A program made the position numbers and the translations under genes. The notes beneath the pieces were generated by a model that searched no databases, was not told the DNA's origin, and saw only the letters and a program-made list of their open reading frames with translations. Below are positions 1 through 64,000 of a stretch of 64,000 nucleotides of DNA, piece by piece (position 1 is the first letter of the stretch; every line of letters starts with the position of its first letter). Source of the DNA: an uncultured virus (IMG/VR IMGVR_UViG_3300032287_003803) (lineage: Duplodnaviria > Heunggongvirae > Uroviricota > Caudoviricetes). The DNA is taken from IMG/VR virus record IMGVR_UViG_3300032287_003803. One strand, given 5' to 3'.

Positions 1-10
1 AATAGTCTTT

Positions 11-74
11 GAAGAGAGACGGCAATCGGAAAATGCCCCTAATAGGCTAGTAGGTTCAAACCCTACCCTCTTCT
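11..74 (+). ncRNA. tRNA-like element with a vestigial anticodon arm
   Basis: Acceptor-like GAAGAG/CTCTTC, D-like GGCA-ATCGGAAAA-TGCC, T arm GTAGG-TTCAAAC-CCTAC; only CCTAATAGG where the anticodon arm should be. Confidence 0.45.
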
Positions 75-181
75 TTCCTTTTAATCAATAAAAAAATATG
101 CTAAGACTAGAATCGTCAACTACTTCTGTAAATGCCGCTTGGCATTATCTCCTGGAAAACAAATGCAGTTTCAGCGCCCCT

Positions 182-391
182 GTGCAAATGCTTTCTTCTC
201 GCGCCTTGCAAATGGTTTCTTCTCGCGCCTTGCAAAAGGCAAAACTTAAACCCCTCGCGCCGATTGAAACTAAAGTAAGAATCCTCTCTAGGGCTAACGC
301 TAAAAAGAAAGCAAAAACTTTCTTGCTTAAAGCAGAGGAAAAAATCTCAAACCTCGTAAAAAAAATCTCAAACCTCGTAAAAAAAATCTCT
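182..391. repeat. Short tandem repeats (24-bp TGCAAATGSTTTCTTCTCGCGCCT x2; 21-bp AAAAATCTCAAACCTCGTAAA x2)
   Basis: Directly visible duplications. Confidence 0.8.
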
Positions 392-455
392 AGGCGGTGA
401 TAAGACAAAGGGGGGTGGAGAGGTTAGTGTTGTTCCTCTCTGCCCCCTAAGTTCT

Positions 456-504
456 CCTAGGTGATTTACCTAGGCCAGGCGGCCTGGGGTAGGTAAAATT
501 CCTA
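456..504. repeat. Palindromic cassette-boundary element, copy 1 (core 465-497)
   Basis: TTTACCTA-GG-CCAGGC-G-GCCTGG-GG-TAGGTAAA with flanking CCTAGG / CCTA. Confidence 0.9.
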
Positions 505-793
505 CTCTTTCTTAAGAAAGATGCCTAAGAAGACTATTTAAGACTTTCCTATTTAGTATTAGGGCGTTTCGAATTTGGATTTTTATCTTTTTCTATTTGA
601 CGGAAGCGTTTTTGCATCTATAGTAGAAACATGAACCACAAAGTTGGCACAATCTCAGACCGCGAATTAAAAAAGCGCGTGCGCAAAGACCTGCCGCCGC
701 CGCCGCAGAAACATAAAAGCGCCAAGGACTACCGCCGCAAAGAAAAAAACAAAAAAGACTTGCCAGAAGAATAAAAACTGTTATCTTGCCAGC

Positions 794-1171
794 ATGACCC
801 AAGCACAATTCCACAACAAAGTTCTGACTCATTACTTTGAAGCTCGCAATAAAAAACGTAATCATGCAATCTCTCAAACGATTGCGGAAATCGAAAGCAA
901 ATCAAACGAGGCAGATCAAACAAAACAAAAGCTTTTACCTAAAATGACCAAAGGGAAAGCTAAACCGTTTGAATCAATGGAATTTTATGAAGCGCGGGGC
1001 GTTTATGCCGCCCTTCTTGGTTTGGCTTACACATTGCGAGAAGCACGCAAGCAAATCTTTTACGACATTGATAAAATTGCTCACTTGACAAGGCCAGAGT
1101 GGAATGGCCGCGAACCTTTGCGGGAAGAAGTTGACACCGAAAAAATGTATGAAATTTTAAGTGACGTATAA
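794..1171 (+). CDS. Hypothetical phage protein
   Basis: 125-aa ORF; promoter TTGCCA-N16-TATCTT ends 6 nt before the ATG. Confidence 0.75.
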   Translation: MTQAQFHNKVLTHYFEARNKKRNHAISQTIAEIESKSNEADQTKQKLLPKMTKGKAKPFESMEFYEARGVYAALLGLAYTLREARKQIFYDIDKIAHLTRPEWNGREPLREEVDTEKMYEILSDV

Positions 1172-1267
1172 ACTTTCTTGACTTTCTCTCGCCTAGGGGA
1201 CAAGAGGCTCCATGCCTCGATCAACGGAGAAATCCCGCGACTTACCCTAGGTGGGGGGCTTAATACG

Positions 1268-1307
1268 TTTACCTATGCCAAGCGGCCTGGGGTAGGTAAA
1301 ATCCCTA
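1268..1307. repeat. Palindromic element, copy 2 (core 1268-1300)
   Basis: TTTACCTA-TG-CCAAGC-G-GCCTGG-GG-TAGGTAAA. Confidence 0.9.
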
Positions 1308-1449
1308 TGCTCTCTTAGGGAACACTCCTAGGGGATAACCTTGTCAAGCACTTTCTAAAAGCGTGCCAAGTTTACAAGAATAAAAAAGAATAAAAAACGC
1401 ACAAAATGATTTGCGCTCTTTCTTTGCGTGTGCTAAGTTTACCTTGCCT

Positions 1450-1689
1450 ATGAAAAAACAAACACAAGCCATTGATGTGCTGGTCAACCTAGTTGACTGG
1501 ATGATGACAAACAGCCGCGAAAACCTCGCGCCTGCTTTTGAAGCCTTGAAACTTGATGCGGACACAATCTTCTCTGCTTTCGACTTTGCCTATGGCGAAG
1601 AAGAGGAAGAAGATTCAAGCGAGCATCTTGTTCCTCGCTCGCAAGTTCGTCAGGAATTGCGTGCTATGGGAGTTGACATTGAAGACTAA
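1450..1689 (+). CDS. Small acidic hypothetical protein
   Basis: ATG at 1450 just downstream of TTGCGC...TAAGTT promoter-like sequence; acidic EEEEED tract. Confidence 0.7.
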   Translation: MKKQTQAIDVLVNLVDWMMTNSRENLAPAFEALKLDADTIFSAFDFAYGEEEEEDSSEHLVPRSQVRQELRAMGVDIED

Positions 1690-1708
1690 TCTGCTACCTT
1701 GCATTCCT

Positions 1709-2344
1709 ATGATGACACCGACAATTGCTAAACAATTAACTGGCGGGCTTTCCAAGCCTTCTAAAATGCCAGGCTTTGCCTACTCTATCCCTGCGCAAGC
1801 GTGCGGGGTTGGTTCGCGCCTTCGCACTGTGCAAGGCTCCATCTGCTCGAAGTGCTACGCTCTAAAGGGGCGCTACGTTTTCAGCAACGTGAAAAATGCC
1901 TTGTATCGTCGCCTTGCTTCTCTTGTTAATCAAGAGTGGGTTGAAGCGATGGCGTTTCAAATTAATCATGCCTCTGTGAATGTTTTCCGCTGGCATGATG
2001 CGGGCGATTTGCAATCCCTCGAACACTTGGAAAAAATCGCGGCAGTTTGCGAGGCTACGCCCGACGTGCGCCACTGGCTCCCGACTAGGGAATACGCTAT
2101 CGTGACAGAATACAAGGAAAAGCATGGCGCGTTTCCCGCCAATCTTAACATTAGGCTTTCTGCCTACATGATGGATGGCCCCTTGCCTACTGGCGCTGCT
2201 GAACGCCTAGGCGTCACAGTGTCGGGCGTTACTAGTGACCCTAGCAAAGTCACCTGCCCCGCCTACAAACAAGGCGGCGTGTGCGGCAGTTGCCGCGCCT
2301 GCTGGGATAAGAATCAAGACGTAGTAATGTATCCTAAACACTAA
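1709..2344 (+). CDS. Gp88-like Cys-rich (Fe-S / radical-SAM-like) phage protein
   Basis: LSKPSKMPG, C-x12-CxxCYA, FRWHDAGD, HWLPTRE, C-terminal CPA...CxxCRACW; promoter TTGACA-N16-TACCTT upstream. Confidence 0.8.
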   Translation: MMTPTIAKQLTGGLSKPSKMPGFAYSIPAQACGVGSRLRTVQGSICSKCYALKGRYVFSNVKNALYRRLASLVNQEWVEAMAFQINHASVNVFRWHDAGDLQSLEHLEKIAAVCEATPDVRHWLPTREYAIVTEYKEKHGAFPANLNIRLSAYMMDGPLPTGAAERLGVTVSGVTSDPSKVTCPAYKQGGVCGSCRACWDKNQDVVMYPKH

Positions 2345-2412
2345 TGGAAATTCTAATTGTTTTTCTTATAGCGATGCTCGCCACGCTGGTCAGATCAAGG
2401 TAAACTCCTACG

Positions 2413-2440
2413 AGGGGGGCGGGAAACCGCCCTCTTTTTT
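2413..2440 (+). terminator. Intrinsic terminator
   Basis: GGGCGG-GAAA-CCGCCC followed by T run. Confidence 0.85.
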
Positions 2441-2450
2441 AGGCTCCATC

Positions 2451-2499
2451 CCTAGGGAATTTACCTAGGCCAGGCCGCCTGGGATAGGTAAAACTCCTA
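2451..2499. repeat. Palindromic element, copy 3 (core 2460-2492)
   Basis: TTTACCTA-GG-CCAGGC-C-GCCTGG-GA-TAGGTAAA. Confidence 0.9.
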
Positions 2500-2678
2500 T
2501 GCCCACATAGGAACATTCCCTAAGCATTCAATTACCGTGCCAACTTCGCAAAAACTTTTGTGCAAAAAACTTCGGCCATAATGCAGAAACACGTTGTCTT
2601 TTGTTTTTGATGTGGTATCTTTACCCACGTTCAAAACAGAACGCTTCAACGAACCAAAACCAAAACACGAAAAATACT

Positions 2679-3449
2679 ATGTCACTCCTCATCGCCAAAA
2701 ACAAAATCTCCGCCGAACAACTCGCCACTGTCGCCACTCCTGAGAAAACCGAATCTTTCCAGCCAATCGGCCACGCCTATCTGGTTGACCAGATGCGCGA
2801 GGCAATCGCCCGTGCTGGCTACAACGTGAAAGAGGAGGAACACGCGCTCGCCCGCATGGGTCAGCGTTACTTCGGCGGCTTCGTCATTACTGGTAAAAAC
2901 ATCGACGCAACTGATCGCCAGCTTGTGCTCGGTTTGCGCAACGCGCACGACAAGAGCTTCGCGGCTTCTGTGTGCATTGGGAATCGAATGATCGTTTGCG
3001 AAAACCTTTGTTTCGCCAGTGACATCAAACTCGCCCGCAAGCATACCACGAACATCATGCGCGACATTCCCCGCGTTCTCGGCGAGGCTGTGGGTCGCCT
3101 TGTCTCTCACTTCACCGACATGCAGAACCGCATCGAAAACTACAAGACCTTCGAGCTTGTCGAAGATGAGGCCGCTGGCTTGATCGTGAAACTGGCAGAT
3201 GCCAAGGCGATTCCTGCCCGCGAGGTTTACCCCATTATGCAGCAATTCCGCACGCCTAACCATCCTGAGTTCAACGGCCATACGCTGTGGAGTCTCTACA
3301 ATGGCGTGACAGAATGCCTTAAGGGCGGCGACTTGAGCAAGCTGCCCGCCCGCACCATGACCATGCAGAGTGTCTTCGATGCTCGCGTAGGTCATCGCCC
3401 TATCATCGAAGCGGAGATTGACACTGCCGAGCTTGTGATGGAAGCGTAA
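2679..3449 (+). CDS. DUF932-family protein
   Basis: LGLRNAHDKSFAA...GNRMIVCENLCF...RKHT, and TLWSLYNGVTE motifs typical of DUF932. Confidence 0.8.
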   Translation: MSLLIAKNKISAEQLATVATPEKTESFQPIGHAYLVDQMREAIARAGYNVKEEEHALARMGQRYFGGFVITGKNIDATDRQLVLGLRNAHDKSFAASVCIGNRMIVCENLCFASDIKLARKHTTNIMRDIPRVLGEAVGRLVSHFTDMQNRIENYKTFELVEDEAAGLIVKLADAKAIPAREVYPIMQQFRTPNHPEFNGHTLWSLYNGVTECLKGGDLSKLPARTMTMQSVFDARVGHRPIIEAEIDTAELVMEA

Positions 3450-3462
3450 GCAAAACCTCTAC

Positions 3463-3489
3463 GGGGGGCGGGAAACCGCCCCCTTTCTT
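3463..3489 (+). terminator. Intrinsic terminator
   Basis: GGGGGCGG-GAAA-CCGCCCCC-TTTCTT. Confidence 0.85.
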
Positions 3490-3499
3490 ATGCCCTACA

Positions 3500-3548
3500 C
3501 CTAGGAGTTTTACCTATGCCAGGCCGTCTGGGCTAGGTAAACTACCTA
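3500..3548. repeat. Palindromic element, copy 4 (core 3509-3541)
   Basis: TTTACCTA-TG-CCAGGC-C-GTCTGG-GC-TAGGTAAA. Confidence 0.9.
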
Positions 3549-3608
3549 AGCAATAAAAAATAGATAAAAAAGAGTTGATTCCTTCTCTGTTTCTGTTATC
3601 TTACCCCC

Positions 3609-3920
3609 ATGAACGCAATCAAAGAAATTCTTGTTAACGGCGGCTACGTCACTGCCGCCCATCATGCCGAACTCGCTTCGGAGTTTCCGAATCTTACAGT
3701 GTGCGTCAAGTGGGGCGCAGGAACTCGCCAGCTTACCACACTCGACAAGCTGGACAGTGTGATGGAAGCGGGTGAAGCTCGCGGCGACTATGTTCGCGAA
3801 GTTTTTGTCCCCGTCTCGGTTTTTGACAAGCTCCGCGAAGCTTTCGGCATCACAGACGAAGATCAAAGGAAATACTATCAAGAACTAGAAATGCAATCAA
3901 AACTCTCTGGCCTATCATGA
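3609..3920 (+). CDS. Hypothetical protein, paralog A of 4746-5030
   Basis: Close protein similarity to 4746-5030; promoter TTGATT-N16-TATCTT 6 nt before ATG. Confidence 0.85.
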   Translation: MNAIKEILVNGGYVTAAHHAELASEFPNLTVCVKWGAGTRQLTTLDKLDSVMEAGEARGDYVREVFVPVSVFDKLREAFGITDEDQRKYYQELEMQSKLSGLS

Positions 3921-4276
3921 AAACCGTTCGCATCTATCGAAACCTACACAAGAAATGCCTCTCTGTTCTTCACAAGACGGAAAGAGGCTGGAGGCTTTGG
4001 AAACACGTTCCGCGCATTGAAGTTTTTAATGTAGTTTTTAAAGTGTCGCAAGCTGGGCGCGAGCGAGTGCTGAAAGAAAAGCGCAAAAATGTTCATGCTT
4101 TCATCGAAGGTGACTACGCTGGCGTGACAAATGTGACAAGCTCTAACCTTCGCTTTGTTAGATATAATCCCTATGTGGCTGGGCACTTCTTTGATCAGGA
4201 TACGAAAAAAGCCGTAAAAGAATCTTCTTGGGCTTTTGTAAACGAAAAAGGCATCATGGCCATAAATGTTCTCTAG
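3917..4276 (+). CDS. Conserved phage hypothetical protein
   Basis: YRNLH...VSQAGRERVLKEKRKNVHAF...YNPY pattern common in phage early regions; ATGA overlap with upstream gene. Confidence 0.8.
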   Translation: MKTVRIYRNLHKKCLSVLHKTERGWRLWKHVPRIEVFNVVFKVSQAGRERVLKEKRKNVHAFIEGDYAGVTNVTSSNLRFVRYNPYVAGHFFDQDTKKAVKESSWAFVNEKGIMAINVL

Positions 4277-4281
4277 GCAAA

Positions 4282-4308
4282 GGGGGGGCGGGAAACCGCC
4301 CCTTTTTT
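4282..4308 (+). terminator. Intrinsic terminator
   Basis: GGGGCGG-GAAA-CCGCCCC-TTTTTT. Confidence 0.85.
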
Positions 4309-4318
4309 ATGCCAATGT

Positions 4319-4360
4319 CCTAGGGAAATTACCTAGGCGAAGCCGCTTGGGATAGGTAAA
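4319..4360. repeat. Palindromic element, copy 5 (core 4328-4360)
   Basis: ATTACCTA-GG-CGAAGC-C-GCTTGG-GA-TAGGTAAA. Confidence 0.85.
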
Positions 4361-4426
4361 ACATGTAAGCAATAAAAACAGATAAAAAAAGAGTTGCGAG
4401 GTTCTCTTTTTCTGCTATCTTCTCAC

Positions 4427-4741
4427 ATGGACACGAAAAACATCACCGAACAAATCGAAACCTTCCGCGTTGCCTTGGAAAACATGCTGCTGGAATATCG
4501 CATCGCACCCTTCCCCACGCTGCCAGCGCCCACTGTGGAAATCTCCACTGGCAAACGCTTTGCGCGAATCATTAAAAAAGATGGTTCTAGCGTTTCCGCT
4601 TATGGTTTTATTGATCTAAGCAATGGCGACTTGCTCAAAGCGGCGTCATGGAAAGCGCCAGCCATGCACGCTCGCGGAAACATTTTCAATCAGGACATTC
4701 TTTCTGGTTGCGGCCTTTATGGAATGGCGTATCTTAAATAA
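4427..4741 (+). CDS. Conserved phage hypothetical protein
   Basis: FIDLSNGDLLKAASWKAPA..ARGNI motif; promoter TTGCGA-N16-TATCTT 5 nt before ATG 4427. Confidence 0.8.
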   Translation: MDTKNITEQIETFRVALENMLLEYRIAPFPTLPAPTVEISTGKRFARIIKKDGSSVSAYGFIDLSNGDLLKAASWKAPAMHARGNIFNQDILSGCGLYGMAYLK

Positions 4742-4745
4742 CACC

Positions 4746-5030
4746 ATGAACACAATAAAAGAAATCCTAGTCAATGGCGGATACGTTTCCGCCGCTCATC
4801 ATGCCGAACTTGTTTCGGACTTTCCGAATCTTACAGTGTGCGTGAAGTGGGGCGCGGCCCCTCGCCAAAGCACCACGCTCGGCCAGCTTGACAGCGTAAT
4901 CGAAGCGGGCGAAGCTCGCGGCGATTATGTGCGCGAGGTTTTCGTGCCCGTTCTTGTTCTCGACAAACTGCGCGAGGCTTTCGGAATCACGGAAGAAGAT
5001 CAAAAAGAATACTATAAAAACCTCCAATAG
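4746..5030 (+). CDS. Hypothetical protein, paralog B of 3609-3920
   Basis: MNTIKEILVNGGYV...CVKWGA...ARGDYVREVFVP shared with 3609-3920. Confidence 0.85.
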   Translation: MNTIKEILVNGGYVSAAHHAELVSDFPNLTVCVKWGAAPRQSTTLGQLDSVIEAGEARGDYVREVFVPVLVLDKLREAFGITEEDQKEYYKNLQ

Positions 5031-5035
5031 TAAAG

Positions 5036-5058
5036 AAGCGCGGGAAACCGCGCTTTTT
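5036..5058 (+). terminator. Intrinsic terminator
   Basis: AAGCGCGG-GAAA-CCGCGCTT-TTT. Confidence 0.85.
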
Positions 5059-5069
5059 CGTGCCCTCTA

Positions 5070-5118
5070 CCTAGGAGATTTACCTATGGCAAGCGGCCTG
5101 GGCTAGGTAAAACCCCTA
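5070..5118. repeat. Palindromic element, copy 6 (core 5079-5111)
   Basis: TTTACCTA-TG-GCAAGC-G-GCCTGG-GC-TAGGTAAA. Confidence 0.9.
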
Positions 5119-5156
5119 CCCTCACTAAGAAATTCCAGTATGTTTCCTAGGAGTCT

Positions 5157-5266
5157 TTATTACGCATATTCTCGTTCAGTTATTAGGAGTTTTCTCTTTC
5201 ATTATTACGCATTCTCTTATTTGCTATTAAGGCGTTTCGAATTCATTATTAGGACGAATCGCGCTC
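5157..5266. repeat. Degenerate ~22-bp tandem repeats (TTATTA-led, 5 units)
   Basis: Units begin at ~5157, 5180, 5202, 5224, 5246. Confidence 0.6.
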
Positions 5267-5482
5267 ACTTTGGTTGTTTCTTTAAGCTCTTTTTTAAAGA
5301 GATTTTTTAGTTTGGCTCGAACAGCGGTGCCGTCTTTTTTGTGATATTTAGAGCTGTTCATGGAACCATCATTATATTTGCGATAGTGAGCTTTCATAAG
5401 GCTATAAGATAGACGTGGTTATTATTAAGTAAACTGTTTTTTGTTTCACTTATTAGAAGAAATCGCGCTACTTATTAGGTGG

Positions 5483-5557
5483 TGGCACGCTCGGAAGAAA
5501 TCGAATCTTCATCACTGATTTAGAAAAACAGGGCTTTATCCATTAAGCTACGAGCGC
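5483..5557 (-). tRNA. tRNA-Arg(UCU)
   Basis: GCGCTCG/CGAGCGT acceptor, loop TT-TCT-AA, T arm GAAGA-TTCGATT-TCTTC, encoded CCA. Confidence 0.9.
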
Positions 5558-5599
5558 GTTTGCCTCCCCCTTTCGGGGGAAGCGGCTAACGAACCACCA

Positions 5600-6508
5600 T
5601 TAACCAATTGTTTCCAAGAGACGCAAGCCTTGACTTGTGATCTCGCGTTTCGTGTCGATGCGCAGGAGATTCATCTTGAGCAAGTGAAGCTCTGCATCTT
5701 TGCGGAGAGCTTGAACGCTAAGGCCAGTGATGGCGCTGAGCATTGTGAGAGTTAAGGGGCCGCGCTCTTTGAGAGCAGAGAGAATCTGAATCTCTGTATT
5801 GGTAAGGCCGCGCTTGTTGATGTTGGCTTTGTGGCATAGGCTAGCCCAATCTTCGGTGGAGAAGTCAGGGTTGTTCTTTGCCTCACAATACATTTCGATT
5901 TCTTTTGCACGCTTGACTGCGCTGCGAGCATTGCCGCGAATTGTCGTGGCGATGTCATCAAGAACACCAGCGGCGAACTTCACAGCAGGAATGCGCTTCT
6001 TGATGATGTCCTTCACTTCGCTGTTGCTATAGGGGACAAAATCAACAACAGTAAGGCGATCCTTGAATGGCGCAAACAAACGATCCATTTCAGTCGTTGC
6101 GAAGATGAGGCTCATTTTGGAGAAGTCGAAAACGTATTCGACATCTTGATGAGTGTATTCAACGACTGTTTTCTTTTCTGTGTTTAGGATAGAGAGAAAA
6201 GCAGCGACGAGCTTCTTGGGCAGTTCATGACTCTCATCAAATAGAAGACAACATTCCGTGTCTTGGATTTGAGGCATCATCTGTTCGAAAAACTGCTTTT
6301 CACTTTTAATGGAAGCACTATTGATTTCATAAAAGGTTTTTTTACATGCTGCGCCAACTGCGCGAGCAAATTCAGTTTTACCAATACCTCTCTGTCCATT
6401 GAACATGAGAAAAGGTAAAACGCCAGTGGCTCGATGAGCGTCCAAATAAAAAGAAAGTTGGCGCTTGATGTGTTCTTGTCCGACGATGTTTTTGAATGCT
6501 TGGTTCAT
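5600..6508 (-). CDS. ruvB: Holliday junction branch-migration helicase RuvB-like AAA+ ATPase
   Basis: F..IVGQ.HIK N-terminus, Walker A GQRGIGKT, Walker B LLFDESH, LIFATT, RGNAR sensor, C-terminal winged helix. Confidence 0.85.
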   Translation of the reverse strand: MNQAFKNIVGQEHIKRQLSFYLDAHRATGVLPFLMFNGQRGIGKTEFARAVGAACKKTFYEINSASIKSEKQFFEQMMPQIQDTECCLLFDESHELPKKLVAAFLSILNTEKKTVVEYTHQDVEYVFDFSKMSLIFATTEMDRLFAPFKDRLTVVDFVPYSNSEVKDIIKKRIPAVKFAAGVLDDIATTIRGNARSAVKRAKEIEMYCEAKNNPDFSTEDWASLCHKANINKRGLTNTEIQILSALKERGPLTLTMLSAITGLSVQALRKDAELHLLKMNLLRIDTKREITSQGLRLLETIG

Positions 6509-6606
6509 AGTAGTGGTGGTTCGTGTGAGCAATTAATATAGGTAAAAAGTTGTCAGTGTCAACGTTAATTTGAAGAAAAATTGAACTAAAAATGTAATAT
6601 ATATGA

Positions 6607-7296
6607 ATGAATTATTCCAAAATCTACAGCGATTTAATCGAGTCCGCTAAACTCCGACCAAACTTACCATTATTAAATGGCTATACAGAAAAACATCATA
6701 TTATTCCTCGTAGTATGGGAGGTTCTAACGATAAAGAGAATATTGTTTCTTTAACGGCTAGAGAACATTTTGTAGCTCATTGGTTGCTTTGGAGAATTCA
6801 TAGAAATAAAGAAATGGCGTTTGCCTTCGCTTGTATGTTTAGAAACAACAAACAAAATATTCGATCTGATAAACGTTATAAAAATGGAAGAGCTTTTCAA
6901 GAAGCTAAAGAAGCTATAAGTAAAGTTTTAAAAGGAAAAGTAGGCGTCAAACGCTCAGAAGAGACAAAACAAAAAATTTCACAATCTCACTTGGGTAAAA
7001 AAGCTTCGCCTTTAGCTCGTAAAAAATTATCTGATTATGCCAGAAATAGAAATCCTGAGCATAAAGAAAAAATTGCTAAATCTAGTTTGGGCAGAAAAGC
7101 TTCCGAAGAAACAAGAAGAAAAATTTCTTCCTTTCATCAAGGAAAAGAAAAATCAGAAGAGCATCGTCGCAAAATAGGTGAAGCTAATAGTAGAAGAGTC
7201 GTTACTCAAGAAACTAAAGAAAAATTATCTCGCCTCGCTAGAGAGAGACACCGACGCAAATTAGAAGAAAGAGGCGAGTTACCGCCCCTTTCTTAA
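6607..7296 (+). CDS. Free-standing HNH homing endonuclease with NUMOD3-type repeats
   Basis: EKHHIIPRSMGGSN..ENIV.LTAREHFVAH; repeated SEET(K/R)xKIS motifs; opposite strand to neighbours. Confidence 0.9.
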   Translation: MNYSKIYSDLIESAKLRPNLPLLNGYTEKHHIIPRSMGGSNDKENIVSLTAREHFVAHWLLWRIHRNKEMAFAFACMFRNNKQNIRSDKRYKNGRAFQEAKEAISKVLKGKVGVKRSEETKQKISQSHLGKKASPLARKKLSDYARNRNPEHKEKIAKSSLGRKASEETRRKISSFHQGKEKSEEHRRKIGEANSRRVVTQETKEKLSRLARERHRRKLEERGELPPLS

Positions 7297-7306
7297 AAGT
7301 TTTTAT

Positions 7307-7594
7307 TTATTCTGCTCCTACCAGAATTTCTTCGGGTGAGGCGGCAAGCGCTTCACACTCCTCATCAAAGCGGGTTACGCTGAACTGAATCTGCGGCTCT
7401 GGTTCGACAATTGTGACGGTTTCAGCGACAACCAGAGGCGTAGGCTTCTCGACAGAAATTCCATATTCCCTCAAAAATATTGCGCCAACAGGAATCGCAA
7501 TGTCTTGATTAAAAAGCTCATTAAGCTGGCGAAGAGTGATGTTGACAAGGCTTTTTGCTCCTGCTGGGCGTCCGCGTTTAGGTTGTGAGTTCAT
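7307..7594 (-). CDS. Hypothetical protein with AT-hook-like KRGRP N-terminus
   Basis: ORF with own promoter TTGACA-N16-TATATT. Confidence 0.7.
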   Translation of the reverse strand: MNSQPKRGRPAGAKSLVNITLRQLNELFNQDIAIPVGAIFLREYGISVEKPTPLVVAETVTIVEPEPQIQFSVTRFDEECEALAASPEEILVGAE

Positions 7595-7602
7595 AGTGGT
7601 GT

Positions 7603-7632
7603 TAATATAAGGACTTTTTATTCAGTGTCAAG
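7603..7632 (-). promoter_or_regulatory. sigma70-type promoter (identical copy at ~7827-7856)
   Basis: TTGACACTGAATAAAAAGTCCTTATATTA on - strand, twice. Confidence 0.85.
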
Positions 7633-7634
7633 AA

Positions 7635-7820
7635 TTATTCGTGAGGAAGTTGTTCTAAAACTTTGACAAAAATTTGTTCCAAATCTTCCATTTGTTCAAT
7701 GTAGTCAAGAGAACCTTTTTCAAAATAACCAACACAGTAATTAAGGTTGTCAAAGAAAGAAATTGCTTCTTCGGTTTGGAACCAGTTAATGAGTGATTGT
7801 GCAAGATGTTTTGTTTTCAT
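7635..7820 (-). CDS. Small hypothetical protein
   Basis: ORF with adjacent promoter. Confidence 0.65.
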   Translation of the reverse strand: MKTKHLAQSLINWFQTEEAISFFDNLNYCVGYFEKGSLDYIEQMEDLEQIFVKVLEQLPHE

Positions 7821-7841
7821 GGTGGATAATATAAGGACTTT

Positions 7842-8039
7842 TTATTCAGTGTCAACAGCTTTCTCAAAGTTATTCACGATGAAGTTGCCATGCTCGTCAG
7901 TGCTAGCAAGAGACAAATCAAAAGCTGCGTCTGCGATTTCATCAACAGTATCAGCGTTCCATTCCTTCTCGCGCTCAAGCAAGCGCAAAACATAAATAGT
8001 AAATAAGCGGCAGCGGTGTTCGTGGAGTTCTTTGTGCAT
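7842..8039 (-). CDS. Small hypothetical protein
   Basis: Promoter TTGACG-N16-TATATT a few nt before ATG. Confidence 0.65.
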   Translation of the reverse strand: MHKELHEHRCRLFTIYVLRLLEREKEWNADTVDEIADAAFDLSLASTDEHGNFIVNNFEKAVDTE

Positions 8040-8069
8040 GGTGATAATATAGTGGGTTTTTAATCCGCG

Positions 8070-8303
8070 TCAAACTGTTTCGACAAACTCTTTTATGCTT
8101 GTTTCTACCCGAACAATTCTAAACTCTTCGGAAGACGAGTGAGAGTCTCTTTTCTCAAAAGCTAAACAGTCTTTTGCGTCTTCTAAAGAATACAAATTGC
8201 CAATGATTATAAACCAATGATGATAAAGCCTCGCTCCATGAGAGAGGTCGCGGTGTTGAATTTGCCAATGCGTTTTTTTTCTTGTGTAGTCTGGAGGAGT
8301 CAT
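8070..8303 (-). CDS. Small hypothetical protein (start corrected to 8303)
   Basis: TTGACA-N16-TATATT immediately upstream of ATG 8303. Confidence 0.65.
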   Translation of the reverse strand: MTPPDYTRKKTHWQIQHRDLSHGARLYHHWFIIIGNLYSLEDAKDCLAFEKRDSHSSSEEFRIVRVETSIKEFVETV

Positions 8304-8755
8304 GGCATCCAATATAATGGAATTAAAATCATTGTCAACATGTTTCGCGCTCTTTCTTAAACGCACGAAAGATTTCATCCCGTTCTGCGAGTGTGCAGCC
8401 GAGGGATTTTACAGTGTTGTTGGATGGTCAGTCGCTCATTTTTTATTTGAACTTAAGGCGTTCATTATTACGAAAAATCGCATTAGTAAATGATTAAAAA
8501 CTCCAAGGCATGAAACCGCCTTTTAAAAATCTTTTATTTGAGCGCACAATCTTAGTGGGCAAATAAGAATTCGCGCCATTACTTTTTGCCACTTGTTTTT
8601 GCAGTTTTGAATGCGCGTTTTCTGCTGCCTCCCATGACTGATGCACGCTTAAAATTCTTCCGTGCGTGCTGTTTTCTACAAGGGACATTTTGTTAGTAAG
8701 ATAGTATAGCATATTTTTTTTGTTTCGTTTATTACGAAAAATCGCGTTCATAAAT

Positions 8756-8830
8756 TGGCTCCCAAGTGTGGAGTCGAACCACATTCAACCGTTTATCAGT
8801 CGGCCCGCTCAATCGTGTGCGTTCATGGGA
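8756..8830 (-). tRNA. tRNA-Ile(GAU), atypical D arm
   Basis: Loop CT-GAT-AA, T arm TGTGG-TTCGACT-CCACA, encoded CCA. Confidence 0.75.
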
Positions 8831-8860
8831 TTATTAAGAAAAATCGTGTTCGTAAATTAG

Positions 8861-8933
8861 ATGTGGCCCTGAGAATCGAACTCAGCTTGCAAGCTTATGA
8901 GACTCGCCAGACTACCAAGCCTAGCCAACCGCG
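8861..8933 (-). tRNA. tRNA with CAU anticodon (Met/Ile2-like), weak acceptor stem
   Basis: Loop CT-CAT-AA, T arm CTGAG-TTCGATT-CTCAG; mismatched acceptor, no encoded CCA. Confidence 0.65.
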
Positions 8934-8935
8934 TT

Positions 8936-9340
8936 TTAATTGTTCTCTCTGTTTCCGCCGTCCCAAACTATACCAAGCTTTCGCCGCTGGTCAACTGAAA
9001 ATGTACACAAAGAATGTAATACACTAGATGCGCCAAGTTTATATGCATTATTTAATGCGCTAGCCATTAGCATTGCCTCGCTCTCAGAAGAAGCAAAAAT
9101 GTTATGCTCCTCTTCTTTGTCGCACACGATATATTTGCCACCTTCTACTTCAAAAATTTTATACTGCTTTTCTGCAACGTAAGGTGTAAAGGTTTCTTTC
9201 TCCTCCTGTTCTTCGATTTTCTCCCACGCTAGGGACCATCCATCACCTCGCTTGTCTTTGCAGCGAGCACATTTTTTTTCTTTTGTTGCGCGGTGAGTGT
9301 ATTCTGCGGGCGCTCCGCAGAGCAGTGTGCTGCATCTCAT
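8936..9340 (-). CDS. Hypothetical protein with N-terminal Cys motifs
   Basis: 134-aa ORF on the predominant coding strand. Confidence 0.6.
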   Translation of the reverse strand: MRCSTLLCGAPAEYTHRATKEKKCARCKDKRGDGWSLAWEKIEEQEEKETFTPYVAEKQYKIFEVEGGKYIVCDKEEEHNIFASSESEAMLMASALNNAYKLGASSVLHSLCTFSVDQRRKLGIVWDGGNRENN

Positions 9341-9511
9341 ATTTTTTTTCTTTTGGTTAGAAGTGTCTAGGAATTGTTATATTTGCGCGAAAGCTGTTCA
9401 AATTTTGTGAAAGCCAAGTGTGTTATTATAAGCGAGAAAAGAAGGAAGTCAAGAGGTTTCGTTATTTAACGCGCTCAATGTCATAAAAGTACCACTGTAT
9501 TAGCGTTTGTT

Positions 9512-9612
9512 GTGTTTCAGCCAGTAAAAAAGCACACTTTTGGTGTTTCAGCCAGTAAAAAAGCGCACTTTTTGGTGTTTTACCCTGTGCAAAAACACAC
9601 TTTTGGCGTTTT
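9512..9612. repeat. ~31-bp tandem repeat x3 in long non-coding region (candidate origin)
   Basis: GTGTTTCAGCCAGTAAAAAAGCRCACTTTT(T)G x2 plus a diverged third unit. Confidence 0.75.
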
Positions 9613-10600
9613 TGTGACTTTGCAGTGGGGTTTTAGGGGCATTTTTTAGGGGTTTTTTGGGTGAAAATTGGCATTTTTAATACATTTAAATAGCCGCGAC
9701 AGCTTTTTACCCCTATTTCTCACTATAAACACTCTTTTTCTTCTTGTTCTTCTCTATCTATTATCTCTATATATGTTATTGTTTTCTCTTGCTTGTTTTT
9801 CTCTATTGCTGGGGTGGTTTGAGTGCCTTGTAATCCAGACGCTCACAATGCCACGTTTGTCATTGATAATCAATGATAAAAGCGTTCTTTTTCGCCTCTA
9901 AAATCTTGTCCTTTTTCGCCTCTAAATTCAAAGTTTTTTAGCTGCAAATTTACACTCGTTTTTTCAACATTTTTCGGCTCTAAAACCTCCAAACATTTTT
10001 GCAATTCTTGTTCTCTTTCTTCCTTACTGAAAAACCAATAAGTTAAAAATTTACAAAGCAGCTTACCTAAGAGTTTCATTTGTGTTTAGAGTGGTTTAAA
10101 ATGGCATTAAAATACTATACAATGCGGCGAAAATATGACAATTCATTAAGAAGTCATTACAAATTGCGCGAAAATAAGTTTTTGCAGCAATCTGCCTCAT
10201 TATAAATTGTTTTTTAGAGTAAAATGTTTTGCCCGCCGCCGCAAGAGTCCCCCGAAAATTTCCGAAGGCGTGTGCTCTCTTGCGCTTTTCGACCACTACT
10301 TTCTCGTCGGTCATTACCAATCCGATTTGGCGAGGTACTTCGGCCAGCACAGGCACGGCGGGCGAATTTTTATTGATTATTTTTGCGGCTTTTCTTGCAT
10401 GGTTTTCGCCACTTTAATCATTACTTCTGCCACAATAATGGCCATTTCTGGCGACAAATAAAGAGCTTCTGTGTTTGGGGTAAAAATTGCAACGCAGCCC
10501 ATGTCATCAGGGTCTTCGCCAACAGTTAAAGAACTGTCAGTGTCATAATCAGAGATCATAAAGGATTGTTTGATTTGGTAGTTCATATTTTTAAAGGGTT

Positions 10601-10912
10601 TTACCAGAGGTTGAGGGTTAGGCCGATTGCTTCGGCGCGGTTGGCTGCGGTGGCGCGAACCATATCTACAACACCACCCATTGATGCCTCAAAAATGTCT
10701 GGTGTCCACGGGTCACCATCAAACTGAAACCCATTTGCTAGGTCGTAAAGCGCATAGGCGTAGGTTCTAGCTTGCTCGTCATTCAGAACATTCTCAAGAT
10801 CATGCACCGCATTGAGATCGTTGAAGTAGTCGGGGATAAGTCCACGCACGATACTATCGTTATCTTCACCATCAGCCTTAGCCAGCTTCATTCGTTTTTG
10901 TTCTTGTGTCAT
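10601..10912 (-). CDS. Hypothetical phage protein
   Basis: PDYFNDLNAVH...ATAANRAEA pattern; own promoter. Confidence 0.7.
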   Translation of the reverse strand: MTQEQKRMKLAKADGEDNDSIVRGLIPDYFNDLNAVHDLENVLNDEQARTYAYALYDLANGFQFDGDPWTPDIFEASMGGVVDMVRATAANRAEAIGLTLNLW

Positions 10913-10949
10913 GTTTTTACTATATAGAGGTTTTTAATGCAGTCAACTG

Positions 10950-11219
10950 TTATTCCTTGATTCTAATCTGACTCACATCAACACCTTTAAGCTTGGCGAT
11001 GTCTTCAAGAGTCAATTCAATGATTGGCTTTGGACGATTATCAATGATGGTTCCTTTTGAATCTTCACGATAGATTAAATTGCCTTTATCATCGTACTCA
11101 CGCATCCACCAATATCCATCTGAATCTTCACGATAGATTACCTCACCATTCTTATCTTTGAATTTGAATGGAAAGTCTTTGATGTTTAGAAATTGCGCGA
11201 TGGTTTGTTCGGTTTTCAT
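10950..11219 (-). CDS. Hypothetical protein with YD/RHS-like short repeats
   Basis: IYREDSxG repeated; own promoter. Confidence 0.7.
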   Translation of the reverse strand: MKTEQTIAQFLNIKDFPFKFKDKNGEVIYREDSDGYWWMREYDDKGNLIYREDSKGTIIDNRPKPIIELTLEDIAKLKGVDVSQIRIKE

Positions 11220-11245
11220 GTCTTTAATATAGCGAGTTTATTGAT

Positions 11246-11467
11246 TTAGTCAAGGATAATGTTTTCTTCCGTCATTCTTTGATGGATGAAACCTCGCAAA
11301 CTTTCGAGACTTTTGCCAGCTTCGGCGTGCAGATTATTATTGTATTTTAAATCTTGGCGAAGGTTTTCAATAATTTCGTTCACAATCATGCGCCATTTCC
11401 AGCCATCAATGGCTGTCTGGTGCTCAATTGCATCTTGGGGCAGTTCAAATTCAAGAGTCGCTTTCAT
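11246..11467 (-). CDS. Conserved small phage protein (MKATLEFELP type)
   Basis: Common phage N-terminal motif; ATG at 11467. Confidence 0.7.
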   Translation of the reverse strand: MKATLEFELPQDAIEHQTAIDGWKWRMIVNEIIENLRQDLKYNNNLHAEAGKSLESLRGFIHQRMTEENIILD

Positions 11468-12180
11468 CGTCAAAGGTTGTTGCGTTAAATTGTTCGCCAT
11501 TTTCACTGGAGCAAAGAATAACTTGGTAGGGATAATCGCTTTTTGTTTGAAAAAAACTAAGACAAAAGCGTTTTCCCGCCAAAACTGCTTGCATTTCATC
11601 TACTTGCTCTTTGTTTAGATGAAATTCGGTTCCGTCTTTGGTGAATTTGATGGTTTCGATGGTTGAATCAAATCCAACCTTGCGTTCTGCATATACTGAA
11701 AAATTCATATTTTTTATTTGTTTTCTTTCCATTTAAATTCTGTTTTGTTTTGACCTTTAATCACCCACTCTGCAAAGCCTTTGTCAACAGCTTCTTGTTT
11801 TAAAGCATCTCTTTGAGCAGCAACTGCAAAAGCAGCAACTATCATAAGAATAACCATTAAAACAGACAGCAATTCCAGATAATTTTCTTTTTTCATGATT
11901 TTTTATTTGTTTTCTAGTTGTTTTTTAAGAGTTTTAGGCACCAAACACCAGCAATCCTGAGAGTCTTTGACAATTTTCCACTGACAAGGCCCACCTGCGC
12001 CGAGGAAAATAGCTTTACCAGTGTATTCGCCAAAGTAACGAAGGCTAATCATGGAATCAAAAGGTCTAACTGCTGCATTAATTTCTCCCAATGAAGAACT
12101 CTCGTTCAGTTCTGCAAATGGATTGGATGCTTGTTCTTTCATGTTGTTAATATAGAGAGGTTTTTGCCCTTGTCAAATAC

Positions 12181-12822
12181 TTATGCATTAATAAGAACGC
12201 AGATTTCTTTGCCCCAAAGCGTTTTCATTTTGTCCAACACACCGCTCAGCCAATATTTATTGATGCCGCGAGGATCATTGCCTGCGCCAACTGGACAGTA
12301 GATTTGCTGGATTTTTTTAACAGTATAATTTCTGCCGCCGCAATACATTTTGCCGCCAAGAAGTTTACCTGCATACTTCACGCACTCATCCACAGAATCA
12401 AAATAATGATATTTTCCCCGCAAATAAATACCAAAAACATTATTTCGTTCGCGAGAGAATTTACTGTTGCCATTTGCTGATTCGTGCATAGCGATTGCTG
12501 CAAGAACAATTGGGCAAATGTCATTGTCTCGCGCCACGTTAATGAATAAGTCTCCCTTGTCTCGCAAAACGCCTTTTAAAAACATATTTAATCGAGCACC
12601 AGTAATAACACTGTGCTGACGAGCATCGTAGCTTTCTGAAACTGCAACAAACTTGACTGGCTGAGCTTTGTGCGTTGACTGCTTTATCTTTGAAACCATT
12701 CCTCTGAATGCTTCAAGCAAAGAAATCTTTTTGGGCGTTTCAACGTCTTGTGCATGCGAAAATGAAACTGCTGCAACAATAATGCTCATGAGAGCAAAGA
12801 AGAGTATTGTGATTTTTTTCAT
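12181..12822 (-). CDS. Secreted glucosaminidase / lysozyme-like peptidoglycan hydrolase
   Basis: Signal peptide; AAIAMHESANG...NNVFGI...FDSVDECV motif. Confidence 0.75.
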   Translation of the reverse strand: MKKITILFFALMSIIVAAVSFSHAQDVETPKKISLLEAFRGMVSKIKQSTHKAQPVKFVAVSESYDARQHSVITGARLNMFLKGVLRDKGDLFINVARDNDICPIVLAAIAMHESANGNSKFSRERNNVFGIYLRGKYHYFDSVDECVKYAGKLLGGKMYCGGRNYTVKKIQQIYCPVGAGNDPRGINKYWLSGVLDKMKTLWGKEICVLINA

Positions 12823-12878
12823 GAGATGAGTTTGGTTAATGCTTTCGACGCACTAATCTAACTCAAGAAAGGCCACTG

Positions 12879-13026
12879 TCAACTTTCTTTTCTCAACTTG
12901 CGGCGAAAATATTGAATGCTTGGATGAAACCAAGTGCAAGCATTAACAGTGCAGCTTCCACCGCCAAAGTGTTGTTTGGTGTTTAGTGGCGTCTTGTGGT
13001 AGTTCAAATTCAATAGTTGCTTTCAT
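12879..13026 (-). pseudogene. Chimeric gene remnant
   Basis: 5' part MKATIEFELPQD (paralog of 11246-11467) joined out of frame to ...CTVNACTWFHPSIQY (paralog of 13914-14060). Confidence 0.6.
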
Positions 13027-13039
13027 ATTTTTAATTAAT

Positions 13040-13882
13040 TTAAACGTCGCAGATTCCAAGTACTTTTGCTTTTTTGACACGGATTTTTCCTTCTTGACAG
13101 CAAATAATGTCTTCAATTTTAGCAGAAAGCGCCAAAATAACTTTATTTTTTTCTAGTGGATAATAATTCGCATGAGAGCCATGAATGCCTTTGCCACATG
13201 AAATTGAAGTGTCTGGGTCAAAATCTTCAACAACAACTTCCTCGCCAATCTTATAATGAAAACTGGAATCAAATTCGCTTGAAAGGTCTGATTTCACTCT
13301 TTTATAAAACAAGAGTTCTCCATTAACAGGCATTAAGTTAAGACTATTACGAATCGTTCCGAACAAATTTTGAGAACAGTCAAAATTGGTCAAGCCTGAA
13401 CTTAAAGAGATCAACTGATTAACCCTTGCGTTTCCAGAAACCCATGCGTTTCCAAAAACCCTTGCGTTTTCAGAAACCCTTGCCTTTCCAAAAACCTCTG
13501 CGTTTCCAGAAACCCTTGCGTTTCCAGAAACCCTTGCGTTTTCAGAAACCCATGCGGTTTGAAAAACCCATGCGTTTCCAGAAACCCTTGCGTTTCCAGA
13601 AACCCTTGCGTTTCCAGAAACCCTTGCGTTTCCAGAAACCCATGCGTTTCCAGAAACCCATGCGTTTCCAGAAACCTGTGCGTTTCCAAAAACCTCTGCG
13701 TTTCCAGAAACCTGTGCGTTTCCAGAAACCCATGCCTCTCCACCTTGCGAGAGGTTTTCAATCTTTTCAATCCACCCTCCGAGACTACCATTTTCTACAA
13801 TTCCTAAATCTTCCAGTGCTTTGATTTGGTATAGAATGATTCCGTTGAAGGTTTTAGTATTGGTCGTGAGTTCGTATTTCAT
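13040..13882 (-). CDS. Hexapeptide-repeat (left-handed beta-helix-like) protein
   Basis: 18-nt tandem repeats encoding (A-R/W/Q-V-S-G-N)n at ~13420-13735; C-terminal SCGKGIH motif. Confidence 0.85.
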   Translation of the reverse strand: MKYELTTNTKTFNGIILYQIKALEDLGIVENGSLGGWIEKIENLSQGGEAWVSGNAQVSGNAEVFGNAQVSGNAWVSGNAWVSGNARVSGNARVSGNARVSGNAWVFQTAWVSENARVSGNARVSGNAEVFGKARVSENARVFGNAWVSGNARVNQLISLSSGLTNFDCSQNLFGTIRNSLNLMPVNGELLFYKRVKSDLSSEFDSSFHYKIGEEVVVEDFDPDTSISCGKGIHGSHANYYPLEKNKVILALSAKIEDIICCQEGKIRVKKAKVLGICDV

Positions 13883-13913
13883 AAACCCAGTTTAGCACTT
13901 TTATCTTCTTGAG

Positions 13914-14060
13914 TCAAGTTTTTTTTCTAATGTATTTGATGCTTGGATAGAACCAAGTGCAAGCATTTTTTAGGCACGCTCCGCCGTTTGGGTGATCTTT
14001 TAGCGTTTCACCGCAGTCGCATTTGGTGTTTGATTTTAGTTTTCTGGCTTTTTTTTCCAC
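13914..14060 (-). CDS. Small Cys/His-rich protein (not in ORF track)
   Basis: GTG start; VEKKARKLKSNTKCDCGETLKDHPNGGACLKNACTWFYPSIKYIRKKT; homologous fragment at 12879-12975. Confidence 0.55.
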   Translation of the reverse strand: MEKKARKLKSNTKCDCGETLKDHPNGGACLKNACTWFYPSIKYIRKKT

Positions 14061-14296
14061 GACAAAAGTTTATTTAAATACTTTTTACGCTTTGAACATC
14101 CGCACTCTTTGAGATTAAACCAAGATTTAAATCTTTCTTCTGTGATTCCAAACTGTGTGAGCACAGTTTCCACCAAGTCGCCTAATCCAGCTTGTTCATT
14201 TGTCTCTAAAGAAATATTTTGTTCTTCGAGGCGCTGGATGACCTCGTTCATTTCTTTTTGGATTTTTGAGTTTTCTTGTTGCTCTTCTGGAGTCAT
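14036..14296 (-). CDS. Conserved small phage protein
   Basis: GLGDLVE...GIT...ECGCSKRKKYLN motif. Confidence 0.7.
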   Translation of the reverse strand: MTPEEQQENSKIQKEMNEVIQRLEEQNISLETNEQAGLGDLVETVLTQFGITEERFKSWFNLKECGCSKRKKYLNKLLSWKKKPEN

Positions 14297-14297
14297 A

Positions 14298-14771
14298 TTA
14301 AAGATTGTTGACGAAGAAATCACGATAGTTTTTTATTTCGTGACTGATTAGTCTTTTGTTATCATTATAATCAGAATGCATAATAAAATCAACATCGTTT
14401 GAGTGCGGCAATGCAAAAACATGACCAAATTCATGCAGTGCAGATGATCTGAGGTCGTATCCAACGCCAAGAAATTTGCGCCAACCACCAACATGCCACG
14501 GTTCGCGACTGTCGAAAGAGATTTCCCATTGGCGAGGATTTTTAAATGTGCGACATTCAGCGATTCTGTTGGGATGGAGTTTTTTATCAATTTTATTGTC
14601 AAAAGAGATGCGTATTTGAAGATTGCCGCTTCCTTCTTTTAACTCTACTAAGCCTTTCATGCAAAGATTCCACTCATTCGCGGCAAAGCGAATAGCGGAA
14701 AGAATTTTTTCGTTAGAAAGGTTTTTGGGTTTCCAGATTGGTAAATAAGTCCAGTGAACAATGTCGCTCAT
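14298..14771 (-). CDS. Matrixin-like (M10) zinc metallopeptidase
   Basis: HEFGHVFALPHS zinc motif and Met-turn IMH. Confidence 0.85.
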   Translation of the reverse strand: MSDIVHWTYLPIWKPKNLSNEKILSAIRFAANEWNLCMKGLVELKEGSGNLQIRISFDNKIDKKLHPNRIAECRTFKNPRQWEISFDSREPWHVGGWRKFLGVGYDLRSSALHEFGHVFALPHSNDVDFIMHSDYNDNKRLISHEIKNYRDFFVNNL

Positions 14772-14840
14772 GAATTTATTTACACCGAAAAGAGTAAAAT
14801 TTTATTATTTAGTGTATTATCTTATGAAGATAATCATAAT

Positions 14841-15389
14841 ATGATAACCAAAGAAAAATTAGAAAATTATTTAAAAGAAAATTTAACTAAATCGCAAATC
14901 GCCCAACAAGAAAATGTAACTATTTCAACAGCATCTTCGTGGATCAAAAAATATAAATTAAGTTATAGTCGCCGTTCAATACAGAATTGTGTTGTATGCA
15001 ATAACCCTCTTTGTGGCAATCAAACTAAATTTTGTTCTCTAGAATGCCATAACAAGTTAAATAATAAAAAATATCAAGGGTATTCTCAGCAACGTCAGCG
15101 AGGTATTGAAAAAAAATTAAAATTAATAGCTTTGAGAGGTTCTAAATGCGAATATTGCGGATATAACAAAAATCTTGCATCATTACAGTTTCATCATATT
15201 GATCCCAATGAAAAAGACGATCAGATGGATATGCGAAAACTATCTAATTCTACTTGGGAATGGTGCCTAAAAGAATTCGCAAAATGTCAAGTGTTATGCG
15301 CTAATTGTCATGCTGAAACTCATTTTCCACATTTAGAGATTTCAAAATTAGTACTCCCGCCAAGGATCGAACTTGGAACCGCGCACTAA
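14841..15389 (+). CDS. HNH endonuclease with N-terminal HTH and Zn finger
   Basis: CEYCGY...LQFHHIDP...KCQVLCANCHAETH. Confidence 0.9.
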   Translation: MITKEKLENYLKENLTKSQIAQQENVTISTASSWIKKYKLSYSRRSIQNCVVCNNPLCGNQTKFCSLECHNKLNNKKYQGYSQQRQRGIEKKLKLIALRGSKCEYCGYNKNLASLQFHHIDPNEKDDQMDMRKLSNSTWEWCLKEFAKCQVLCANCHAETHFPHLEISKLVLPPRIELGTAH

Positions 15390-15444
15390 TCTGGTGCATA
15401 CAGAGGGTATAAGCCTCTCGCTCTGCCAATTGAGCTACGGGAGC
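15352..15444 (-). tRNA. tRNA-Ile(UAU) with long variable arm
   Basis: GCTCCCG/CGGGAGT acceptor, AGAGG-CT-TAT-AC-CCTCT anticodon arm, GCAC/GTGC variable stem, T arm CCAAG-TTCGATC-CTTGG. Confidence 0.85.
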
Positions 15445-15556
15445 ATTATGAAGGTTTTTACGCACTCCTACAAACGTATTTTAATGTTTTGCCATGCCCT
15501 ATTCAGCAGAGGGTGCATTAAAATCATAGCTGAAATTTTAAGTCAAAAAAGAATAA

Positions 15557-15649
15557 TGGTCCCGCTGGTGAGATTTGCACTCACGGTGTTTACCACATGG
15601 GTTACGGTTTTTAAGACCGTAGCGTTTCAACTAGCTTCGCCACAGCGGG
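15557..15649 (-). tRNA. tRNA-Leu(UAA)
   Basis: CCCGCTG/CAGCGGG-A-CCA, ACGGT-CT-TAA-AA-ACCGT, long variable arm; T loop TGCAAAT. Confidence 0.85.
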
Positions 15650-15775
15650 ATTTTATTTTTCTTCTATTAGTTTTCTAACTTCGGACGGCGAAGCGTCTTG
15701 GAACAACTCTATTATACTTTAGCTTTTTTGTTTGTCAAGGATTGATCGTTGTGTATATTTAAAAAAGGAGTTTTT

Positions 15776-16198
15776 ATGATTATTCTCGTCACAGGAAAAA
15801 ACGGATCAGGAAAAAGTTATTTCTGCAAAAGGTTCTTGCAGCAATGTTATGCTGCTCATTTTAATAATGATTATATTCGTAACCTGACCAATAATCAAGA
15901 CTTTTCAATGGAAGGCCGCATTCTTGCGGCGAAAAACATGAGAAAAGCTGTTGATGAGAACAACGCGGTGGTCAAACTTGTTGACATGATTTGCCCAACA
16001 AAAGAATTGCGCGAAATCATCGCTCCTGATGTTATTGTTTACATCAAGTCGAACACTGCATCAAAATACAGTGACACTGACTCTCTTTATCAAGAGCCTA
16101 CCCCTGATGAAGCAAAATATTTCTTTAGTTGTTTCACTCGGAAAAGTGATCAACTTGTTGATCGCGTTGTGTATTGGCTGTATAAGAATCCTCAGTAA
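15776..16198 (+). CDS. P-loop kinase, adenylylsulfate (APS) kinase-like
   Basis: ILVTGKNGSGKS, NNDYIR...DFSMEGR, ICPT..LR, YQEP motifs as in CysC-like phage kinases. Confidence 0.65.
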   Translation: MIILVTGKNGSGKSYFCKRFLQQCYAAHFNNDYIRNLTNNQDFSMEGRILAAKNMRKAVDENNAVVKLVDMICPTKELREIIAPDVIVYIKSNTASKYSDTDSLYQEPTPDEAKYFFSCFTRKSDQLVDRVVYWLYKNPQ

Positions 16199-16228
16199 AT
16201 TCTTCGCCGTAATCAATTTCCCATTCTC

Positions 16229-16540
16229 TCACAGAGAGAAGAGAGTATTCGTCGTTGGTATTTTTTTCGGTTTGGTTCGTAATTTTATTAATTCAAAACT
16301 TTCCCACTCATGGAATCCTTTTTTATCGCAGCATCCAAGACCGCCACGACCGTTACAAATAGTGCAAGTTTTTCTGTGCTTCTGCCTGTTTAAAGACTTG
16401 ATAATTCCATGACCAGCGCACCAGACACAATCTGTGTCAACATCATGTCCGCAAAAATAGGTAACTTCACCGCTTCCTTCACAAGAAGGACAAAATAAAA
16501 ATCCAGCAGATTCAACAATAGATTTAATAGTTGGTGTCAT
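16229..16540 (-). CDS. DnaJ-type CxxCxGxG zinc-finger protein
   Basis: CPSCEGSG, CVWCAGHG, CTICNGRG. Confidence 0.75.
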   Translation of the reverse strand: MTPTIKSIVESAGFLFCPSCEGSGEVTYFCGHDVDTDCVWCAGHGIIKSLNRQKHRKTCTICNGRGGLGCCDKKGFHEWESFELIKLRTKPKKIPTTNTLFSL

Positions 16541-16566
16541 TGTTTTACTCTATACTCTAGTTTTGT

Positions 16567-17292
16567 TCAGTTTGTTTCATGGAATAATTTAATTTCTCCT
16601 TCAAGAGTTTCTACAATATAAGACTTGTTTTCCACAAAATCGCCGCAGTTGTAGTAGTTTATTTTTGATTTTTTAATTTTAGGAGTGTGGATGTGACCGC
16701 AGACTACGCTATCAACCCCTTGAGATTCTGCATAATCAGTCAAAGTGTCCTCAAAAGATGAAACATAATTAACAACCTCTTTTGTTTTTGCTTTTAGGAA
16801 TTTGCTCAATGACCAGTATCCAAAACCAAAAAAATGCCTAACGCGATTAAATTGCACATTCGTAATTATTAACCACTCATACAAGACGCTGCCAACATGT
16901 TGAAGCCATTTGTTATATTTTACTATGCCGTCAAACTGATGGCCGTGAATTAAAAGAATTTTTTCTCCGCTCGCTGTTTGGTAAAAGTGTTTTTCCTTGA
17001 TGGAAATGTTTCCGAAGCTTTGGTCTTTAAATTTGTATAAAAATTCATCATGGTTGCCAATGATGTAAACAATATTAGAGCCTTTTCTTGCGGCACGAAA
17101 GATTTTCTGCAAAAAAGTATTGGCATTTTCGTCCCAAGAAAATGAACGGCGAAGCTTCCAGCCGTCGATGATGTCTCCTACTAAGAAGATATTCTCAAAT
17201 TCGTTTTCTCTAAGAACATTCAGCAAATGCTCAATGTTGGTGTGGTTTACACCCAAATGAACATCTGATATAAAAAGACTTTTATACTTCAT
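16567..17292 (-). CDS. Calcineurin-like metallophosphoesterase (LpxH-like UDP-2,3-diacylglucosamine hydrolase family)
   Basis: FISDVHLG, LVGDIID, GNHD, IHGHQFD, CGHIH motifs. Confidence 0.85.
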   Translation of the reverse strand: MKYKSLFISDVHLGVNHTNIEHLLNVLRENEFENIFLVGDIIDGWKLRRSFSWDENANTFLQKIFRAARKGSNIVYIIGNHDEFLYKFKDQSFGNISIKEKHFYQTASGEKILLIHGHQFDGIVKYNKWLQHVGSVLYEWLIITNVQFNRVRHFFGFGYWSLSKFLKAKTKEVVNYVSSFEDTLTDYAESQGVDSVVCGHIHTPKIKKSKINYYNCGDFVENKSYIVETLEGEIKLFHETN

Positions 17293-17977
17293 TGTTTGAT
17301 TTTATACTCAATTTCAATTTCCACAAGCTCAAATTCAAGAAAGTTTAGGGCAGCATATTTTTGACCATCCATAGTGCTGCGTATCAAGTCTTCTTCAATG
17401 ATGTTTCTTGCTTTGTACAGACAATCGGTGTCAAATTCATCAGTTAAATAAATTTCAACATTGTATCCCAACCGCTCAAAAACAACCCACTGGCCTGTTG
17501 GCTTGTGACGGTATGCGAATTTTGTTTCTTTAAAGATCATATTTTCTTTCCTCTTCTGAGTATTTTGATTTTTGATGGAGGGATTCAATAAAGTCATCCC
17601 AACAGATTTCCTTTTCAATGATTTTGTGGCTCATGTGTTTATTATAGAGAGTTTCCTTATCTTGTCAACTGATTTAACCTGGAGAATTTAACCATTCTTC
17701 CCAAAAATCAATAGGTTTGGGATTTAAATATTCCTCATCAATAATGACAATTCCAGAATAATCTGTTGGTGAAATATATTCACAATCGCATCTTTCAACG
17801 GAAATGTGTCTTTTTTCTCCTTTTATAATTACGGTTCCAGAGTGGAAAGCATAACGACTCCACATTCCATCATCGCCGCTTGTTACAATGAATTCCGTTC
17901 CCTTTTTAAAGGGATAAGAGTCATTAATTAGTCTTACTGTTGTCATTTTCGCTAATATAATAGCGATTGTATTATTG

Positions 17978-18727
17978 TCAACAGTTTTTTTCAATCAAAT
18001 TCAATTCTTCCACTGAAACGAGTGTGGCTTGTGCGCTTTTGTCATAATAAGCTTTTTCGAGCCATTTTTCGCGCCAAAAAACTTTTCCGCCGTTCACTTT
18101 TAAACTCTTTTTAATCTCATCGTCAGAGTATCCTTTGGCCCTCAAAGCGGGATAAAGGGGAACAAAAGAAGGATTCGCCGCAGAAACCGTTTGAGGTTTC
18201 GCAGCGCCATTAATGAGATTAATGATGGAGTTTTTATTGATTTTGCCGCCAGGACATGTTTTAGTTGTCTTGGGATCATCACGGTGAAACAAAACAGTTT
18301 TGTTGTTGATTGGCAGCTTTAACCAATCAAGTAGTAATTTTGTTGCGGCTGCTGTTGTTTGCCAGCATTGCAATCCTCTGCCCTTGGTTGGGTCTTCATT
18401 GTCATAGTCGCCAAGAACTTCAATGCCAATAGACATGCGATTAAAGCTGGAAGCATGAACGCCAGTTTCAGTGAGAGGCGTCATGCCCCAAATTTGATCT
18501 TCGTCAACAAAAAGATGAGGGCCACTTTTCCACCCAAGCTGGTTGGAATAATAACTTTTTAAATTCTCAAGATGTTTGGCCAAAAAGCCATCTGGTCTTT
18601 GATTAAGTGAGGGAGCAGCAGTATGATGCAAACACACAGCTTTTGCCCACGACGGAGCTTTAATTGAATTTAAATATTGAGCGAAACCTTCAACTGTCCA
18701 AACTTTTCCAGTGTTGCTAAAAGACAT
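17978..18727 (-). CDS. N-acetylmuramoyl-L-alanine amidase (endolysin candidate)
   Basis: LHHTA, GPHLFVD, GVHA..FN..SIGIEVLG, FHRD...KTCPG Zn-amidase motifs. Confidence 0.85.
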   Translation of the reverse strand: MSFSNTGKVWTVEGFAQYLNSIKAPSWAKAVCLHHTAAPSLNQRPDGFLAKHLENLKSYYSNQLGWKSGPHLFVDEDQIWGMTPLTETGVHASSFNRMSIGIEVLGDYDNEDPTKGRGLQCWQTTAAATKLLLDWLKLPINNKTVLFHRDDPKTTKTCPGGKINKNSIINLINGAAKPQTVSAANPSFVPLYPALRAKGYSDDEIKKSLKVNGGKVFWREKWLEKAYYDKSAQATLVSVEELNLIEKNC

Positions 18728-19307
18728 ATATTAATAGTAACAAATTGGATGAAATTTTAAACCCAAGCAATCCGTTTGCCGCACAATGCTCTCGCAGGGG
18801 CGACCTGCATCCACTTCTGTAAGAGCATTGTTAATTTCCGTCATTTGGGTAACACCCTCCCTTGCGGGAGGCAGCGCCATCGGGATTTCGCTTGTGGCAG
18901 CGCGGCGGTTCGGGTTACCTGCGTTCCGAATTGGAGGGTTCATCAGCAGGTGAGTCATTCGCCTCCAAAAGTTTTTTAAGATTTTCCAAGACTCGGTTTT
19001 CAGTTTCATTGCGTTGATCAAGTGTTTCAGTTTCACAAAATTCTTGAATTTTTTCGGCTAATAGATTTTGTAATCTTTTTTCTGCTTCTTGGTAAGTATT
19101 AAAGCACTGTGCTATCTCTCCCAAAAGATAACCATGATGGCTCAATCGCCACTCTGATTTTTTGTAGGTAGAGAAGTTTTTTTCAATATAAAAGTGACAG
19201 TCACGATCTTTATGATGACTGCCGCTGATCAATTCATACCATAGTTCAAGAAGTTGTTTGGTGAAGGCTTGCATGGGTGACTAATTATGCCAGCAAAGCG
19301 CTTCTTG

Positions 19308-20543
19308 TCAAGCTAATAATGAAGATATTGGTTTTCCCTTGTCAGCAATCTTGAATGGTCGCCCTTCTGGAGAGATTAAAATCTGTTCAATTGGCAAACC
19401 AGCAGCAGCCGCGATTGTAGCATTAAAATCTTGCGGCGAAACAATGCCGTCTAAAACTCTCATGCCTTTCTCATCGCTCTTGCCATAGACTTGACCACCT
19501 TTGATTCCTGCGCCAATTAAAGCACTAGAAAATGCGCCAGGATGATGATCGCGCCCATCATTAACATTAATAATTGGAGTGCGGCCAAAGTCTGTGGTGA
19601 TCACAATAAGAGTTTTCTTCAACAAGCCAGAAGCTTGCAAGTCTTCAATTAGTGCAGTGAGAGCAGTGTCCAACACCATTAATTTATCTTCTAAAGCATC
19701 AAAATTATTAACATGAGTGTCCCAGCCACCGTCTGAAACTTCAATAAACTTGCACCCACCTTGTTCAACAAGTCTCTTGGCAAGGCAAACGCCTTGACCG
19801 AAACGATTGTTGCCATATTTTTCTCGCTTCTCTGCGGATTCTTTGGTGAGGTCAAAAACATCAAGCTCGGAAGAGTTGAGCAAACGAACAGTTTGATCGT
19901 AGAATTCTGCGTAGCTTTTCTCTGATGGATTTGCAGCCTTCATCGCATCACGTTCAATCTTCTTTAAGATTTCAATGCGCTTGCTGAATTCATCTTTGTT
20001 TTTGATTTTTGCGTTTTCCAAACCGCGAAGAGGGTCTTGGATTGGAATGGGAGAATATTTCTTAGCCATCCAGCCTGCGCCAGGATGATCTGCGGGACCA
20101 CTAATTAAAACATTTTGTGGGATGTTGATTTTTTCTTCATTGTCTTGCATTCTGCACATCCAAGCTCCCATGTTTGGGTGAACGATTGTGCCAATCTTCT
20201 TGTAGCTTGTGCGCTGAAGGTATTGAGCTTGTTCGTGCGCTCCTGTGTTTACCATCATGCTGCGAATTAGTGCCATTTTATCACCATGTTTGGCGAGTTT
20301 TGGCAAGTGTTCGCTGATAGAATAGTCTGCGTTTGTATTAATAGAATTAAATTTGCCCTTCACTTCTGCATCTTTTTTAGGATCGAAAGTATCAAGATGG
20401 CTCATGCCGCCATTCATAAACAAATAAATAATGTGTTCTGCTTTGTTGGCAGATTGCGCAGCATGGATTTCTGGCAGCACAGAAACGCCTAAGCCTGCAC
20501 TGGCTAGACGAAGAACGAAGTCGCGACGATGGATAGAGTTCAT
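19308..20543 (-). CDS. DUF1501-domain protein with Tat-like signal (PVC signature family)
   Basis: RRDFV signal; LFMNGGMSHLDTFDPK, GQGVCLAKRLVE.G, GGWDTH, TDFGRTP, GRDHHP. Confidence 0.9.
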   Translation of the reverse strand: MNSIHRRDFVLRLASAGLGVSVLPEIHAAQSANKAEHIIYLFMNGGMSHLDTFDPKKDAEVKGKFNSINTNADYSISEHLPKLAKHGDKMALIRSMMVNTGAHEQAQYLQRTSYKKIGTIVHPNMGAWMCRMQDNEEKINIPQNVLISGPADHPGAGWMAKKYSPIPIQDPLRGLENAKIKNKDEFSKRIEILKKIERDAMKAANPSEKSYAEFYDQTVRLLNSSELDVFDLTKESAEKREKYGNNRFGQGVCLAKRLVEQGGCKFIEVSDGGWDTHVNNFDALEDKLMVLDTALTALIEDLQASGLLKKTLIVITTDFGRTPIINVNDGRDHHPGAFSSALIGAGIKGGQVYGKSDEKGMRVLDGIVSPQDFNATIAAAAGLPIEQILISPEGRPFKIADKGKPISSLLA

Positions 20544-20547
20544 GGGA

Positions 20548-22317
20548 TTAATTAGAGAATTTAAATTCAGTTGAATTGAGAAGTGCCCAAATAACGTCGT
20601 CGTCATTTGCGCCAAGGAATGTGGCTTTTTCAGACAGTGTTGGCTTGCGGCTCAAAATGCTTTTGTAAATAACTTCCATCTTTTCAGAGGGAGATTTGCC
20701 AACCAAAGACTTTATTAAAGTTGTTTCTTTGTTTGTGGCAACGCTGGCAAGCTGCCCATTCATGAAAGAGATGACTTGAGTTACTGAACCTTCCAAGGAA
20801 GATGTTTGAATGAGTTCTCGATCACTGCGGCCAAGCTGCGCAAGAATAGTATTTGTTTGATTGGCATCATTGATTTCAGAAGCTCTTGCAACAACAATGC
20901 TAGTGATCTTTGGCGCAAGAGAGTATTTTTCGCGCATGATTTGATTGTATTTTTCTAGCTTCATTCTCATCTTCTCTAACGAAATGTCTTCAATGGTTGT
21001 TAGCATATTTTTTGAGTATTCAGTATGAAATTCTGTTTTGTATTTTTCGGGACTCTCAACGCAAAGAGCCACAACAGAATCCCAAAGCTGCTCAGCAGAA
21101 AGCCTGCGCTTCACTGGACCAATAAAAATAAACTTTTCACTATCAGAGAAAGCTCCGCTGTATGTTTGCCGTTGAAAGAGTTTTGTGTTGCACAAAACAA
21201 ATAGAAACTTTTGGCTATCATAGTTTAAATCAACAAAAATATTAGCTAACGTATTCATTAGTTCGCTGTTTAAAGCGTCACTGTCATGAATGTTGTCATA
21301 CTCTGAAATGATGTATTTGCCAAAAATTAAGTTCCAGTAGCGATTCACAATGTTCTTTGTGAAGGTGGGATGATTAGGGTTGCAGAGCCAAGCCACTGCA
21401 TCTTGTCGCAAATCTTCTTTGTTTTTAATCTTTCCTTTACCATCAAGAGTGCTTGGAGCAACAACATCGTTTGGTTTCGCGTCTTTGTATTGGTAATCGT
21501 GAGGAAGTTTTAATTCTTTTGTTGAGACAATTTCAAGATCAGATTGAGTTGCGCGAACAAAGTTATTGATTTGATTGTTTAAGCCACGATTCTTTACAGG
21601 ATCGCTCTTGATGAGAGCGTCAATGGTTTCTCTCAAGGTTTTGATCTTTTCGCGTGTTTCTTTTGATTCTTTTGGGCGAAGCTCAACTTGATTGAACATT
21701 GCAGCCATTTTGTAGAACTGCATTTGTGTGAAGTCTTGGAAAGGATCATCGTGGCACTGTGCGCAGCTAATGTCTGTGCCTAAAAATACTTTGTTTGTGG
21801 CAATCAAATTATCAAGAGGCATTCCTACATCTCTGTAGTAGTAACCAGTGGCAGGACTAGAGTAGTAATTGCCAGAGCTTAAGAGTAAATCTTTAACAAA
21901 CAAATCGTATGGTTTGTTTGCAGCGATGCAGTCTTTGACGTAATCAATGTAGGGGCCACCATTAAAATTATTGATTGGCGAAAGCTTTTCGCGCATTCTA
22001 AGACTGTCTGCCCAAAAATTAAACATGTGCGAAACATGGCCAGGATGTTTTAACAGGTGCTTGATTAATTGTGTCTTTTTATCACTAGCAGAAGCTTCAA
22101 AATACATTTTGTGCTCTTCAAAAGTTGGATTGCGGCCAATGATTGTCAAGTATGCTCGGCGTAAAAAAACCTCTTCGCTCACTGGGGCAAGAGGTTGGAT
22201 TTTAGAGTTTAAACATTGTTTTTCGAGCACAGCGTCAATCTTTAAAGAAGAGAGGTTCAAATCAGCGCAGAAACTCCATGACACTAGACCAAACAAGATT
22301 AAAAGTATTTTTTTCAT
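20548..22317 (-). CDS. DUF1549/DUF1553-domain secreted protein (PVC signature family)
   Basis: FLRRAYLTIIGRNPT, NKPYD.FV..LL, FLG..ISCAQCHDDP (CxxCH), IVNRYW..IFG, RRLSAEQLWDS, WALLNSTEF. Confidence 0.9.
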   Translation of the reverse strand: MKKILLILFGLVSWSFCADLNLSSLKIDAVLEKQCLNSKIQPLAPVSEEVFLRRAYLTIIGRNPTFEEHKMYFEASASDKKTQLIKHLLKHPGHVSHMFNFWADSLRMREKLSPINNFNGGPYIDYVKDCIAANKPYDLFVKDLLLSSGNYYSSPATGYYYRDVGMPLDNLIATNKVFLGTDISCAQCHDDPFQDFTQMQFYKMAAMFNQVELRPKESKETREKIKTLRETIDALIKSDPVKNRGLNNQINNFVRATQSDLEIVSTKELKLPHDYQYKDAKPNDVVAPSTLDGKGKIKNKEDLRQDAVAWLCNPNHPTFTKNIVNRYWNLIFGKYIISEYDNIHDSDALNSELMNTLANIFVDLNYDSQKFLFVLCNTKLFQRQTYSGAFSDSEKFIFIGPVKRRLSAEQLWDSVVALCVESPEKYKTEFHTEYSKNMLTTIEDISLEKMRMKLEKYNQIMREKYSLAPKITSIVVARASEINDANQTNTILAQLGRSDRELIQTSSLEGSVTQVISFMNGQLASVATNKETTLIKSLVGKSPSEKMEVIYKSILSRKPTLSEKATFLGANDDDVIWALLNSTEFKFSN

Positions 22318-22391
22318 AAGCCTTTAGTATTTTACACTTTTTAAAAAGGTTTTGAAGCGTGCAATCTTTCAACATAAGTGTAAAAATAATT

Positions 22392-23678
22392 ATGCCAACG
22401 CCTACACCAACGCCTACACCAACACCAACACCAACACCTCCGCCGTTTTATGATCATAATGGAACAAGCTGCAATGGCGCTTTGGTAGCGATTTATACAG
22501 CTTCTGCCATTTTTTCCACCAGTGATATTGCTTATTCTGATTCAGGTGGGACATCCCCTTACAATGGATATTTTATTTATAGTGGAATTATTTATTATTA
22601 TTCAAGCGGTACTGGCACAACAATAAATTCTTACCCTCACGCTGGAACAGATTGCAGTGGTAATTCTGTAACAATTTATACAGCTTCTGCCAGCTTTTTA
22701 TTCAGTAATACTGCTTATTCTGATCAGTGTCTCACATCGGACTATTCTGGATATTTTATTTATAACAATTATACGTATCTCTATTCTGCTGGCAACGCCT
22801 CTTTAAGCTCTTGCCCGCCGCCGCCTCCAACGCCGCCTCCAACGCCGCCTCCAACGCCGCCACCAGCTACTTATTATCCTTATAATGGAACAGATTGCAG
22901 CGGCAATAATATCACGATTTATATAATCGGTACGAGTTTTAATTTTTTTGATGTTGCTTATACAGACAATGGCTTAACAACTTACAGTGGTTATTTCATT
23001 TATAGTGGAAACGTTTATTCATATACTAGCGGTACTGCCACAATAATAAATTCTTACGGTCATTCTTTGACAGATTGTATTTATGGTCCAGTAACAATTT
23101 ATACTAATAGCTCTACATTTCTTATTTTTAGTACAGCTTACACCAATCAGTGTTTAACTACGCTTTTTAATGGAAGCATTATTTACGGTGGAAATACTTA
23201 TAAATATTCGAGCGGTATTGCTTCTCAGTCCTATGCTTATGTTGGAACAGATTGCAGCGGTGGTTCTTTAACGATTTACACAAATCAAGCTTCTTTTTCA
23301 AGTTCTGATATTGCCTATGCGGATATTTGCCAAACAACACTTTATAATGGATATTTTATTTATAGCACCAGTACATATCTCTATGTTGATGGCATAGGTT
23401 CACTCTCTGATTGTCCATCTCCCGCACCATCTTACACTAATCCTAACATTCTAAAAGCAGACATCCATTCAAGCTACGCAACTGGCTCTGGAGCTTGGCA
23501 AACTTATAGAGCTAATGTGACTGGATTGTTTGTTTCAAATTCTGGCGCAAACAGAGCAGACTATCGTGATCACCTTGTTAGAGAATTTAATCGTAAAATC
23601 AGCATTTTAAATCAGCCCACGGGATTGTTTATCAGGCCGTTTGACAATGGTTTTAGGTTTACGGGAGTTTCAATATAA
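22392..23678 (+). CDS. Pro/Thr-rich repeat protein, probable virion surface/fibre protein
   Basis: (PT)n N-terminus, P-rich linker, repeated GTDCSG..TIYT...AY.D..YSGYFIY modules. Confidence 0.75.
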   Translation: MPTPTPTPTPTPTPTPPPFYDHNGTSCNGALVAIYTASAIFSTSDIAYSDSGGTSPYNGYFIYSGIIYYYSSGTGTTINSYPHAGTDCSGNSVTIYTASASFLFSNTAYSDQCLTSDYSGYFIYNNYTYLYSAGNASLSSCPPPPPTPPPTPPPTPPPATYYPYNGTDCSGNNITIYIIGTSFNFFDVAYTDNGLTTYSGYFIYSGNVYSYTSGTATIINSYGHSLTDCIYGPVTIYTNSSTFLIFSTAYTNQCLTTLFNGSIIYGGNTYKYSSGIASQSYAYVGTDCSGGSLTIYTNQASFSSSDIAYADICQTTLYNGYFIYSTSTYLYVDGIGSLSDCPSPAPSYTNPNILKADIHSSYATGSGAWQTYRANVTGLFVSNSGANRADYRDHLVREFNRKISILNQPTGLFIRPFDNGFRFTGVSI

Positions 23679-23680
23679 AG

Positions 23681-23712
23681 AAAAAGAGCGGGAGAAATCC
23701 CGCTCTTTTTTT
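23681..23712. terminator. Bidirectional intrinsic terminator
   Basis: AAAAGAGCGGGA-GAAA-TCCCGCTCTTTT between convergent genes. Confidence 0.85.
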
Positions 23713-23750
23713 AATTCTTTTATTTAGGAATCAAGATGAAAAGTTTCCAA

Positions 23751-24139
23751 TCAAGTTAAGGGCACATTTGGAAAGATTGGCAACGAACAAATTGCACTTA
23801 AACTCGCGCCACTTGTAGCTTTGGTAGTGAGAGTAATAGTATTATTGATTCGTGAAACCGTTAAGCTTGATGAAAATGTTAATTGAACGTAGTCTCCAAA
23901 ACCAATCGCAATAGCTTGGGGATTATAATCTGTATCTGATCCATCATTATCAAACCAAATGCCAACATCTGAAAAATACTCTTGGCCTAAACTAAAAGAA
24001 TACTGAACACCGTTTATTGTTAGAAAAAAATTGCTACTAGCTATAACTCCATAACCAAACGTAATCGTCAAACTAGCAGGCCCACCACTTTTTTAGCAGA
24101 AAAATATATTGATCCTAGTCCTGGGCCTATTTTAATCAT
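23751..24139 (-). CDS. Probable virion protein interrupted by a frameshift at an A6 run
   Basis: ATG 24139 reads MIKIGPGLGSIYFSAKK; the -1 frame continues SGGPASLTITFGYG to 23751. Confidence 0.5.
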
Positions 24140-24142
24140 TTT

Positions 24143-24418
24143 TTAAACAGCTTTAATAGCAATACATGAACCACTTGATAATTGAATACCAGTAAAGTTA
24201 CCAACAATTTCAGAGGGAACAGTGAAAGTTTTGCCGTTAAAATAGGAATCATTTTCTATATTTGATGTTTTAGTTCCAGCGTTAAAAATAAAACCTGAGT
24301 CTAAACTTCTGATAGCTCCCCAATTTCCAGTGAAAACGGCTGTGCCAGTAATAATAGTTGAACCAAATGCTCCAATAGCCATGCCTTGATATGTTTGTGG
24401 AGCCGAAGAAAGTGCCAT
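24143..24418 (-). CDS. Small beta-rich protein, probable structural/late gene
   Basis: Gly/Thr-rich, FTGIQLSSG C-terminus; GTGTA motif upstream. Confidence 0.7.
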   Translation of the reverse strand: MALSSAPQTYQGMAIGAFGSTIITGTAVFTGNWGAIRSLDSGFIFNAGTKTSNIENDSYFNGKTFTVPSEIVGNFTGIQLSSGSCIAIKAV

Positions 24419-24514
24419 ATCAATTATATACACTAATCGCTGACAAGATGAACGCAAAAAAGGAGTCAAGCGTTAAACTTGGCTCCCTAATTTTTTTGAT
24501 TTAAAAGACTGCGA

Positions 24515-25513
24515 TTAGTCTTCCAAGTCAATCTCTAGTCCTTCATCTCCTTCGCTCCAGAAGTATCCAAGATCATCAAGCGCTTCCAATACTCGATTCT
24601 TTGAAGGGTATTCAGGAGAGAAGCTGTTCTGGATTTTGCGAACAGTCACAGCAGAGTAGCCTTTCTTCTTTACGCCCTCAAGATACTTATCAATACGATC
24701 CAAAAAATCACAGCGACTCTGAACAGTTTCGTTCTGCAAAGGTTCATTGCTTTCGTCAACAACAGGAGCTTTGATTTCCTGCTCAAACACAGAAACAACC
24801 TTGTAAGCTGAAACTCGGCACTTTTGGCAAGAGTAGTCCTTTGGAACGCTCACAACGTCCTTTGGATTCACCTTGACCACCACAACAGAACCATGAGCAA
24901 AGTCGCGAGCATAGTCGAGACTGCCAACATGAAGACCAAATGAACAATGATGATCGCGATTGTCGTCAACATCGCGACGTTTCACTTCAATCTCTGCGCC
25001 AACAGTGTTGAGAATGCGGCCACGTTCATCTACAATGCCTTTAACAACCTTGGTTGCCTTGTTGCCACTGATGCTCCAGAAATCGTTTTCCAAGCCCTTG
25101 TAAGCAAGGAAACAGCCATCCTCAGTGATGGGGAGTTCCTTGTAAGCAAGAAATTCGTAGAGTTCGTTTACAGAAGAGGAGGAAGGATTGTCTTGAAGGT
25201 TTTGCCAAAACTTCTCAAACAAATTGAGCGGCAAACCTTCACGATGAATGGATCGCACCTTGTCTGCAAGAGCTTTTGGAAGAGTTTCGCCCTTGTAGAG
25301 AACCTCTTCTGGAGAGATTTTAAATCCATTCTTTTCAACACGCTCAGCAGTCTTTTCGAGCGCTTTGCGAATTGCAGCTTCTTGCTGATTTTCGGGAAGG
25401 TCAAATGCCTCAATGATTTTGGCGTATTGATTGGAACCCTTCTCGAATTTGATGGGCTTGTTGTCGAGGAACAGGACAATGCCTGCGTTGTTGATGATGT
25501 ATGAGAAGTTCAT
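24515..25513 (-). CDS. rIIB: rIIB-like protein
   Basis: LYEFL...LPITEDGCFLAYKG, V.RRDVDD...CSFGLHVGSLDYA, VNPKDVVSVP.DY...K.RV. Confidence 0.85.
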   Translation of the reverse strand: MNFSYIINNAGIVLFLDNKPIKFEKGSNQYAKIIEAFDLPENQQEAAIRKALEKTAERVEKNGFKISPEEVLYKGETLPKALADKVRSIHREGLPLNLFEKFWQNLQDNPSSSSVNELYEFLAYKELPITEDGCFLAYKGLENDFWSISGNKATKVVKGIVDERGRILNTVGAEIEVKRRDVDDNRDHHCSFGLHVGSLDYARDFAHGSVVVVKVNPKDVVSVPKDYSCQKCRVSAYKVVSVFEQEIKAPVVDESNEPLQNETVQSRCDFLDRIDKYLEGVKKKGYSAVTVRKIQNSFSPEYPSKNRVLEALDDLGYFWSEGDEGLEIDLED

Positions 25514-25553
25514 AATTCTGTTATTATAGTTTGGGTTGTGGGTTTGTCAAGGA

Positions 25554-27494
25554 TTATTTAAGGCGAAGAATGGTGCGAAGTTCTTTGCGAGAAATGCGAG
25601 GGCTTTTCGAGTAGTAAAATGAGCCGCTATCATGCATGGTTTCCATAATTTTGCCGCGAATAGAAGTTTCTTTTCTGATCTTATCAAATACACAGTTTGC
25701 TTTGACGCTGAATTTAGCATTACGCTCTGCTTTTTTAGCCAAGGCATCAATGACATCAACGCTCAAAAATTGCTTTCTAAGATTGCTGATGTTTTGGGCA
25801 ATGTTTCTTTTTTCATTCTCAAGTTGAGCCACTTGTTCATGCTTATTTTTATATTCTTCACTATCTACATCAAGAAAACCAAGGGAGATTAGATTCTTGT
25901 GCATGTTTGCACCGCGAACAACTGTGGTGGTGCAGCAAGAGTTTGAATTGGACTTTTTAACCGTAAACGCATTGAGTTTTCGCAAAGAATCAAAAGTCAT
26001 TTCACTAATGTTTTGCTTAGCTTGTGCAATGTTGCTGACGGATGCTAAATTATTATGCATGCTGCAAATATAATTATAAACGCCCAAAGCATCCAAGTGA
26101 AGGTTTCTATAGTTGCCTGATGTTTCTTTCAAGGAAACAGAGAAAGGAGTTTCCATAGATGGATTGGCTTTGCTTCTTTCAGTTTTTGGCAAACCAAAGA
26201 TGCTGCTTTTTACATTGCGCGTTTCAAAGATTTCATTAATCTTTTTCGTATCGCATTCTTCCAAATCCTTTGAGCAGATTAGGTAGTATTTTTTGCCATT
26301 TTTAATAGCAAAAGAGCTAAACTTCTCTCTCCAATATTCGAGAGTTCTGCGAGATTTAATGATGGCGCAGACTGGTTTGTTTTTGAACTTTTCAAAATCT
26401 GTTGCGCTGCCAATAACAGAAACACCTTGCACAAAAGGATAAATATCTTTATAAGCGTTCCTTTTATGAGATTGAAAATGTTCGCTTTCAACATAAACAT
26501 TGTTTCGGTCTTTGATTAACTCTTCTAAAGACATTGGCTTGACAGCCTTGATTTCTTCTTGAGCAGCTTCGACAACTGCTGCTTCAATAGCGCCAATAAC
26601 ACGATTGTTGCTAGCAGTGTTTTCGAAATTCTCACGCGAGATTGGCAAACTCATAGTTCCAATCGGAACATCAACACACAATATAATCCCTTCTTTAAGA
26701 AAGGGTGTTTTCAAGAACGAATCAATACGGCAATTTTTATAAGTCACATTGCCCATTTTAATGTGAAAATTGTTTGGTTCGAAGACGTTTCCTGATTTTT
26801 CGAAGAATCTGAAAGTGAAACCATTTTTTTCAATTTGCGACAGCGGCTTCATTGCTTCAATGCGTGCGCTCCAATCTTCAAAAACAATATTGGCTGAGCA
26901 ATATTCTACAAAACGAATACTCTTTTGTTTAAAATTGTTAATGTCCGAAGAGGATTTAATTTCCAAATAAACTTCCAAGCCAGTCTCTTGAGTGGCATCT
27001 TCACTCACTTTCAAGATGTGACCGACAGGAACGCCACTGTTTCCGCCGCCCAATGCACAAGCATAAAGCGTGCAAACGCCATTGTGGTAGCTTTTGATAT
27101 AGAAAGTATCAGTGTAGCAGTGCGCTGCTTTGGAACCAATGCCAAAACCACCGATTTGTTCATTATCGCCGCTCTTTGTGCTGCGGAAATACATGCCAAA
27201 CACATTACGAATATCATGCTCGCTCAAACCCTTGGCAAAGTCGCGAACAAAAAAGATGCTTGAGTCTCCTTCATTACGAATGCCAATCTCTACTGCTTTC
27301 TCAATCTTATGCTTTTTATGCTCGTCAAGAGCATTGCAAGCGTATTCGCGCACAACAGCTTGAACTTTGTCGCTGTAAATCTTGTCGCGAAGATAATAAG
27401 ATGCCATTTCTGAACCTTTAGCGTCCATTCCCATGACGGAAGAAGACATGTTTTCAGAAGTGATGAGAGGGTTTGCAATTGTTTGTGTTTTCAT
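25554..27494 (-). CDS. rIIA: rIIA-like protein (N-terminal GHKL ATPase)
   Basis: IYSDK..AVVREY..NALD, RDFAKGLS, YFRSTK...IGGFGIGSK; adjacent to rIIB. Confidence 0.85.
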   Translation of the reverse strand: MKTQTIANPLITSENMSSSVMGMDAKGSEMASYYLRDKIYSDKVQAVVREYACNALDEHKKHKIEKAVEIGIRNEGDSSIFFVRDFAKGLSEHDIRNVFGMYFRSTKSGDNEQIGGFGIGSKAAHCYTDTFYIKSYHNGVCTLYACALGGGNSGVPVGHILKVSEDATQETGLEVYLEIKSSSDINNFKQKSIRFVEYCSANIVFEDWSARIEAMKPLSQIEKNGFTFRFFEKSGNVFEPNNFHIKMGNVTYKNCRIDSFLKTPFLKEGIILCVDVPIGTMSLPISRENFENTASNNRVIGAIEAAVVEAAQEEIKAVKPMSLEELIKDRNNVYVESEHFQSHKRNAYKDIYPFVQGVSVIGSATDFEKFKNKPVCAIIKSRRTLEYWREKFSSFAIKNGKKYYLICSKDLEECDTKKINEIFETRNVKSSIFGLPKTERSKANPSMETPFSVSLKETSGNYRNLHLDALGVYNYICSMHNNLASVSNIAQAKQNISEMTFDSLRKLNAFTVKKSNSNSCCTTTVVRGANMHKNLISLGFLDVDSEEYKNKHEQVAQLENEKRNIAQNISNLRKQFLSVDVIDALAKKAERNAKFSVKANCVFDKIRKETSIRGKIMETMHDSGSFYYSKSPRISRKELRTILRLK

Positions 27495-27539
27495 TGTGAG
27501 TTAATATGCGTGCAAAAGAGTGTTTGTCAATGAGGAAAA

Positions 27540-27714
27540 TGGTGAAGGTGTGCTTTTACGCCAAAAGGCAGTTTACAGTCAGTCGCTTTATTGTCCTCCC
27601 CGAACCAAATCAAAACATAATTAAATAGCGACCTCACATGTTTCTACAGTTTGTCGGTTTGGCCTGTATTCCTACTCCTTAGATGATGGCTGCTTCTAGG
27701 CCAACATTCCTTCA
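27540..27714 (-). ncRNA. Structured RNA containing a 23S rRNA H43/H44 (GTPase-associated centre) mimic
   Basis: AUGUUGGCCUAGAAGCAGCCAUCAUCUAAGGAGU [112 nt] GCGUAAAAGCACAC versus E. coli 23S AUGUUGGCUUAGAAGCAGCCAUCAUUUAAAGAAAGCGUAAUAGCUCAC; closing UGAAGG/CCUUCA stem followed by CCA. Confidence 0.8.
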
Positions 27715-27825
27715 AATTTTTAGATTTAAAATTAGTGAGCGGTCTGCTTTATCTCCTATCACAGTCGAGAATCACTGTGTAGAATCGGAGGCTGACTCGC
27801 AATCTCGAAAATTAACTAAAGAGTT

Positions 27826-28188
27826 TTATACTACTTTAATAAGTTCGTGAATATCATCATTGATATTCTTGACAAACTTGTAGCCGTCTTCTTTCAAGAA
27901 AGCAATCATACTGTCAGCATCAACAGGACCGTCAAAATCAGAGTAAACTTTCAAACCATCAAGACCAGCAATTTGATACAGGTTGTCTGATTTATAATCG
28001 CATTCAATGATTAGAACTGAATTAAATTCAGTCTGGAACACATCTCCAGTGTTAAAATGCTCGATCTTCTCATCGAGGTCTGTCTCGCTGTCATCGTTAG
28101 CATCAGTGTCTTCAATAAGGCCAAGTTGGATGAGCTTGTTGAGATTGACTTTGTATTCTTTATTGTCTAGTGTGAGGGTTGCTTTCAT
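27826..28188 (-). CDS. Acidic hypothetical protein
   Basis: ORF with own TTGACA...TATAAT promoter. Confidence 0.7.
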   Translation of the reverse strand: MKATLTLDNKEYKVNLNKLIQLGLIEDTDANDDSETDLDEKIEHFNTGDVFQTEFNSVLIIECDYKSDNLYQIAGLDGLKVYSDFDGPVDADSMIAFLKEDGYKFVKNINDDIHELIKVV

Positions 28189-29090
28189 GTGTTTATTATA
28201 TTAGGGTTTTAGGGATTGTCAAGGACAAAGTTGAATTTGAGTTGGTTTTTGTTTTCGGGTTCAGGTTCTTGAAGTTCTGCCGCGATTTCTGGAAAAGCGT
28301 CTGTGAGGAAACTCTCAACCAAAAGCTCCGCCATTGTTGGACCTGCGACAACTTCTTGAAGAGTTTTAATTGAGTTTTTAATTGCCAGTTTTTGTGTTTT
28401 ATTCATGATTTGATAGTATGATTTTAATTCCAAAGAAAACACCAACAATTGCCAAAAACAACAAAAACAATTGGAAATCAGTTAATTGATGGGTCATCGG
28501 GTTTCTGCGCTTGCAGGATTCTTTGATTGAATAATTGGAGCAATAATGCAAGCTGCTCATCAGTGCAGTTGCAAATTATGTCATCGCCTCTCTCAGCATG
28601 AAAACCAATCACTAAATACTTGTCGAAAATGGAATCCAAATGAGCCTCTGCAAGAGTTTTTGCGATTTTAATTTTACTCTTGTCCATAAAGAATTTCAAA
28701 AATATCTCGATTAAGTTGGTGAGCGTCTTCTAGCTGTTGTGACAATTCGTGCAAGCGATCTGCTGCTTCAAGCAAGCAAGTGCTAACAATGCCGTCTTCT
28801 GTTTCTATATCTCGCGCTAAAATTTGCAAAGCAGCGATTATGGTTGGCGTGGATGAATTCATGGAATTTGTTTCAAGAAATTAATCATACTATTGATTGA
28901 TTGTTTGTCAAGCAAAACTTGATCGCCATAGGGGATTCCTGTTTTGAGAATTTTCCAGCAGTGGCGCAAACGATGCCAAAAACTAAACCTATGTGTACCA
29001 TAAGGTTCCCATATTGAAATATTTAGTTGGTTAAATTCTTCGTCCCATTCGAGATGAAGTTCTTCGCTGTGGCAGGCGCATGGTAGAGTT

Positions 29091-29603
29091 TTATTCATGT
29101 TTGCAAATATAGACGTTTTTATGATTTTTTTCAAAGATTTGATGGAGAATGTCTTGCACCGTTTCCCAATCAGCACCACCTAAGCCACAGCCAATTTTAT
29201 ATGGAACGTAAATATCTGTGAGAACAATTGGATGCTCGTTGATACCAAAAACGCCATCATCAATTGTTTCAGTATCATTTCCAACAAAGTAGGTATTAGC
29301 AATGCTTTTAAATCCTGCAATGAGTGCAGAATATTCTGTCTGTTGTTTACTCGTTCCAATATTGTATTGGCCAAAGAGATTAGCAACAATAACGTTATGC
29401 GCAACATTCACTTCAAACACACTACCCAACAACATAATAGGGTAATTTTGACTTCTGACATGAGAGCGATATTCTCCTGCATTAACAGGCCATTTGCGCC
29501 CAATTGCACCAGCCAATCCGCCAACTGCACCAATGCAATTAACAGAGTGAACAATGACTCCTTTATCTACTGTAAGGATGTCTTTATTGATTGTCGTGAT
29601 CAT
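29091..29603 (-). CDS. Macro-domain (ADP-ribose processing) protein
   Basis: IVHSVNC.GAVGGLA.AI..KWP, VANLFGQ, PYKIGCGLGGADW. Confidence 0.85.
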   Translation of the reverse strand: MITTINKDILTVDKGVIVHSVNCIGAVGGLAGAIGRKWPVNAGEYRSHVRSQNYPIMLLGSVFEVNVAHNVIVANLFGQYNIGTSKQQTEYSALIAGFKSIANTYFVGNDTETIDDGVFGINEHPIVLTDIYVPYKIGCGLGGADWETVQDILHQIFEKNHKNVYICKHE

Positions 29604-30518
29604 TGATTTTAATTGTATATCTTTCTTTGTTTTCGAACATGGACATTAAAGTAGATTTAAAATTCTTTTCAAAATCCAATTGTTTGCTTTCTGGAACATG
29701 AGACAGGAATGCTTCATACAATGAAACTAGAGAGCCTGCTACAAATGCAGGATCAAAAAATACACTCTTATCATTGTTCATGATTTGAGCAGCAGGATAA
29801 AGAATATTGTTATCTTCATATTGAGCGATGAGCGCTACTGGTATAATGTCTGTATTGATTGTTTTGCTCATAATTCAATTAATTTTGGAAATGGATGTTT
29901 TTCGTTGAACTCTTTTATTTTTAATACGATGTAGTTTGATGAGCCATATCGTTCTTCAATTTCTGGCAAATGCCAAGGAGTGAGACTCATGTGTTCCTCA
30001 AGTTTTTCTTGCCAAACTTTTATTTTAGCATGATACATTTGTAATTCGTTATCTGTTAATTCGAATTTCATTCTTTACTATAGAGTTTATCCCACAATTT
30101 GTCAACTTTATTTAGTGCATTTTTTGCAAGCTCTTGTACAAGAAAGTAACTACCAGCAGTTGTTATATATCTCAAGGTTTCATACATCACCGCCCATTGA
30201 TCTTGGAAGCAATTATAATCTTTTAAATTAATTTCGCCGTATTTACAAACCACTGCTTCGCAGTTGATTGGTGGGCAGCAACCTGTTTCACCGCAGCTAC
30301 CGCATTTGGCGCAGTATGGGGATTCTTCGCTATCAATTTGAGATTGAAGAGCGTCTTCTGGATAATTTTTTGGGTCGCAGATTAGTGGTCTAATTTCTTC
30401 GCTAATATTCTTTTTGCTTGATTCAATCCCACAAATAATTGTTTCACCTTCTGCTGTTCCTCCAAGTATCTCCTCAACAATACTTATAGCAGTATCTAGT
30501 CCATCATTATAGTCTTGT

Positions 30519-30932
30519 TTACTCATTGTTTTTAATTAATTCAGGGTTTTCGCAAACATTACTAATAATTTCTAAAAAATTATATCTAGCACCATTGGGT
30601 GTAATTTGGTTGGTTAAATAATCACCTGTCTTGGATTTAAGCACCCAGCCAAAAGAAGCATCTGACCAAATAACTTCAAAATTCATTCCGTCATAATTAC
30701 TGTTCTGGTTATATTGAATCAGATCACCTTCGTAAATTTCGACTCCTTTAGAGTCTTTCAATCCAGTGTATTGCTGGATAACATAATCATTTTCTGGCAA
30801 AACATCATCATAACCGCCATGATAAACTAGACCCACCAAAGAGATTGCTAAGCGTTTATGTGAAGCATCCCATTCATAAATCCACTTTTTATTCTGTTTA
30901 TCCCAGATGCGGAATTTTAGTTGTCTATTCAT
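30519..30932 (-). CDS. YopX-family protein
   Basis: KFRIWDK...QQYTGLKDSKGVEIYEGDLI...EIISNVCENPEL. Confidence 0.9.
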   Translation of the reverse strand: MNRQLKFRIWDKQNKKWIYEWDASHKRLAISLVGLVYHGGYDDVLPENDYVIQQYTGLKDSKGVEIYEGDLIQYNQNSNYDGMNFEVIWSDASFGWVLKSKTGDYLTNQITPNGARYNFLEIISNVCENPELIKNNE

Positions 30933-33508
30933 TTGTTTCCTCCTTTACTGGCCATTCAAACATTTGTAGGTGAAAGAACGCATCACTCAATCCCTTCTCT
31001 TCCAACCAAACAGCACACCAGCTAGAGTAAACTTCACAATTGCGAACTGTATAAATCTGCCCAAGCACAAGGTTGTCTTTAGCAAATTTAATGATGTTGG
31101 TATAATGTGGATAGAACATTCCATCAGCACCTTCAAAGCGAACTTTGTCGCCAATTTCGGGCCATTCCCAAGGACGACTTTCTCCGTATGTTTCCTTAAA
31201 TTGTTCTTTGTTCATATTTAAAAACTTTCATGTTCATCAAGACGACTCTGTAGTTTAGAGATTTTGCTCTCCAAGAATGTAATGTATTCTCTCAAATTGT
31301 CAATGGCTTTTTGGTGTTGAAATAGTTCTTTGTTGAGATTGTTTATTTCATTTTCTGTTCTTTTAGCAGCCATTTCATGTACGCCTTTTAGCCTCAACTC
31401 TGTGAAGGCTTCTTTGGTGATAGTTTCGATGTTAGTATCCCACTGTTGTTGCTTGTCAGCATAGATTTCAAGAGCGAGTTTAACAACTGATTCGGCGTTT
31501 TTGATTTGTTCTTGTGTCATATTATTTTTTAATCTTATGTCTCTTTAAAACCCATTTAGCATCATCTTTCAAACCATCTTCTCCATACTTAGCCACATTT
31601 TTTAACACACTCTCATATTCTGACAATGCATCACTGCCACGCGCAACAACTTGTTTAAGAGCTTCAAGCTCATTGGTTAGATTACGCAAAATTTCATTAA
31701 CGCTGTTATTTTGAAAGCGAAAAGCTTCTGCAATTGTTTTGGGTGTTTTGTAAATTGGTGTTTTCATTTTTCTCTCCAATGTTTGTTATGAATGCCTCTT
31801 TTGTTTGCTACATATTGACCAACACCATTATAACCGTTTTCCCTATACATGTCAAATAGTTTCGCAACATCACGGCTTGGCAAACTTTCAGCATCAGAAC
31901 CAGGTCCAAAATAATCGTTGACGTTGATGTAAAGGTTTATGGTGCCATCTCCATAATCATTGCCAGAAAACAAGACGCTCTTGTCTAAGAGAAAGGCAAG
32001 CATGTCTTCTTCGTTTGGCACTTTTTCACCATTTATATCAAAATAGTAATTGCGTTCGATTGTGACTGTTTCTGAATATTCCATAATTATAGACTTTTAA
32101 TTTCTGTGGAGCATGTTTCGGCCATTTTCTTGTATAGCTTTTCTTCTTCTGTTTCTAGCATGTTTGTTAGATAGCGAAGAATGTGGTATTTTTGTTCGCA
32201 GCTAAAAGGAACTGGCTCTTCGTACATAGAATGCGTTGGATAATCCAAGCGTTCCATGACTTGATTAAATAAGTATTGAGCTTCTGGAACGAGTTTCATT
32301 TATTTTTTATTTAGTTAAAAGAGCTTCAACAATCTTTTCAGCGTTTTCTTGAAAAGATGGGTAATAAATTGTATTAAATTCTTTGCCGTGTTTGTCAATA
32401 AACCACTGCCAATCCTTGCGAGCTTGTTCACTCATTGGAATTCCTTCTTTGGGCTTAGCTTCACTAGCTTCGCGAATAATATCTATAATCTCATCTTGTT
32501 TATCTTTTGCAGCAGCAAGAATTTCAGCTTTATGGGGATAAACAATAGAACGAATTGTTTTAGAACCAAGAGCTACTTTTATAAGCCACCAGCCATCCTG
32601 CAATCCATCTAGCGCCCAAGGATCGTTGTGCTCGATGTATTTTTTGCCGACTTTTTTATAGAGTTGAGTTTTGTGAGAAATTCGTGTGAGAGCATTCATG
32701 GGGCGAGTAATTGTTTGAGTTCGTTTATAATGTCTTCTAACTTGCTCATTTTACCCTTTTGCATGTAAAAGTCAACCTCATTTTCAACAAATGTATAACC
32801 ATCTTCCCACTCTACCAAATCACCTTCGTAAGATGAAATTAGTTCTTTTAGTTTTGTTTTTAACTCTGTGTTCTCTTTAATGAATTTTGACATGCGGTTT
32901 GCTCGGTCTTTGATGTCTGGACGATCAATTAAAATGCTTTTTAATTTTACTTGATTGTCATGATTGGATTTCCATTGATGCACTTCTTTCTTGAGAGACT
33001 CAAGAGCTTCGCAGGAGCAAATATCAGCAATACGCCAATCTCCATTCCAGCCCTGCATTTTAACATAAGTGGAAACTTTAAGTGCAGATTGAATAATATC
33101 GCTTGGAATGGCAACGTCTTTAATCATAGATTGTTTTAAATCTTCCAAGTGGTTGTTGATACATAGTCTCCACATTGATTGCATGGATATTCGTCGCTTT
33201 CAAATTCATCGTATGGAAACACTTCAACCAAATCGGTAAGCGAGCGGCAACCATCTTTCATTTGTTCTTTAAATTTAAGGCATAGAAAGTCAAAAATCTG
33301 CTCCTGCTCTTCTTCGGAGATTTCTTGCAAGTCTTTGCCGTCAAAAGTCCAGCCATGAGATGTATAACCATCTGTTTTAATGATTTTCATAGTAGAGGTA
33401 ATTGTTTTTTTTGTTTTAGAAAAAATTTTATCGTAGTTTTCCCAATAAGAGGGAAGATTTGCGCCTTTGCGTAGTGTTGATCCTTTACCTGCTGACATTT
33501 TTTTTTAT

Positions 33509-34105
33509 TTATTTAACTGTTTTATAACCTTGATAGGGCTGCTGCCCAAGAACGTTGGGTGATAAGGTTTTATACCAAGAACCTCTCACGCAAACCTCGC
33601 CTTCTTCGCCAGAAACTTCGCAAGTTCTTTTGCAAAGATATTCGGCGAAACTAATCATCCCTTGGATTTCTCTGTCGCCGCCAGAAACATAGAAACGAAG
33701 TTCTGCAAATTTTTCTTTGATTTGGTCGATTTTTACTTGTGGCGGATAGATTTTTTTCCATTTTGTATATTTATTCGCTCTGCCAAAAACATTACGAAGA
33801 AGTTTACAAAATGATTTATTTAGTTCGATGTCTTTTAGCTTTGGAAAACGCTTCATGAGCCAAGGATGAATTCTACTAAGGAACAAATACAAGTAATGCC
33901 AAGTGTAGTATTTTTTAGAAATGATCTCTTTTTCTGTGCGATATGTGAGGGTTAAGTAGTCCTTAATTGCGCCACAAAGATCATCAACGATTTTCTCCCA
34001 GCCTTGAGGAACCCAAATTCCACATGGGCATTCTGTTTCTCCAAGCTCGTTCTTGTAAAACAAGCTTGGATATTTATTCATTAGGCGTGTTGAGAAATCT
34101 TCCAT
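33509..34105 (-). CDS. Conserved phage hypothetical protein
   Basis: GW..IVD.L, QIKEKFAELRFY, TCEVSG..G, WYKTL motifs. Confidence 0.75.
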   Translation of the reverse strand: MEDFSTRLMNKYPSLFYKNELGETECPCGIWVPQGWEKIVDDLCGAIKDYLTLTYRTEKEIISKKYYTWHYLYLFLSRIHPWLMKRFPKLKDIELNKSFCKLLRNVFGRANKYTKWKKIYPPQVKIDQIKEKFAELRFYVSGGDREIQGMISFAEYLCKRTCEVSGEEGEVCVRGSWYKTLSPNVLGQQPYQGYKTVK

Positions 34106-34106
34106 A

Positions 34107-34667
34107 TTAAAATTTAAATGAAATTCGTTGAATGTAATTACCAAGATTAATAATCTTGCGTGAGACTAGACCTAAAAAATTGCCAAAAGCTCTCTGCATT
34201 TTACCCCTAAAGGTTTTTCCAAATTTAATGGATTCTGATAATTCTTTTTGAAATTTTGCTAAGCGCTCTAATCTTTCTGCTGAATTCGTCTCTTCATATT
34301 TTACTAGAGAGGTTTTTTGCAAAACTCCATCAATAAATACAAAATCCATTTCAATCCAAATATCAACTGTTTCGGACTGTAAAAAGTCGTAAGCATTAAT
34401 TGTGCAGGTTTTATTGTATGGAATTTTTTCTTTTGAAATCGGTTCCAAGAAGCCTCCAAAAGGGCCGTTTTCCTCAACCCATCTTTTTTCGACTTTCTCC
34501 TCAAAAAGCTTACCTTCTTCAATAAAGAAATTTGACAATAAACAGTCAAAATCTTTGGTTTGCCAACCAAGTTCGTTTTCACCCAAAAGAGTTAAATATT
34601 TGTCAACTTTGGGGTCCGTTCCTTGAATAACGGATTTGTTAAAAATGATAGTGTCAAAAAGGCCCAT
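34107..34667 (-). CDS. Conserved phage hypothetical protein
   Basis: MGLFDTI...WQTKDFDC.L..F.IE.GKL motif. Confidence 0.7.
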   Translation of the reverse strand: MGLFDTIIFNKSVIQGTDPKVDKYLTLLGENELGWQTKDFDCLLSNFFIEEGKLFEEKVEKRWVEENGPFGGFLEPISKEKIPYNKTCTINAYDFLQSETVDIWIEMDFVFIDGVLQKTSLVKYEETNSAERLERLAKFQKELSESIKFGKTFRGKMQRAFGNFLGLVSRKIINLGNYIQRISFKF

Positions 34668-35150
34668 TTTTTTTATTAGTTAAAGTTTGGTTCACATAGA
34701 AGATTTTCGATCTTTTTAATGTTGTCAACGATAGCATCGTCACTCATTGCAATGCGGCCATAATAAATGCCTAAACAAGGAGAGTAAAATTGCTCATAGT
34801 ATTCCTTTTTCTTTCTCATGATTTCGAGATCGGTTTGTAATTGACTGATTTGGTCTTTGAGTATTTGTTCGTCCATATTAATCTATAAAATAGAAATTAG
34901 AAATTGTAACTGGAATGCTATAGCGGTCTTTTGTTCCGTCTGGAATGAAGATTTCGTTTGCTTCGTCTAGCCAACCAGTTTGGCCGTAATTAATGTCTCT
35001 TTCGTTTTTGCCAGTGTAAACTGCTCGTCTCATTTTATCGTTTAAAAATAGTTGTAAAAAATGGTTCTTTAACAGAAAGAGCAGCAATTAGCATGATGAT
35101 AAAACAGATGATGGTGTCCATTCTTTAATGTAGCTCTCTTTTAGAGAGAG

Positions 35151-35969
35151 TCAAATGTTTTGATAAGGTTTTTCGCGAAACCATTTTGTCAAAATAAACT
35201 TTTCGCCCTCTTCGACTGGCATGCCCCAATGCTTTGATTCGGGAATGTTAGAACCGTCTTTGGTGTTTTGCCACAAAATCATTGTGCCAGCTTCGGGTTT
35301 TGTTTCTAAATCTATTTCTGTGAATTTAGTGTGTCCACCCTTGGGAGTGTCATTCAAGTAGATCATGGCAGTCCAAGTGCGGTTTCCATACAGTTCCAAC
35401 TCTCGTCTTTGTTGTTCTGTCAAAGGAAAGAAAGAATCGAAATGAGGTTTAAATTCTTCGCCAACTTTATAGTATTGGCCCTGAATTTGTTCGCTGTATT
35501 TTTCTGGAATATTAATGATTTTTGAAATTGCATCTTCGATTTCATCAATCACAGGATCAGACTTGCGAAACAAATGAGCAGTCGAGCTTGTGCGAAAGTC
35601 AGAAATCTTACTGCCTCCATTGTCATAGTCAATCACAGAAGACTTTTGACAGCGATTCCTGATGACTTGAATCATGCGAACGCACTGGTCTTCTGTTAAG
35701 GCGTTTTTGATTTTAAAGATATTTAATTTATCAGAAAGCTTTTCTGCGCCAAATTCAGTTGTCAGATTCTCAATTTTGAGAGAAGGAGATTCGTCTTGAA
35801 TCTTTTTTAAGATTTCTGGCATGGAGAATTCTCTGATGATTAAGTCTTCATCAAAGCCTTTTTCAAGTAAAATCTGTGCTAATTCTCGTTTTTGAGAACC
35901 TCTACGAACATTATCCCAAATCCAAAACTTCCAAGAATCGTCAAAGCTAGTCTTTTTCATATTAAACAT
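35151..35969 (-). CDS. Prolyl 4-hydroxylase-like 2OG-Fe(II) oxygenase
   Basis: RTSSTA, Q..YYKVGEEFKPHFD, NRTWTAMIYLND..GG.T.F, HWGMPV..GEKFILTKWFR. Confidence 0.85.
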   Translation of the reverse strand: MFNMKKTSFDDSWKFWIWDNVRRGSQKRELAQILLEKGFDEDLIIREFSMPEILKKIQDESPSLKIENLTTEFGAEKLSDKLNIFKIKNALTEDQCVRMIQVIRNRCQKSSVIDYDNGGSKISDFRTSSTAHLFRKSDPVIDEIEDAISKIINIPEKYSEQIQGQYYKVGEEFKPHFDSFFPLTEQQRRELELYGNRTWTAMIYLNDTPKGGHTKFTEIDLETKPEAGTMILWQNTKDGSNIPESKHWGMPVEEGEKFILTKWFREKPYQNI

Positions 35970-35995
35970 ACGATGCTTAAGGTGTAAGTATTACT

Positions 35996-36694
35996 GTGAA
36001 AATAGATAAGAAAGCTCGCTCTATTTTAAACTCTTTTCCAAAAGATGTTCAAGACTATTTTCAAGAAATCAGCGAAAAATGTAAAAAACACCAAGTCAAA
36101 TTTCGCGTGTCGAGTGGGTGCAAGGTGTATTCTGGTAGTGGAAGTTGCGGCGGTTTCTTTTCCGACTCTCATAAAGAGCTTGCAATTGCAATCAACATCC
36201 CTTTGAAATGGGTGATTGCTATTCTTGTTCATGAGGATTCTCATTTTGACCAGTGGCTCAATCACCAATCAAATTGGCACGATCCAAAAGTTTCCCGCAA
36301 TATAACTTATTTTTTTGATTGGCTATCGAAAACAAAAAATATTAAAGACCCAACAGAGAGCGCCAAATCTGTGATCTCTCTTGAGTCTGACTGCGAAAGA
36401 CGGTCCATTAAAAAAATAAAAAAGAGATGGTCGCACATTATTTCGCCAGAAAATTACGCTCAGTCTGCTAATGCTTACATGTTTTCCTACTTGTATATGG
36501 CTTATTCGCGCAAGTGGATTTCTAAAAGCGTAAATATTTATAGCAAATGTTTTTACAGGAATTTCCCGCAAAAAATCCTTGGTAAGTTTGAAGGGTTATC
36601 GGAAAAATATTTCGAACTCTTTAGCAAAAATGATAAAAATGCAAGGGCGGCTCCAAATAGAGCCGCCCTGCGTCCTACAAACCGAAGTCTATAA
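35996..36694 (+). CDS. Putative zinc metalloprotein (HExxH)
   Basis: LVHEDSHFDQW and downstream LESDCE; GTGTAA motif upstream. Confidence 0.6.
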   Translation: MKIDKKARSILNSFPKDVQDYFQEISEKCKKHQVKFRVSSGCKVYSGSGSCGGFFSDSHKELAIAINIPLKWVIAILVHEDSHFDQWLNHQSNWHDPKVSRNITYFFDWLSKTKNIKDPTESAKSVISLESDCERRSIKKIKKRWSHIISPENYAQSANAYMFSYLYMAYSRKWISKSVNIYSKCFYRNFPQKILGKFEGLSEKYFELFSKNDKNARAAPNRAALRPTNRSL

Positions 36695-36702
36695 GAGGGG
36701 TA

Positions 36703-36882
36703 TTATTTATCTTTGGCCTTGCCAACATTGAGAGCTAGCCAATCCACAATCTTGTAGAGTTTGCCAACCCAATTGTTGTCTTTGGGAGTAGGTGTGAGTG
36801 CAGCAATAGCGGAAGCTGCTGCGACAACAGCAGTAACAGCGTGAACAAGATCAAGTTGATGAGTGAGAATCCAAGTAATCAT
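36703..36882 (-). CDS. Small holin-like membrane protein (not in ORF track)
   Basis: MITWILTHQLDLVHAVTAVVAAASAIAALTPTPKDNNWVGKLYKIVDWLALNVGKAKDK; GTGTAA motif upstream. Confidence 0.7.
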   Translation of the reverse strand: MITWILTHQLDLVHAVTAVVAAASAIAALTPTPKDNNWVGKLYKIVDWLALNVGKAKDK

Positions 36883-36883
36883 A

Positions 36884-37375
36884 CTATTCTTTACACTTTT
36901 GATCGAGCCAAAAATTTACTATTTTTAAAAATGATTCGTTTGATTTTTTTTCGCACAATTCTTTGATCTTTTTTAAGTGCTCGCATGAGCAGTCTTTAAG
37001 CATAACAAAAGATATTGGTTTATCTCCATTGATTCCAAGTGTTCCCCAGATAGAGTTTTCAGCTTGCCACTCAAAACTTTCAGTGTTTGGGATTTCTTCG
37101 GGGCTTAGAATTTTTACTTCATTATAATTCCAAACTCCGTATTTTCTTTTTTCGCCGAAATTTTCCCTCCAATCATTGTAGAGTTCTGCAAAAGTTTGTG
37201 GAACCTCAAACCAAATTTTTACTCCCCAAAATCTACCATAAGGTTCTGAATCTCCAATATTGGGCTGACCACCATCAGCCATGATATAGTCTGCTCCCTT
37301 TCCTACTGTAATGTAGTCATAGTGAGCGACAGATGCGACAATCTGTTTGTTGTTCGTCCAGCCTTTTAGTTTCAT
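36884..37375 (-). CDS. Conserved phage hypothetical protein
   Basis: SVAHYDY...MADGG and IWGT.G.NGD.P motifs. Confidence 0.7.
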   Translation of the reverse strand: MKLKGWTNNKQIVASVAHYDYITVGKGADYIMADGGQPNIGDSEPYGRFWGVKIWFEVPQTFAELYNDWRENFGEKRKYGVWNYNEVKILSPEEIPNTESFEWQAENSIWGTLGINGDKPISFVMLKDCSCEHLKKIKELCEKKSNESFLKIVNFWLDQKCKE

Positions 37376-37376
37376 A

Positions 37377-37811
37377 TTATTTAATCATTAGATATTGATG
37401 CAGCATAATATCATTTGGATGAGGTATCAGCTTGTCTGGAATTCTAGCGTCTTTGAGTTCGTCTTTTGCTTGATGGAAAGTTTTACCATCTCGCTCACAT
37501 TTTGCAATTAAAACAGCAGCAGGGCTTCTGCTGTAACCAGCAAAGCAATGAATTAGTAGCTTATCAATGGGAGTAAGCTCACGCACAAACTCAATAATTT
37601 GACGAACGTGCCCTTCGGTGGGCGCATATTTTGCATTTTCGGGATCAACTGCAACAGAATTAAATGTTTCGTCCTCAAAATCTAAAAACAAATATTTTTT
37701 ACCTTCGCGAAACTGTTCTGGTAGAAAATGCCCAAGAGAAATAACCGCATGATAATCTTTGGCGTATTTTTCTGCATTGGCAAAGTCTGTGTAGTGATTA
37801 ACTGTGTTCAT
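37377..37811 (-). CDS. Protein-tyrosine/dual-specificity phosphatase-like protein
   Basis: LIHCFAGYSRSPA (HCx5R) and PHPN. Confidence 0.85.
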   Translation of the reverse strand: MNTVNHYTDFANAEKYAKDYHAVISLGHFLPEQFREGKKYLFLDFEDETFNSVAVDPENAKYAPTEGHVRQIIEFVRELTPIDKLLIHCFAGYSRSPAAVLIAKCERDGKTFHQAKDELKDARIPDKLIPHPNDIMLHQYLMIK

Positions 37812-37847
37812 GAGATAATCTAGCTTATTTACCAACAATGTCAAGCT

Positions 37848-38492
37848 TTACCATTCCAAAGCTTCTGCCACTATAGGAAATTGATTTTTAATAATTTGTT
37901 TTGCTTGGATAGCTACGTCTCGGTGTTCTTTTTGAGTATTTTTTTCAGAACGAAGATCAATATAATGAATCCAGCTTCGCAAAGTTCCCGCCATATAGAG
38001 AGTTGTTTGAGTTCCTAATGGCAAAATCATTCTTGCACATTCTTTTGCCACTCCTGAATTAATTAATTCATTATAAATAGCTTGACTCTCTTCAAGTAAA
38101 TTATTTACTTTTCTTGAGGTTTCGGGATTTAATTCAATTTGATCTTCTCCAACTTGACGATTTGTTTTACCTTGCATTCTCCATTCGATAGGATGTATTT
38201 CCGAACAGGAGCTATATCTCTGAGAGAATTCTTGAAAGGAGAAACTGCGATGGCGCAAAATTTGAGCAGCAATAGCTCTGCTAGTGACAATTTTCATAGT
38301 TAAATGAACCATTTCAAAAGGACTCCAATGCTTGTGCTTTATTAAAAAAGCCAATAATTTAGGAGCGCTTTCTAAATTAAATTGATTATTTGGATTACTG
38401 ACTCTAGCGCAATACGAAATCAAATCTTCTGCGGAGTTTAAACCTTCAATTTGTGGTTGACTTGTAGAAATTAAGGCGACTTCTGTGTTCAT
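37848..38492 (-). CDS. thyX: Flavin-dependent thymidylate synthase
   Basis: HWSPFE, QILRHRSFSFQEFSQRY, KECARMILP, TQKEHR. Confidence 0.97.
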   Translation of the reverse strand: MNTEVALISTSQPQIEGLNSAEDLISYCARVSNPNNQFNLESAPKLLAFLIKHKHWSPFEMVHLTMKIVTSRAIAAQILRHRSFSFQEFSQRYSSCSEIHPIEWRMQGKTNRQVGEDQIELNPETSRKVNNLLEESQAIYNELINSGVAKECARMILPLGTQTTLYMAGTLRSWIHYIDLRSEKNTQKEHRDVAIQAKQIIKNQFPIVAEALEW

Positions 38493-38971
38493 TATTGCAT
38501 TTATAGCTTGTTGTTTCTTTCGATTTCTTTGATTTTAAGTTTTGCGTAAGCTTGTAAAATTTCATTTAGTTGTTGGCTATCGCCGCTATATTCTGTACCG
38601 ATGACAATCATGAGATTAGATTTCAAACTGCCGTCTGGCAATTCATTAATAAATTCCTGCAAGGTCTTTGCTGGTCGCAAAGCTTCTGGAGAGATTTTGA
38701 TATTTTTGATAATCTCTTGGGTTTGGCTCTGTTCTTGTGAACTGTTATAATTAACAGCAATGATGATTGCTGTGGAAACAACATAGATTGCGGCAATAAT
38801 GGCGACAATTGTTTTATGATTCATATTTAATTAAATCTGGATTCTCTTCTAAAAGATAAGATACAATGTTAACACATTCTTTTGCACTGAAATTAGTTTT
38901 CCAATCACAAACTTCACAAATAGCCTCTACTTCTTGCATGTATAGTTTGTATAGTTCTTCTTTATTGATTT

Positions 38972-39556
38972 TCATGTCCACATGTATTCGCGATAGTCAA
39001 TCATTTGCTTGAGAATGTTAGAGTCGGTTTCGCTAATGAGTTTCTCTATTTGATTTATATTGCCATATAATTGTTCATAAGTAAAGTCTTTCATTTCTGG
39101 AGGCAAAGGATATGTTGGATGACAAGCGGCTCTTTGAGCTTCGCAGTTCGGCCTGCCTTCTTTGATCCAGTGAGCGGCGGAATCAAGCCAGTTCTTGAAT
39201 TCACGATGCTGCGGCGTTCCATCCCAATCAACAAAAGACTCATCAGCCTCTTTCTTAAAGCTGAGAATCATTGCAAAATTAACATCAACAACAAGACTAG
39301 TAATGTCAGCCCAAGTGCGGGGAATTGCTTTACGAATTTCTTGGTGCTTAGGAAAGAAGAAGCATTGAATCTTATATTTGAAATCTTTAATTCTGCGCCA
39401 CATGATGCTAAAATACAAGCGAACATCCTCTCGAAAGAAGTATTGGATTGGATAATCTTTCTTTGTTTGCTTTTCCCAAGCGCTCCAGCCTACGGTGTCA
39501 TCGCGTGGATTCCATTCGAGGCTGCGGGGCTTTTTATACCAGAGGTCTTTATTCAT
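38972..39556 (-). CDS. Hypothetical phage protein
   Basis: 194-aa ORF in operon context. Confidence 0.7.
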   Translation of the reverse strand: MNKDLWYKKPRSLEWNPRDDTVGWSAWEKQTKKDYPIQYFFREDVRLYFSIMWRRIKDFKYKIQCFFFPKHQEIRKAIPRTWADITSLVVDVNFAMILSFKKEADESFVDWDGTPQHREFKNWLDSAAHWIKEGRPNCEAQRAACHPTYPLPPEMKDFTYEQLYGNINQIEKLISETDSNILKQMIDYREYMWT

Positions 39557-39563
39557 ATTTGAA

Positions 39564-40478
39564 TTATGCAGAGATTTTTTCCTTTGTCAACTCGCGAATG
39601 CGAAAAATAGCTAAATCTTTAAATTTTAATTCTGTATCCCAATAAACATCGCGGCCAAAACTATTAGGAATTGAAGCTGGCATATCAGCATGCTTGCGAG
39701 TGCCGTCAATGCCCTCGCTGTAATGAAACAGTGGAGTGGTTGGCCAAGTATCATAAGCAAGATTGAAGGCTTCTTCGGCACTCAAGTCGTCGTGCAAGAT
39801 GCTGTGATGCAATGAATCATAAGTGATAGGAATCTTGCGCGAATTATAAAAGTACTTGATAAGATTCTTGATGCCCCAAACACCTTTGGCATTGTCATTG
39901 TTTTCTAGCACAAGACGTTGACGGATATTGTCGGGAAGAGAATCATAAACACTCAAAACTTTATCAGCAAGTTTTTGAGGCTCTGATGTTTCCTGTCTTA
40001 CATGTATGTTAAGAGGCGAACGATAGTCTTGCGGCAAATCAAACAGGTCAAAAATCTCTGCATGCTGCTGTAGGTCAAGAATGCTGTTGTCGATGCAGTC
40101 TTGATTGCTGGAAGATAGCGTGATGTATTCGCTTGGGTGCGCTGACAAACGAATCGGATGAGAAGAGAGCGACTGCTTGATTGAATTGCAAACAGCAACA
40201 ATGCTTGCGTAATTAGGCAAGTCTGCAATGCGAAGCAGCACATCTTTGTGCGTTAGAACTGGAGCAAGAGAAGACGAGAGGCGATAGCCTTGAATATTAT
40301 TTAGTTGGCAAAAACGAATAGTATTGAGTGTCATCTTGAAATTATGCAAGATTCGCTCGGAAAGCTCTTGTATAGCAACGTTACGAGGCAGCTTGGCAAA
40401 CTGCGTGTAAGTCATGGAGCGAAAATTCTGCCCGTTGTCAGACAGTGTTTTTGAGATGCAGCAAAGTGATAGGTTCAT
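39564..40478 (-). CDS. uvsE: UV-damage endonuclease (UvdE/UvsE)
   Basis: YRLSSSL.P, RLSAHPSEY..LSS, NIHV, RLVLEN.D, PITYD.LHH, FHYSEG...HAD, ELKFKD.AI. Confidence 0.92.
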   Translation of the reverse strand: MNLSLCCISKTLSDNGQNFRSMTYTQFAKLPRNVAIQELSERILHNFKMTLNTIRFCQLNNIQGYRLSSSLAPVLTHKDVLLRIADLPNYASIVAVCNSIKQSLSSHPIRLSAHPSEYITLSSSNQDCIDNSILDLQQHAEIFDLFDLPQDYRSPLNIHVRQETSEPQKLADKVLSVYDSLPDNIRQRLVLENNDNAKGVWGIKNLIKYFYNSRKIPITYDSLHHSILHDDLSAEEAFNLAYDTWPTTPLFHYSEGIDGTRKHADMPASIPNSFGRDVYWDTELKFKDLAIFRIRELTKEKISA

Positions 40479-40519
40479 GGTTTACAATACCACTCTGCTG
40501 CTCCTTGTCAAGACAAGAT

Positions 40520-41107
40520 TTAATAATTAGGCTGCGAACAAAGAATATGATTAATTTCTTCTTTGATTTTTTTAATCATTCTATGTTTGGCAATATAAAT
40601 AGCGCTAGAATTGATCTTGTATTTATGCATTAGATTTTCATTTTTTAAATCATTAAAGTGCAAATCATAAAAAATCATATAGTCTTTGCTTTTATGATCT
40701 CTGCCTAGATTTTCAAAAGCTTGCATGAGAAGCTCTCTCTGATAAGATTTTTCTTGCGAAGCATCAAAATCCTGTTTTTCATCAGGCTGCATTTCCATCA
40801 AAAGATCATCGCCGCTGGTGATTTGCTTGTTTTTTCTTTGATTGCGCCGAACAATGTCCACCATGCGCCACTTGGCAAATGTTGTTACCCAAGAATGAAT
40901 CTTGCCTTTGGCAGAGTCGAACTTGTTTTCTTTGAAGTGGTTTGCCATTGAAACAAACACTTCTTGCACAACGTCATCAACGTCCTGTGAAGGCAACTTA
41001 TAGCAGTAAGCTAACGATCTTAGATACTCATTAAATTGAGTAAAAAAATCATTCCAACCTTGGCTGTTTCCCCAATCGGAAAGCTCTTGTTCTTTGAATT
41101 CGCTCAT
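40520..41107 (-). CDS. ECF-type RNA polymerase sigma factor
   Basis: DVDDVVQEVF...FDSAKG..HSWV..FAKWR.VD..RR (region 2) and C-terminal HTH. Confidence 0.85.
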   Translation of the reverse strand: MSEFKEQELSDWGNSQGWNDFFTQFNEYLRSLAYCYKLPSQDVDDVVQEVFVSMANHFKENKFDSAKGKIHSWVTTFAKWRMVDIVRRNQRKNKQITSGDDLLMEMQPDEKQDFDASQEKSYQRELLMQAFENLGRDHKSKDYMIFYDLHFNDLKNENLMHKYKINSSAIYIAKHRMIKKIKEEINHILCSQPNY

Positions 41108-41340
41108 TGATTGGAATTGTGTGGTCTAAATTTAGAAATCTCGTCTTGAAGAACAGAGTATTTTTTGTGAGAATGCCAGATTTCTGTGACATCTCCACTG
41201 ATGTATTTGCCTTCTGTTGTAATCACAACAGACTTTGGGGGCAAAAATAATTCTGGAGGTTGCTGATTAAATTCCCTATCGGGAATGGGTTTTGTCTGGC
41301 AACAGCCACAAGCAAGTAGAATAATAGTTAACTTTTTCAT
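41104..41340 (-). CDS. Small lipoprotein (possible o-spanin)
   Basis: MKKLTIILLACGC lipobox-like signal; Pro-rich. Confidence 0.5.
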   Translation of the reverse strand: MKKLTIILLACGCCQTKPIPDREFNQQPPELFLPPKSVVITTEGKYISGDVTEIWHSHKKYSVLQDEISKFRPHNSNQ

Positions 41341-41585
41341 TTTTTGAAATCTGCTAAGAAAGAGTGCATTTTTTGCTGCTCTTCAATAATTTCTTCGTTT
41401 AGATTGTCGGCTTTCTTTTGAGCTTGCGAGTTTGGAATGTTTCTTACCTTATCTCTCTCGCTTGAGAGTTTATCAATTCTAGAGTCAAACTTCTCTAGAA
41501 CATCAAAAAGAAAAGATTTATTACGCAGCTTGAGGTATTCGACCCCAAGCTGCAATAACAAAGGAATTGCATCCAGTATTTTCAC
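41337..41585 (-). CDS. Small coiled-coil protein (possible i-spanin)
   Basis: Weakly hydrophobic N-terminus, helical C-terminus, overlaps lipoprotein gene. Confidence 0.35.
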   Translation of the reverse strand: MKILDAIPLLLQLGVEYLKLRNKSFLFDVLEKFDSRIDKLSSERDKVRNIPNSQAQKKADNLNEEIIEEQQKMHSFLADFKK

Positions 41586-42100
41586 GAATGCTTTTTAAGC
41601 GCGTTAAAAATAGTCTTTTCCTCTTGACCAGCCTCACACTCACAGATGTAGCCGCCAATGTGCTTAGCGCAATCCATAGCCCAAACATACGCATCAGTGA
41701 AATACTGATCGTAGGAAGCTTGATGCTCGCCTTTTTGATTATAAACTGAATACCACTTAATACCTGATTTCTTTTGCATGTTGTTGTTCGTTATTGCTTG
41801 TTGCTTGTGCTCATTTTGATAAGGGAATCGTGAATCATGTGACGAGTTTCCCAGTCAATGATGCGTTCATTCTCGTCTTTTGGTAGCTCGGAAGTCACCT
41901 GCTCCAAGTTCAAGCCAAATGCTGAACAAAGAGCTTTGATCTTTCGAAGAACGCCGATTTCCTTATACTTTAAGACTGCCCAACAGAGGTCAATCTGTTC
42001 TGGCTTGCTTTTTTCAATTGCCTTGGCAAGAGTATTGCTCATGGTTTTTTTTACTTTATTTGTTTATTTGTGGTTTATTGTTTGTATGTTGAATACACAG

Positions 42101-43024
42101 TTATAATACTACAGAAAGGATGCTTGTCAAAGTATTTTTAGACTCTTCTCTTGCTTTTTCTTTCCAAGAGCGGAAGCAATAATCGCGAATTTCTAGAGAT
42201 GAATATTGAGTTTTCTCAACTAGTTCTTCTTCGCTGCTAACCACACAATAATCAGGTACGTCATAACCAGACAAGGCAATGGTATTTTTACAGCTATAGT
42301 CAAATAGAGTAAGAACATCATAATTGAGAGCCTCATAGAATCGGTTAGCCAAACAATTATAGTTGTTATGGTTAACTTCGTCTTCAATGTAGAGACTAGT
42401 CTGGAAATTAGAGAGTCCTTCTTTTGACCAGTTGATTCGGTCAATGAATGGGCCATTGACTCCAATTGAATTGAATTTTTCACGATTTTTTTGGTGTGTT
42501 GAGACAGTAACGCGACCTTTTAAAAAATTACGAAAAGAAGGCTCACGATCTTTACGAAAAGAACCGTAATAAATGCAGCCTGATTTTTCACTTTTTACTT
42601 CTTTTGGGTCAAAAATTAATGCATTTAAATTAATAAAGTGCCAATTGTCCACATATTTCTCCACAATTTTAGAGATGTTTGGGCTATGATTGGCGATAAC
42701 TTCATATCGACGACCTTCTTTAACAGCCATCCATAATGCTCTTGGTTCGCCAAGATTATATTCGTTGGTGATGTGAAACAGTTTGGCTTCTGGACTAGCT
42801 TTTAGCCAAGCATAATCAACGTAAGAATAATGGCTTGCATGATTAAAAATGATTCGATCATAGCCGCTCTTTATTTGATCATTCACTGTTGGATAGCTCC
42901 AAACAAGATCAACCTCATGACCTTCTTGATTCAAAAAGTCTTTGATCTTTTTAGCATTTAGCCAGTGAAGATTCTGCGGCTCTTTTAGAGAGCCTTTGTG
43001 AGAATCAATGATTAGAAATTTCAT
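42101..43024 (-). CDS. GT-B glycosyltransferase resembling T4 DNA beta-glucosyltransferase
   Basis: IYYGSFRKDRE and NNYNCLANRFYEAL recall T4 BGT YGGSFRSGQRE and NFITLRVWETM. Confidence 0.55.
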   Translation of the reverse strand: MKFLIIDSHKGSLKEPQNLHWLNAKKIKDFLNQEGHEVDLVWSYPTVNDQIKSGYDRIIFNHASHYSYVDYAWLKASPEAKLFHITNEYNLGEPRALWMAVKEGRRYEVIANHSPNISKIVEKYVDNWHFINLNALIFDPKEVKSEKSGCIYYGSFRKDREPSFRNFLKGRVTVSTHQKNREKFNSIGVNGPFIDRINWSKEGLSNFQTSLYIEDEVNHNNYNCLANRFYEALNYDVLTLFDYSCKNTIALSGYDVPDYCVVSSEEELVEKTQYSSLEIRDYCFRSWKEKAREESKNTLTSILSVVL

Positions 43025-43277
43025 TGTGGGAAAAATTCAACGCCCAAACGACCAAGAGTATCTTCAAAATGAGCATATCCCTCAAAAATAATTCGGTCTT
43101 CAATTACAAGAGTCTTGTAAATATCAAAAGGAAATTCTCCTCGTTCAGGCACTTTAACATAGTGAATTGCGCTGCCACTGCAATCAATAGTGCAGTTTTC
43201 GAATTCTTTTTCCATCCACTCAAGGTGAGATTGATTATTTGCTCCGACGATTTTAATTTTTCCAGTCATGTTATAAC

Positions 43278-43943
43278 TTAATATGTATATTTGAAAGTGT
43301 CAATGTCTTTTTCAAAAATTTTTTCAATTATGTTTTTGGTTTTAGAATTGTAATAATCTTTATAATCTGATCTTTTGCTTGAATTTTCGTGTGGAATATT
43401 GGGAGAAACGTGTTTGATTTTGCAAACATCAAGCATTTCTTTAAAATCATTTTTAAGATTTTCGAAACGTAAAATAAAATTTGGTTGAAATGAGCCATTA
43501 AGCCATTCAATTTGTTGATGAATAGCAATAAAGTCTTTTATATTATTTGCGTGATTTTCTTCCATGATTTCGCAAAAATTTTCAAAAGAAATGTCGCTAG
43601 ACTGATTATATAAATCTCCAAGTTTATTTTCTTTAGCAAACTGAAACATGGAAACTGCTCGGTCAAACGGGTTTCTTACAACAGCAAATGACATATAATT
43701 TTTAACTAAATTGCCAAAAATACCATAAATTTCATTTGGTTTGGCATGCGTTGGAGAAAACCACTTTTTATAAAGTTTATTTTTAAAAAGAGCGTCATTA
43801 AAAATTTTCTCATGCTTCTTAATTAAATTAAGATCACCAAGATGAGAATAAATAGAAGTGCTGGCGTTTTTAGGAATACGAATAAAAATAACGCTCCAAA
43901 TCCATTTATGAATGCATGGTGCAAACTCTAGCATTTTGGCCAA
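43278..43943 (-). CDS. Sulfotransferase (family 2)
   Basis: FIRIPKNASTSI, FAVVRNPFDRAVS, RFENL..DF, DI..F.Y. Confidence 0.85.
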   Translation of the reverse strand: MAKMLEFAPCIHKWIWSVIFIRIPKNASTSIYSHLGDLNLIKKHEKIFNDALFKNKLYKKWFSPTHAKPNEIYGIFGNLVKNYMSFAVVRNPFDRAVSMFQFAKENKLGDLYNQSSDISFENFCEIMEENHANNIKDFIAIHQQIEWLNGSFQPNFILRFENLKNDFKEMLDVCKIKHVSPNIPHENSSKRSDYKDYYNSKTKNIIEKIFEKDIDTFKYTY

Positions 43944-44446
43944 ACTTTAAATTTTAAGTTATCAAAAATATCAGAGAACTTAATGATTGAAATCTCGTCT
44001 TTGCGACCCTTGCGCTGATATATCTTGTAGAGAGCGTTTTTTGACGCATCTACGCGGCTATCTTGGTCAACTAACTTGAGGCAAAGCTTCCATAGGGCAG
44101 AGCGATTAACCATGATAAAATCATTCTCTCTTTCAAAAGCAATGAATTCTGCGGCTCCAATTAACCATCCAGCATTGCCTGCGACATTTAAAAACTCAAC
44201 CCAAATTAAATCATCGCTTGTCTCAGAATCGCTTCTTTTGATTTTTTTTCTTGCTTTAATGTCTATTGAGTAAATTGGATAGCCTTCTTTTGAGAGAAAC
44301 ACATCAATGTGAGAGAGTTGCTGCTTGCGATCCGCTTGAATAGCTTTCCAACCTTGTTTTTCCGCGATTGAAGTAAACAAGCTTTCTGCGTCGTGTCCTT
44401 TTTCGGAGCACTCTCCTGTTCTGTCGAAACGATTACGGTATCTCAT
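43928..44446 (-). CDS. PD-(D/E)xK nuclease-like protein
   Basis: G..AE, HIDV, SIDIK, IWVEF.NV.G..GWL. Confidence 0.7.
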   Translation of the reverse strand: MRYRNRFDRTGECSEKGHDAESLFTSIAEKQGWKAIQADRKQQLSHIDVFLSKEGYPIYSIDIKARKKIKRSDSETSDDLIWVEFLNVAGNAGWLIGAAEFIAFERENDFIMVNRSALWKLCLKLVDQDSRVDASKNALYKIYQRKGRKDEISIIKFSDIFDNLKFKVWPKC

Positions 44447-44957
44447 AATATGCGAAATCTTCTAAAAATTTAAAATTAAAAAGTTTTTTAGAAATTGCAA
44501 TGAATTTTTCTTTTTTATATTTTCTTCGCACATTTCCAGCTATGTATTCTACATCATATTTGGTCTTAATCAAGTTGAAAATTGCCAAGGCAGCTTTGGA
44601 TGTTAAATTTCGATCAAAGTTTCTTGATGCTGCAAAAACAAATTCGCAAGTTTTTGAAGGATTTATGATTTCAATAGCGCCGTTTGGTATTTCAAGAGTT
44701 TTTTTGTCAAGATCGAAGCAAATAAATCCCAATAAAGAGCCATTAACGGACGCAAAAAATATTTTAGTTTGTTCTGTCAAGTATTTAAAATGCTGTTCGT
44801 ATTTACTTGTTCGAGATGACAAAGTGCGGCTTTTAAAGTCCAAAGGTCGAGAACGATCAAAGAACTCGTAGTAAAGCAGTTTAAGCTGTCGGCTTTGTTC
44901 TTCATCTCCAAAAAATTCGTGTAATTTATAGTTTAAATAGTTATTATTTGTAGTCAT
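44433..44957 (-). CDS. Hypothetical protein, GNAT-like fold possible
   Basis: FFASVNGSLLGFICF pattern. Confidence 0.45.
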   Translation of the reverse strand: MTTNNNYLNYKLHEFFGDEEQSRQLKLLYYEFFDRSRPLDFKSRTLSSRTSKYEQHFKYLTEQTKIFFASVNGSLLGFICFDLDKKTLEIPNGAIEIINPSKTCEFVFAASRNFDRNLTSKAALAIFNLIKTKYDVEYIAGNVRRKYKKEKFIAISKKLFNFKFLEDFAYYEIP

Positions 44958-45972
44958 GCCCATTAACAATAAAGTTTCTAAAGACCTACTTGATTTAGAA
45001 CCAACAGCCGTATTAGAGTTTTATAAAATCTATTATGATACGGTTAATGAGCCTGACTCTTTCTTTCCATTCCATCCTTGCTCTAATGGTTTAGAAGGAA
45101 AAATTGTTTTTAACAATATTGCTTATGTACCTTTGGCCGTTGAAGTTGAGGATTTTGAATCAAATATTTTCAATAGAATTAATCGCCCAAAAATTAGAAT
45201 CAGCAATGAACAACTAATGATTAGCCAAATCTTGCGTCGAAAAAATGATTTTAAATTCGCCAAGCTGGAAAGAACTAAGGTTTTTGTCAAGTATATTGAT
45301 GACGTAAATTTTGAAGGAGGAGTTAATCCTTATGGAGTTGCAGACCCAAATTCAGAAATTTCTCGCGACTCTTATGTAATTTCTCAAAAAACTCAGGAAA
45401 ACAAGTCTCTTGTGGAGTTTGAATTAACTGCTCCGTTTGATTTGGAAAACTTTTCTATTCCTGGGAGATTGGTCATGGGAAGATATTGTTATTGGCAGTA
45501 TCGCGGTTTGGGATGTCATTATTTTGGCGCACCCGTTTGTCAAGCAGATGATTCTCCATTCACTTACGTTCCAACAGGCTCTTTTAACTTTCAGAGCACA
45601 AACAATGAGTGGCGCTATGGAATCACTTATAATGCGGGAACTATTGTGTATGTTTCAACACCAAAAGACCCTTTTAGAACTTGGTATGTTTGCACGGAGA
45701 AGCATCTTGCTTCTGAAAATAACATGCCTGGATTAGATAATGTGCCTTGGGAAAAGGACGGATGTTCCAAGTCTATTGGCTCATGCAAAAAAAGATTTTA
45801 TAATCAATCAATTTTTTATAGTGGAATCTCTGGTTCTTCTACTGTAACTGGTTCAGTTTACAATCCTGTTCCCAGCGTACAAACAGCCAATTTAACAACA
45901 TTTTATTTACCTTTTGGAGGCTTCCCAGCCACGGATAACTATCGGTATGAACAATCCTATCTTAAAAAATAA
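44956..45972 (+). CDS. Minor tail protein L (lambda gpL-like)
   Basis: RPKIRISN, VEFELTAPFDL, YCYWQYRG.GC.Y, DGCSKSIGSCKKRF, LPFGGFP. Confidence 0.92.
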   Translation: MPINNKVSKDLLDLEPTAVLEFYKIYYDTVNEPDSFFPFHPCSNGLEGKIVFNNIAYVPLAVEVEDFESNIFNRINRPKIRISNEQLMISQILRRKNDFKFAKLERTKVFVKYIDDVNFEGGVNPYGVADPNSEISRDSYVISQKTQENKSLVEFELTAPFDLENFSIPGRLVMGRYCYWQYRGLGCHYFGAPVCQADDSPFTYVPTGSFNFQSTNNEWRYGITYNAGTIVYVSTPKDPFRTWYVCTEKHLASENNMPGLDNVPWEKDGCSKSIGSCKKRFYNQSIFYSGISGSSTVTGSVYNPVPSVQTANLTTFYLPFGGFPATDNYRYEQSYLKK

Positions 45973-46351
45973 AAGTTTTAAAAAGCTTCTTGAATCTATT
46001 CGCGAGCACTGTGATAGATATTTTTCTCTAGAGTGTTGCGGCTTTATTGGTAAAAAAGATAAAGACTATGTTGCTCAATTTGTCAGCAATCGTTCTCCGA
46101 ATCCAAAAGACTTTTTTTGCGTTGACCCTCTTGATTATTTGAAATTTAAAAACGAACATGAGTTTATTGCATTACTGCATTCTCATATTGTTGGTGATGA
46201 ATCATTTTCAGAGATGGACATTTCTAATGCCGAAGCTACATGTCTTCCTTCTATTGTTTATTCTTTAGGCGCAAAGAAATTTGCTATTTATGAGCCAAAT
46301 AATCACGAAGTAGATGTAAATACCCTAAAGAAGGTAAAAGGTTATTTATGA
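45947..46351 (+). CDS. Tail tip assembly protein K-like (JAB/MPN domain)
   Basis: ECCGFI, NRSPNP..FF.VDP, LHSH...FSEMD. Confidence 0.88.
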   Translation: MNNPILKNKSFKKLLESIREHCDRYFSLECCGFIGKKDKDYVAQFVSNRSPNPKDFFCVDPLDYLKFKNEHEFIALLHSHIVGDESFSEMDISNAEATCLPSIVYSLGAKKFAIYEPNNHEVDVNTLKKVKGYL

Positions 46352-46980
46352 CAGAAATTCATTTACATGGTATTTTAGGGCAAAAATATGGAAAATTACA
46401 TAAATTTTCTGTTAAAGAGCCTAAAGATGTTGTTCGCGCATTAGAAGCTAATTACGAAGATTTTACTAAAGACCTTAAAGACCTTTTAAAGAAAAATATT
46501 TTTTATACCATTGTTGCAGATGATCAGTGGGTTCAAGGTCATGTTTTCTTAAACAAGAAAAATATTAAAAAAATAGACTTTGTGCCGACAATATTAGGAA
46601 GTGGTCCCATCGCGGGCACAGCTATTACTTGGTGGATGGTAGCAGTTTTAGTTATTTCGATTGCTTCTGCCGTATATTCTTATCTTCAAGCTGGGAAACA
46701 GCAATATCCTCAAATTCCTGGAGCAGAAGGCGTTTCATCCGCTAATTCTCGTTCTTTATCTTTCTCCAGTAGAGAAAACATCACAGAACAAGGCAATCCA
46801 GTGCCTCTTGTTTATGGCCGCATGAAGATTGGTTCTGCTGTAATTCAAAGCTCAATCAAGTCCTTCCCATTAACTTTAACTCTTACAGACGAGTTTTTAA
46901 ATTCAACAAATAAAAAATCAGCTAATCAGATGGCTATTATTGATAGTGCCGATTCAATATTGAGTAATCCAAAATATTAA
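46348..46980 (+). CDS. Tail tip assembly protein I-like
   Basis: IHLHG.LG.KYG, VVRALEAN, QGNPVPLVYGRMKIGS.VI. Confidence 0.9.
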   Translation: MTEIHLHGILGQKYGKLHKFSVKEPKDVVRALEANYEDFTKDLKDLLKKNIFYTIVADDQWVQGHVFLNKKNIKKIDFVPTILGSGPIAGTAITWWMVAVLVISIASAVYSYLQAGKQQYPQIPGAEGVSSANSRSLSFSSRENITEQGNPVPLVYGRMKIGSAVIQSSIKSFPLTLTLTDEFLNSTNKKSANQMAIIDSADSILSNPKY

Positions 46981-46981
46981 A

Positions 46982-49900
46982 ATGAGTCATTTTTCTAAAA
47001 AATACATCAAAGGAATCGTTGGTGCGGGCGGTGGTAATGATTCTCCTCCTGCACCACAGCCACCAACTTTTAAACCGCCAAAATTGGGTGATTTACAAGC
47101 AATTAGTTCGTATGACTATGTAGAAAATATTGATCTAATTTCAGACGGAGAAATTGATGGTTTTGTTAACCAAAATGGAGAATATGTTGATAATATTCGC
47201 TTATTCGAAAGTATTTATTTGGAAGACGTTGCTGTTCGACAACCTATTGATAGTCAATCTTTTAATTTGATTGCGAGTTTTGACTTAAATTTTATTGCTT
47301 CGTCTTTTCAAAATAAATTTTATTCTAATTCTCAATTTATTGAGACGTTTATAACGAATCTGAGTGATTTAACTGATTCAAACACTCAAGGTATTTCTTT
47401 TTCTGTATTATCTGGTAAGGATAAAATAGCGGATTCTATTTTTCAATCAGTTAGGAATATTGAAAATGCATATTTGAATATTCAGCCAGCAAATCAAAAT
47501 GATTCAATCTTTAAACAATTAAGATTTTTAAGAGCACAGTTTAATTTCACTTCTCAAAGAGAAGTGTTGACTTATCTTTTGCCAGATTTCCCAGAATATT
47601 TTTCCACTGATTATCCATTTTTAGCATTAAAGATTTCCTTAAATGCAAATCTTGCTCCTTATGGATATTCTCATTCAATTGACGATTTGATCGTCTTATC
47701 AGACGATATTTGTAATCAAATATATTATGATTTAGAACAATCAGAACTTCAAAATAAGAAAATTTTATCTCCTAAAAAGAAAATAAATACATGTTTTTTT
47801 GAGTTTAGTGGTGGTAATATCTTTGCAAAAGGCGATTTTTATATTTTCTTTTATCAAAAGGACAATTACGTTCTCAAAAATGGTGTTGATGCAATTATCA
47901 ATTTTATTAAATCTGTTAAGGTTATCAATACCACGGCTAAATTTAATTATGCTAATGCTGTATTTGAGACTAGAGAAGGTTCTGATCTTCAAAAGCCATT
48001 AAGTTTATTTAATAAAACTTATCTAGATACGTCATTTAACTCTAAATTAAGAGGGCCATTTGAACAAGGAAAACCCGTATTAACGCTACTTAATAAAGAA
48101 TATACTGAAGTTGATTCAAGATACAATGCTTCTTCTGCTTCTGCAAATTCTGGCTTAATATCTGATTTAGAATTTAAACAAGGAACTACAGAATTTTTTT
48201 CTGTTCAAGAATTAAATGAATTAAAAACTATTCATTCTGATTTATTTAAAAATGAATCTGATTTTGTCAACTTAACAAAGCAATTGATGAGTGGAAACAC
48301 TCTATCGCTTGGTCTTTTGAATCCTGATCCAGAATTTAGAAATAGTTCTTGGTCTATTGAATCAATTAGTAAAAATGGCAATATTATTCAAATGGTATTG
48401 GCTGGTAAAATTAATTATCGTTTCTATTCAAATAATGTAACAATAACACTTTCATTTGATAAAACAACAAAATGTTTTAAGAAAAACATTGTCAAGAATA
48501 ATGGCGACCAATTTAATATATTGGCTACTGATACTATTTATATCATAAATTATTTGAATGATTTTATTAGTACAAATAGTTTTGATATTACTGTTATTTA
48601 CTATCCAACTGAAACTTTTCTAACATCATACTCTCCTTCAATTGGTTGGCCTTTATTTTTTAGAATCGCTTGTCGAGCACTATTGGAAGGCGCTTATGCA
48701 AACGAAGGTAGTGATGATTTTAGAAAGGCTGGTGGTACTCTAGAGAGCTATACCAATTGGAATAAAAATTATGTCAAATATTTGTCAGAACCTGGTTCAA
48801 GAATTACGCATATTGTTTTGAACCCAAATGTTGATCAGGTATTTGCCTCTTTACAAATTACTTCTTTACAAGATACGGCACAACAAAATTTATTTTTATT
48901 AAAAGCCGATGGAACAAAGGAAGATGTTCAAGCTGGAACAAATATTCCATCCATAATTGAATTTAAAATTGAAACTGGCTATCAAACTTTAACTGGAGAA
49001 GAAGAGCTGTTCGTTTCAAGATTATTCCAAGTGAAAGGGTTGATTAACTCGCCGACAACAATTGATGTTGGCCGCGAAGAAAATTCATCAGTAATTCAGC
49101 AGTATAGCAGATTTATTCTTGGAACAGAAAATATAGCTCAACCAATTTCATTACCGCCTTATGAGGCCAATAAAAACAGGTTCGTAAGAGTTTATAGGGT
49201 AACTGCCGAGTCCTACTCTTCTCTTGTAAGACGCGAAATTTATTTAAATAAAATTACAGAAATTATTAATGTTCCGTTTTCTTATCCATATTCAACCATT
49301 TGTGGATTAAAACTAGACGCTAGAACATTCAGTTCAATTCCGTCTCGTAGTTATGATGCGCGATTTAAAAAAGTTTTTGTTCCAAGCAATTATTTCCCAT
49401 TAAAACCAAGTGGTCAAGATAAAAGATACATCGCTGGTAAAAATTTAGCCTCTTTCAATCAACTGTCGAATTCAAGCGATGAAAAAATAATTTACAAAGG
49501 CAATTGGGATGGAACATTTAAATTAGCTTGGACAGATAATCCTGTTTGGGTCTTATTTGATATTTTAATCAATCGCAGATATGGATTGGGCAATTTCGTT
49601 TCTCCGTCTGAGGTTAACTATTGGGAGCTTTACAAGATTGGGCGTTACTGCGATGCTGTTGACTCAAACGGCGTGTTTGCTGGAGTTTCTTCCGCAGATG
49701 GCGGCTTGGAGCCTAGATACGCTTTTAATGGAGTGATTGCTGATAAATCAAATGTATTTGATTCACTTAAATCTCTGATTGCTTGTTTCAGAGGAAACAT
49801 GTTCTACACAAACTCTGAAATTAACTTTACGAACGATAGATTAAAGCCAATCATGGCTTTTTTCAACAATGCAAATGTGAAGGACAGCATGTTTAACTAC

Positions 49901-51127
49901 TCTAATGAGCGTAGAGATTCACAATACAATGTGATTGAAGTTAGTTATTTGGATCGCGACGACTTATTCAAGCAGAAAATAGAATATGTTGAAGACACTG
50001 ATGACATCAAATCTCGCGGTATTTTAAGAACAACTGCTCAAACTTTTGGCATTACCAGTAGAGCGCATGCTAAGAGACTTGGTGAACATATCATTTATTC
50101 AACAATCAATGAAGACGAAAATGTGGCCTTTGTTGGCGGATTAGAAACATTGCTCTGCCGACCAGGAGATTTAGTTGCTATTAATGACGAAGTAAAAACA
50201 CTTAAGAGACATGTTGGCCGAGTTTTAAATGTTGATCCAATTACTAATTCTATTTATACTAATATTTCTCTTAAGGCATCTGATTTTAGCTCTTCTGGAC
50301 TAACAGGAGAAATTTCAGTTTTGATTCCAACAGGAAAACTTCAATCAGAAGATTTTTATAACTTGGCAAAATCGCCTAGTAAATTAAACATTTCTGAAAT
50401 TTATCAAACAGATTTGCCAATGAGAGTAACCTTCCAAAGCACAGGAAGACAAGTTTCTCCATCGCTTAGTTACGGTTCAAACTTCTTTATTGATACTGGA
50501 TGTTCTGGTTACCCACTATTTCAGGATATTCGGGTTGGCTCACCATGTTCAATCACAGTTGCCAATACAAAACAGCAAATTTACAAAATTCAATCCATCA
50601 AAGAATTAAACTTAAACGAGTACGAAGTTATTGCTTCAAAATTTGACACTGGAAAATTTAGCGAGATTGAAAAAGGCGAAACAGGATTAATGCAAGATTT
50701 CTTTACTGCTTTCCCACCTGCGAGAAACACTAATGTCAGCGAAGGAAACTCAGTTTCACTAGAAAATAAATTCCAATACGAACTAAAATTCCCAAGAATT
50801 TTAACGTTTGCAACTGGAAATTGGAACTTGCAATTTGATAAGATTGATCTATCTGGACAGTGGACAAGTGTTGCAGATGCAAACTCCTACAATGTTGAAT
50901 TGATTACTCCAAAATATAGAAGCATCAAACAAATTGTAACTGGCACATCTGCAATTTTTGAAGATCAAACTGAGGTTGGTCGATTCACTTTAAAAGTTAC
51001 AGCGCGAAATACTGGTTCTTATCCAAACCCAATATCTGCCACTTCTTCTTCAACAACAACTGTGCTTTCTTACACTGCCCCAGTAAGAAATAATGGCATT
51101 ATTCAGGGGTTTGTAATAAGTAGATAA
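46982..51127 (+). CDS. Tail tip / host-specificity protein J-like
   Basis: IDLISDGEIDG, YPYST..G...DA..F..IP.R.Y, WDGTFK.AWTDNP.W...D...N.RYGLG, EPRY, GITSR..A.R.G. Confidence 0.92.
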   Translation: MSHFSKKYIKGIVGAGGGNDSPPAPQPPTFKPPKLGDLQAISSYDYVENIDLISDGEIDGFVNQNGEYVDNIRLFESIYLEDVAVRQPIDSQSFNLIASFDLNFIASSFQNKFYSNSQFIETFITNLSDLTDSNTQGISFSVLSGKDKIADSIFQSVRNIENAYLNIQPANQNDSIFKQLRFLRAQFNFTSQREVLTYLLPDFPEYFSTDYPFLALKISLNANLAPYGYSHSIDDLIVLSDDICNQIYYDLEQSELQNKKILSPKKKINTCFFEFSGGNIFAKGDFYIFFYQKDNYVLKNGVDAIINFIKSVKVINTTAKFNYANAVFETREGSDLQKPLSLFNKTYLDTSFNSKLRGPFEQGKPVLTLLNKEYTEVDSRYNASSASANSGLISDLEFKQGTTEFFSVQELNELKTIHSDLFKNESDFVNLTKQLMSGNTLSLGLLNPDPEFRNSSWSIESISKNGNIIQMVLAGKINYRFYSNNVTITLSFDKTTKCFKKNIVKNNGDQFNILATDTIYIINYLNDFISTNSFDITVIYYPTETFLTSYSPSIGWPLFFRIACRALLEGAYANEGSDDFRKAGGTLESYTNWNKNYVKYLSEPGSRITHIVLNPNVDQVFASLQITSLQDTAQQNLFLLKADGTKEDVQAGTNIPSIIEFKIETGYQTLTGEEELFVSRLFQVKGLINSPTTIDVGREENSSVIQQYSRFILGTENIAQPISLPPYEANKNRFVRVYRVTAESYSSLVRREIYLNKITEIINVPFSYPYSTICGLKLDARTFSSIPSRSYDARFKKVFVPSNYFPLKPSGQDKRYIAGKNLASFNQLSNSSDEKIIYKGNWDGTFKLAWTDNPVWVLFDILINRRYGLGNFVSPSEVNYWELYKIGRYCDAVDSNGVFAGVSSADGGLEPRYAFNGVIADKSNVFDSLKSLIACFRGNMFYTNSEINFTNDRLKPIMAFFNNANVKDSMFNYSNERRDSQYNVIEVSYLDRDDLFKQKIEYVEDTDDIKSRGILRTTAQTFGITSRAHAKRLGEHIIYSTINEDENVAFVGGLETLLCRPGDLVAINDEVKTLKRHVGRVLNVDPITNSIYTNISLKASDFSSSGLTGEISVLIPTGKLQSEDFYNLAKSPSKLNISEIYQTDLPMRVTFQSTGRQVSPSLSYGSNFFIDTGCSGYPLFQDIRVGSPCSITVANTKQQIYKIQSIKELNLNEYEVIASKFDTGKFSEIEKGETGLMQDFFTAFPPARNTNVSEGNSVSLENKFQYELKFPRILTFATGNWNLQFDKIDLSGQWTSVADANSYNVELITPKYRSIKQIVTGTSAIFEDQTEVGRFTLKVTARNTGSYPNPISATSSSTTTVLSYTAPVRNNGIIQGFVISR

Positions 51128-51128
51128 T

Positions 51129-53057
51129 ATGCCCACGCCTACACCAACTCCTCCTGGACCAACGCCTTCGCCAACGCCTTCGCCAACGCCTTCGCCAACG
51201 CCTTCGCCAACGCCTTCGCCAACGCCTTCGCCAACGCCAACGCCTTCGCCAACGCCTTCGCCAACGCCTTCGCCGACGCCTCCGCCGACGCCTTCGCCGA
51301 CGCCTCCGCCGACGCCTCCGCCGACGCCTCCGCCGACGCCTCCGCCGACGCCAACACCCATACCGCCTGTCCCAACACCGCCGCCTGTCCCAACACCGCC
51401 GCCACCACCTTGGACTCCAACACCACCATTTACTCCTCCGCCGCCGCCAATAGAAATTGGTTTTTATCCTTCTGAAAGTTCAGTAGGAACTGGAGTTAGT
51501 TTTTATTATTCAAAATTTAAAGACTCTACTTTTAATTTTCAATATAAAGATATTTATGATAATGAAATCACAAATGATATTGATCTTGCTCAAAATCAAG
51601 GGTTTTCAATTTATGACTTTTCTTATCGAGTTTCTTTGCTATCAACAGGAGCTTGGCCATCAACATCAGAGCCTTATATTGTAGCAGAAAATTTTGCCAC
51701 AGATCAAAGAAGCTTGTCTTTTAATTTTACTAAAGAAAAGAACGCTGAGCTTTTTAATTCGACTTCTGGAGAAAGATATTATTCGTTATTGTTTAACGTA
51801 AAAAATAGAGGCGTTGAGAACTCTGTTTTATCGACAATTTATCATTTGCCAGCAAATATTGATTCTATAACTGTAGAAGACTATTACTCTTCTCAAGTAA
51901 CTGGAATAGTCGATCAAGTATTGACATCTTGGCCTTACATTGGAGACGGTTCGATTAGCGGCTTTGATGTTACTGGCGCTCAAAACCCTTTTGTTACTGG
52001 ATTGACTTCTGGCTTGTCCACCGTCACAACTTGGACATATTTTCCAACAGGTGATGTTTCTGGATTTTCTATTGTTGGCTATAGTGATAGTGGTAATTTT
52101 TATGATGTTTATTCTGGTGGATTTTTGGTTATTCCAAGTGAATACCAAATTAAGTTTTCTCCACCAGAAGTTAATTTTTATACTTTAGTTAGTGGTTTTG
52201 ATTTGCGTATTGTCGAATCAACAGGAACAACTGGATTCCTTTCTACAAATTATAAAGTATTCATCGACGGATTTGAAGAGCTTTCTGGTGATTATTTAAT
52301 TGACGGAAACAGTGAACAATTATTATTTTACAGTCCTCCTGCAAATAATTCATCCATTCTGATCCAAGAAATAACTGGAATTAGTCAATTAATAAATAGC
52401 CCTTTAAGTGGGCAGGTTAATTTTACAGTTAACTTCGACACTGATTCTGTAGAGAACTATATTGTTAGATCGCTTGACGTTTATACTGGCGCAAATACTG
52501 GAGAGCAGCATTCTGTTTCTGGCTTTGGTTTATTGAAAACAATAAATTTTTTAGAAAACGCATCTTCTCAAGATTTTTCTGTTTTGGCTGAAGAAGTCCC
52601 AGTTAATCAATTTGTTTACTATAAATTCATACCAAATGATGATTTTGGCGCTGGTTATATTTTCAATGCTGAAACAAGTGGTTATTTATTTCTGCCTCCT
52701 GAGCAATTAGTATATACGAATGCTATTCCGCCAACTCTATCTTTTGAGAGAAGAACTGGTAATTTCTTTACTGGTTTAGATTCGCCACAGTCTCAACCTA
52801 ATTATGATGGAGCTTTAATTTATCAAACAGGAAGTTATGGACAAAATCTTTACTTAGTAAAGTCTGGACAGTGGAAAACTATTCTTCCTTATGAAGAAAT
52901 CAGCGGGAACATTGATCAAAATTATATAAGATACGTTTCGCCCCCTGTAACCGCTTCATCTAACGGCAGAAAGGGCGACGTATCTTTTAGTGGAACTTAT
53001 TTGTATGCTGCTACTGGAACAAACAAGTGGGGAAGAGTTCAATTATCTTCTTGGTGA
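51129..53057 (+). CDS. Pro/Thr/Ser-rich tail fibre-like protein
   Basis: 12-nt tandem repeats encoding (PTPS)n/(PTPP)n at 51129-51450; C-terminal P.TASS.G.KGD....YLY.AT.TNKW.RV.LSSW motif of phage fibre proteins. Confidence 0.75.
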   Translation: MPTPTPTPPGPTPSPTPSPTPSPTPSPTPSPTPSPTPTPSPTPSPTPSPTPPPTPSPTPPPTPPPTPPPTPPPTPTPIPPVPTPPPVPTPPPPPWTPTPPFTPPPPPIEIGFYPSESSVGTGVSFYYSKFKDSTFNFQYKDIYDNEITNDIDLAQNQGFSIYDFSYRVSLLSTGAWPSTSEPYIVAENFATDQRSLSFNFTKEKNAELFNSTSGERYYSLLFNVKNRGVENSVLSTIYHLPANIDSITVEDYYSSQVTGIVDQVLTSWPYIGDGSISGFDVTGAQNPFVTGLTSGLSTVTTWTYFPTGDVSGFSIVGYSDSGNFYDVYSGGFLVIPSEYQIKFSPPEVNFYTLVSGFDLRIVESTGTTGFLSTNYKVFIDGFEELSGDYLIDGNSEQLLFYSPPANNSSILIQEITGISQLINSPLSGQVNFTVNFDTDSVENYIVRSLDVYTGANTGEQHSVSGFGLLKTINFLENASSQDFSVLAEEVPVNQFVYYKFIPNDDFGAGYIFNAETSGYLFLPPEQLVYTNAIPPTLSFERRTGNFFTGLDSPQSQPNYDGALIYQTGSYGQNLYLVKSGQWKTILPYEEISGNIDQNYIRYVSPPVTASSNGRKGDVSFSGTYLYAATGTNKWGRVQLSSW

Positions 53058-53212
53058 TTGAACGGCTTAAATATTAAATAATCTGGCTGATTCTCTTTTT
53101 CTTTGTATTTATTTTTAAATACAATGACGTTTTGAGTAATAATTTCACCATTCGGTCCCTGTAGAGTTACCTTCCCAGAAAGGTATTTATTGCCCTTCCC
53201 TTGCTTGAGCCA
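53039..53212 (-). CDS. Conserved small phage protein
   Basis: LGSLWLKQ....KYLSGKV...IVFKNKYK...QPDY; true start probably upstream of 53212. Confidence 0.55.
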   Translation of the reverse strand, partial: WLKQGKGNKYLSGKVTLQGPNGEIITQNVIVFKNKYKEKENQPDYLIFKPFNHQEDN

Positions 53213-53392
53213 TAGGCTTCCCAGATTGTTTTTCGACCAATTCGTAGAATTGTTTGGTTGCTTCGATGAAGTCTCTTCGTGCATAATGCGGAACCTTATT
53301 ATACTGCTTCTTTAAGCGCTTGTAAACTCTTTTGTTGATCGAGTTGTCTTTGGGATTAGTGATTGCTCTTAGCTGTTTTGCGATTGTTTTTC

Positions 53393-53848
53393 TCATATTT
53401 TTTTAATATACGATTCAGTATCTTTTTTAAATCCCATCTTTTGATAAATTTTCTTTAATTTTTCAGAAGTGGGATAGTTTTCGACACAGTTCATATTAAT
53501 GTATTCGATTCCTTTGCTTTTTGCAAATTTAATAGCTTTATTATATAAGGCGAATGATTTTTTAGGATTTTTACTAATCCAAAAACATTCTGAAAATATT
53601 CTTTGATTTAAAAATGGATGTATGCTATCCGTAAACATAATCATCCCATCTACAAGACCATTTTCAAAATTTGCCCAGCAATAAATGCTGCTATTTAACA
53701 TTGTTGAGTGTGCAAAAGAATCAATAACAGAGTTAGGATTAATAGCTAAATATGCGTGACCATATTTGGTGTTTTCCTCTTTAAAAAGAGCTTCTAAATC
53801 TCTAAAAGCTTTTTCAAACTCTTGGCCAGATGTAACTTTTTTAATCAT
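53393..53848 (-). CDS. GNAT-like protein
   Basis: ECFWIS...LY.KA..FAK..G...I.M...LKKIYQKMGFKK. Confidence 0.6.
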   Translation of the reverse strand: MIKKVTSGQEFEKAFRDLEALFKEENTKYGHAYLAINPNSVIDSFAHSTMLNSSIYCWANFENGLVDGMIMFTDSIHPFLNQRIFSECFWISKNPKKSFALYNKAIKFAKSKGIEYINMNCVENYPTSEKLKKIYQKMGFKKDTESYIKKI

Positions 53849-54579
53849 TTAGATACAATCGAAAGAAGTTTGCGGCTTTCTTTGATTGGAATATCTTCAA
53901 AAGAATTCCAATTTGCAGCTTCTTCATTCTTGTATGTTTCGTCTTTCCAAAGCTTTCTCAAATGCTTTTTAAAAGCTTCAAAATCTTCGCAGCCAAGGTT
54001 TTGTTTGGCAGAGTTTTTGAGAGCGCTCTGTGGCGTTAGCGACTGAACGATTGACTCGCTCTCTTCGTAAGCGACTTTATTTTTAGACTTATCAATTTCA
54101 TCATCGCCAACAATATGAATATTAAGATAATTGCGAACAGAGCGAACAAAAGCGCGATTTTCAGCAATAGGTTCCAAAAACTTAATGCCAAATCCAGAAC
54201 AATTCTCAGAGGTTGCGTTTGCTGTGCTAGTAAATGTTTGAGCATTGCCGTCGCTTTCATAATTTGGCATCCAACTAATGCAGCAAACTGCTGTGGCGTA
54301 ATGAGAGGAAATTGTTTCAATTTTAAATTGAACGTCAAGGAAGCCTCTGAGTCTTGCCAACTCTTTGATACCAGCCAACTTAACAAGAAGCTGGTGATCT
54401 CCAAGACCTTCAATAGAGTCTGGCACTTGAAGTTTGCGAGTTTCAAACCATTCCTTGTTAGGATACAAATGCTCTGGCTTAATCATTGCTCGCCAGTTAA
54501 TTGAGCCGTCTTCGTTGAATTTGTATTCAACTCCATCAATGAGGCCGAGTTCGTTACGCTTGTATTTGTTAGGATTCAT
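53845..54579 (-). CDS. Putative single-strand annealing / recombination protein
   Basis: LLVKLAGIKELA..RG and AENRAFVRSVRNYLNI, reminiscent of Rad52/Sak-like AETRA.xRA motif. Confidence 0.45.
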   Translation of the reverse strand: MNPNKYKRNELGLIDGVEYKFNEDGSINWRAMIKPEHLYPNKEWFETRKLQVPDSIEGLGDHQLLVKLAGIKELARLRGFLDVQFKIETISSHYATAVCCISWMPNYESDGNAQTFTSTANATSENCSGFGIKFLEPIAENRAFVRSVRNYLNIHIVGDDEIDKSKNKVAYEESESIVQSLTPQSALKNSAKQNLGCEDFEAFKKHLRKLWKDETYKNEEAANWNSFEDIPIKESRKLLSIVSK

Positions 54580-55732
54580 AAATAAAATAGTGATCTAGGT
54601 CTGTCCAGAAAGACTCATTATAGATCACGTCAGAAGCTCTGTCAACAAAAACTTTGTCTAAATCAGCATGAGCTTTAGAAGCATAACGTTTGCCGTTTGA
54701 AAAAATATCTTTTTTGGTTAAAAATTTCAAGTTCGCAATCTCGGAAAGATTTTTAATATTTTCTTGATTTGAAGGTTCATCAAGTTCAACTCTAAAATCA
54801 AAGTAAAAATTTCTAATTTCAGAAATCTGATCTTTGTTTTTTGTGCTGCATGAAATGTCTAGCCCAAGATTCTTGACAGATTCAAAATATTCGTTGCTGA
54901 AATCAGTTGTGTTTTCTATATGAAAAGTAATTTTTTTGATATTGTTTTTGCAATTAGATAAGAGTTGCACATTAATTGGTTTCGCAGAAATAATGTGGCA
55001 AGCATAGTTTGAGCACCAAGCCAGCAAATTATTTTCGTTATGAAAATAATCCATTCTAATGTTAATAAGCCTGTTTTTTAGCTCTTCTGCAAAACCATAA
55101 AAGTTAGGAATGATTTCTATAACTCCCTGAGAGTAAGACTCTCCAATGAATTTAGTGTTAATACTTTTGGTGTATGGAATCTTTAGGAGTTCACAAACAT
55201 TTTTAACAATATCTTCTGGCTTAATTGTATTGATTGATTTCGGCTTTTCGTGATAGTTGTAGCTTGGTTTACGTCCATTTCGATCTGCTTCTAAAATCCT
55301 AACCTTACTCGGAGTGCTCCAGTATGGATGAGCATGGCTTGGATAAATGTGAGAATAAAGAGCAACAATTGGAACATCAAAAACACTCGCTTGATGAATT
55401 GGGAAGCTGTCAATACCCAAGTGAAGGCTTGAATTTTTCACAATGTATGAAGTTTGTTTCCTTGAAAAACCAAGAAAAGATTTGTCAACAAGTGGCAATT
55501 GTGGGTCTTCTCCGCCACCAATTTGATAGATTTTATATCCTAATGGGTGCAAGAGATTTTTTAAAAGCTCTATGACTTCTGGAAAGAATTCATAAAATTT
55601 AGAATCAATTTTGTTATCAATGTGAACAGTAATGTATTTGTCATCAATAACGGGAATATAATGGGTTGGAAAAATAGGCTTACCAATTTTAACGCCCAAG
55701 TTTTTAGCGTATTCTTCGACTAGATGCGACAT
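54569..55732 (-). CDS. Glycosyltransferase, GT9 (heptosyltransferase)-like
   Basis: YQIGG, IVKNSSLHLGIDSFPIHQAS...P.VALY. Confidence 0.75.
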   Translation of the reverse strand: MSHLVEEYAKNLGVKIGKPIFPTHYIPVIDDKYITVHIDNKIDSKFYEFFPEVIELLKNLLHPLGYKIYQIGGGEDPQLPLVDKSFLGFSRKQTSYIVKNSSLHLGIDSFPIHQASVFDVPIVALYSHIYPSHAHPYWSTPSKVRILEADRNGRKPSYNYHEKPKSINTIKPEDIVKNVCELLKIPYTKSINTKFIGESYSQGVIEIIPNFYGFAEELKNRLINIRMDYFHNENNLLAWCSNYACHIISAKPINVQLLSNCKNNIKKITFHIENTTDFSNEYFESVKNLGLDISCSTKNKDQISEIRNFYFDFRVELDEPSNQENIKNLSEIANLKFLTKKDIFSNGKRYASKAHADLDKVFVDRASDVIYNESFWTDLDHYFIYES

Positions 55733-55733
55733 A

Positions 55734-57653
55734 TTATGTTAATTGTAATTGAGACTTATCTTTGCCGTTGTGTTGATAAGTGAAGTGTTTTTGCGTTGTA
55801 ACGAATGGCAAAAATGCTAGTTCAAAATACCCTTTATGCTCTCCTTGCCCCTCTAAAAAAAGTAGGTTGTCAAAAATTGGAGAATATGGCAGCACCCTAT
55901 GAACACATGGATGCTCATCAACGATTTCAAAAAATTGCGGCAAAGTAATAAAATAGATATTGTATTCTGGATATAGTTCTTTTAAATTTTGGAGCAGAGA
56001 ATTCACCATTAAAACATCTCCTGCTGATTGCGGCATTACTACAGCAATTCTTTTGCCTTCGTCATCTTTGCCTAAAACGTCTCCAATATCAATTGCCTTT
56101 GGTTCGATTGTGGCTGCTGTATTTTTGAAATGATTTAATACTTGTTCTCTATTGAGGTCTGACTTGAGTCGATCAATCCAGTGCAAGCATCCTTGATGAT
56201 TGCAGTCAACTGTTTCACCAAGAATGTTTTTATACAAGTCGATGATCCATTCTGCATTGTCTTTAATATTTGGAGGCTGATAGTTTGGATTTTTGACTCT
56301 TTCCTTAATGCTCCAATCTTCTACGAAAGGCGCGTTGTCAAACATTTCTTCTAACTGCTTGCAGACAACCTCAATTGAGCAATGATTGATTGTAAAATCT
56401 CTAGCCTTCTTGCCAATTTCTGCGCGTTTTTCAGGCTTCATGTTGTAAACTTTATCTAATTGTTTACAAATGCTGAATGCTTTGGTGGAAGCTTTAATGA
56501 ATTGAGTTCCTGGCTCGCGATACTCTGACCAATCAAGCGGCAAACCTCCGCTCTCATCTGTGCAATAGTCTTCTCCGCAAGAATAGTTTGTTACAAGAGT
56601 GATGAGTTCGGCGAGTTTAGCTTCTTGAACGGGAATTTCTTGACCACCGCTTGTGAATGGATGGCAATAAACATCCATGATGTTATAAATCTCATTTAAT
56701 TGAGCCTCATTTACACCATGAACAATATTTGCTGTCGAAACACTTCTTTGAGCTTTGCAATGTGAGCAATTTAGGTCTTGACCTTGATACGGTTTGATTT
56801 CATACTGGCGACAATTCTTACAAAAGTATGTTGTGAGAATGTCAGAGTTGTCAATGTTCTTTTCTCTGAGAAGTCTTGGAATGTCCCATCCTTCCACCCA
56901 ATGAGTGTGCAGTAAGAGCTTTGGTTTTGCTTCTGGATTTTTTGCCTTGAATTCACAAAAGCCGTCCAAAAGATTTGGAACACTCTTTCTAAGCTGATTG
57001 CGAAATACAAAACCAATAACAAATTCGTCTTTGAGATTGAATTTTTTTCTCAAATCGTTTTTAGTTTTTGAACCAAGATTATAGAACTGATTGACATCAA
57101 GAGTTCCAGGGAGGGTTTTAACATGATCGTATCCAATCTCTTTTAGAGCCTTTTCTGCGAACGATGCCCACACAAGGTAGTTCTTGACCTTTGGCGCTGC
57201 GTCAACAGCGTCAGGAAGGATTGGAAGCGAATCTAGAGTGGTCCAGATTGCAGAAGTGATGTGGTTCCACCAAGGTTTGTCCCAAAACCCATTAAAGGCC
57301 CAAATATCTTCAATGCCAAGATATACATCTGGTTTGAGTTTTTCAATGGCGCTGTCAATACCATAACCGCCATAATTTGCGGCTCTTTCTTTATTACCGT
57401 CTCCTCTGATTTGCGCCATGACATTCGGATTCGGCATGGAGCCATAACACTGCCAAGGTTGAAATTTGCAATCTGGCGCATCCCAAGGCAAGCCGTTAGC
57501 GAATTCTATAAGTTCATATTTGCCAGTTTCATGCAACTTGCGCAAAATGTTTTTATTGTTTTTCCCAAATCCAGTAAATAGGCGGGAAAAATTTGTATGA
57601 ATTAAGATTCGCTTTTTTCTCATGTTATTCTGTGGCTTGGGCTTTTGATTCAA
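55734..57653 (-). CDS. Glycosyltransferase GT4 with C-terminal GT9-like N-domain
   Basis: GFVFRNQLRKS.P.L, IYNIMDVYCHPFTSGGQEIP..EA; QSAGDVLM..SL...LKELYP. Confidence 0.85.
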   Translation of the reverse strand: MNQKPKPQNNMRKKRILIHTNFSRLFTGFGKNNKNILRKLHETGKYELIEFANGLPWDAPDCKFQPWQCYGSMPNPNVMAQIRGDGNKERAANYGGYGIDSAIEKLKPDVYLGIEDIWAFNGFWDKPWWNHITSAIWTTLDSLPILPDAVDAAPKVKNYLVWASFAEKALKEIGYDHVKTLPGTLDVNQFYNLGSKTKNDLRKKFNLKDEFVIGFVFRNQLRKSVPNLLDGFCEFKAKNPEAKPKLLLHTHWVEGWDIPRLLREKNIDNSDILTTYFCKNCRQYEIKPYQGQDLNCSHCKAQRSVSTANIVHGVNEAQLNEIYNIMDVYCHPFTSGGQEIPVQEAKLAELITLVTNYSCGEDYCTDESGGLPLDWSEYREPGTQFIKASTKAFSICKQLDKVYNMKPEKRAEIGKKARDFTINHCSIEVVCKQLEEMFDNAPFVEDWSIKERVKNPNYQPPNIKDNAEWIIDLYKNILGETVDCNHQGCLHWIDRLKSDLNREQVLNHFKNTAATIEPKAIDIGDVLGKDDEGKRIAVVMPQSAGDVLMVNSLLQNLKELYPEYNIYFITLPQFFEIVDEHPCVHRVLPYSPIFDNLLFLEGQGEHKGYFELAFLPFVTTQKHFTYQHNGKDKSQLQLT

Positions 57654-58083
57654 AAATCTTGACTAGGCAGGTTTCAAGAAACACTCTGAGAGTTTCAGCT
57701 TCTGCGAGTTCAACGCCCATGCCAAACTTTTGATTACCATTGCGGGAAACAGAAAAAGAAAAAGCATCAGCGCCGTCTTTTTTCTTGTATCGAGTCCAAG
57801 AGATTTGAGTCTTGTTTTCTTCAAATGAATGGAATGCTTTCCATTCACTATAAGTTCGAATAGCGTGGATGAGTCCACCGATTTCATTTTCGTTGATCTT
57901 GATAGCAATGGTCTTCTCTGGGTTCTCACGATTGCCAGAGAATGATCCATTCTTGGTTTGTTCATTCCAAGAGAATTGCTGAATACCGTTGACGTAAACT
58001 GTTGGTTGTCCCTTATTAGAAAGCTGAAAAGAGAAAGCGCATCCAGTGTTTTTACTGTTTGGTTTGTAGAAGGCGAGATTCAT
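57625..58083 (-). CDS. Hypothetical protein, possible PC4/Whirly-like nucleic-acid binder
   Basis: FYKPN...GCAFSF, IKINENEIG duplicated beta-beta-alpha pattern. Confidence 0.45.
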   Translation of the reverse strand: MNLAFYKPNSKNTGCAFSFQLSNKGQPTVYVNGIQQFSWNEQTKNGSFSGNRENPEKTIAIKINENEIGGLIHAIRTYSEWKAFHSFEENKTQISWTRYKKKDGADAFSFSVSRNGNQKFGMGVELAEAETLRVFLETCLVKIFESKAQATE

Positions 58084-58097
58084 ATAGGATAGTAAAA

Positions 58098-58715
58098 CTA
58101 CTGCTTCAAAAATCTATGATATAAATCAATAGATTTATGATGAACAGAAGTGAACCTGTCCTTCATTTCTTTAGACCAAACCTCTCCAGTATATGTTGTT
58201 GCCCAAAGTTTTTTATCTCTGTCAATTTTTAAATCGAATTGTTTTTCTACAAAATCTTGTGCCTCATGATAACGATCATAAACAAACACTTTGTCAATTG
58301 CTAACTCGCCATTAAAGTGAGTGTATTCATATTGATTGATATAATGGTTTAAATTCTTAAATGAGTTTTTTTCATCTGATAAGATAAAATGCTCTAGCGA
58401 AGGAATCTTCATGAGTATTTTCATTTGATTATATAAGCTTGTGACTTGATCAAATGGATTTCTTAATACAGTAAATTTTAAATATGAATTAGCCTGCAAA
58501 AACTTGTAATACTCTGAAATATAGCTGTGAGAGTGTCCGAGAGCAGTGTATTTTTGTATTCCGTCCATCGCTCCTCTAATTGTAAATAACTTATAAGAGT
58601 CTGTGTCGAGATTAGAGCTTTCTGGAAGATGTTTTTTACAAATAGCGAATTCTAAACTAGAGCCTCCAGTTTTAGGAATATGTATAAAAATAGTTCTATA
58701 AACTGAAAAAAACAT
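58098..58715 (-). CDS. Sulfotransferase (family 2)
   Basis: IFIHIPKTGGSSLE, FTVLRNPFDQVTSLY. Confidence 0.85.
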   Translation of the reverse strand: MFFSVYRTIFIHIPKTGGSSLEFAICKKHLPESSNLDTDSYKLFTIRGAMDGIQKYTALGHSHSYISEYYKFLQANSYLKFTVLRNPFDQVTSLYNQMKILMKIPSLEHFILSDEKNSFKNLNHYINQYEYTHFNGELAIDKVFVYDRYHEAQDFVEKQFDLKIDRDKKLWATTYTGEVWSKEMKDRFTSVHHKSIDLYHRFLKQ

Positions 58716-59275
58716 TATTCTAAAGTAAAATGACAATACATATTTGCATAATAATTTCCGTTAAATGGTGTCTTTCGACCATGAAGACAAAGAGCGGATT
58801 CATAATAAACGCATTCGCCAGCTTCAATTAGGACTTGATGTTCATTTCTTTCGTGATCTACAATGTCAAACAGCCAAGGCTCACCATCCAAAGCGACACT
58901 CATGTTAACGCTGATGTGGTGAGTGTCTTTTTTATCAGTATGCATCTTTAATGTGGCTCCATTCTTATAGAATCGAATACCATAAATAATACCTTTTGGA
59001 TTTAATTTAGCTCCAGACCATTCCGAAAGTAGATCATACATATCTGAAATGACTTGCTTTTTCAATTCTGGAAAACGATCTAATGAAAGTAAATCCGTAG
59101 CAACTTCAAAAGTTTCAGATTTAATCCATCCTTTCAAGTCTGCTTTGTGTGTGTCTGAATATTCAGGAACTCTTTCGTGAAGATATTTTAATAAAACATC
59201 TTGAATCATTTTCCAAGATTTTTCTGGAATTTTAGTTTTATAAAAACCTTGAGCAGTAAATTTTGGTATATTCAT
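58715..59275 (-). CDS. 2OG-Fe(II) oxygenase-like protein
   Basis: RFY..GA.L.MHTD...HHIS, GE..YYES...HGR..PF.G.YYAN...HF. Confidence 0.75.
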   Translation of the reverse strand: MNIPKFTAQGFYKTKIPEKSWKMIQDVLLKYLHERVPEYSDTHKADLKGWIKSETFEVATDLLSLDRFPELKKQVISDMYDLLSEWSGAKLNPKGIIYGIRFYKNGATLKMHTDKKDTHHISVNMSVALDGEPWLFDIVDHERNEHQVLIEAGECVYYESALCLHGRKTPFNGNYYANMYCHFTLE

Positions 59276-59655
59276 AGCTCAATCTTAAAATTTTTATTTT
59301 CAATAATTTTAGGCTTATCTGCCATGTGTTTTGCGCCTTTTCTTTCTTTAGAATAATCTTCAAAGAACTTTTTCTTGACTGGATCAACGCCACCAGCTTG
59401 TTCTGCGCGTTTTGCGCTCATTTCAGCGCTGTAGTCTAGCATGTCGCCCATTGAGCCTTTCTTTGAAGCGGTGCGTTCTACGAACTTCTGAGGGCTAAAT
59501 GCGTCTGTTTTGGTATCAATGCTGGCATTAGGAGCAAAAAATACTCTGTCCCATTTAAAACCATTAGAGTCAACGAATTCATGAGCGTCATTCATTCCTT
59601 GAAAGATTTCAACTTCTTCTCCAGTTTCGGGGTTTCGATAGCAGTATAAAGGCAT
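59272..59655 (-). CDS. FmdB-like zinc-ribbon-derived small protein
   Basis: MPLY.Y...TGEE.EIFQ.M.D...W.RVF..P. Confidence 0.6.
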   Translation of the reverse strand: MPLYCYRNPETGEEVEIFQGMNDAHEFVDSNGFKWDRVFFAPNASIDTKTDAFSPQKFVERTASKKGSMGDMLDYSAEMSAKRAEQAGGVDPVKKKFFEDYSKERKGAKHMADKPKIIENKNFKIEL

Positions 59656-59699
59656 ATTTATTTTAAAAAGAAAAAGCGGGTTTTTCAACCCGCTCTCTT

Positions 59700-59945
59700 T
59701 TATGGAATTTGAAGCATTTTTTTCTGCTTTTGTTTGAATGGAATCTTAATTTCTAAAATACCATCTTCAAGTTTTGCAATTGCTTTGTCAATATCCGCGT
59801 CTGCTGGTAGCCATCTTGTCAAATGAGATTTGCCAAATTTTTCATTGTTTGCGTCAATCAATAGATAGCTGTCTTCAAAGCTGATTTGAATTTCATGCTT
59901 TCTATATCCTGGAGCTTTAATTAGTAGTGTGATGTCTTCGTTCAT
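59700..59945 (-). CDS. Small heat-shock protein (Hsp20) domain
   Basis: APGY.K.EI.I, LP..ADID...AKLEDGILEIKIP. Confidence 0.85.
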   Translation of the reverse strand: MNEDITLLIKAPGYRKHEIQISFEDSYLLIDANNEKFGKSHLTRWLPADADIDKAIAKLEDGILEIKIPFKQKQKKMLQIP

Positions 59946-61012
59946 AGATGAGAAATGATTTGGTTAAGAGTTTTTTCGTAGGTGAGTTCTTTTGAAAGTT
60001 GAATGCCAGCTTCATTAACTGTTCCAATTTTCTGTTCAGCTTTTTCAAAAGCTTCAAGCAAAGATTCTTTGCTCCAATCCCACATGATGCCTTGATTATA
60101 CATGTCGTTCTCTTTGAAGAAAACGTTGTCATAGATTGGAATTGTGCCGTTTGGTTCAACAAGGACGCTATTGGTTTCGTTTGCCCAATCTTTGTGAGAT
60201 GTGGCATTCAAAACAATAGACCACTTGCCAAGACAAGTTGCATTAAAGCTTGGAAGATTCCACCCTTCTGCTCCTGAAAGACCTGTGAGATCAATATCAA
60301 TAGCATTCAAGAAATCATTGACTTCTGAATTGGTTTGCAAATATGGCAAGAAATTAATGTTACCATATCTCTTACCTTCAAGAGTAGAAGCAATAATTTG
60401 CTGCATCTGATCTTGTGGAATGAAAGGGTTTGTTACGCAACAAGAAAGCAGGTACTTTGGATTATTACCATACTTTTCCAACCATGTTTTAATGATTTTT
60501 GCTGTATGTTTTCTCTTCTCAAACTTACCCATTAGACCAAAATGAATTCTTTCTGGCAAATACTTTTTGCCCGTGATACGGAAGTTTTCATCAAAGCCTA
60601 GCTTAAATGGAACGCTATTGTCGCAACCAGCATTCACGAATTGATTCGTGGCATAATCAGAACAAAAGAATGTTTTTGTTTGAAGTTTTGCGAGTTTCTT
60701 TTCTACAAAAGTTGGTTCAGATGCTTCGTAAAAAGTGATTAGATATTGCTTTTCAGTTTTACGGTTATCACTTCCGTTTAGGTGCCAAAGCTTAACCGAT
60801 GGAACTTCACTATCCAAAAAGGCAAAACGATTATTAACTGCTGTTTGAAGCCAATTAGCAAACTCTGGCTCAAGATTGTGAGCGGCGACATCAATATTCC
60901 CAATAGGGAAAAATCCAACATCAATATTTTTGCGCCACATCTCGCGCAAAAGATTAATTGCTACATTTCCAAAAGAAAGAGAATTAATTGGAGCTTCAAA
61001 AATCAACTTCAT
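59942..61012 (-). CDS. Glycosyltransferase GT4-like
   Basis: GKFEKRKH, LSGAEGWNLPSFNA..LGK..IVLNATSH.DW. Confidence 0.85.
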   Translation of the reverse strand: MKLIFEAPINSLSFGNVAINLLREMWRKNIDVGFFPIGNIDVAAHNLEPEFANWLQTAVNNRFAFLDSEVPSVKLWHLNGSDNRKTEKQYLITFYEASEPTFVEKKLAKLQTKTFFCSDYATNQFVNAGCDNSVPFKLGFDENFRITGKKYLPERIHFGLMGKFEKRKHTAKIIKTWLEKYGNNPKYLLSCCVTNPFIPQDQMQQIIASTLEGKRYGNINFLPYLQTNSEVNDFLNAIDIDLTGLSGAEGWNLPSFNATCLGKWSIVLNATSHKDWANETNSVLVEPNGTIPIYDNVFFKENDMYNQGIMWDWSKESLLEAFEKAEQKIGTVNEAGIQLSKELTYEKTLNQIISHL

Positions 61013-61014
61013 AA

Positions 61015-61458
61015 TTAAAATGGAATGTCGTCGCCTTCTTCGCCACTGGTTGCAGGTTGTTCTTCCTCAACTGTTTCCACTGTCTTCTTTGGAGCAGCGG
61101 TTTTTTCCTTTGTTCCTGCGTAGCTTTCGCTCTTCTCAGACTTCTCAAAACGAGGAACAAAATTAACGCGATCAGCAACGATAAAGGTCTTTGTGGTTTT
61201 CTTACCTTCTTTGTTTTCGTAAGTGTCAGCCGCTAGGCGACCTTCAACAATAACACTAGAACCCTTCTTGAGGTTCTTAGCACAGGTTTCTCCTTGCTTG
61301 TCCCAAACATCAACGCTCATGTAAAGAGGTTCCTTTGTTTCGTCTTTATAATTTTCGCGATGAGCAATTCGAAGATTACAGATGCACTTGCCTGTTTTCG
61401 TGTGACGAGCTTCTGGATCAGCAACCAGAAAGCCATAGAGGATTGTTTTATTTACCAT
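61015..61458 (-). CDS. ssb: Single-stranded DNA-binding protein
   Basis: NK.IL.G.L..DPE, LKKGS.V.VEGRL, acidic tail ending DDIPF. Confidence 0.95.
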   Translation of the reverse strand: MVNKTILYGFLVADPEARHTKTGKCICNLRIAHRENYKDETKEPLYMSVDVWDKQGETCAKNLKKGSSVIVEGRLAADTYENKEGKKTTKTFIVADRVNFVPRFEKSEKSESYAGTKEKTAAPKKTVETVEEEQPATSGEEGDDIPF

Positions 61459-61466
61459 ATTTATGT

Positions 61467-62033
61467 TTAATTATTGTTTAATTCGTACTTTACTTCTTTG
61501 ATGAACCTGTTGTGAATATTAATGCATCCTTGAATGGATAATTTTAACTTTTTTGCAATCTTTTTCCAAGGAGTTAATTTGTTTTTGCTGCACTGTCTAT
61601 AACGCATTTGAATGATTTTTCTTACTCTATGATCTGGATTTTTTTCAGCCATTTCATAAATCAAACTAACCGTTTCATTGTTAATATATTCTTGAATGTA
61701 ATCTTTGTCAACTAAATGTTCTGATTGATCTCCAACATCGCAATACTCATATTTTTTAGTTTTGTTATGAATATTTAAGCATTTCCATTTTATTTCGTTT
61801 CCTAAATAAGTTGAAAATTTAATGTTGCGATTGGGATCGAATTTTAAAGCTTTTTGATAAATAAACAAATCTTTATCGTCAAAAATATCGTTTTTGTTAA
61901 CGTTTGACTTGTCAGAAATTGTTTGATTAACAATCTGTAAGTAAATTCCAGAGTGTTTAGCTATTAATTCTTTTAAACAACTTTCATTATTGCTTACTTT
62001 GATTTGTTCAATAAGGGATAAGTCGTCTGCCAT
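61467..62033 (-). CDS. Sigma-factor-like protein
   Basis: ELI.KHSGI, FDPNRNIKFSTY (region 2.3-like), II.MRY...TPWKKIAKKL.LS (region 4-like). Confidence 0.7.
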   Translation of the reverse strand: MADDLSLIEQIKVSNNESCLKELIAKHSGIYLQIVNQTISDKSNVNKNDIFDDKDLFIYQKALKFDPNRNIKFSTYLGNEIKWKCLNIHNKTKKYEYCDVGDQSEHLVDKDYIQEYINNETVSLIYEMAEKNPDHRVRKIIQMRYRQCSKNKLTPWKKIAKKLKLSIQGCINIHNRFIKEVKYELNNN

Positions 62034-62608
62034 TTTGTGATTTCCTCCGAGTCGAAACATTGTTCGAAAATAGCCCAGCTATATTCAGAAAGCGAAAATG
62101 GATTGTTTTTATCTTCATTTCCCTCTACTGTTTGCCAAACAAAAGAGACGTTTGCTTTGGATTGTAGAATAGGATCATTTTCAATCTCTTCTGCATTTGC
62201 TGGCTTGATGCGGTTATTTTCTTTATCAAGTCTTGAAATATGAATAAGAAAGCCGTTTTTTTGAATCCAATCTGCCTCATTTTTGTATCGAACATCAGAA
62301 ATGATTGCAATCTCATCTTTTTTTAGATATGAAGAGAGAGAATCAATCCAACAATCTTCATTGAGCGCTCTTCGAATATGAGTTCCATAAGCAACAAGAA
62401 ATGGGCGAATTATTTTCTTTTCGTCGTCGTTTTGAGTAAATGAATTCAATCCAGTTTTCTTTTTAAGAAATGGGCGAACTTCTCTTTTAAGCTCGTCTGC
62501 AAAAGCATATCTTTTAGCCTTGATTCCAATTTTTTTAAAAATCTTTACAAAGTTATTGGCAAGAGTATCCTTGCCGCTTCTTGCTACACCTGAAATTCCA
62601 ATAATCAT
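61994..62608 (-). CDS. Deoxynucleoside monophosphate kinase
   Basis: IGISGVARSGKDT, AFADELK, R..LVAYGT..R, IISDVRY.NE. Confidence 0.88.
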   Translation of the reverse strand: MIIGISGVARSGKDTLANNFVKIFKKIGIKAKRYAFADELKREVRPFLKKKTGLNSFTQNDDEKKIIRPFLVAYGTHIRRALNEDCWIDSLSSYLKKDEIAIISDVRYKNEADWIQKNGFLIHISRLDKENNRIKPANAEEIENDPILQSKANVSFVWQTVEGNEDKNNPFSLSEYSWAIFEQCFDSEEITKWQTTYPLLNKSK

Positions 62609-62617
62609 AATTTTATT

Positions 62618-63157
62618 TTAAATCCCAGTTGACCCAAAACCGCCTTCATTACGTTCGCTTTGTTCTAGTTCAGAAACAAAAGTAATGGATGGATGGAAAT
62701 GTTTTTGAAACACTAGTTGGCAAATTTTATCTCCACTCTTATAGAGTTTGTTTGGATTGACAACGCAAACAATACTGTTACCATCAATGATCATCAAATC
62801 TTCTGGCTGCACAATGTATTTAAATCGAACTTTGATTGTCGATCTAAAGCCAGAATCAATAACCGCAACAGAGTTTGCCAAAAGCAAGTTGTATCTGCTC
62901 ACGCTTGATCTTGGAAAGACAAGAGTGTAAATATCATCATTGGGCGAATTTACTGGTTGAAAACCATCAATTTTGATGTTTAAATCATATTCGATATAGT
63001 CAATGCTTTTGTAAGCATTTAGGTTTTCATCACGAAGAGAGCCAACAATTCTTGGTTCAGAAGCTGCAACCACATCATACCCAACATCGCCATCATAAGC
63101 GGGTTGAGACATGTTCGAATCGTTATCAACGACGTAAATCAAATCAGGGAAGTTCAT
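62618..63157 (-). CDS. dut: dUTPase (trimeric)
   Basis: GDVGYD, FPRSS, NSVAVIDSGFR, GDKICQL, RNEGGFGSTG. Confidence 0.93.
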   Translation of the reverse strand: MNFPDLIYVVDNDSNMSQPAYDGDVGYDVVAASEPRIVGSLRDENLNAYKSIDYIEYDLNIKIDGFQPVNSPNDDIYTLVFPRSSVSRYNLLLANSVAVIDSGFRSTIKVRFKYIVQPEDLMIIDGNSIVCVVNPNKLYKSGDKICQLVFQKHFHPSITFVSELEQSERNEGGFGSTGI

Positions 63158-63672
63158 TTTCTAAATTTTTAGCGAGTTCATAGTGACCGTTATTAGCCAA
63201 TATGGTTGTCGTATGAACATACGAAATTTTTTCTAAATCTTCTTGAAATTCTTGACAAGACATCAAAAAACCAAGGTTAATGTCTTCAAGACCTGCTTCT
63301 TTGAAGCACAGCATTACTTGCTCTAATGCTTTTGAGCAAGCGTCTGTAACGTCTTCGGCGTTAACTACACATTCCCAATCGCCGCTTTGAACAAGGAATA
63401 TTTTTTGTTTGAAGTTTTTTAAGATAACCATAGAACTCATTCTATTCCAGAAACATCATTCTGTCAAGAAGGATTTTCTATTTATACGGAAGATAATTAA
63501 AGTTAACTTTAGTATAAATCATGTTTTAAGTACTTCTAACGTCATAGAAGAAAGAGAACGCTAGGGATACGAAGGGATGGGGGATAATTCTTGCAAAAAA
63601 TCTGAAAAAAGTTTCAAAACACATTTCCTGATTCATTCATTGACAAGAGCGTATGCTTGTGTAATATATCGT

Positions 63673-64000
63673 ATGACTATTTTCGATGAGCAAATTTCGC
63701 GCAAGCCAGATCGGTACCCTTGGGTCCAAGATTTTATTTCAGCCATGCATGAGGGTTTTTGGACCCATAAAGAATTCAGCTTCTCAAGCGATGTTCAAGA
63801 TTTTAAAGTTAATCTTGATCAACAAGAAAAAGAAATCATTATCCGCACGCTATCTGCCATTGGCCAGATTGAAGTTGCTGTGAAAAAGTTTTGGGCAAAG
63901 CTTGGCGATAATCTGCCACATCCGACGCTAACTGACTTAGGATACGTTATGGCAGGTGTTGAGGTCATCCACAACAACGCATACCAGAGGCTTTTAGAAG
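63673..64000 (+). CDS. nrdB: Ribonucleotide reductase class Ia beta subunit, 5' part (runs off window)
   Basis: MTIFDEQISRKPDRYPW...GFWTHKEFSFSSD...IGQIEVAVKKFW...VEVIHNNAY. Confidence 0.92.
   Translation, partial: MTIFDEQISRKPDRYPWVQDFISAMHEGFWTHKEFSFSSDVQDFKVNLDQQEKEIIIRTLSAIGQIEVAVKKFWAKLGDNLPHPTLTDLGYVMAGVEVIHNNAYQRLLE

Follow-up and report, generated by a model that had tools for sequence, protein, structure and literature searches.

What are the six conserved imperfect palindromes that separate the genes at one end of this phage sequence, and what acts on them? The window, by which we mean the whole stretch of 64,000 nucleotides analysed, comes from a large tailed phage, uncultured and of freshwater origin; its genes include those for a tail tip like lambda J and for siphovirus-type tail assembly, its largest ORF being that of a 1381-aa tail protein. 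The earlier note had read the palindromes either as recombination sites for shuffling early genes (attC-like single-stranded hairpins or recombinase sites) or as binding sites controlling DNA entry or early transcription. Control of early transcription is the best fit to the anatomy, and the reading developed here, to which we give an even chance, is that the palindromes are bound by protein and serve, in an array of immediate-early transcription units, as boundary or regulatory elements that also supply homology for a cassette shuffling like that of the PeSL repeats of T4-type phages.

A search with the outer arms of the element (TTACCTA-N17-TAGGTAA, at most one mismatch) finds six sites in the 64 kb, where 0.01 would be expected, and no further copy outside these six, while the consensus has no match in 100 dinucleotide-preserving shuffles. 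All the 33-bp cores first noticed (at 465, 1268, 2460, 3509, 4328 and 5079) are present, with zero to three mismatches to the consensus then proposed, and the flanking motifs are as described: CCTAGG starts 9 nt upstream of the core in five of six copies (all except copy 2), and CCTA lies 3 nt downstream in five of six (all except copy 5). The element is palindromic as claimed, but its conserved block is 51 bp long, not 33 or 47 bp, and has three parts, CCTAGG-n3-TTTACCTA-nn-CCAGGC-n-GCCTGG-nn-TAGGTAAA-n3-CCTA (Table 1). The element is assembled from 15-bp dyads, TAGG-N7-CCTA, two of which, 32 bp apart, flank a G+C-rich core (CCAGGC-n-GCCTGG) with two CCWGG words; TTTACCTA and TAGGTAAA are the long inner half-sites of the dyads, and the TAGG/CCTA blocks are spaced by 11, 21 and 11 bp, approximately whole helical turns. 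CCTAGG occurs 13 times in the window, each time within positions 1–5300 and never in the remaining 58.7 kb.

Table 1. Features of the array, in window coordinates († read from the sequence).
Feature	Position	Strand	Remarks
Boundary element 1	456..506	+	CCTAGG-n3-TTTACCTA-GG-CCAGGC-G-GCCTGG-GG-TAGGTAAA-n3-CCTA; 51 bp
Boundary element 2	1259..1309	+	No upstream CCTAGG; inner arm CCAAGC, giving an A.C mismatch
Boundary element 3	2451..2501	+	Extra solo dyads on both flanks, 2440–2454 and 2508–2522
Boundary element 4	3500..3550	+	Ends 34 bp ahead of the next promoter's −35 hexamer
Boundary element 5	4319..4369	+	Degenerate inner arms CGAAGC/GCTTGG; no downstream CCTA
Boundary element 6	5070..5120	+	Final element of the array; degenerate inner arm GGCAAGC
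Solo dyad	51..65	+	Upstream of gene 98–400; conserved in relatives G002, G004 and G005
Solo dyad	1316..1330	+	Start lies 23 bp downstream of that of element 2's right dyad
Solo dyad	2440..2454	+	Overlaps terminator T-run and left CCTAGG of element 3
Solo dyad	2508..2522	+	Start lies 23 bp downstream of that of element 3's right dyad
Intrinsic terminator †	2412..2440	+	GAAA loop, T-run; T-run starts ~15 nt before CCTAGG of element 3
Intrinsic terminator	3463..3491	+	Ahead of element 4
Intrinsic terminator †	4282..4308	+	Ahead of element 5
Intrinsic terminator	5036..5059	+	Ahead of element 6
Promoter TTGACG-16-TATAGT	597..624	+	ATG 6 nt past −10
Internal promoter TTGCCA-16-TATCTT	760..787	+	ATG at 794, 6 nt past −10
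Promoter TTGCGC-17-TAAGTT †	1411..1439	+	A-rich upstream tract; ATG at 1450
Promoter TTGTCT-16-TATCTT †	2594..2621	+	Serves DUF932 gene
Promoter TTGATT-16-TATCTT †	3575..3602	+	A-rich UP-like tract; ATG 6 nt past −10
Promoter TTGCGA-16-TATCTT †	4394..4421	+	A-rich UP-like tract; ATG 5 nt past −10
Ten cargo genes	98..5030	+	First to last gene
Cargo genes without named family	98–400, 631–774, 794–1171, 1450–1689	+	
Cargo gene Gp88 (PF17338)	1709–2344	+	
Cargo gene DUF932	2679–3449	+	
Cargo gene and paralogue	3609–3920, 4746–5030	+	
Cargo gene, L5 gp82-like	3917–4276	+	
Cargo gene DUF7717	4427–4741	+	

The plan proposed for each unit, a promoter with one or two genes followed by a palindrome, is borne out, with a terminator in four cases: the G+C-rich, GAAA-loop hairpins with a T-run noted ahead of copies 3–6 are there, and in these copies the T-run begins about 15 nt ahead of the CCTAGG. 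Sigma-70-like promoters (those starting at 597, 1411, 2594, 3575 and 4394) lie 34–113 bp downstream of the elements, and the position of the ATG at the first of them implies a leaderless mRNA. The ten array genes have a GC content of 0.49, against 0.38 in the other genes of the window, and avoid the codons served by the phage's own tRNAs: AGA accounts for 4 of 76 arginine codons (135 of 396 in comparison genes), TTA for 4 of 106 leucine codons (194 of 801) and ATA for 2 of 62 isoleucine codons (67 of 786). This avoidance, together with sigma-70-like promoters bearing A-rich upstream tracts, suggests that the array is expressed early. Terminator and palindrome, with or without the promoter, form a repeat of ~80–140 bp common to units 4–6 (3459–3602 against 4284–4418 and 5032–5113), and ~50–80 bp of terminator and palindrome, sometimes with the promoter, recur between all units, thereby providing patches of homology.

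The element is kept in related uncultured phages, with 146 copies on 31 contigs (counts that overstate the number of events, since the contigs are not independent), without exception grouped in a single array of early transcription units. In assembled relatives this array is internal, between the terminase block and the early block; the window begins within it, base 1 corresponding to position 24008 of relative G002, four more elements lie upstream in relatives, and element 1 is the counterpart of the fifth element in G002 and G004. The copies comprise 99 distinct 61-mers with 15 invariant columns, between which the bases vary freely; in the seven-base arms this invariance follows in part from the search pattern, which allowed at most two mismatches, but the invariant columns also include the T-A of the outer TAGG and the T-A of the outer CCTA, both outside that pattern. 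The inner G.G mismatch reported for every copy is present in all six copies of the window but is not family-wide, the mirror positions being G/G in only 58 of the 99 distinct copies, a G–C pair in 25 and C/C in 5. Among 87 CCWGG-N(1–5)-CCWGG cores in the arrays, 82 lie inside detected elements and the other five represent an unrelated motif, and the outer arms are always intact wherever the G+C-rich core is present. A check for host repeats in one genome per species across 185,579 species gave only three isolated matches; on this ground, and with no match to PF01797 in the related fragments scanned, a REP/BIME repeat with a RAYT transposase was rejected.

The dyad also occurs by itself. Bases 1–5118 hold 16 TAGG-N7-CCTA sites, six of them solo, outside the palindromes, and the window has none at spacings of 0–6 or 8–14 and none with N7 in its other 58.7 kb. 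The arrays of G002–G006 each contain four or five solo N7 dyads outside elements, against zero or one per spacing at 0–6 and 8–14. TAGG-N7-CCTA is therefore operator-like: a short, dyad-symmetric, invariant site repeated at regulatory positions.

Is it the double strand or a folded single strand that is conserved? Under a long-hairpin model 89.9% of cells are paired in the 99 distinct copies; shuffling gives 90.2%, and 470 of 500 shuffles reach or exceed the observed value. Covariation is absent, two pairs having changed in both partners where shuffles show 4.5, and 20 of the 99 copies have A.C at pair 12/18. Single-strand folding of the window copies yields −6.4 to −12.1 kcal/mol (z −0.6 to −3.8), copy 1 preferring three small hairpins, copy 5 folding poorly (z −1.8) and copy 6 being equalled or bettered by 50 of 200 shuffles (z −0.6). 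Invariant arms, absent covariation and weak folding are more in keeping with a site bound by protein as double-stranded DNA than with an attC-like hairpin, and the single-strand version of the earlier proposal, against which the separate promoter of each cassette also speaks, is not upheld. On the same evidence it is very unlikely that the element works as an RNA or single-stranded DNA hairpin, whether for processing by RNase III, to stabilise 3' ends, to terminate read-through transcripts as a backup, or as a hairpin promoter of the N4 type. The long imperfect palindrome does invite this reading: its ~22 pairs with internal loops are reminiscent of the RNase III sites of T7, elements 1 and 2, having no canonical terminator before them, may be transcribed, and the centre is able to fold into a 5-bp stem closed by a 3-nt loop, predicted in copies 1 and 3 only and with a stem that shows no covariation. 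N4-type promoters have a stem of 5–7 bp and a 3-nt loop and serve a giant virion RNA polymerase; the largest ORF of the window is that of the tail protein. Against the hairpin reading, no T-run follows the element on either strand, no Rfam family matches it, and the four copies downstream of a good intrinsic terminator would rarely be transcribed.

Cassette content and order do vary among relatives, as the shuffling proposal had foreseen. The cassette strings of the 31 contigs differ by gain, loss and reordering of whole cassettes, and in four aligned cases the flank type switches at an element: E1 of JACCDP010974013 has a left flank like that of E2 of G002 and a right flank like that of E4, and similar switches are seen at E6 of JACCDW012104868 (E8/E10), E5 of G006 (E6/E8) and E4 of Ga0315903_10017863 (E5/E2). 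That reordering occurs exactly at the elements is only partly true: of 878 homology ends, 158 (18%) are no more than 30 bp away from the centre of an element, where 6.9% of random positions would fall (~2.6-fold enrichment), but close relatives differ mostly at gene starts or ends inside cassettes. Within cassettes 280 of 478 comparisons show conserved adjacency, and across elements 155 of 392; since ~80% of homology ends are away from elements and adjacency varies inside cassettes, the element is a preferred junction and not the sole one. Apparent 'goes back' joints, which might have pointed to circular excised cassettes (mini-circles), a trait of the PeSL class, are cross-matches between elements.

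These junctions could be dedicated sites for site-specific recombination (attC-like, lox/dif-like or HUH/Y1 hairpins) served by a recombinase encoded elsewhere in the ~137-kb genome. The element bounds cassettes and flanks switch across it; recombinase core sites have inverted arms about a variable centre, as it does, and its bias towards G/G over C/C gives it a polarity like that of crossover sites. Phage_integrase (PF00589), Resolvase and Y1_Tnp (PF01797) have no match in five of five related fragments (G001–G004 and G006 for Phage_integrase) or among the window ORFs scanned, and no tyrosine or serine recombinase or Y1/HUH protein turned up there; this is weak evidence, since completeness estimates put the part of the genome seen at only about half. 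Also against such sites are the lack of covariation and the weak folding, unlike attC or IS200/IS605 ends, the strictly spaced solo dyads, which would have no role outside elements, the cassettes' own promoters and the majority of breakpoints lying elsewhere, and we consider this explanation quite unlikely. A linker repeat without a biochemical role of its own, spread and homogenised by recombination or gene conversion and kept because cassettes carrying it move more, is unlikely too, though it would account for the ~80–140-bp repeats between cassettes and for the tendency of element cores to resemble each other within one genome (judged by eye), and has a precedent in the PeSL repeats, which show that repeats are able to drive shuffling (PMC2839356). 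Against it, 15 invariant columns amid free variation and solo dyads at exact spacing have the look of specific contacts under purifying selection rather than of drift combined with conversion, and direct repeats around every cassette should cause cassette loss, which suggests that something keeps them. Highly improbable is a role in DNA entry or evasion of defence, as an ejection pause or as decoys or protected targets of a host nucleoid protein or of a host enzyme recognising CCTAGG or CCWGG: the confinement of CCTAGG to the array, the paired CCWGG words and the location in what looks like the earliest-expressed DNA would suit it, but the array is internal in assembled relatives and the invariant bases reach well past CCTAGG.

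For the preferred reading, protein-bound boundaries of early units, we infer a putative sequence-specific dimeric protein of phage or host origin that would bind the dyads, probably as two dimers per element, with solo dyads nearby as additional sites. Bound after the terminator or hairpin of one unit and before the next strong promoter, it could act as an insulator between the tandem early units or switch them off, possibly as a roadblock backing up termination or as a repressor acting at a distance; the variable distance between element and promoter argues against a classical promoter-overlapping operator. Ordinary homologous recombination between co-infecting relatives or neighbouring copies may then delete, insert or reorder whole cassettes. 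The polarity of the element, which a symmetric homodimer site does not need, counts against the dimer model, which also gives no reason for the palindromic G+C-rich core. The ORFs scanned near the array, many of them small and without an assignment, contain no recognisable DNA-binding domain.

Among known systems, a CRISPR array was rejected, the elements lying 750–1200 bp apart with genes between them, as opposed to short repeats with spacers of 25–50 bp. Integron attC arrays are likewise tandem, small, same-orientation cassettes with imperfect-palindrome boundaries and a content that varies between relatives, but an integron was also rejected: no IntI-type recombinase was found among the window ORFs scanned or in the related fragments, the arms TTTACCTA and TAGGTAAA lack the attC core sites R'' and R' (RYYYAAC and GTTRRRY), sequence is conserved rather than structure, and the cassettes are not promoterless, each having its own promoter and four a terminator. 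The KorB/OB system of IncP plasmids, in which a palindromic operator at variable distances from many promoters globally shuts down the incoming element, shares the single palindromic site repeated at varying promoter distances, but no credible ParB/KorB-like protein was found here; a 22.7-bit KorB-domain match inside a sulfotransferase-like ORF (58098–58715) is probably due to chance. Stoperators, asymmetric 13-bp sites of temperate phages that are intergenic, oriented with transcription, bound by a monomer and halt elongating RNA polymerase, resemble the elements in their many intergenic copies, whereas the sites here are dyad-symmetric and the phage shows no sign of lysogeny. In Cluster A mycobacteriophages they are described as repeated repressor sites (PMC9283540).

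The PeSL (promoter-early stem-loop) cassettes of T4-type phages are intergenic repeats in which a strong sigma-70-like promoter, preceded by an A/T-rich tract, is combined with a terminator stem-loop; they cluster in a plastic region made up of small genes without known function and bound insertions, deletions and replacements between relatives, through an exchange thought to be homologous (PMC2839356; PMC4122927). The repeat described here joins the same components, its promoters being early, and bounds indels, replacements and reordering in the same way, with enriched but not exclusive breakpoints, but it has a separate third component, the 51-bp palindrome between terminator and promoter, which is its best conserved part. 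The likeness is one of analogy, given the siphovirus-type tail genes and a sole nucleotide match to T4-type phages in a homing-endonuclease gene (6607–7296). The array may thus be seen as a PeSL-like arrangement with an additional conserved palindromic component, whose elements both separate early cassettes and mark places of swapping, loss and reordering among related phages. A comparable dyad is the 17-bp repeat TGTTCGG-N3-CCGAACA of Cluster O mycobacteriophages, present in tens of copies per genome, many intergenic, for which the source gives an unknown function, presumed to be that of a regulator site, and reports one gene between direct copies, read as an insertion or deletion by recombination there (PMC4351075). 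Both repeats have invariant inverted arms about a variable centre, but the Cluster O repeat is a single dyad spread over the genome, whereas the element here is composite and confined to a single array, where it occurs once per transcription unit.

The best-supported reading of the six palindromes in the window is that each is a putative protein-bound boundary or regulatory element, 51 bp long, within an array of immediate-early cassettes, a cassette being the DNA between two consecutive elements. The 33-bp cores described in the earlier note are all present and have no match in shuffled versions of the window, and a pattern made of the outer arms alone finds the same six sites and no others within the 64 kb. 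The flanks are also as described, CCTAGG and CCTA each accompanying five of the six copies. The consensus reads CCTAGG-n3-TTTACCTA-nn-CCAGGC-n-GCCTGG-nn-TAGGTAAA-n3-CCTA-a-G, and conservation extends from 10 nt upstream of TTACCTA to 10 nt downstream of TAGGTAA.

A scan of viral contigs found element arrays on nine records, five of which (G002-G006) were obtained whole or in part, each with all its copies confined to one array, and a scan of metagenomes gave 45 contigs with the element, 25 of them having at least two copies; the 20 single-copy metagenome contigs were left out of later analysis. The search of related phages proposed in the earlier note thus recovered the element, with 146 copies on 31 related contigs, excluding pattern matches without the G+C centre and copies 15 nt or less from a contig end. 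Across bacterial and archaeal genomes, one for each of 185,579 species, there are three isolated matches, so the element is not a host repeat. Among the relatives the array spans about 8-10 kb and is bordered on one side by a leftward block with large terminase, PhoH-like and sigma-like protein genes, and on the other by a leftward block beginning with a RuvB-like gene. Base 1 of the window corresponds to position 24008 of G002, in the stop codon of the preceding gene, hence the window holds just the final six of about ten elements.

The first alignments, of copies from six records, comprised 41 distinct sequences (39 when trimmed to 65 nt) and the later one 99 distinct 61-mers, counted as distinct sequences because some contigs may be one sequence filed twice. 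Fifteen columns are invariant, each in 99 of 99 sequences, and for some of these, the T-A in the outer TAGG and likewise in the outer CCTA, the search pattern had set no requirement. Intact outer arms accompany 82 of the 87 G+C cores, the remaining five being another motif. The 2x2 mismatch with an inner G.G, noted earlier for every copy, holds for the six in the window but not family-wide (G/G in 58 of 99, G-C in 25 and C/C in 5); the G/G-biased mirror pair is a polarity of the site, yet no invariant.

The repeating unit of the element is the dyad TAGG-N7-CCTA. The window contains 16 dyads at this spacing (0.22 expected), all within 51-5118, and none at spacings of 0-6 or 8-14; six of the 16 are solo dyads, lying outside the element. 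The G002-G006 arrays likewise hold 4-5 solo dyads each at a spacing of 7, versus 0-1 at every spacing of 0-6 and 8-14, and beyond the arrays there are two dyads in G003 and none in the other four records. The window has 13 CCTAGG sites, every one of them in 1-5300, and CCTA/TAGG words number 55 in 1460 intergenic bases versus 24 in 3740 coding bases. The TAGG/CCTA blocks are spaced by 11, 21 and 11 bp, and each dyad has a long inner half-site (TTTACCTA or TAGGTAAA) and a short outer half-site (CCTA). From these counts and spacings, the palindrome can be described as two dyads 32 bp apart around a G+C core.

The earlier note had considered attC-like single-stranded hairpins, and this reading fares poorly. 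When the 99 sequences are fitted to a long hairpin, 89.9% of cells pair versus 90.2% in shuffles, 470 of 500 shuffles pair at least as much as the real alignment, pairs changed on both sides number 2 versus 4.5 in shuffles, and the covariation score is 0.030 versus 0.033 in shuffled data. Changes in the inner stem are uncompensated (20 of 99 sequences have A.C at pair 12/18, and 32 of 99 leave pair 14/16 without pairing). Folded as single-stranded DNA, the six 51-mers reach -6.4 to -12.1 kcal/mol (z -0.6 to -3.8), copy 1 favouring three small hairpins, and wobble pairs in the 99 sequences indicate no consistent folding strand (at pair 12/18, A.C 20 exceeds G.T 2; at pair -3/33, G.T 27 is close to A.C 32). 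Rfam returned one tRNA (5486-5557) and two sub-threshold chance matches for window 1-6000. The lack of covariation, the weak folding and the intact arms together indicate that the palindrome is kept through the sequence of each arm and not by selection for pairing. This argues against an attC-like, IS200-like or RNA hairpin role, and for recognition of the element as double-stranded DNA by a putative symmetric protein.

The transcription units follow the earlier description, with GAAA-loop terminators preceding copies 3-6 and promoters downstream of the elements, at 34-113 bp, with spacers of 16-17 bp and A-rich tracts upstream. Six times the ATG lies 5-10 nt past the -10 hexamer, implying that these mRNAs are leaderless. 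From the start of the terminator T-run to that of CCTAGG is about 15 nt in copies 3-6, and a protein bound at the left dyad would sit just ahead of a polymerase paused on the T-run. The cargo includes Gp88 (PF17338), DUF932, an L5 gp82-like protein and DUF7717, to which the relatives add several small acidic proteins. AGA accounts for 4 of 76 Arg codons in array genes versus 135 of 396 in other genes; more generally the codons of the phage-encoded tRNAs (AGA, ATA and TTA) are frequent in the low-G+C bulk of the genome and nearly absent from array genes, an avoidance that fits expression before the phage tRNAs exist.

Whether cargo differs or is reordered exactly at the element, as the earlier note supposed, receives a divided answer. 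The close relatives (window, G002, G003 and the sequencing runs X2, X4 and X5) differ mainly by gene-sized insertions and deletions inside cassettes, at promoter/ATG or stop/terminator boundaries: a gene is inserted directly behind the promoter at window 640/646, G002, X2, X4 and X5 lack the second copy (4746-5030) of the gene at 3609-3920 (4741 joined to 5032), and an "empty" cassette of G003 (reverse-complemented, between elements 15734 and 16086) consists of a promoter module followed by a terminator module, the gene or genes being gone exactly from ATG to stop. This comparison covers four runs as contigs, in which starts, ends, nicks and circles are invisible, and joints at 504, 1270 and 2460-2493 that seemed to go back or skip, as circle junctions might, are cross-matches of the repeated element. 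Between more distant arrays the differences are entire cassettes and the order of cassettes, and flank types change across the element in four aligned cases (see the table), flanks being typed by best-match scoring and alignments; single-linkage clustering of flanks was discarded as too coarse, right flanks merging through shared A-rich promoter tracts. In a comparison of 11 representative arrays of the 31, restricted to matches of 200 bp or longer, 158 out of 878 homology ends (18%) fall no more than 30 bp from the centre of an element versus 6.9% of random positions, and 35% versus 22.8% within 100 bp; gene adjacency is kept in 280 of 478 pairwise comparisons within cassettes versus 155 of 392 across elements, all these counts being of non-independent events. 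Taken together, the homology ends and adjacencies indicate that the element is a preferred junction, one among others. Searches of the window ORFs and of five related fragments, which cover roughly half of the expected genome, recovered no tyrosine or serine recombinase and no Y1 transposase, in line with the earlier remark on integrases.

Positions of features in the window (other records named where used), with elements of other arrays whose two flanks match different elements (E1, E2 and so on, the nth element of an array)
Feature	Position	Strand	Remark
33-bp cores of the element	465, 1268, 2460, 3509, 4328, 5079
Solo dyads	51, 1316, 2152, 2440, 2508, 3388
Gene with tandem duplications	98-400	+	SSRALQ.., ISNLVKK
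Motif ..TATTAGGGCGTTTCGAATTT..	550-578; 5225-5245; G002 ~22305-22350
20-nt direct repeat	5246-5265 / 5450-5469		85% identical, 204 bp apart
tRNA Arg-TCT	5483-5557	-
RuvB-like AAA+ protein	5600-6508	-	PDB 1j7k, E 1.4e-15, residues 6-292 aligned
MobE-like HNH homing endonuclease	6607-7296	+	phrog_655, E 1e-52
95-aa ORF	7307-7594
tRNA Met-CAT	8860-8933	-
tRNA Ile-TAT	15351-15444	-
tRNA Leu-TAA	15557-15649	-
DUF1501 and PSCyt2 + PSD1 genes	19308-22317	-	two large Planctomycete-type genes
Lambda-J-like tail tip gene	46982-51127
Flank switch, JACCDP010974013	E1		left = G002 E2, right = E4
Flank switch, JACCDW012104868	E6		left E8, right E10
Flank switch, G006	E5		left E6, right E8-type promoter
Flank switch, Ga0315903_10017863	E4		left E5, right E2

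Early regions are home to phages' fastest-changing weapons against host defences and, to our knowledge, early-gene exchange is understood in detail for few lineages, such as the T4-type phages with their promoter-early stem-loops (PeSLs). Here the repeat, with the adjoining terminator and promoter, would provide homology for cassette exchange, much as PeSLs do in T4-type phages (PMC2839356; PMC4122927). The site itself has published cousins in a 17-bp dyad repeat found in Cluster O mycobacteriophages (PMC4351075) and in the stoperators (PMC9283540). A bolder proposal, which we consider rather unlikely as a whole, is that the array is a recombinase-free, integron-like platform on which a lytic phage exchanges immediate-early genes (probably for anti-defence or host takeover), the 51-bp protein-bound element both insulating the units and being selected as the crossover point at which co-infecting phages trade entire promoter-gene-terminator cassettes. 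If true, regulation and evolvability would be coupled in a single site, and a site that is both insulator and crossover point would suggest a compact way of arranging strong promoters in tandem and be a useful engineering part. The modular logic known from T4-type phages is seen here in a different, uncultured freshwater lineage, with a very precisely conserved DNA site in addition. The clean 15-bp dyad with its fixed spacing makes the function of the site directly testable, and the 31 related arrays are a natural data set on how frequently cassettes move at a defined site.

The source of the window is an uncultured tailed phage, with genes for a lambda-J-like tail tip, tail assembly, rIIA/rIIB, thymidylate synthase, SSB, dUTPase and a sigma-like protein. 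Its G+C content is 44-52% in bases 1-5200 versus about 36% in the remainder. The nearest record, G001, is a 35.8-kb fragment rated 26% complete, suggesting a whole genome of about 137 kb, and is devoid of the element. Against 50,697 GenBank phage records, blastn matched only the homing endonuclease for window 1-8000 and nothing for the 55-bp element, and the tail-tip protein had none but distant tblastn hits (identity below 30%); judged by these searches, the phage has no close relatives among GenBank phages. All or part of the stretch is present in 20 of the 22 sequencing runs listed, every time as contigs and in no RNA run among them, with labels mainly freshwater or lake and some fungus metagenome.

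Several minor observations concern the array and its surroundings. A full-length RuvB-like AAA+ protein is encoded directly after the array, here and in relatives, and the position of this Holliday-junction motor beside arrayed palindromes could be chance or could matter for shuffling. The adjacent homing endonuclease gene, 68-78% identical in nucleotides to genes of T4-type phages, splits it from the 95-aa ORF, which adjoins it in G003; this ORF was dropped as a candidate DNA binder, being without a Pfam match and matching only unnamed viral clusters in the Atlas. A family of small, very acidic proteins starting MQFS.TAEDMHA has two or three paralogues per array in the first cassettes of G002-G006 and may serve host takeover, for instance as DNA mimics, and the duplication-bearing gene of the window has 85-aa orthologues in G002-G005 without the two short in-frame repeats. 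The second conserved motif, which may be another regulatory site, lies upstream of some array promoters and just beyond the array end. The 20-nt direct repeat falls in the non-coding stretch that separates tRNA-Arg from the array; interpreting the repeats at 5156-5491 as iterons or an origin was dropped in part, one of the three copies of the 20-nt repeat (5472-5491) falling in the 3' end of that tRNA. The two Planctomycete-type genes may have come from the host as auxiliary genes and give a hint of which group that host belongs to. Finally, Shine-Dalgarno sequences are nearly absent at gene starts throughout the window and a TATAAT-like hexamer lies 6-10 nt before many ATGs, which suggests that leaderless mRNAs are widespread in this phage.
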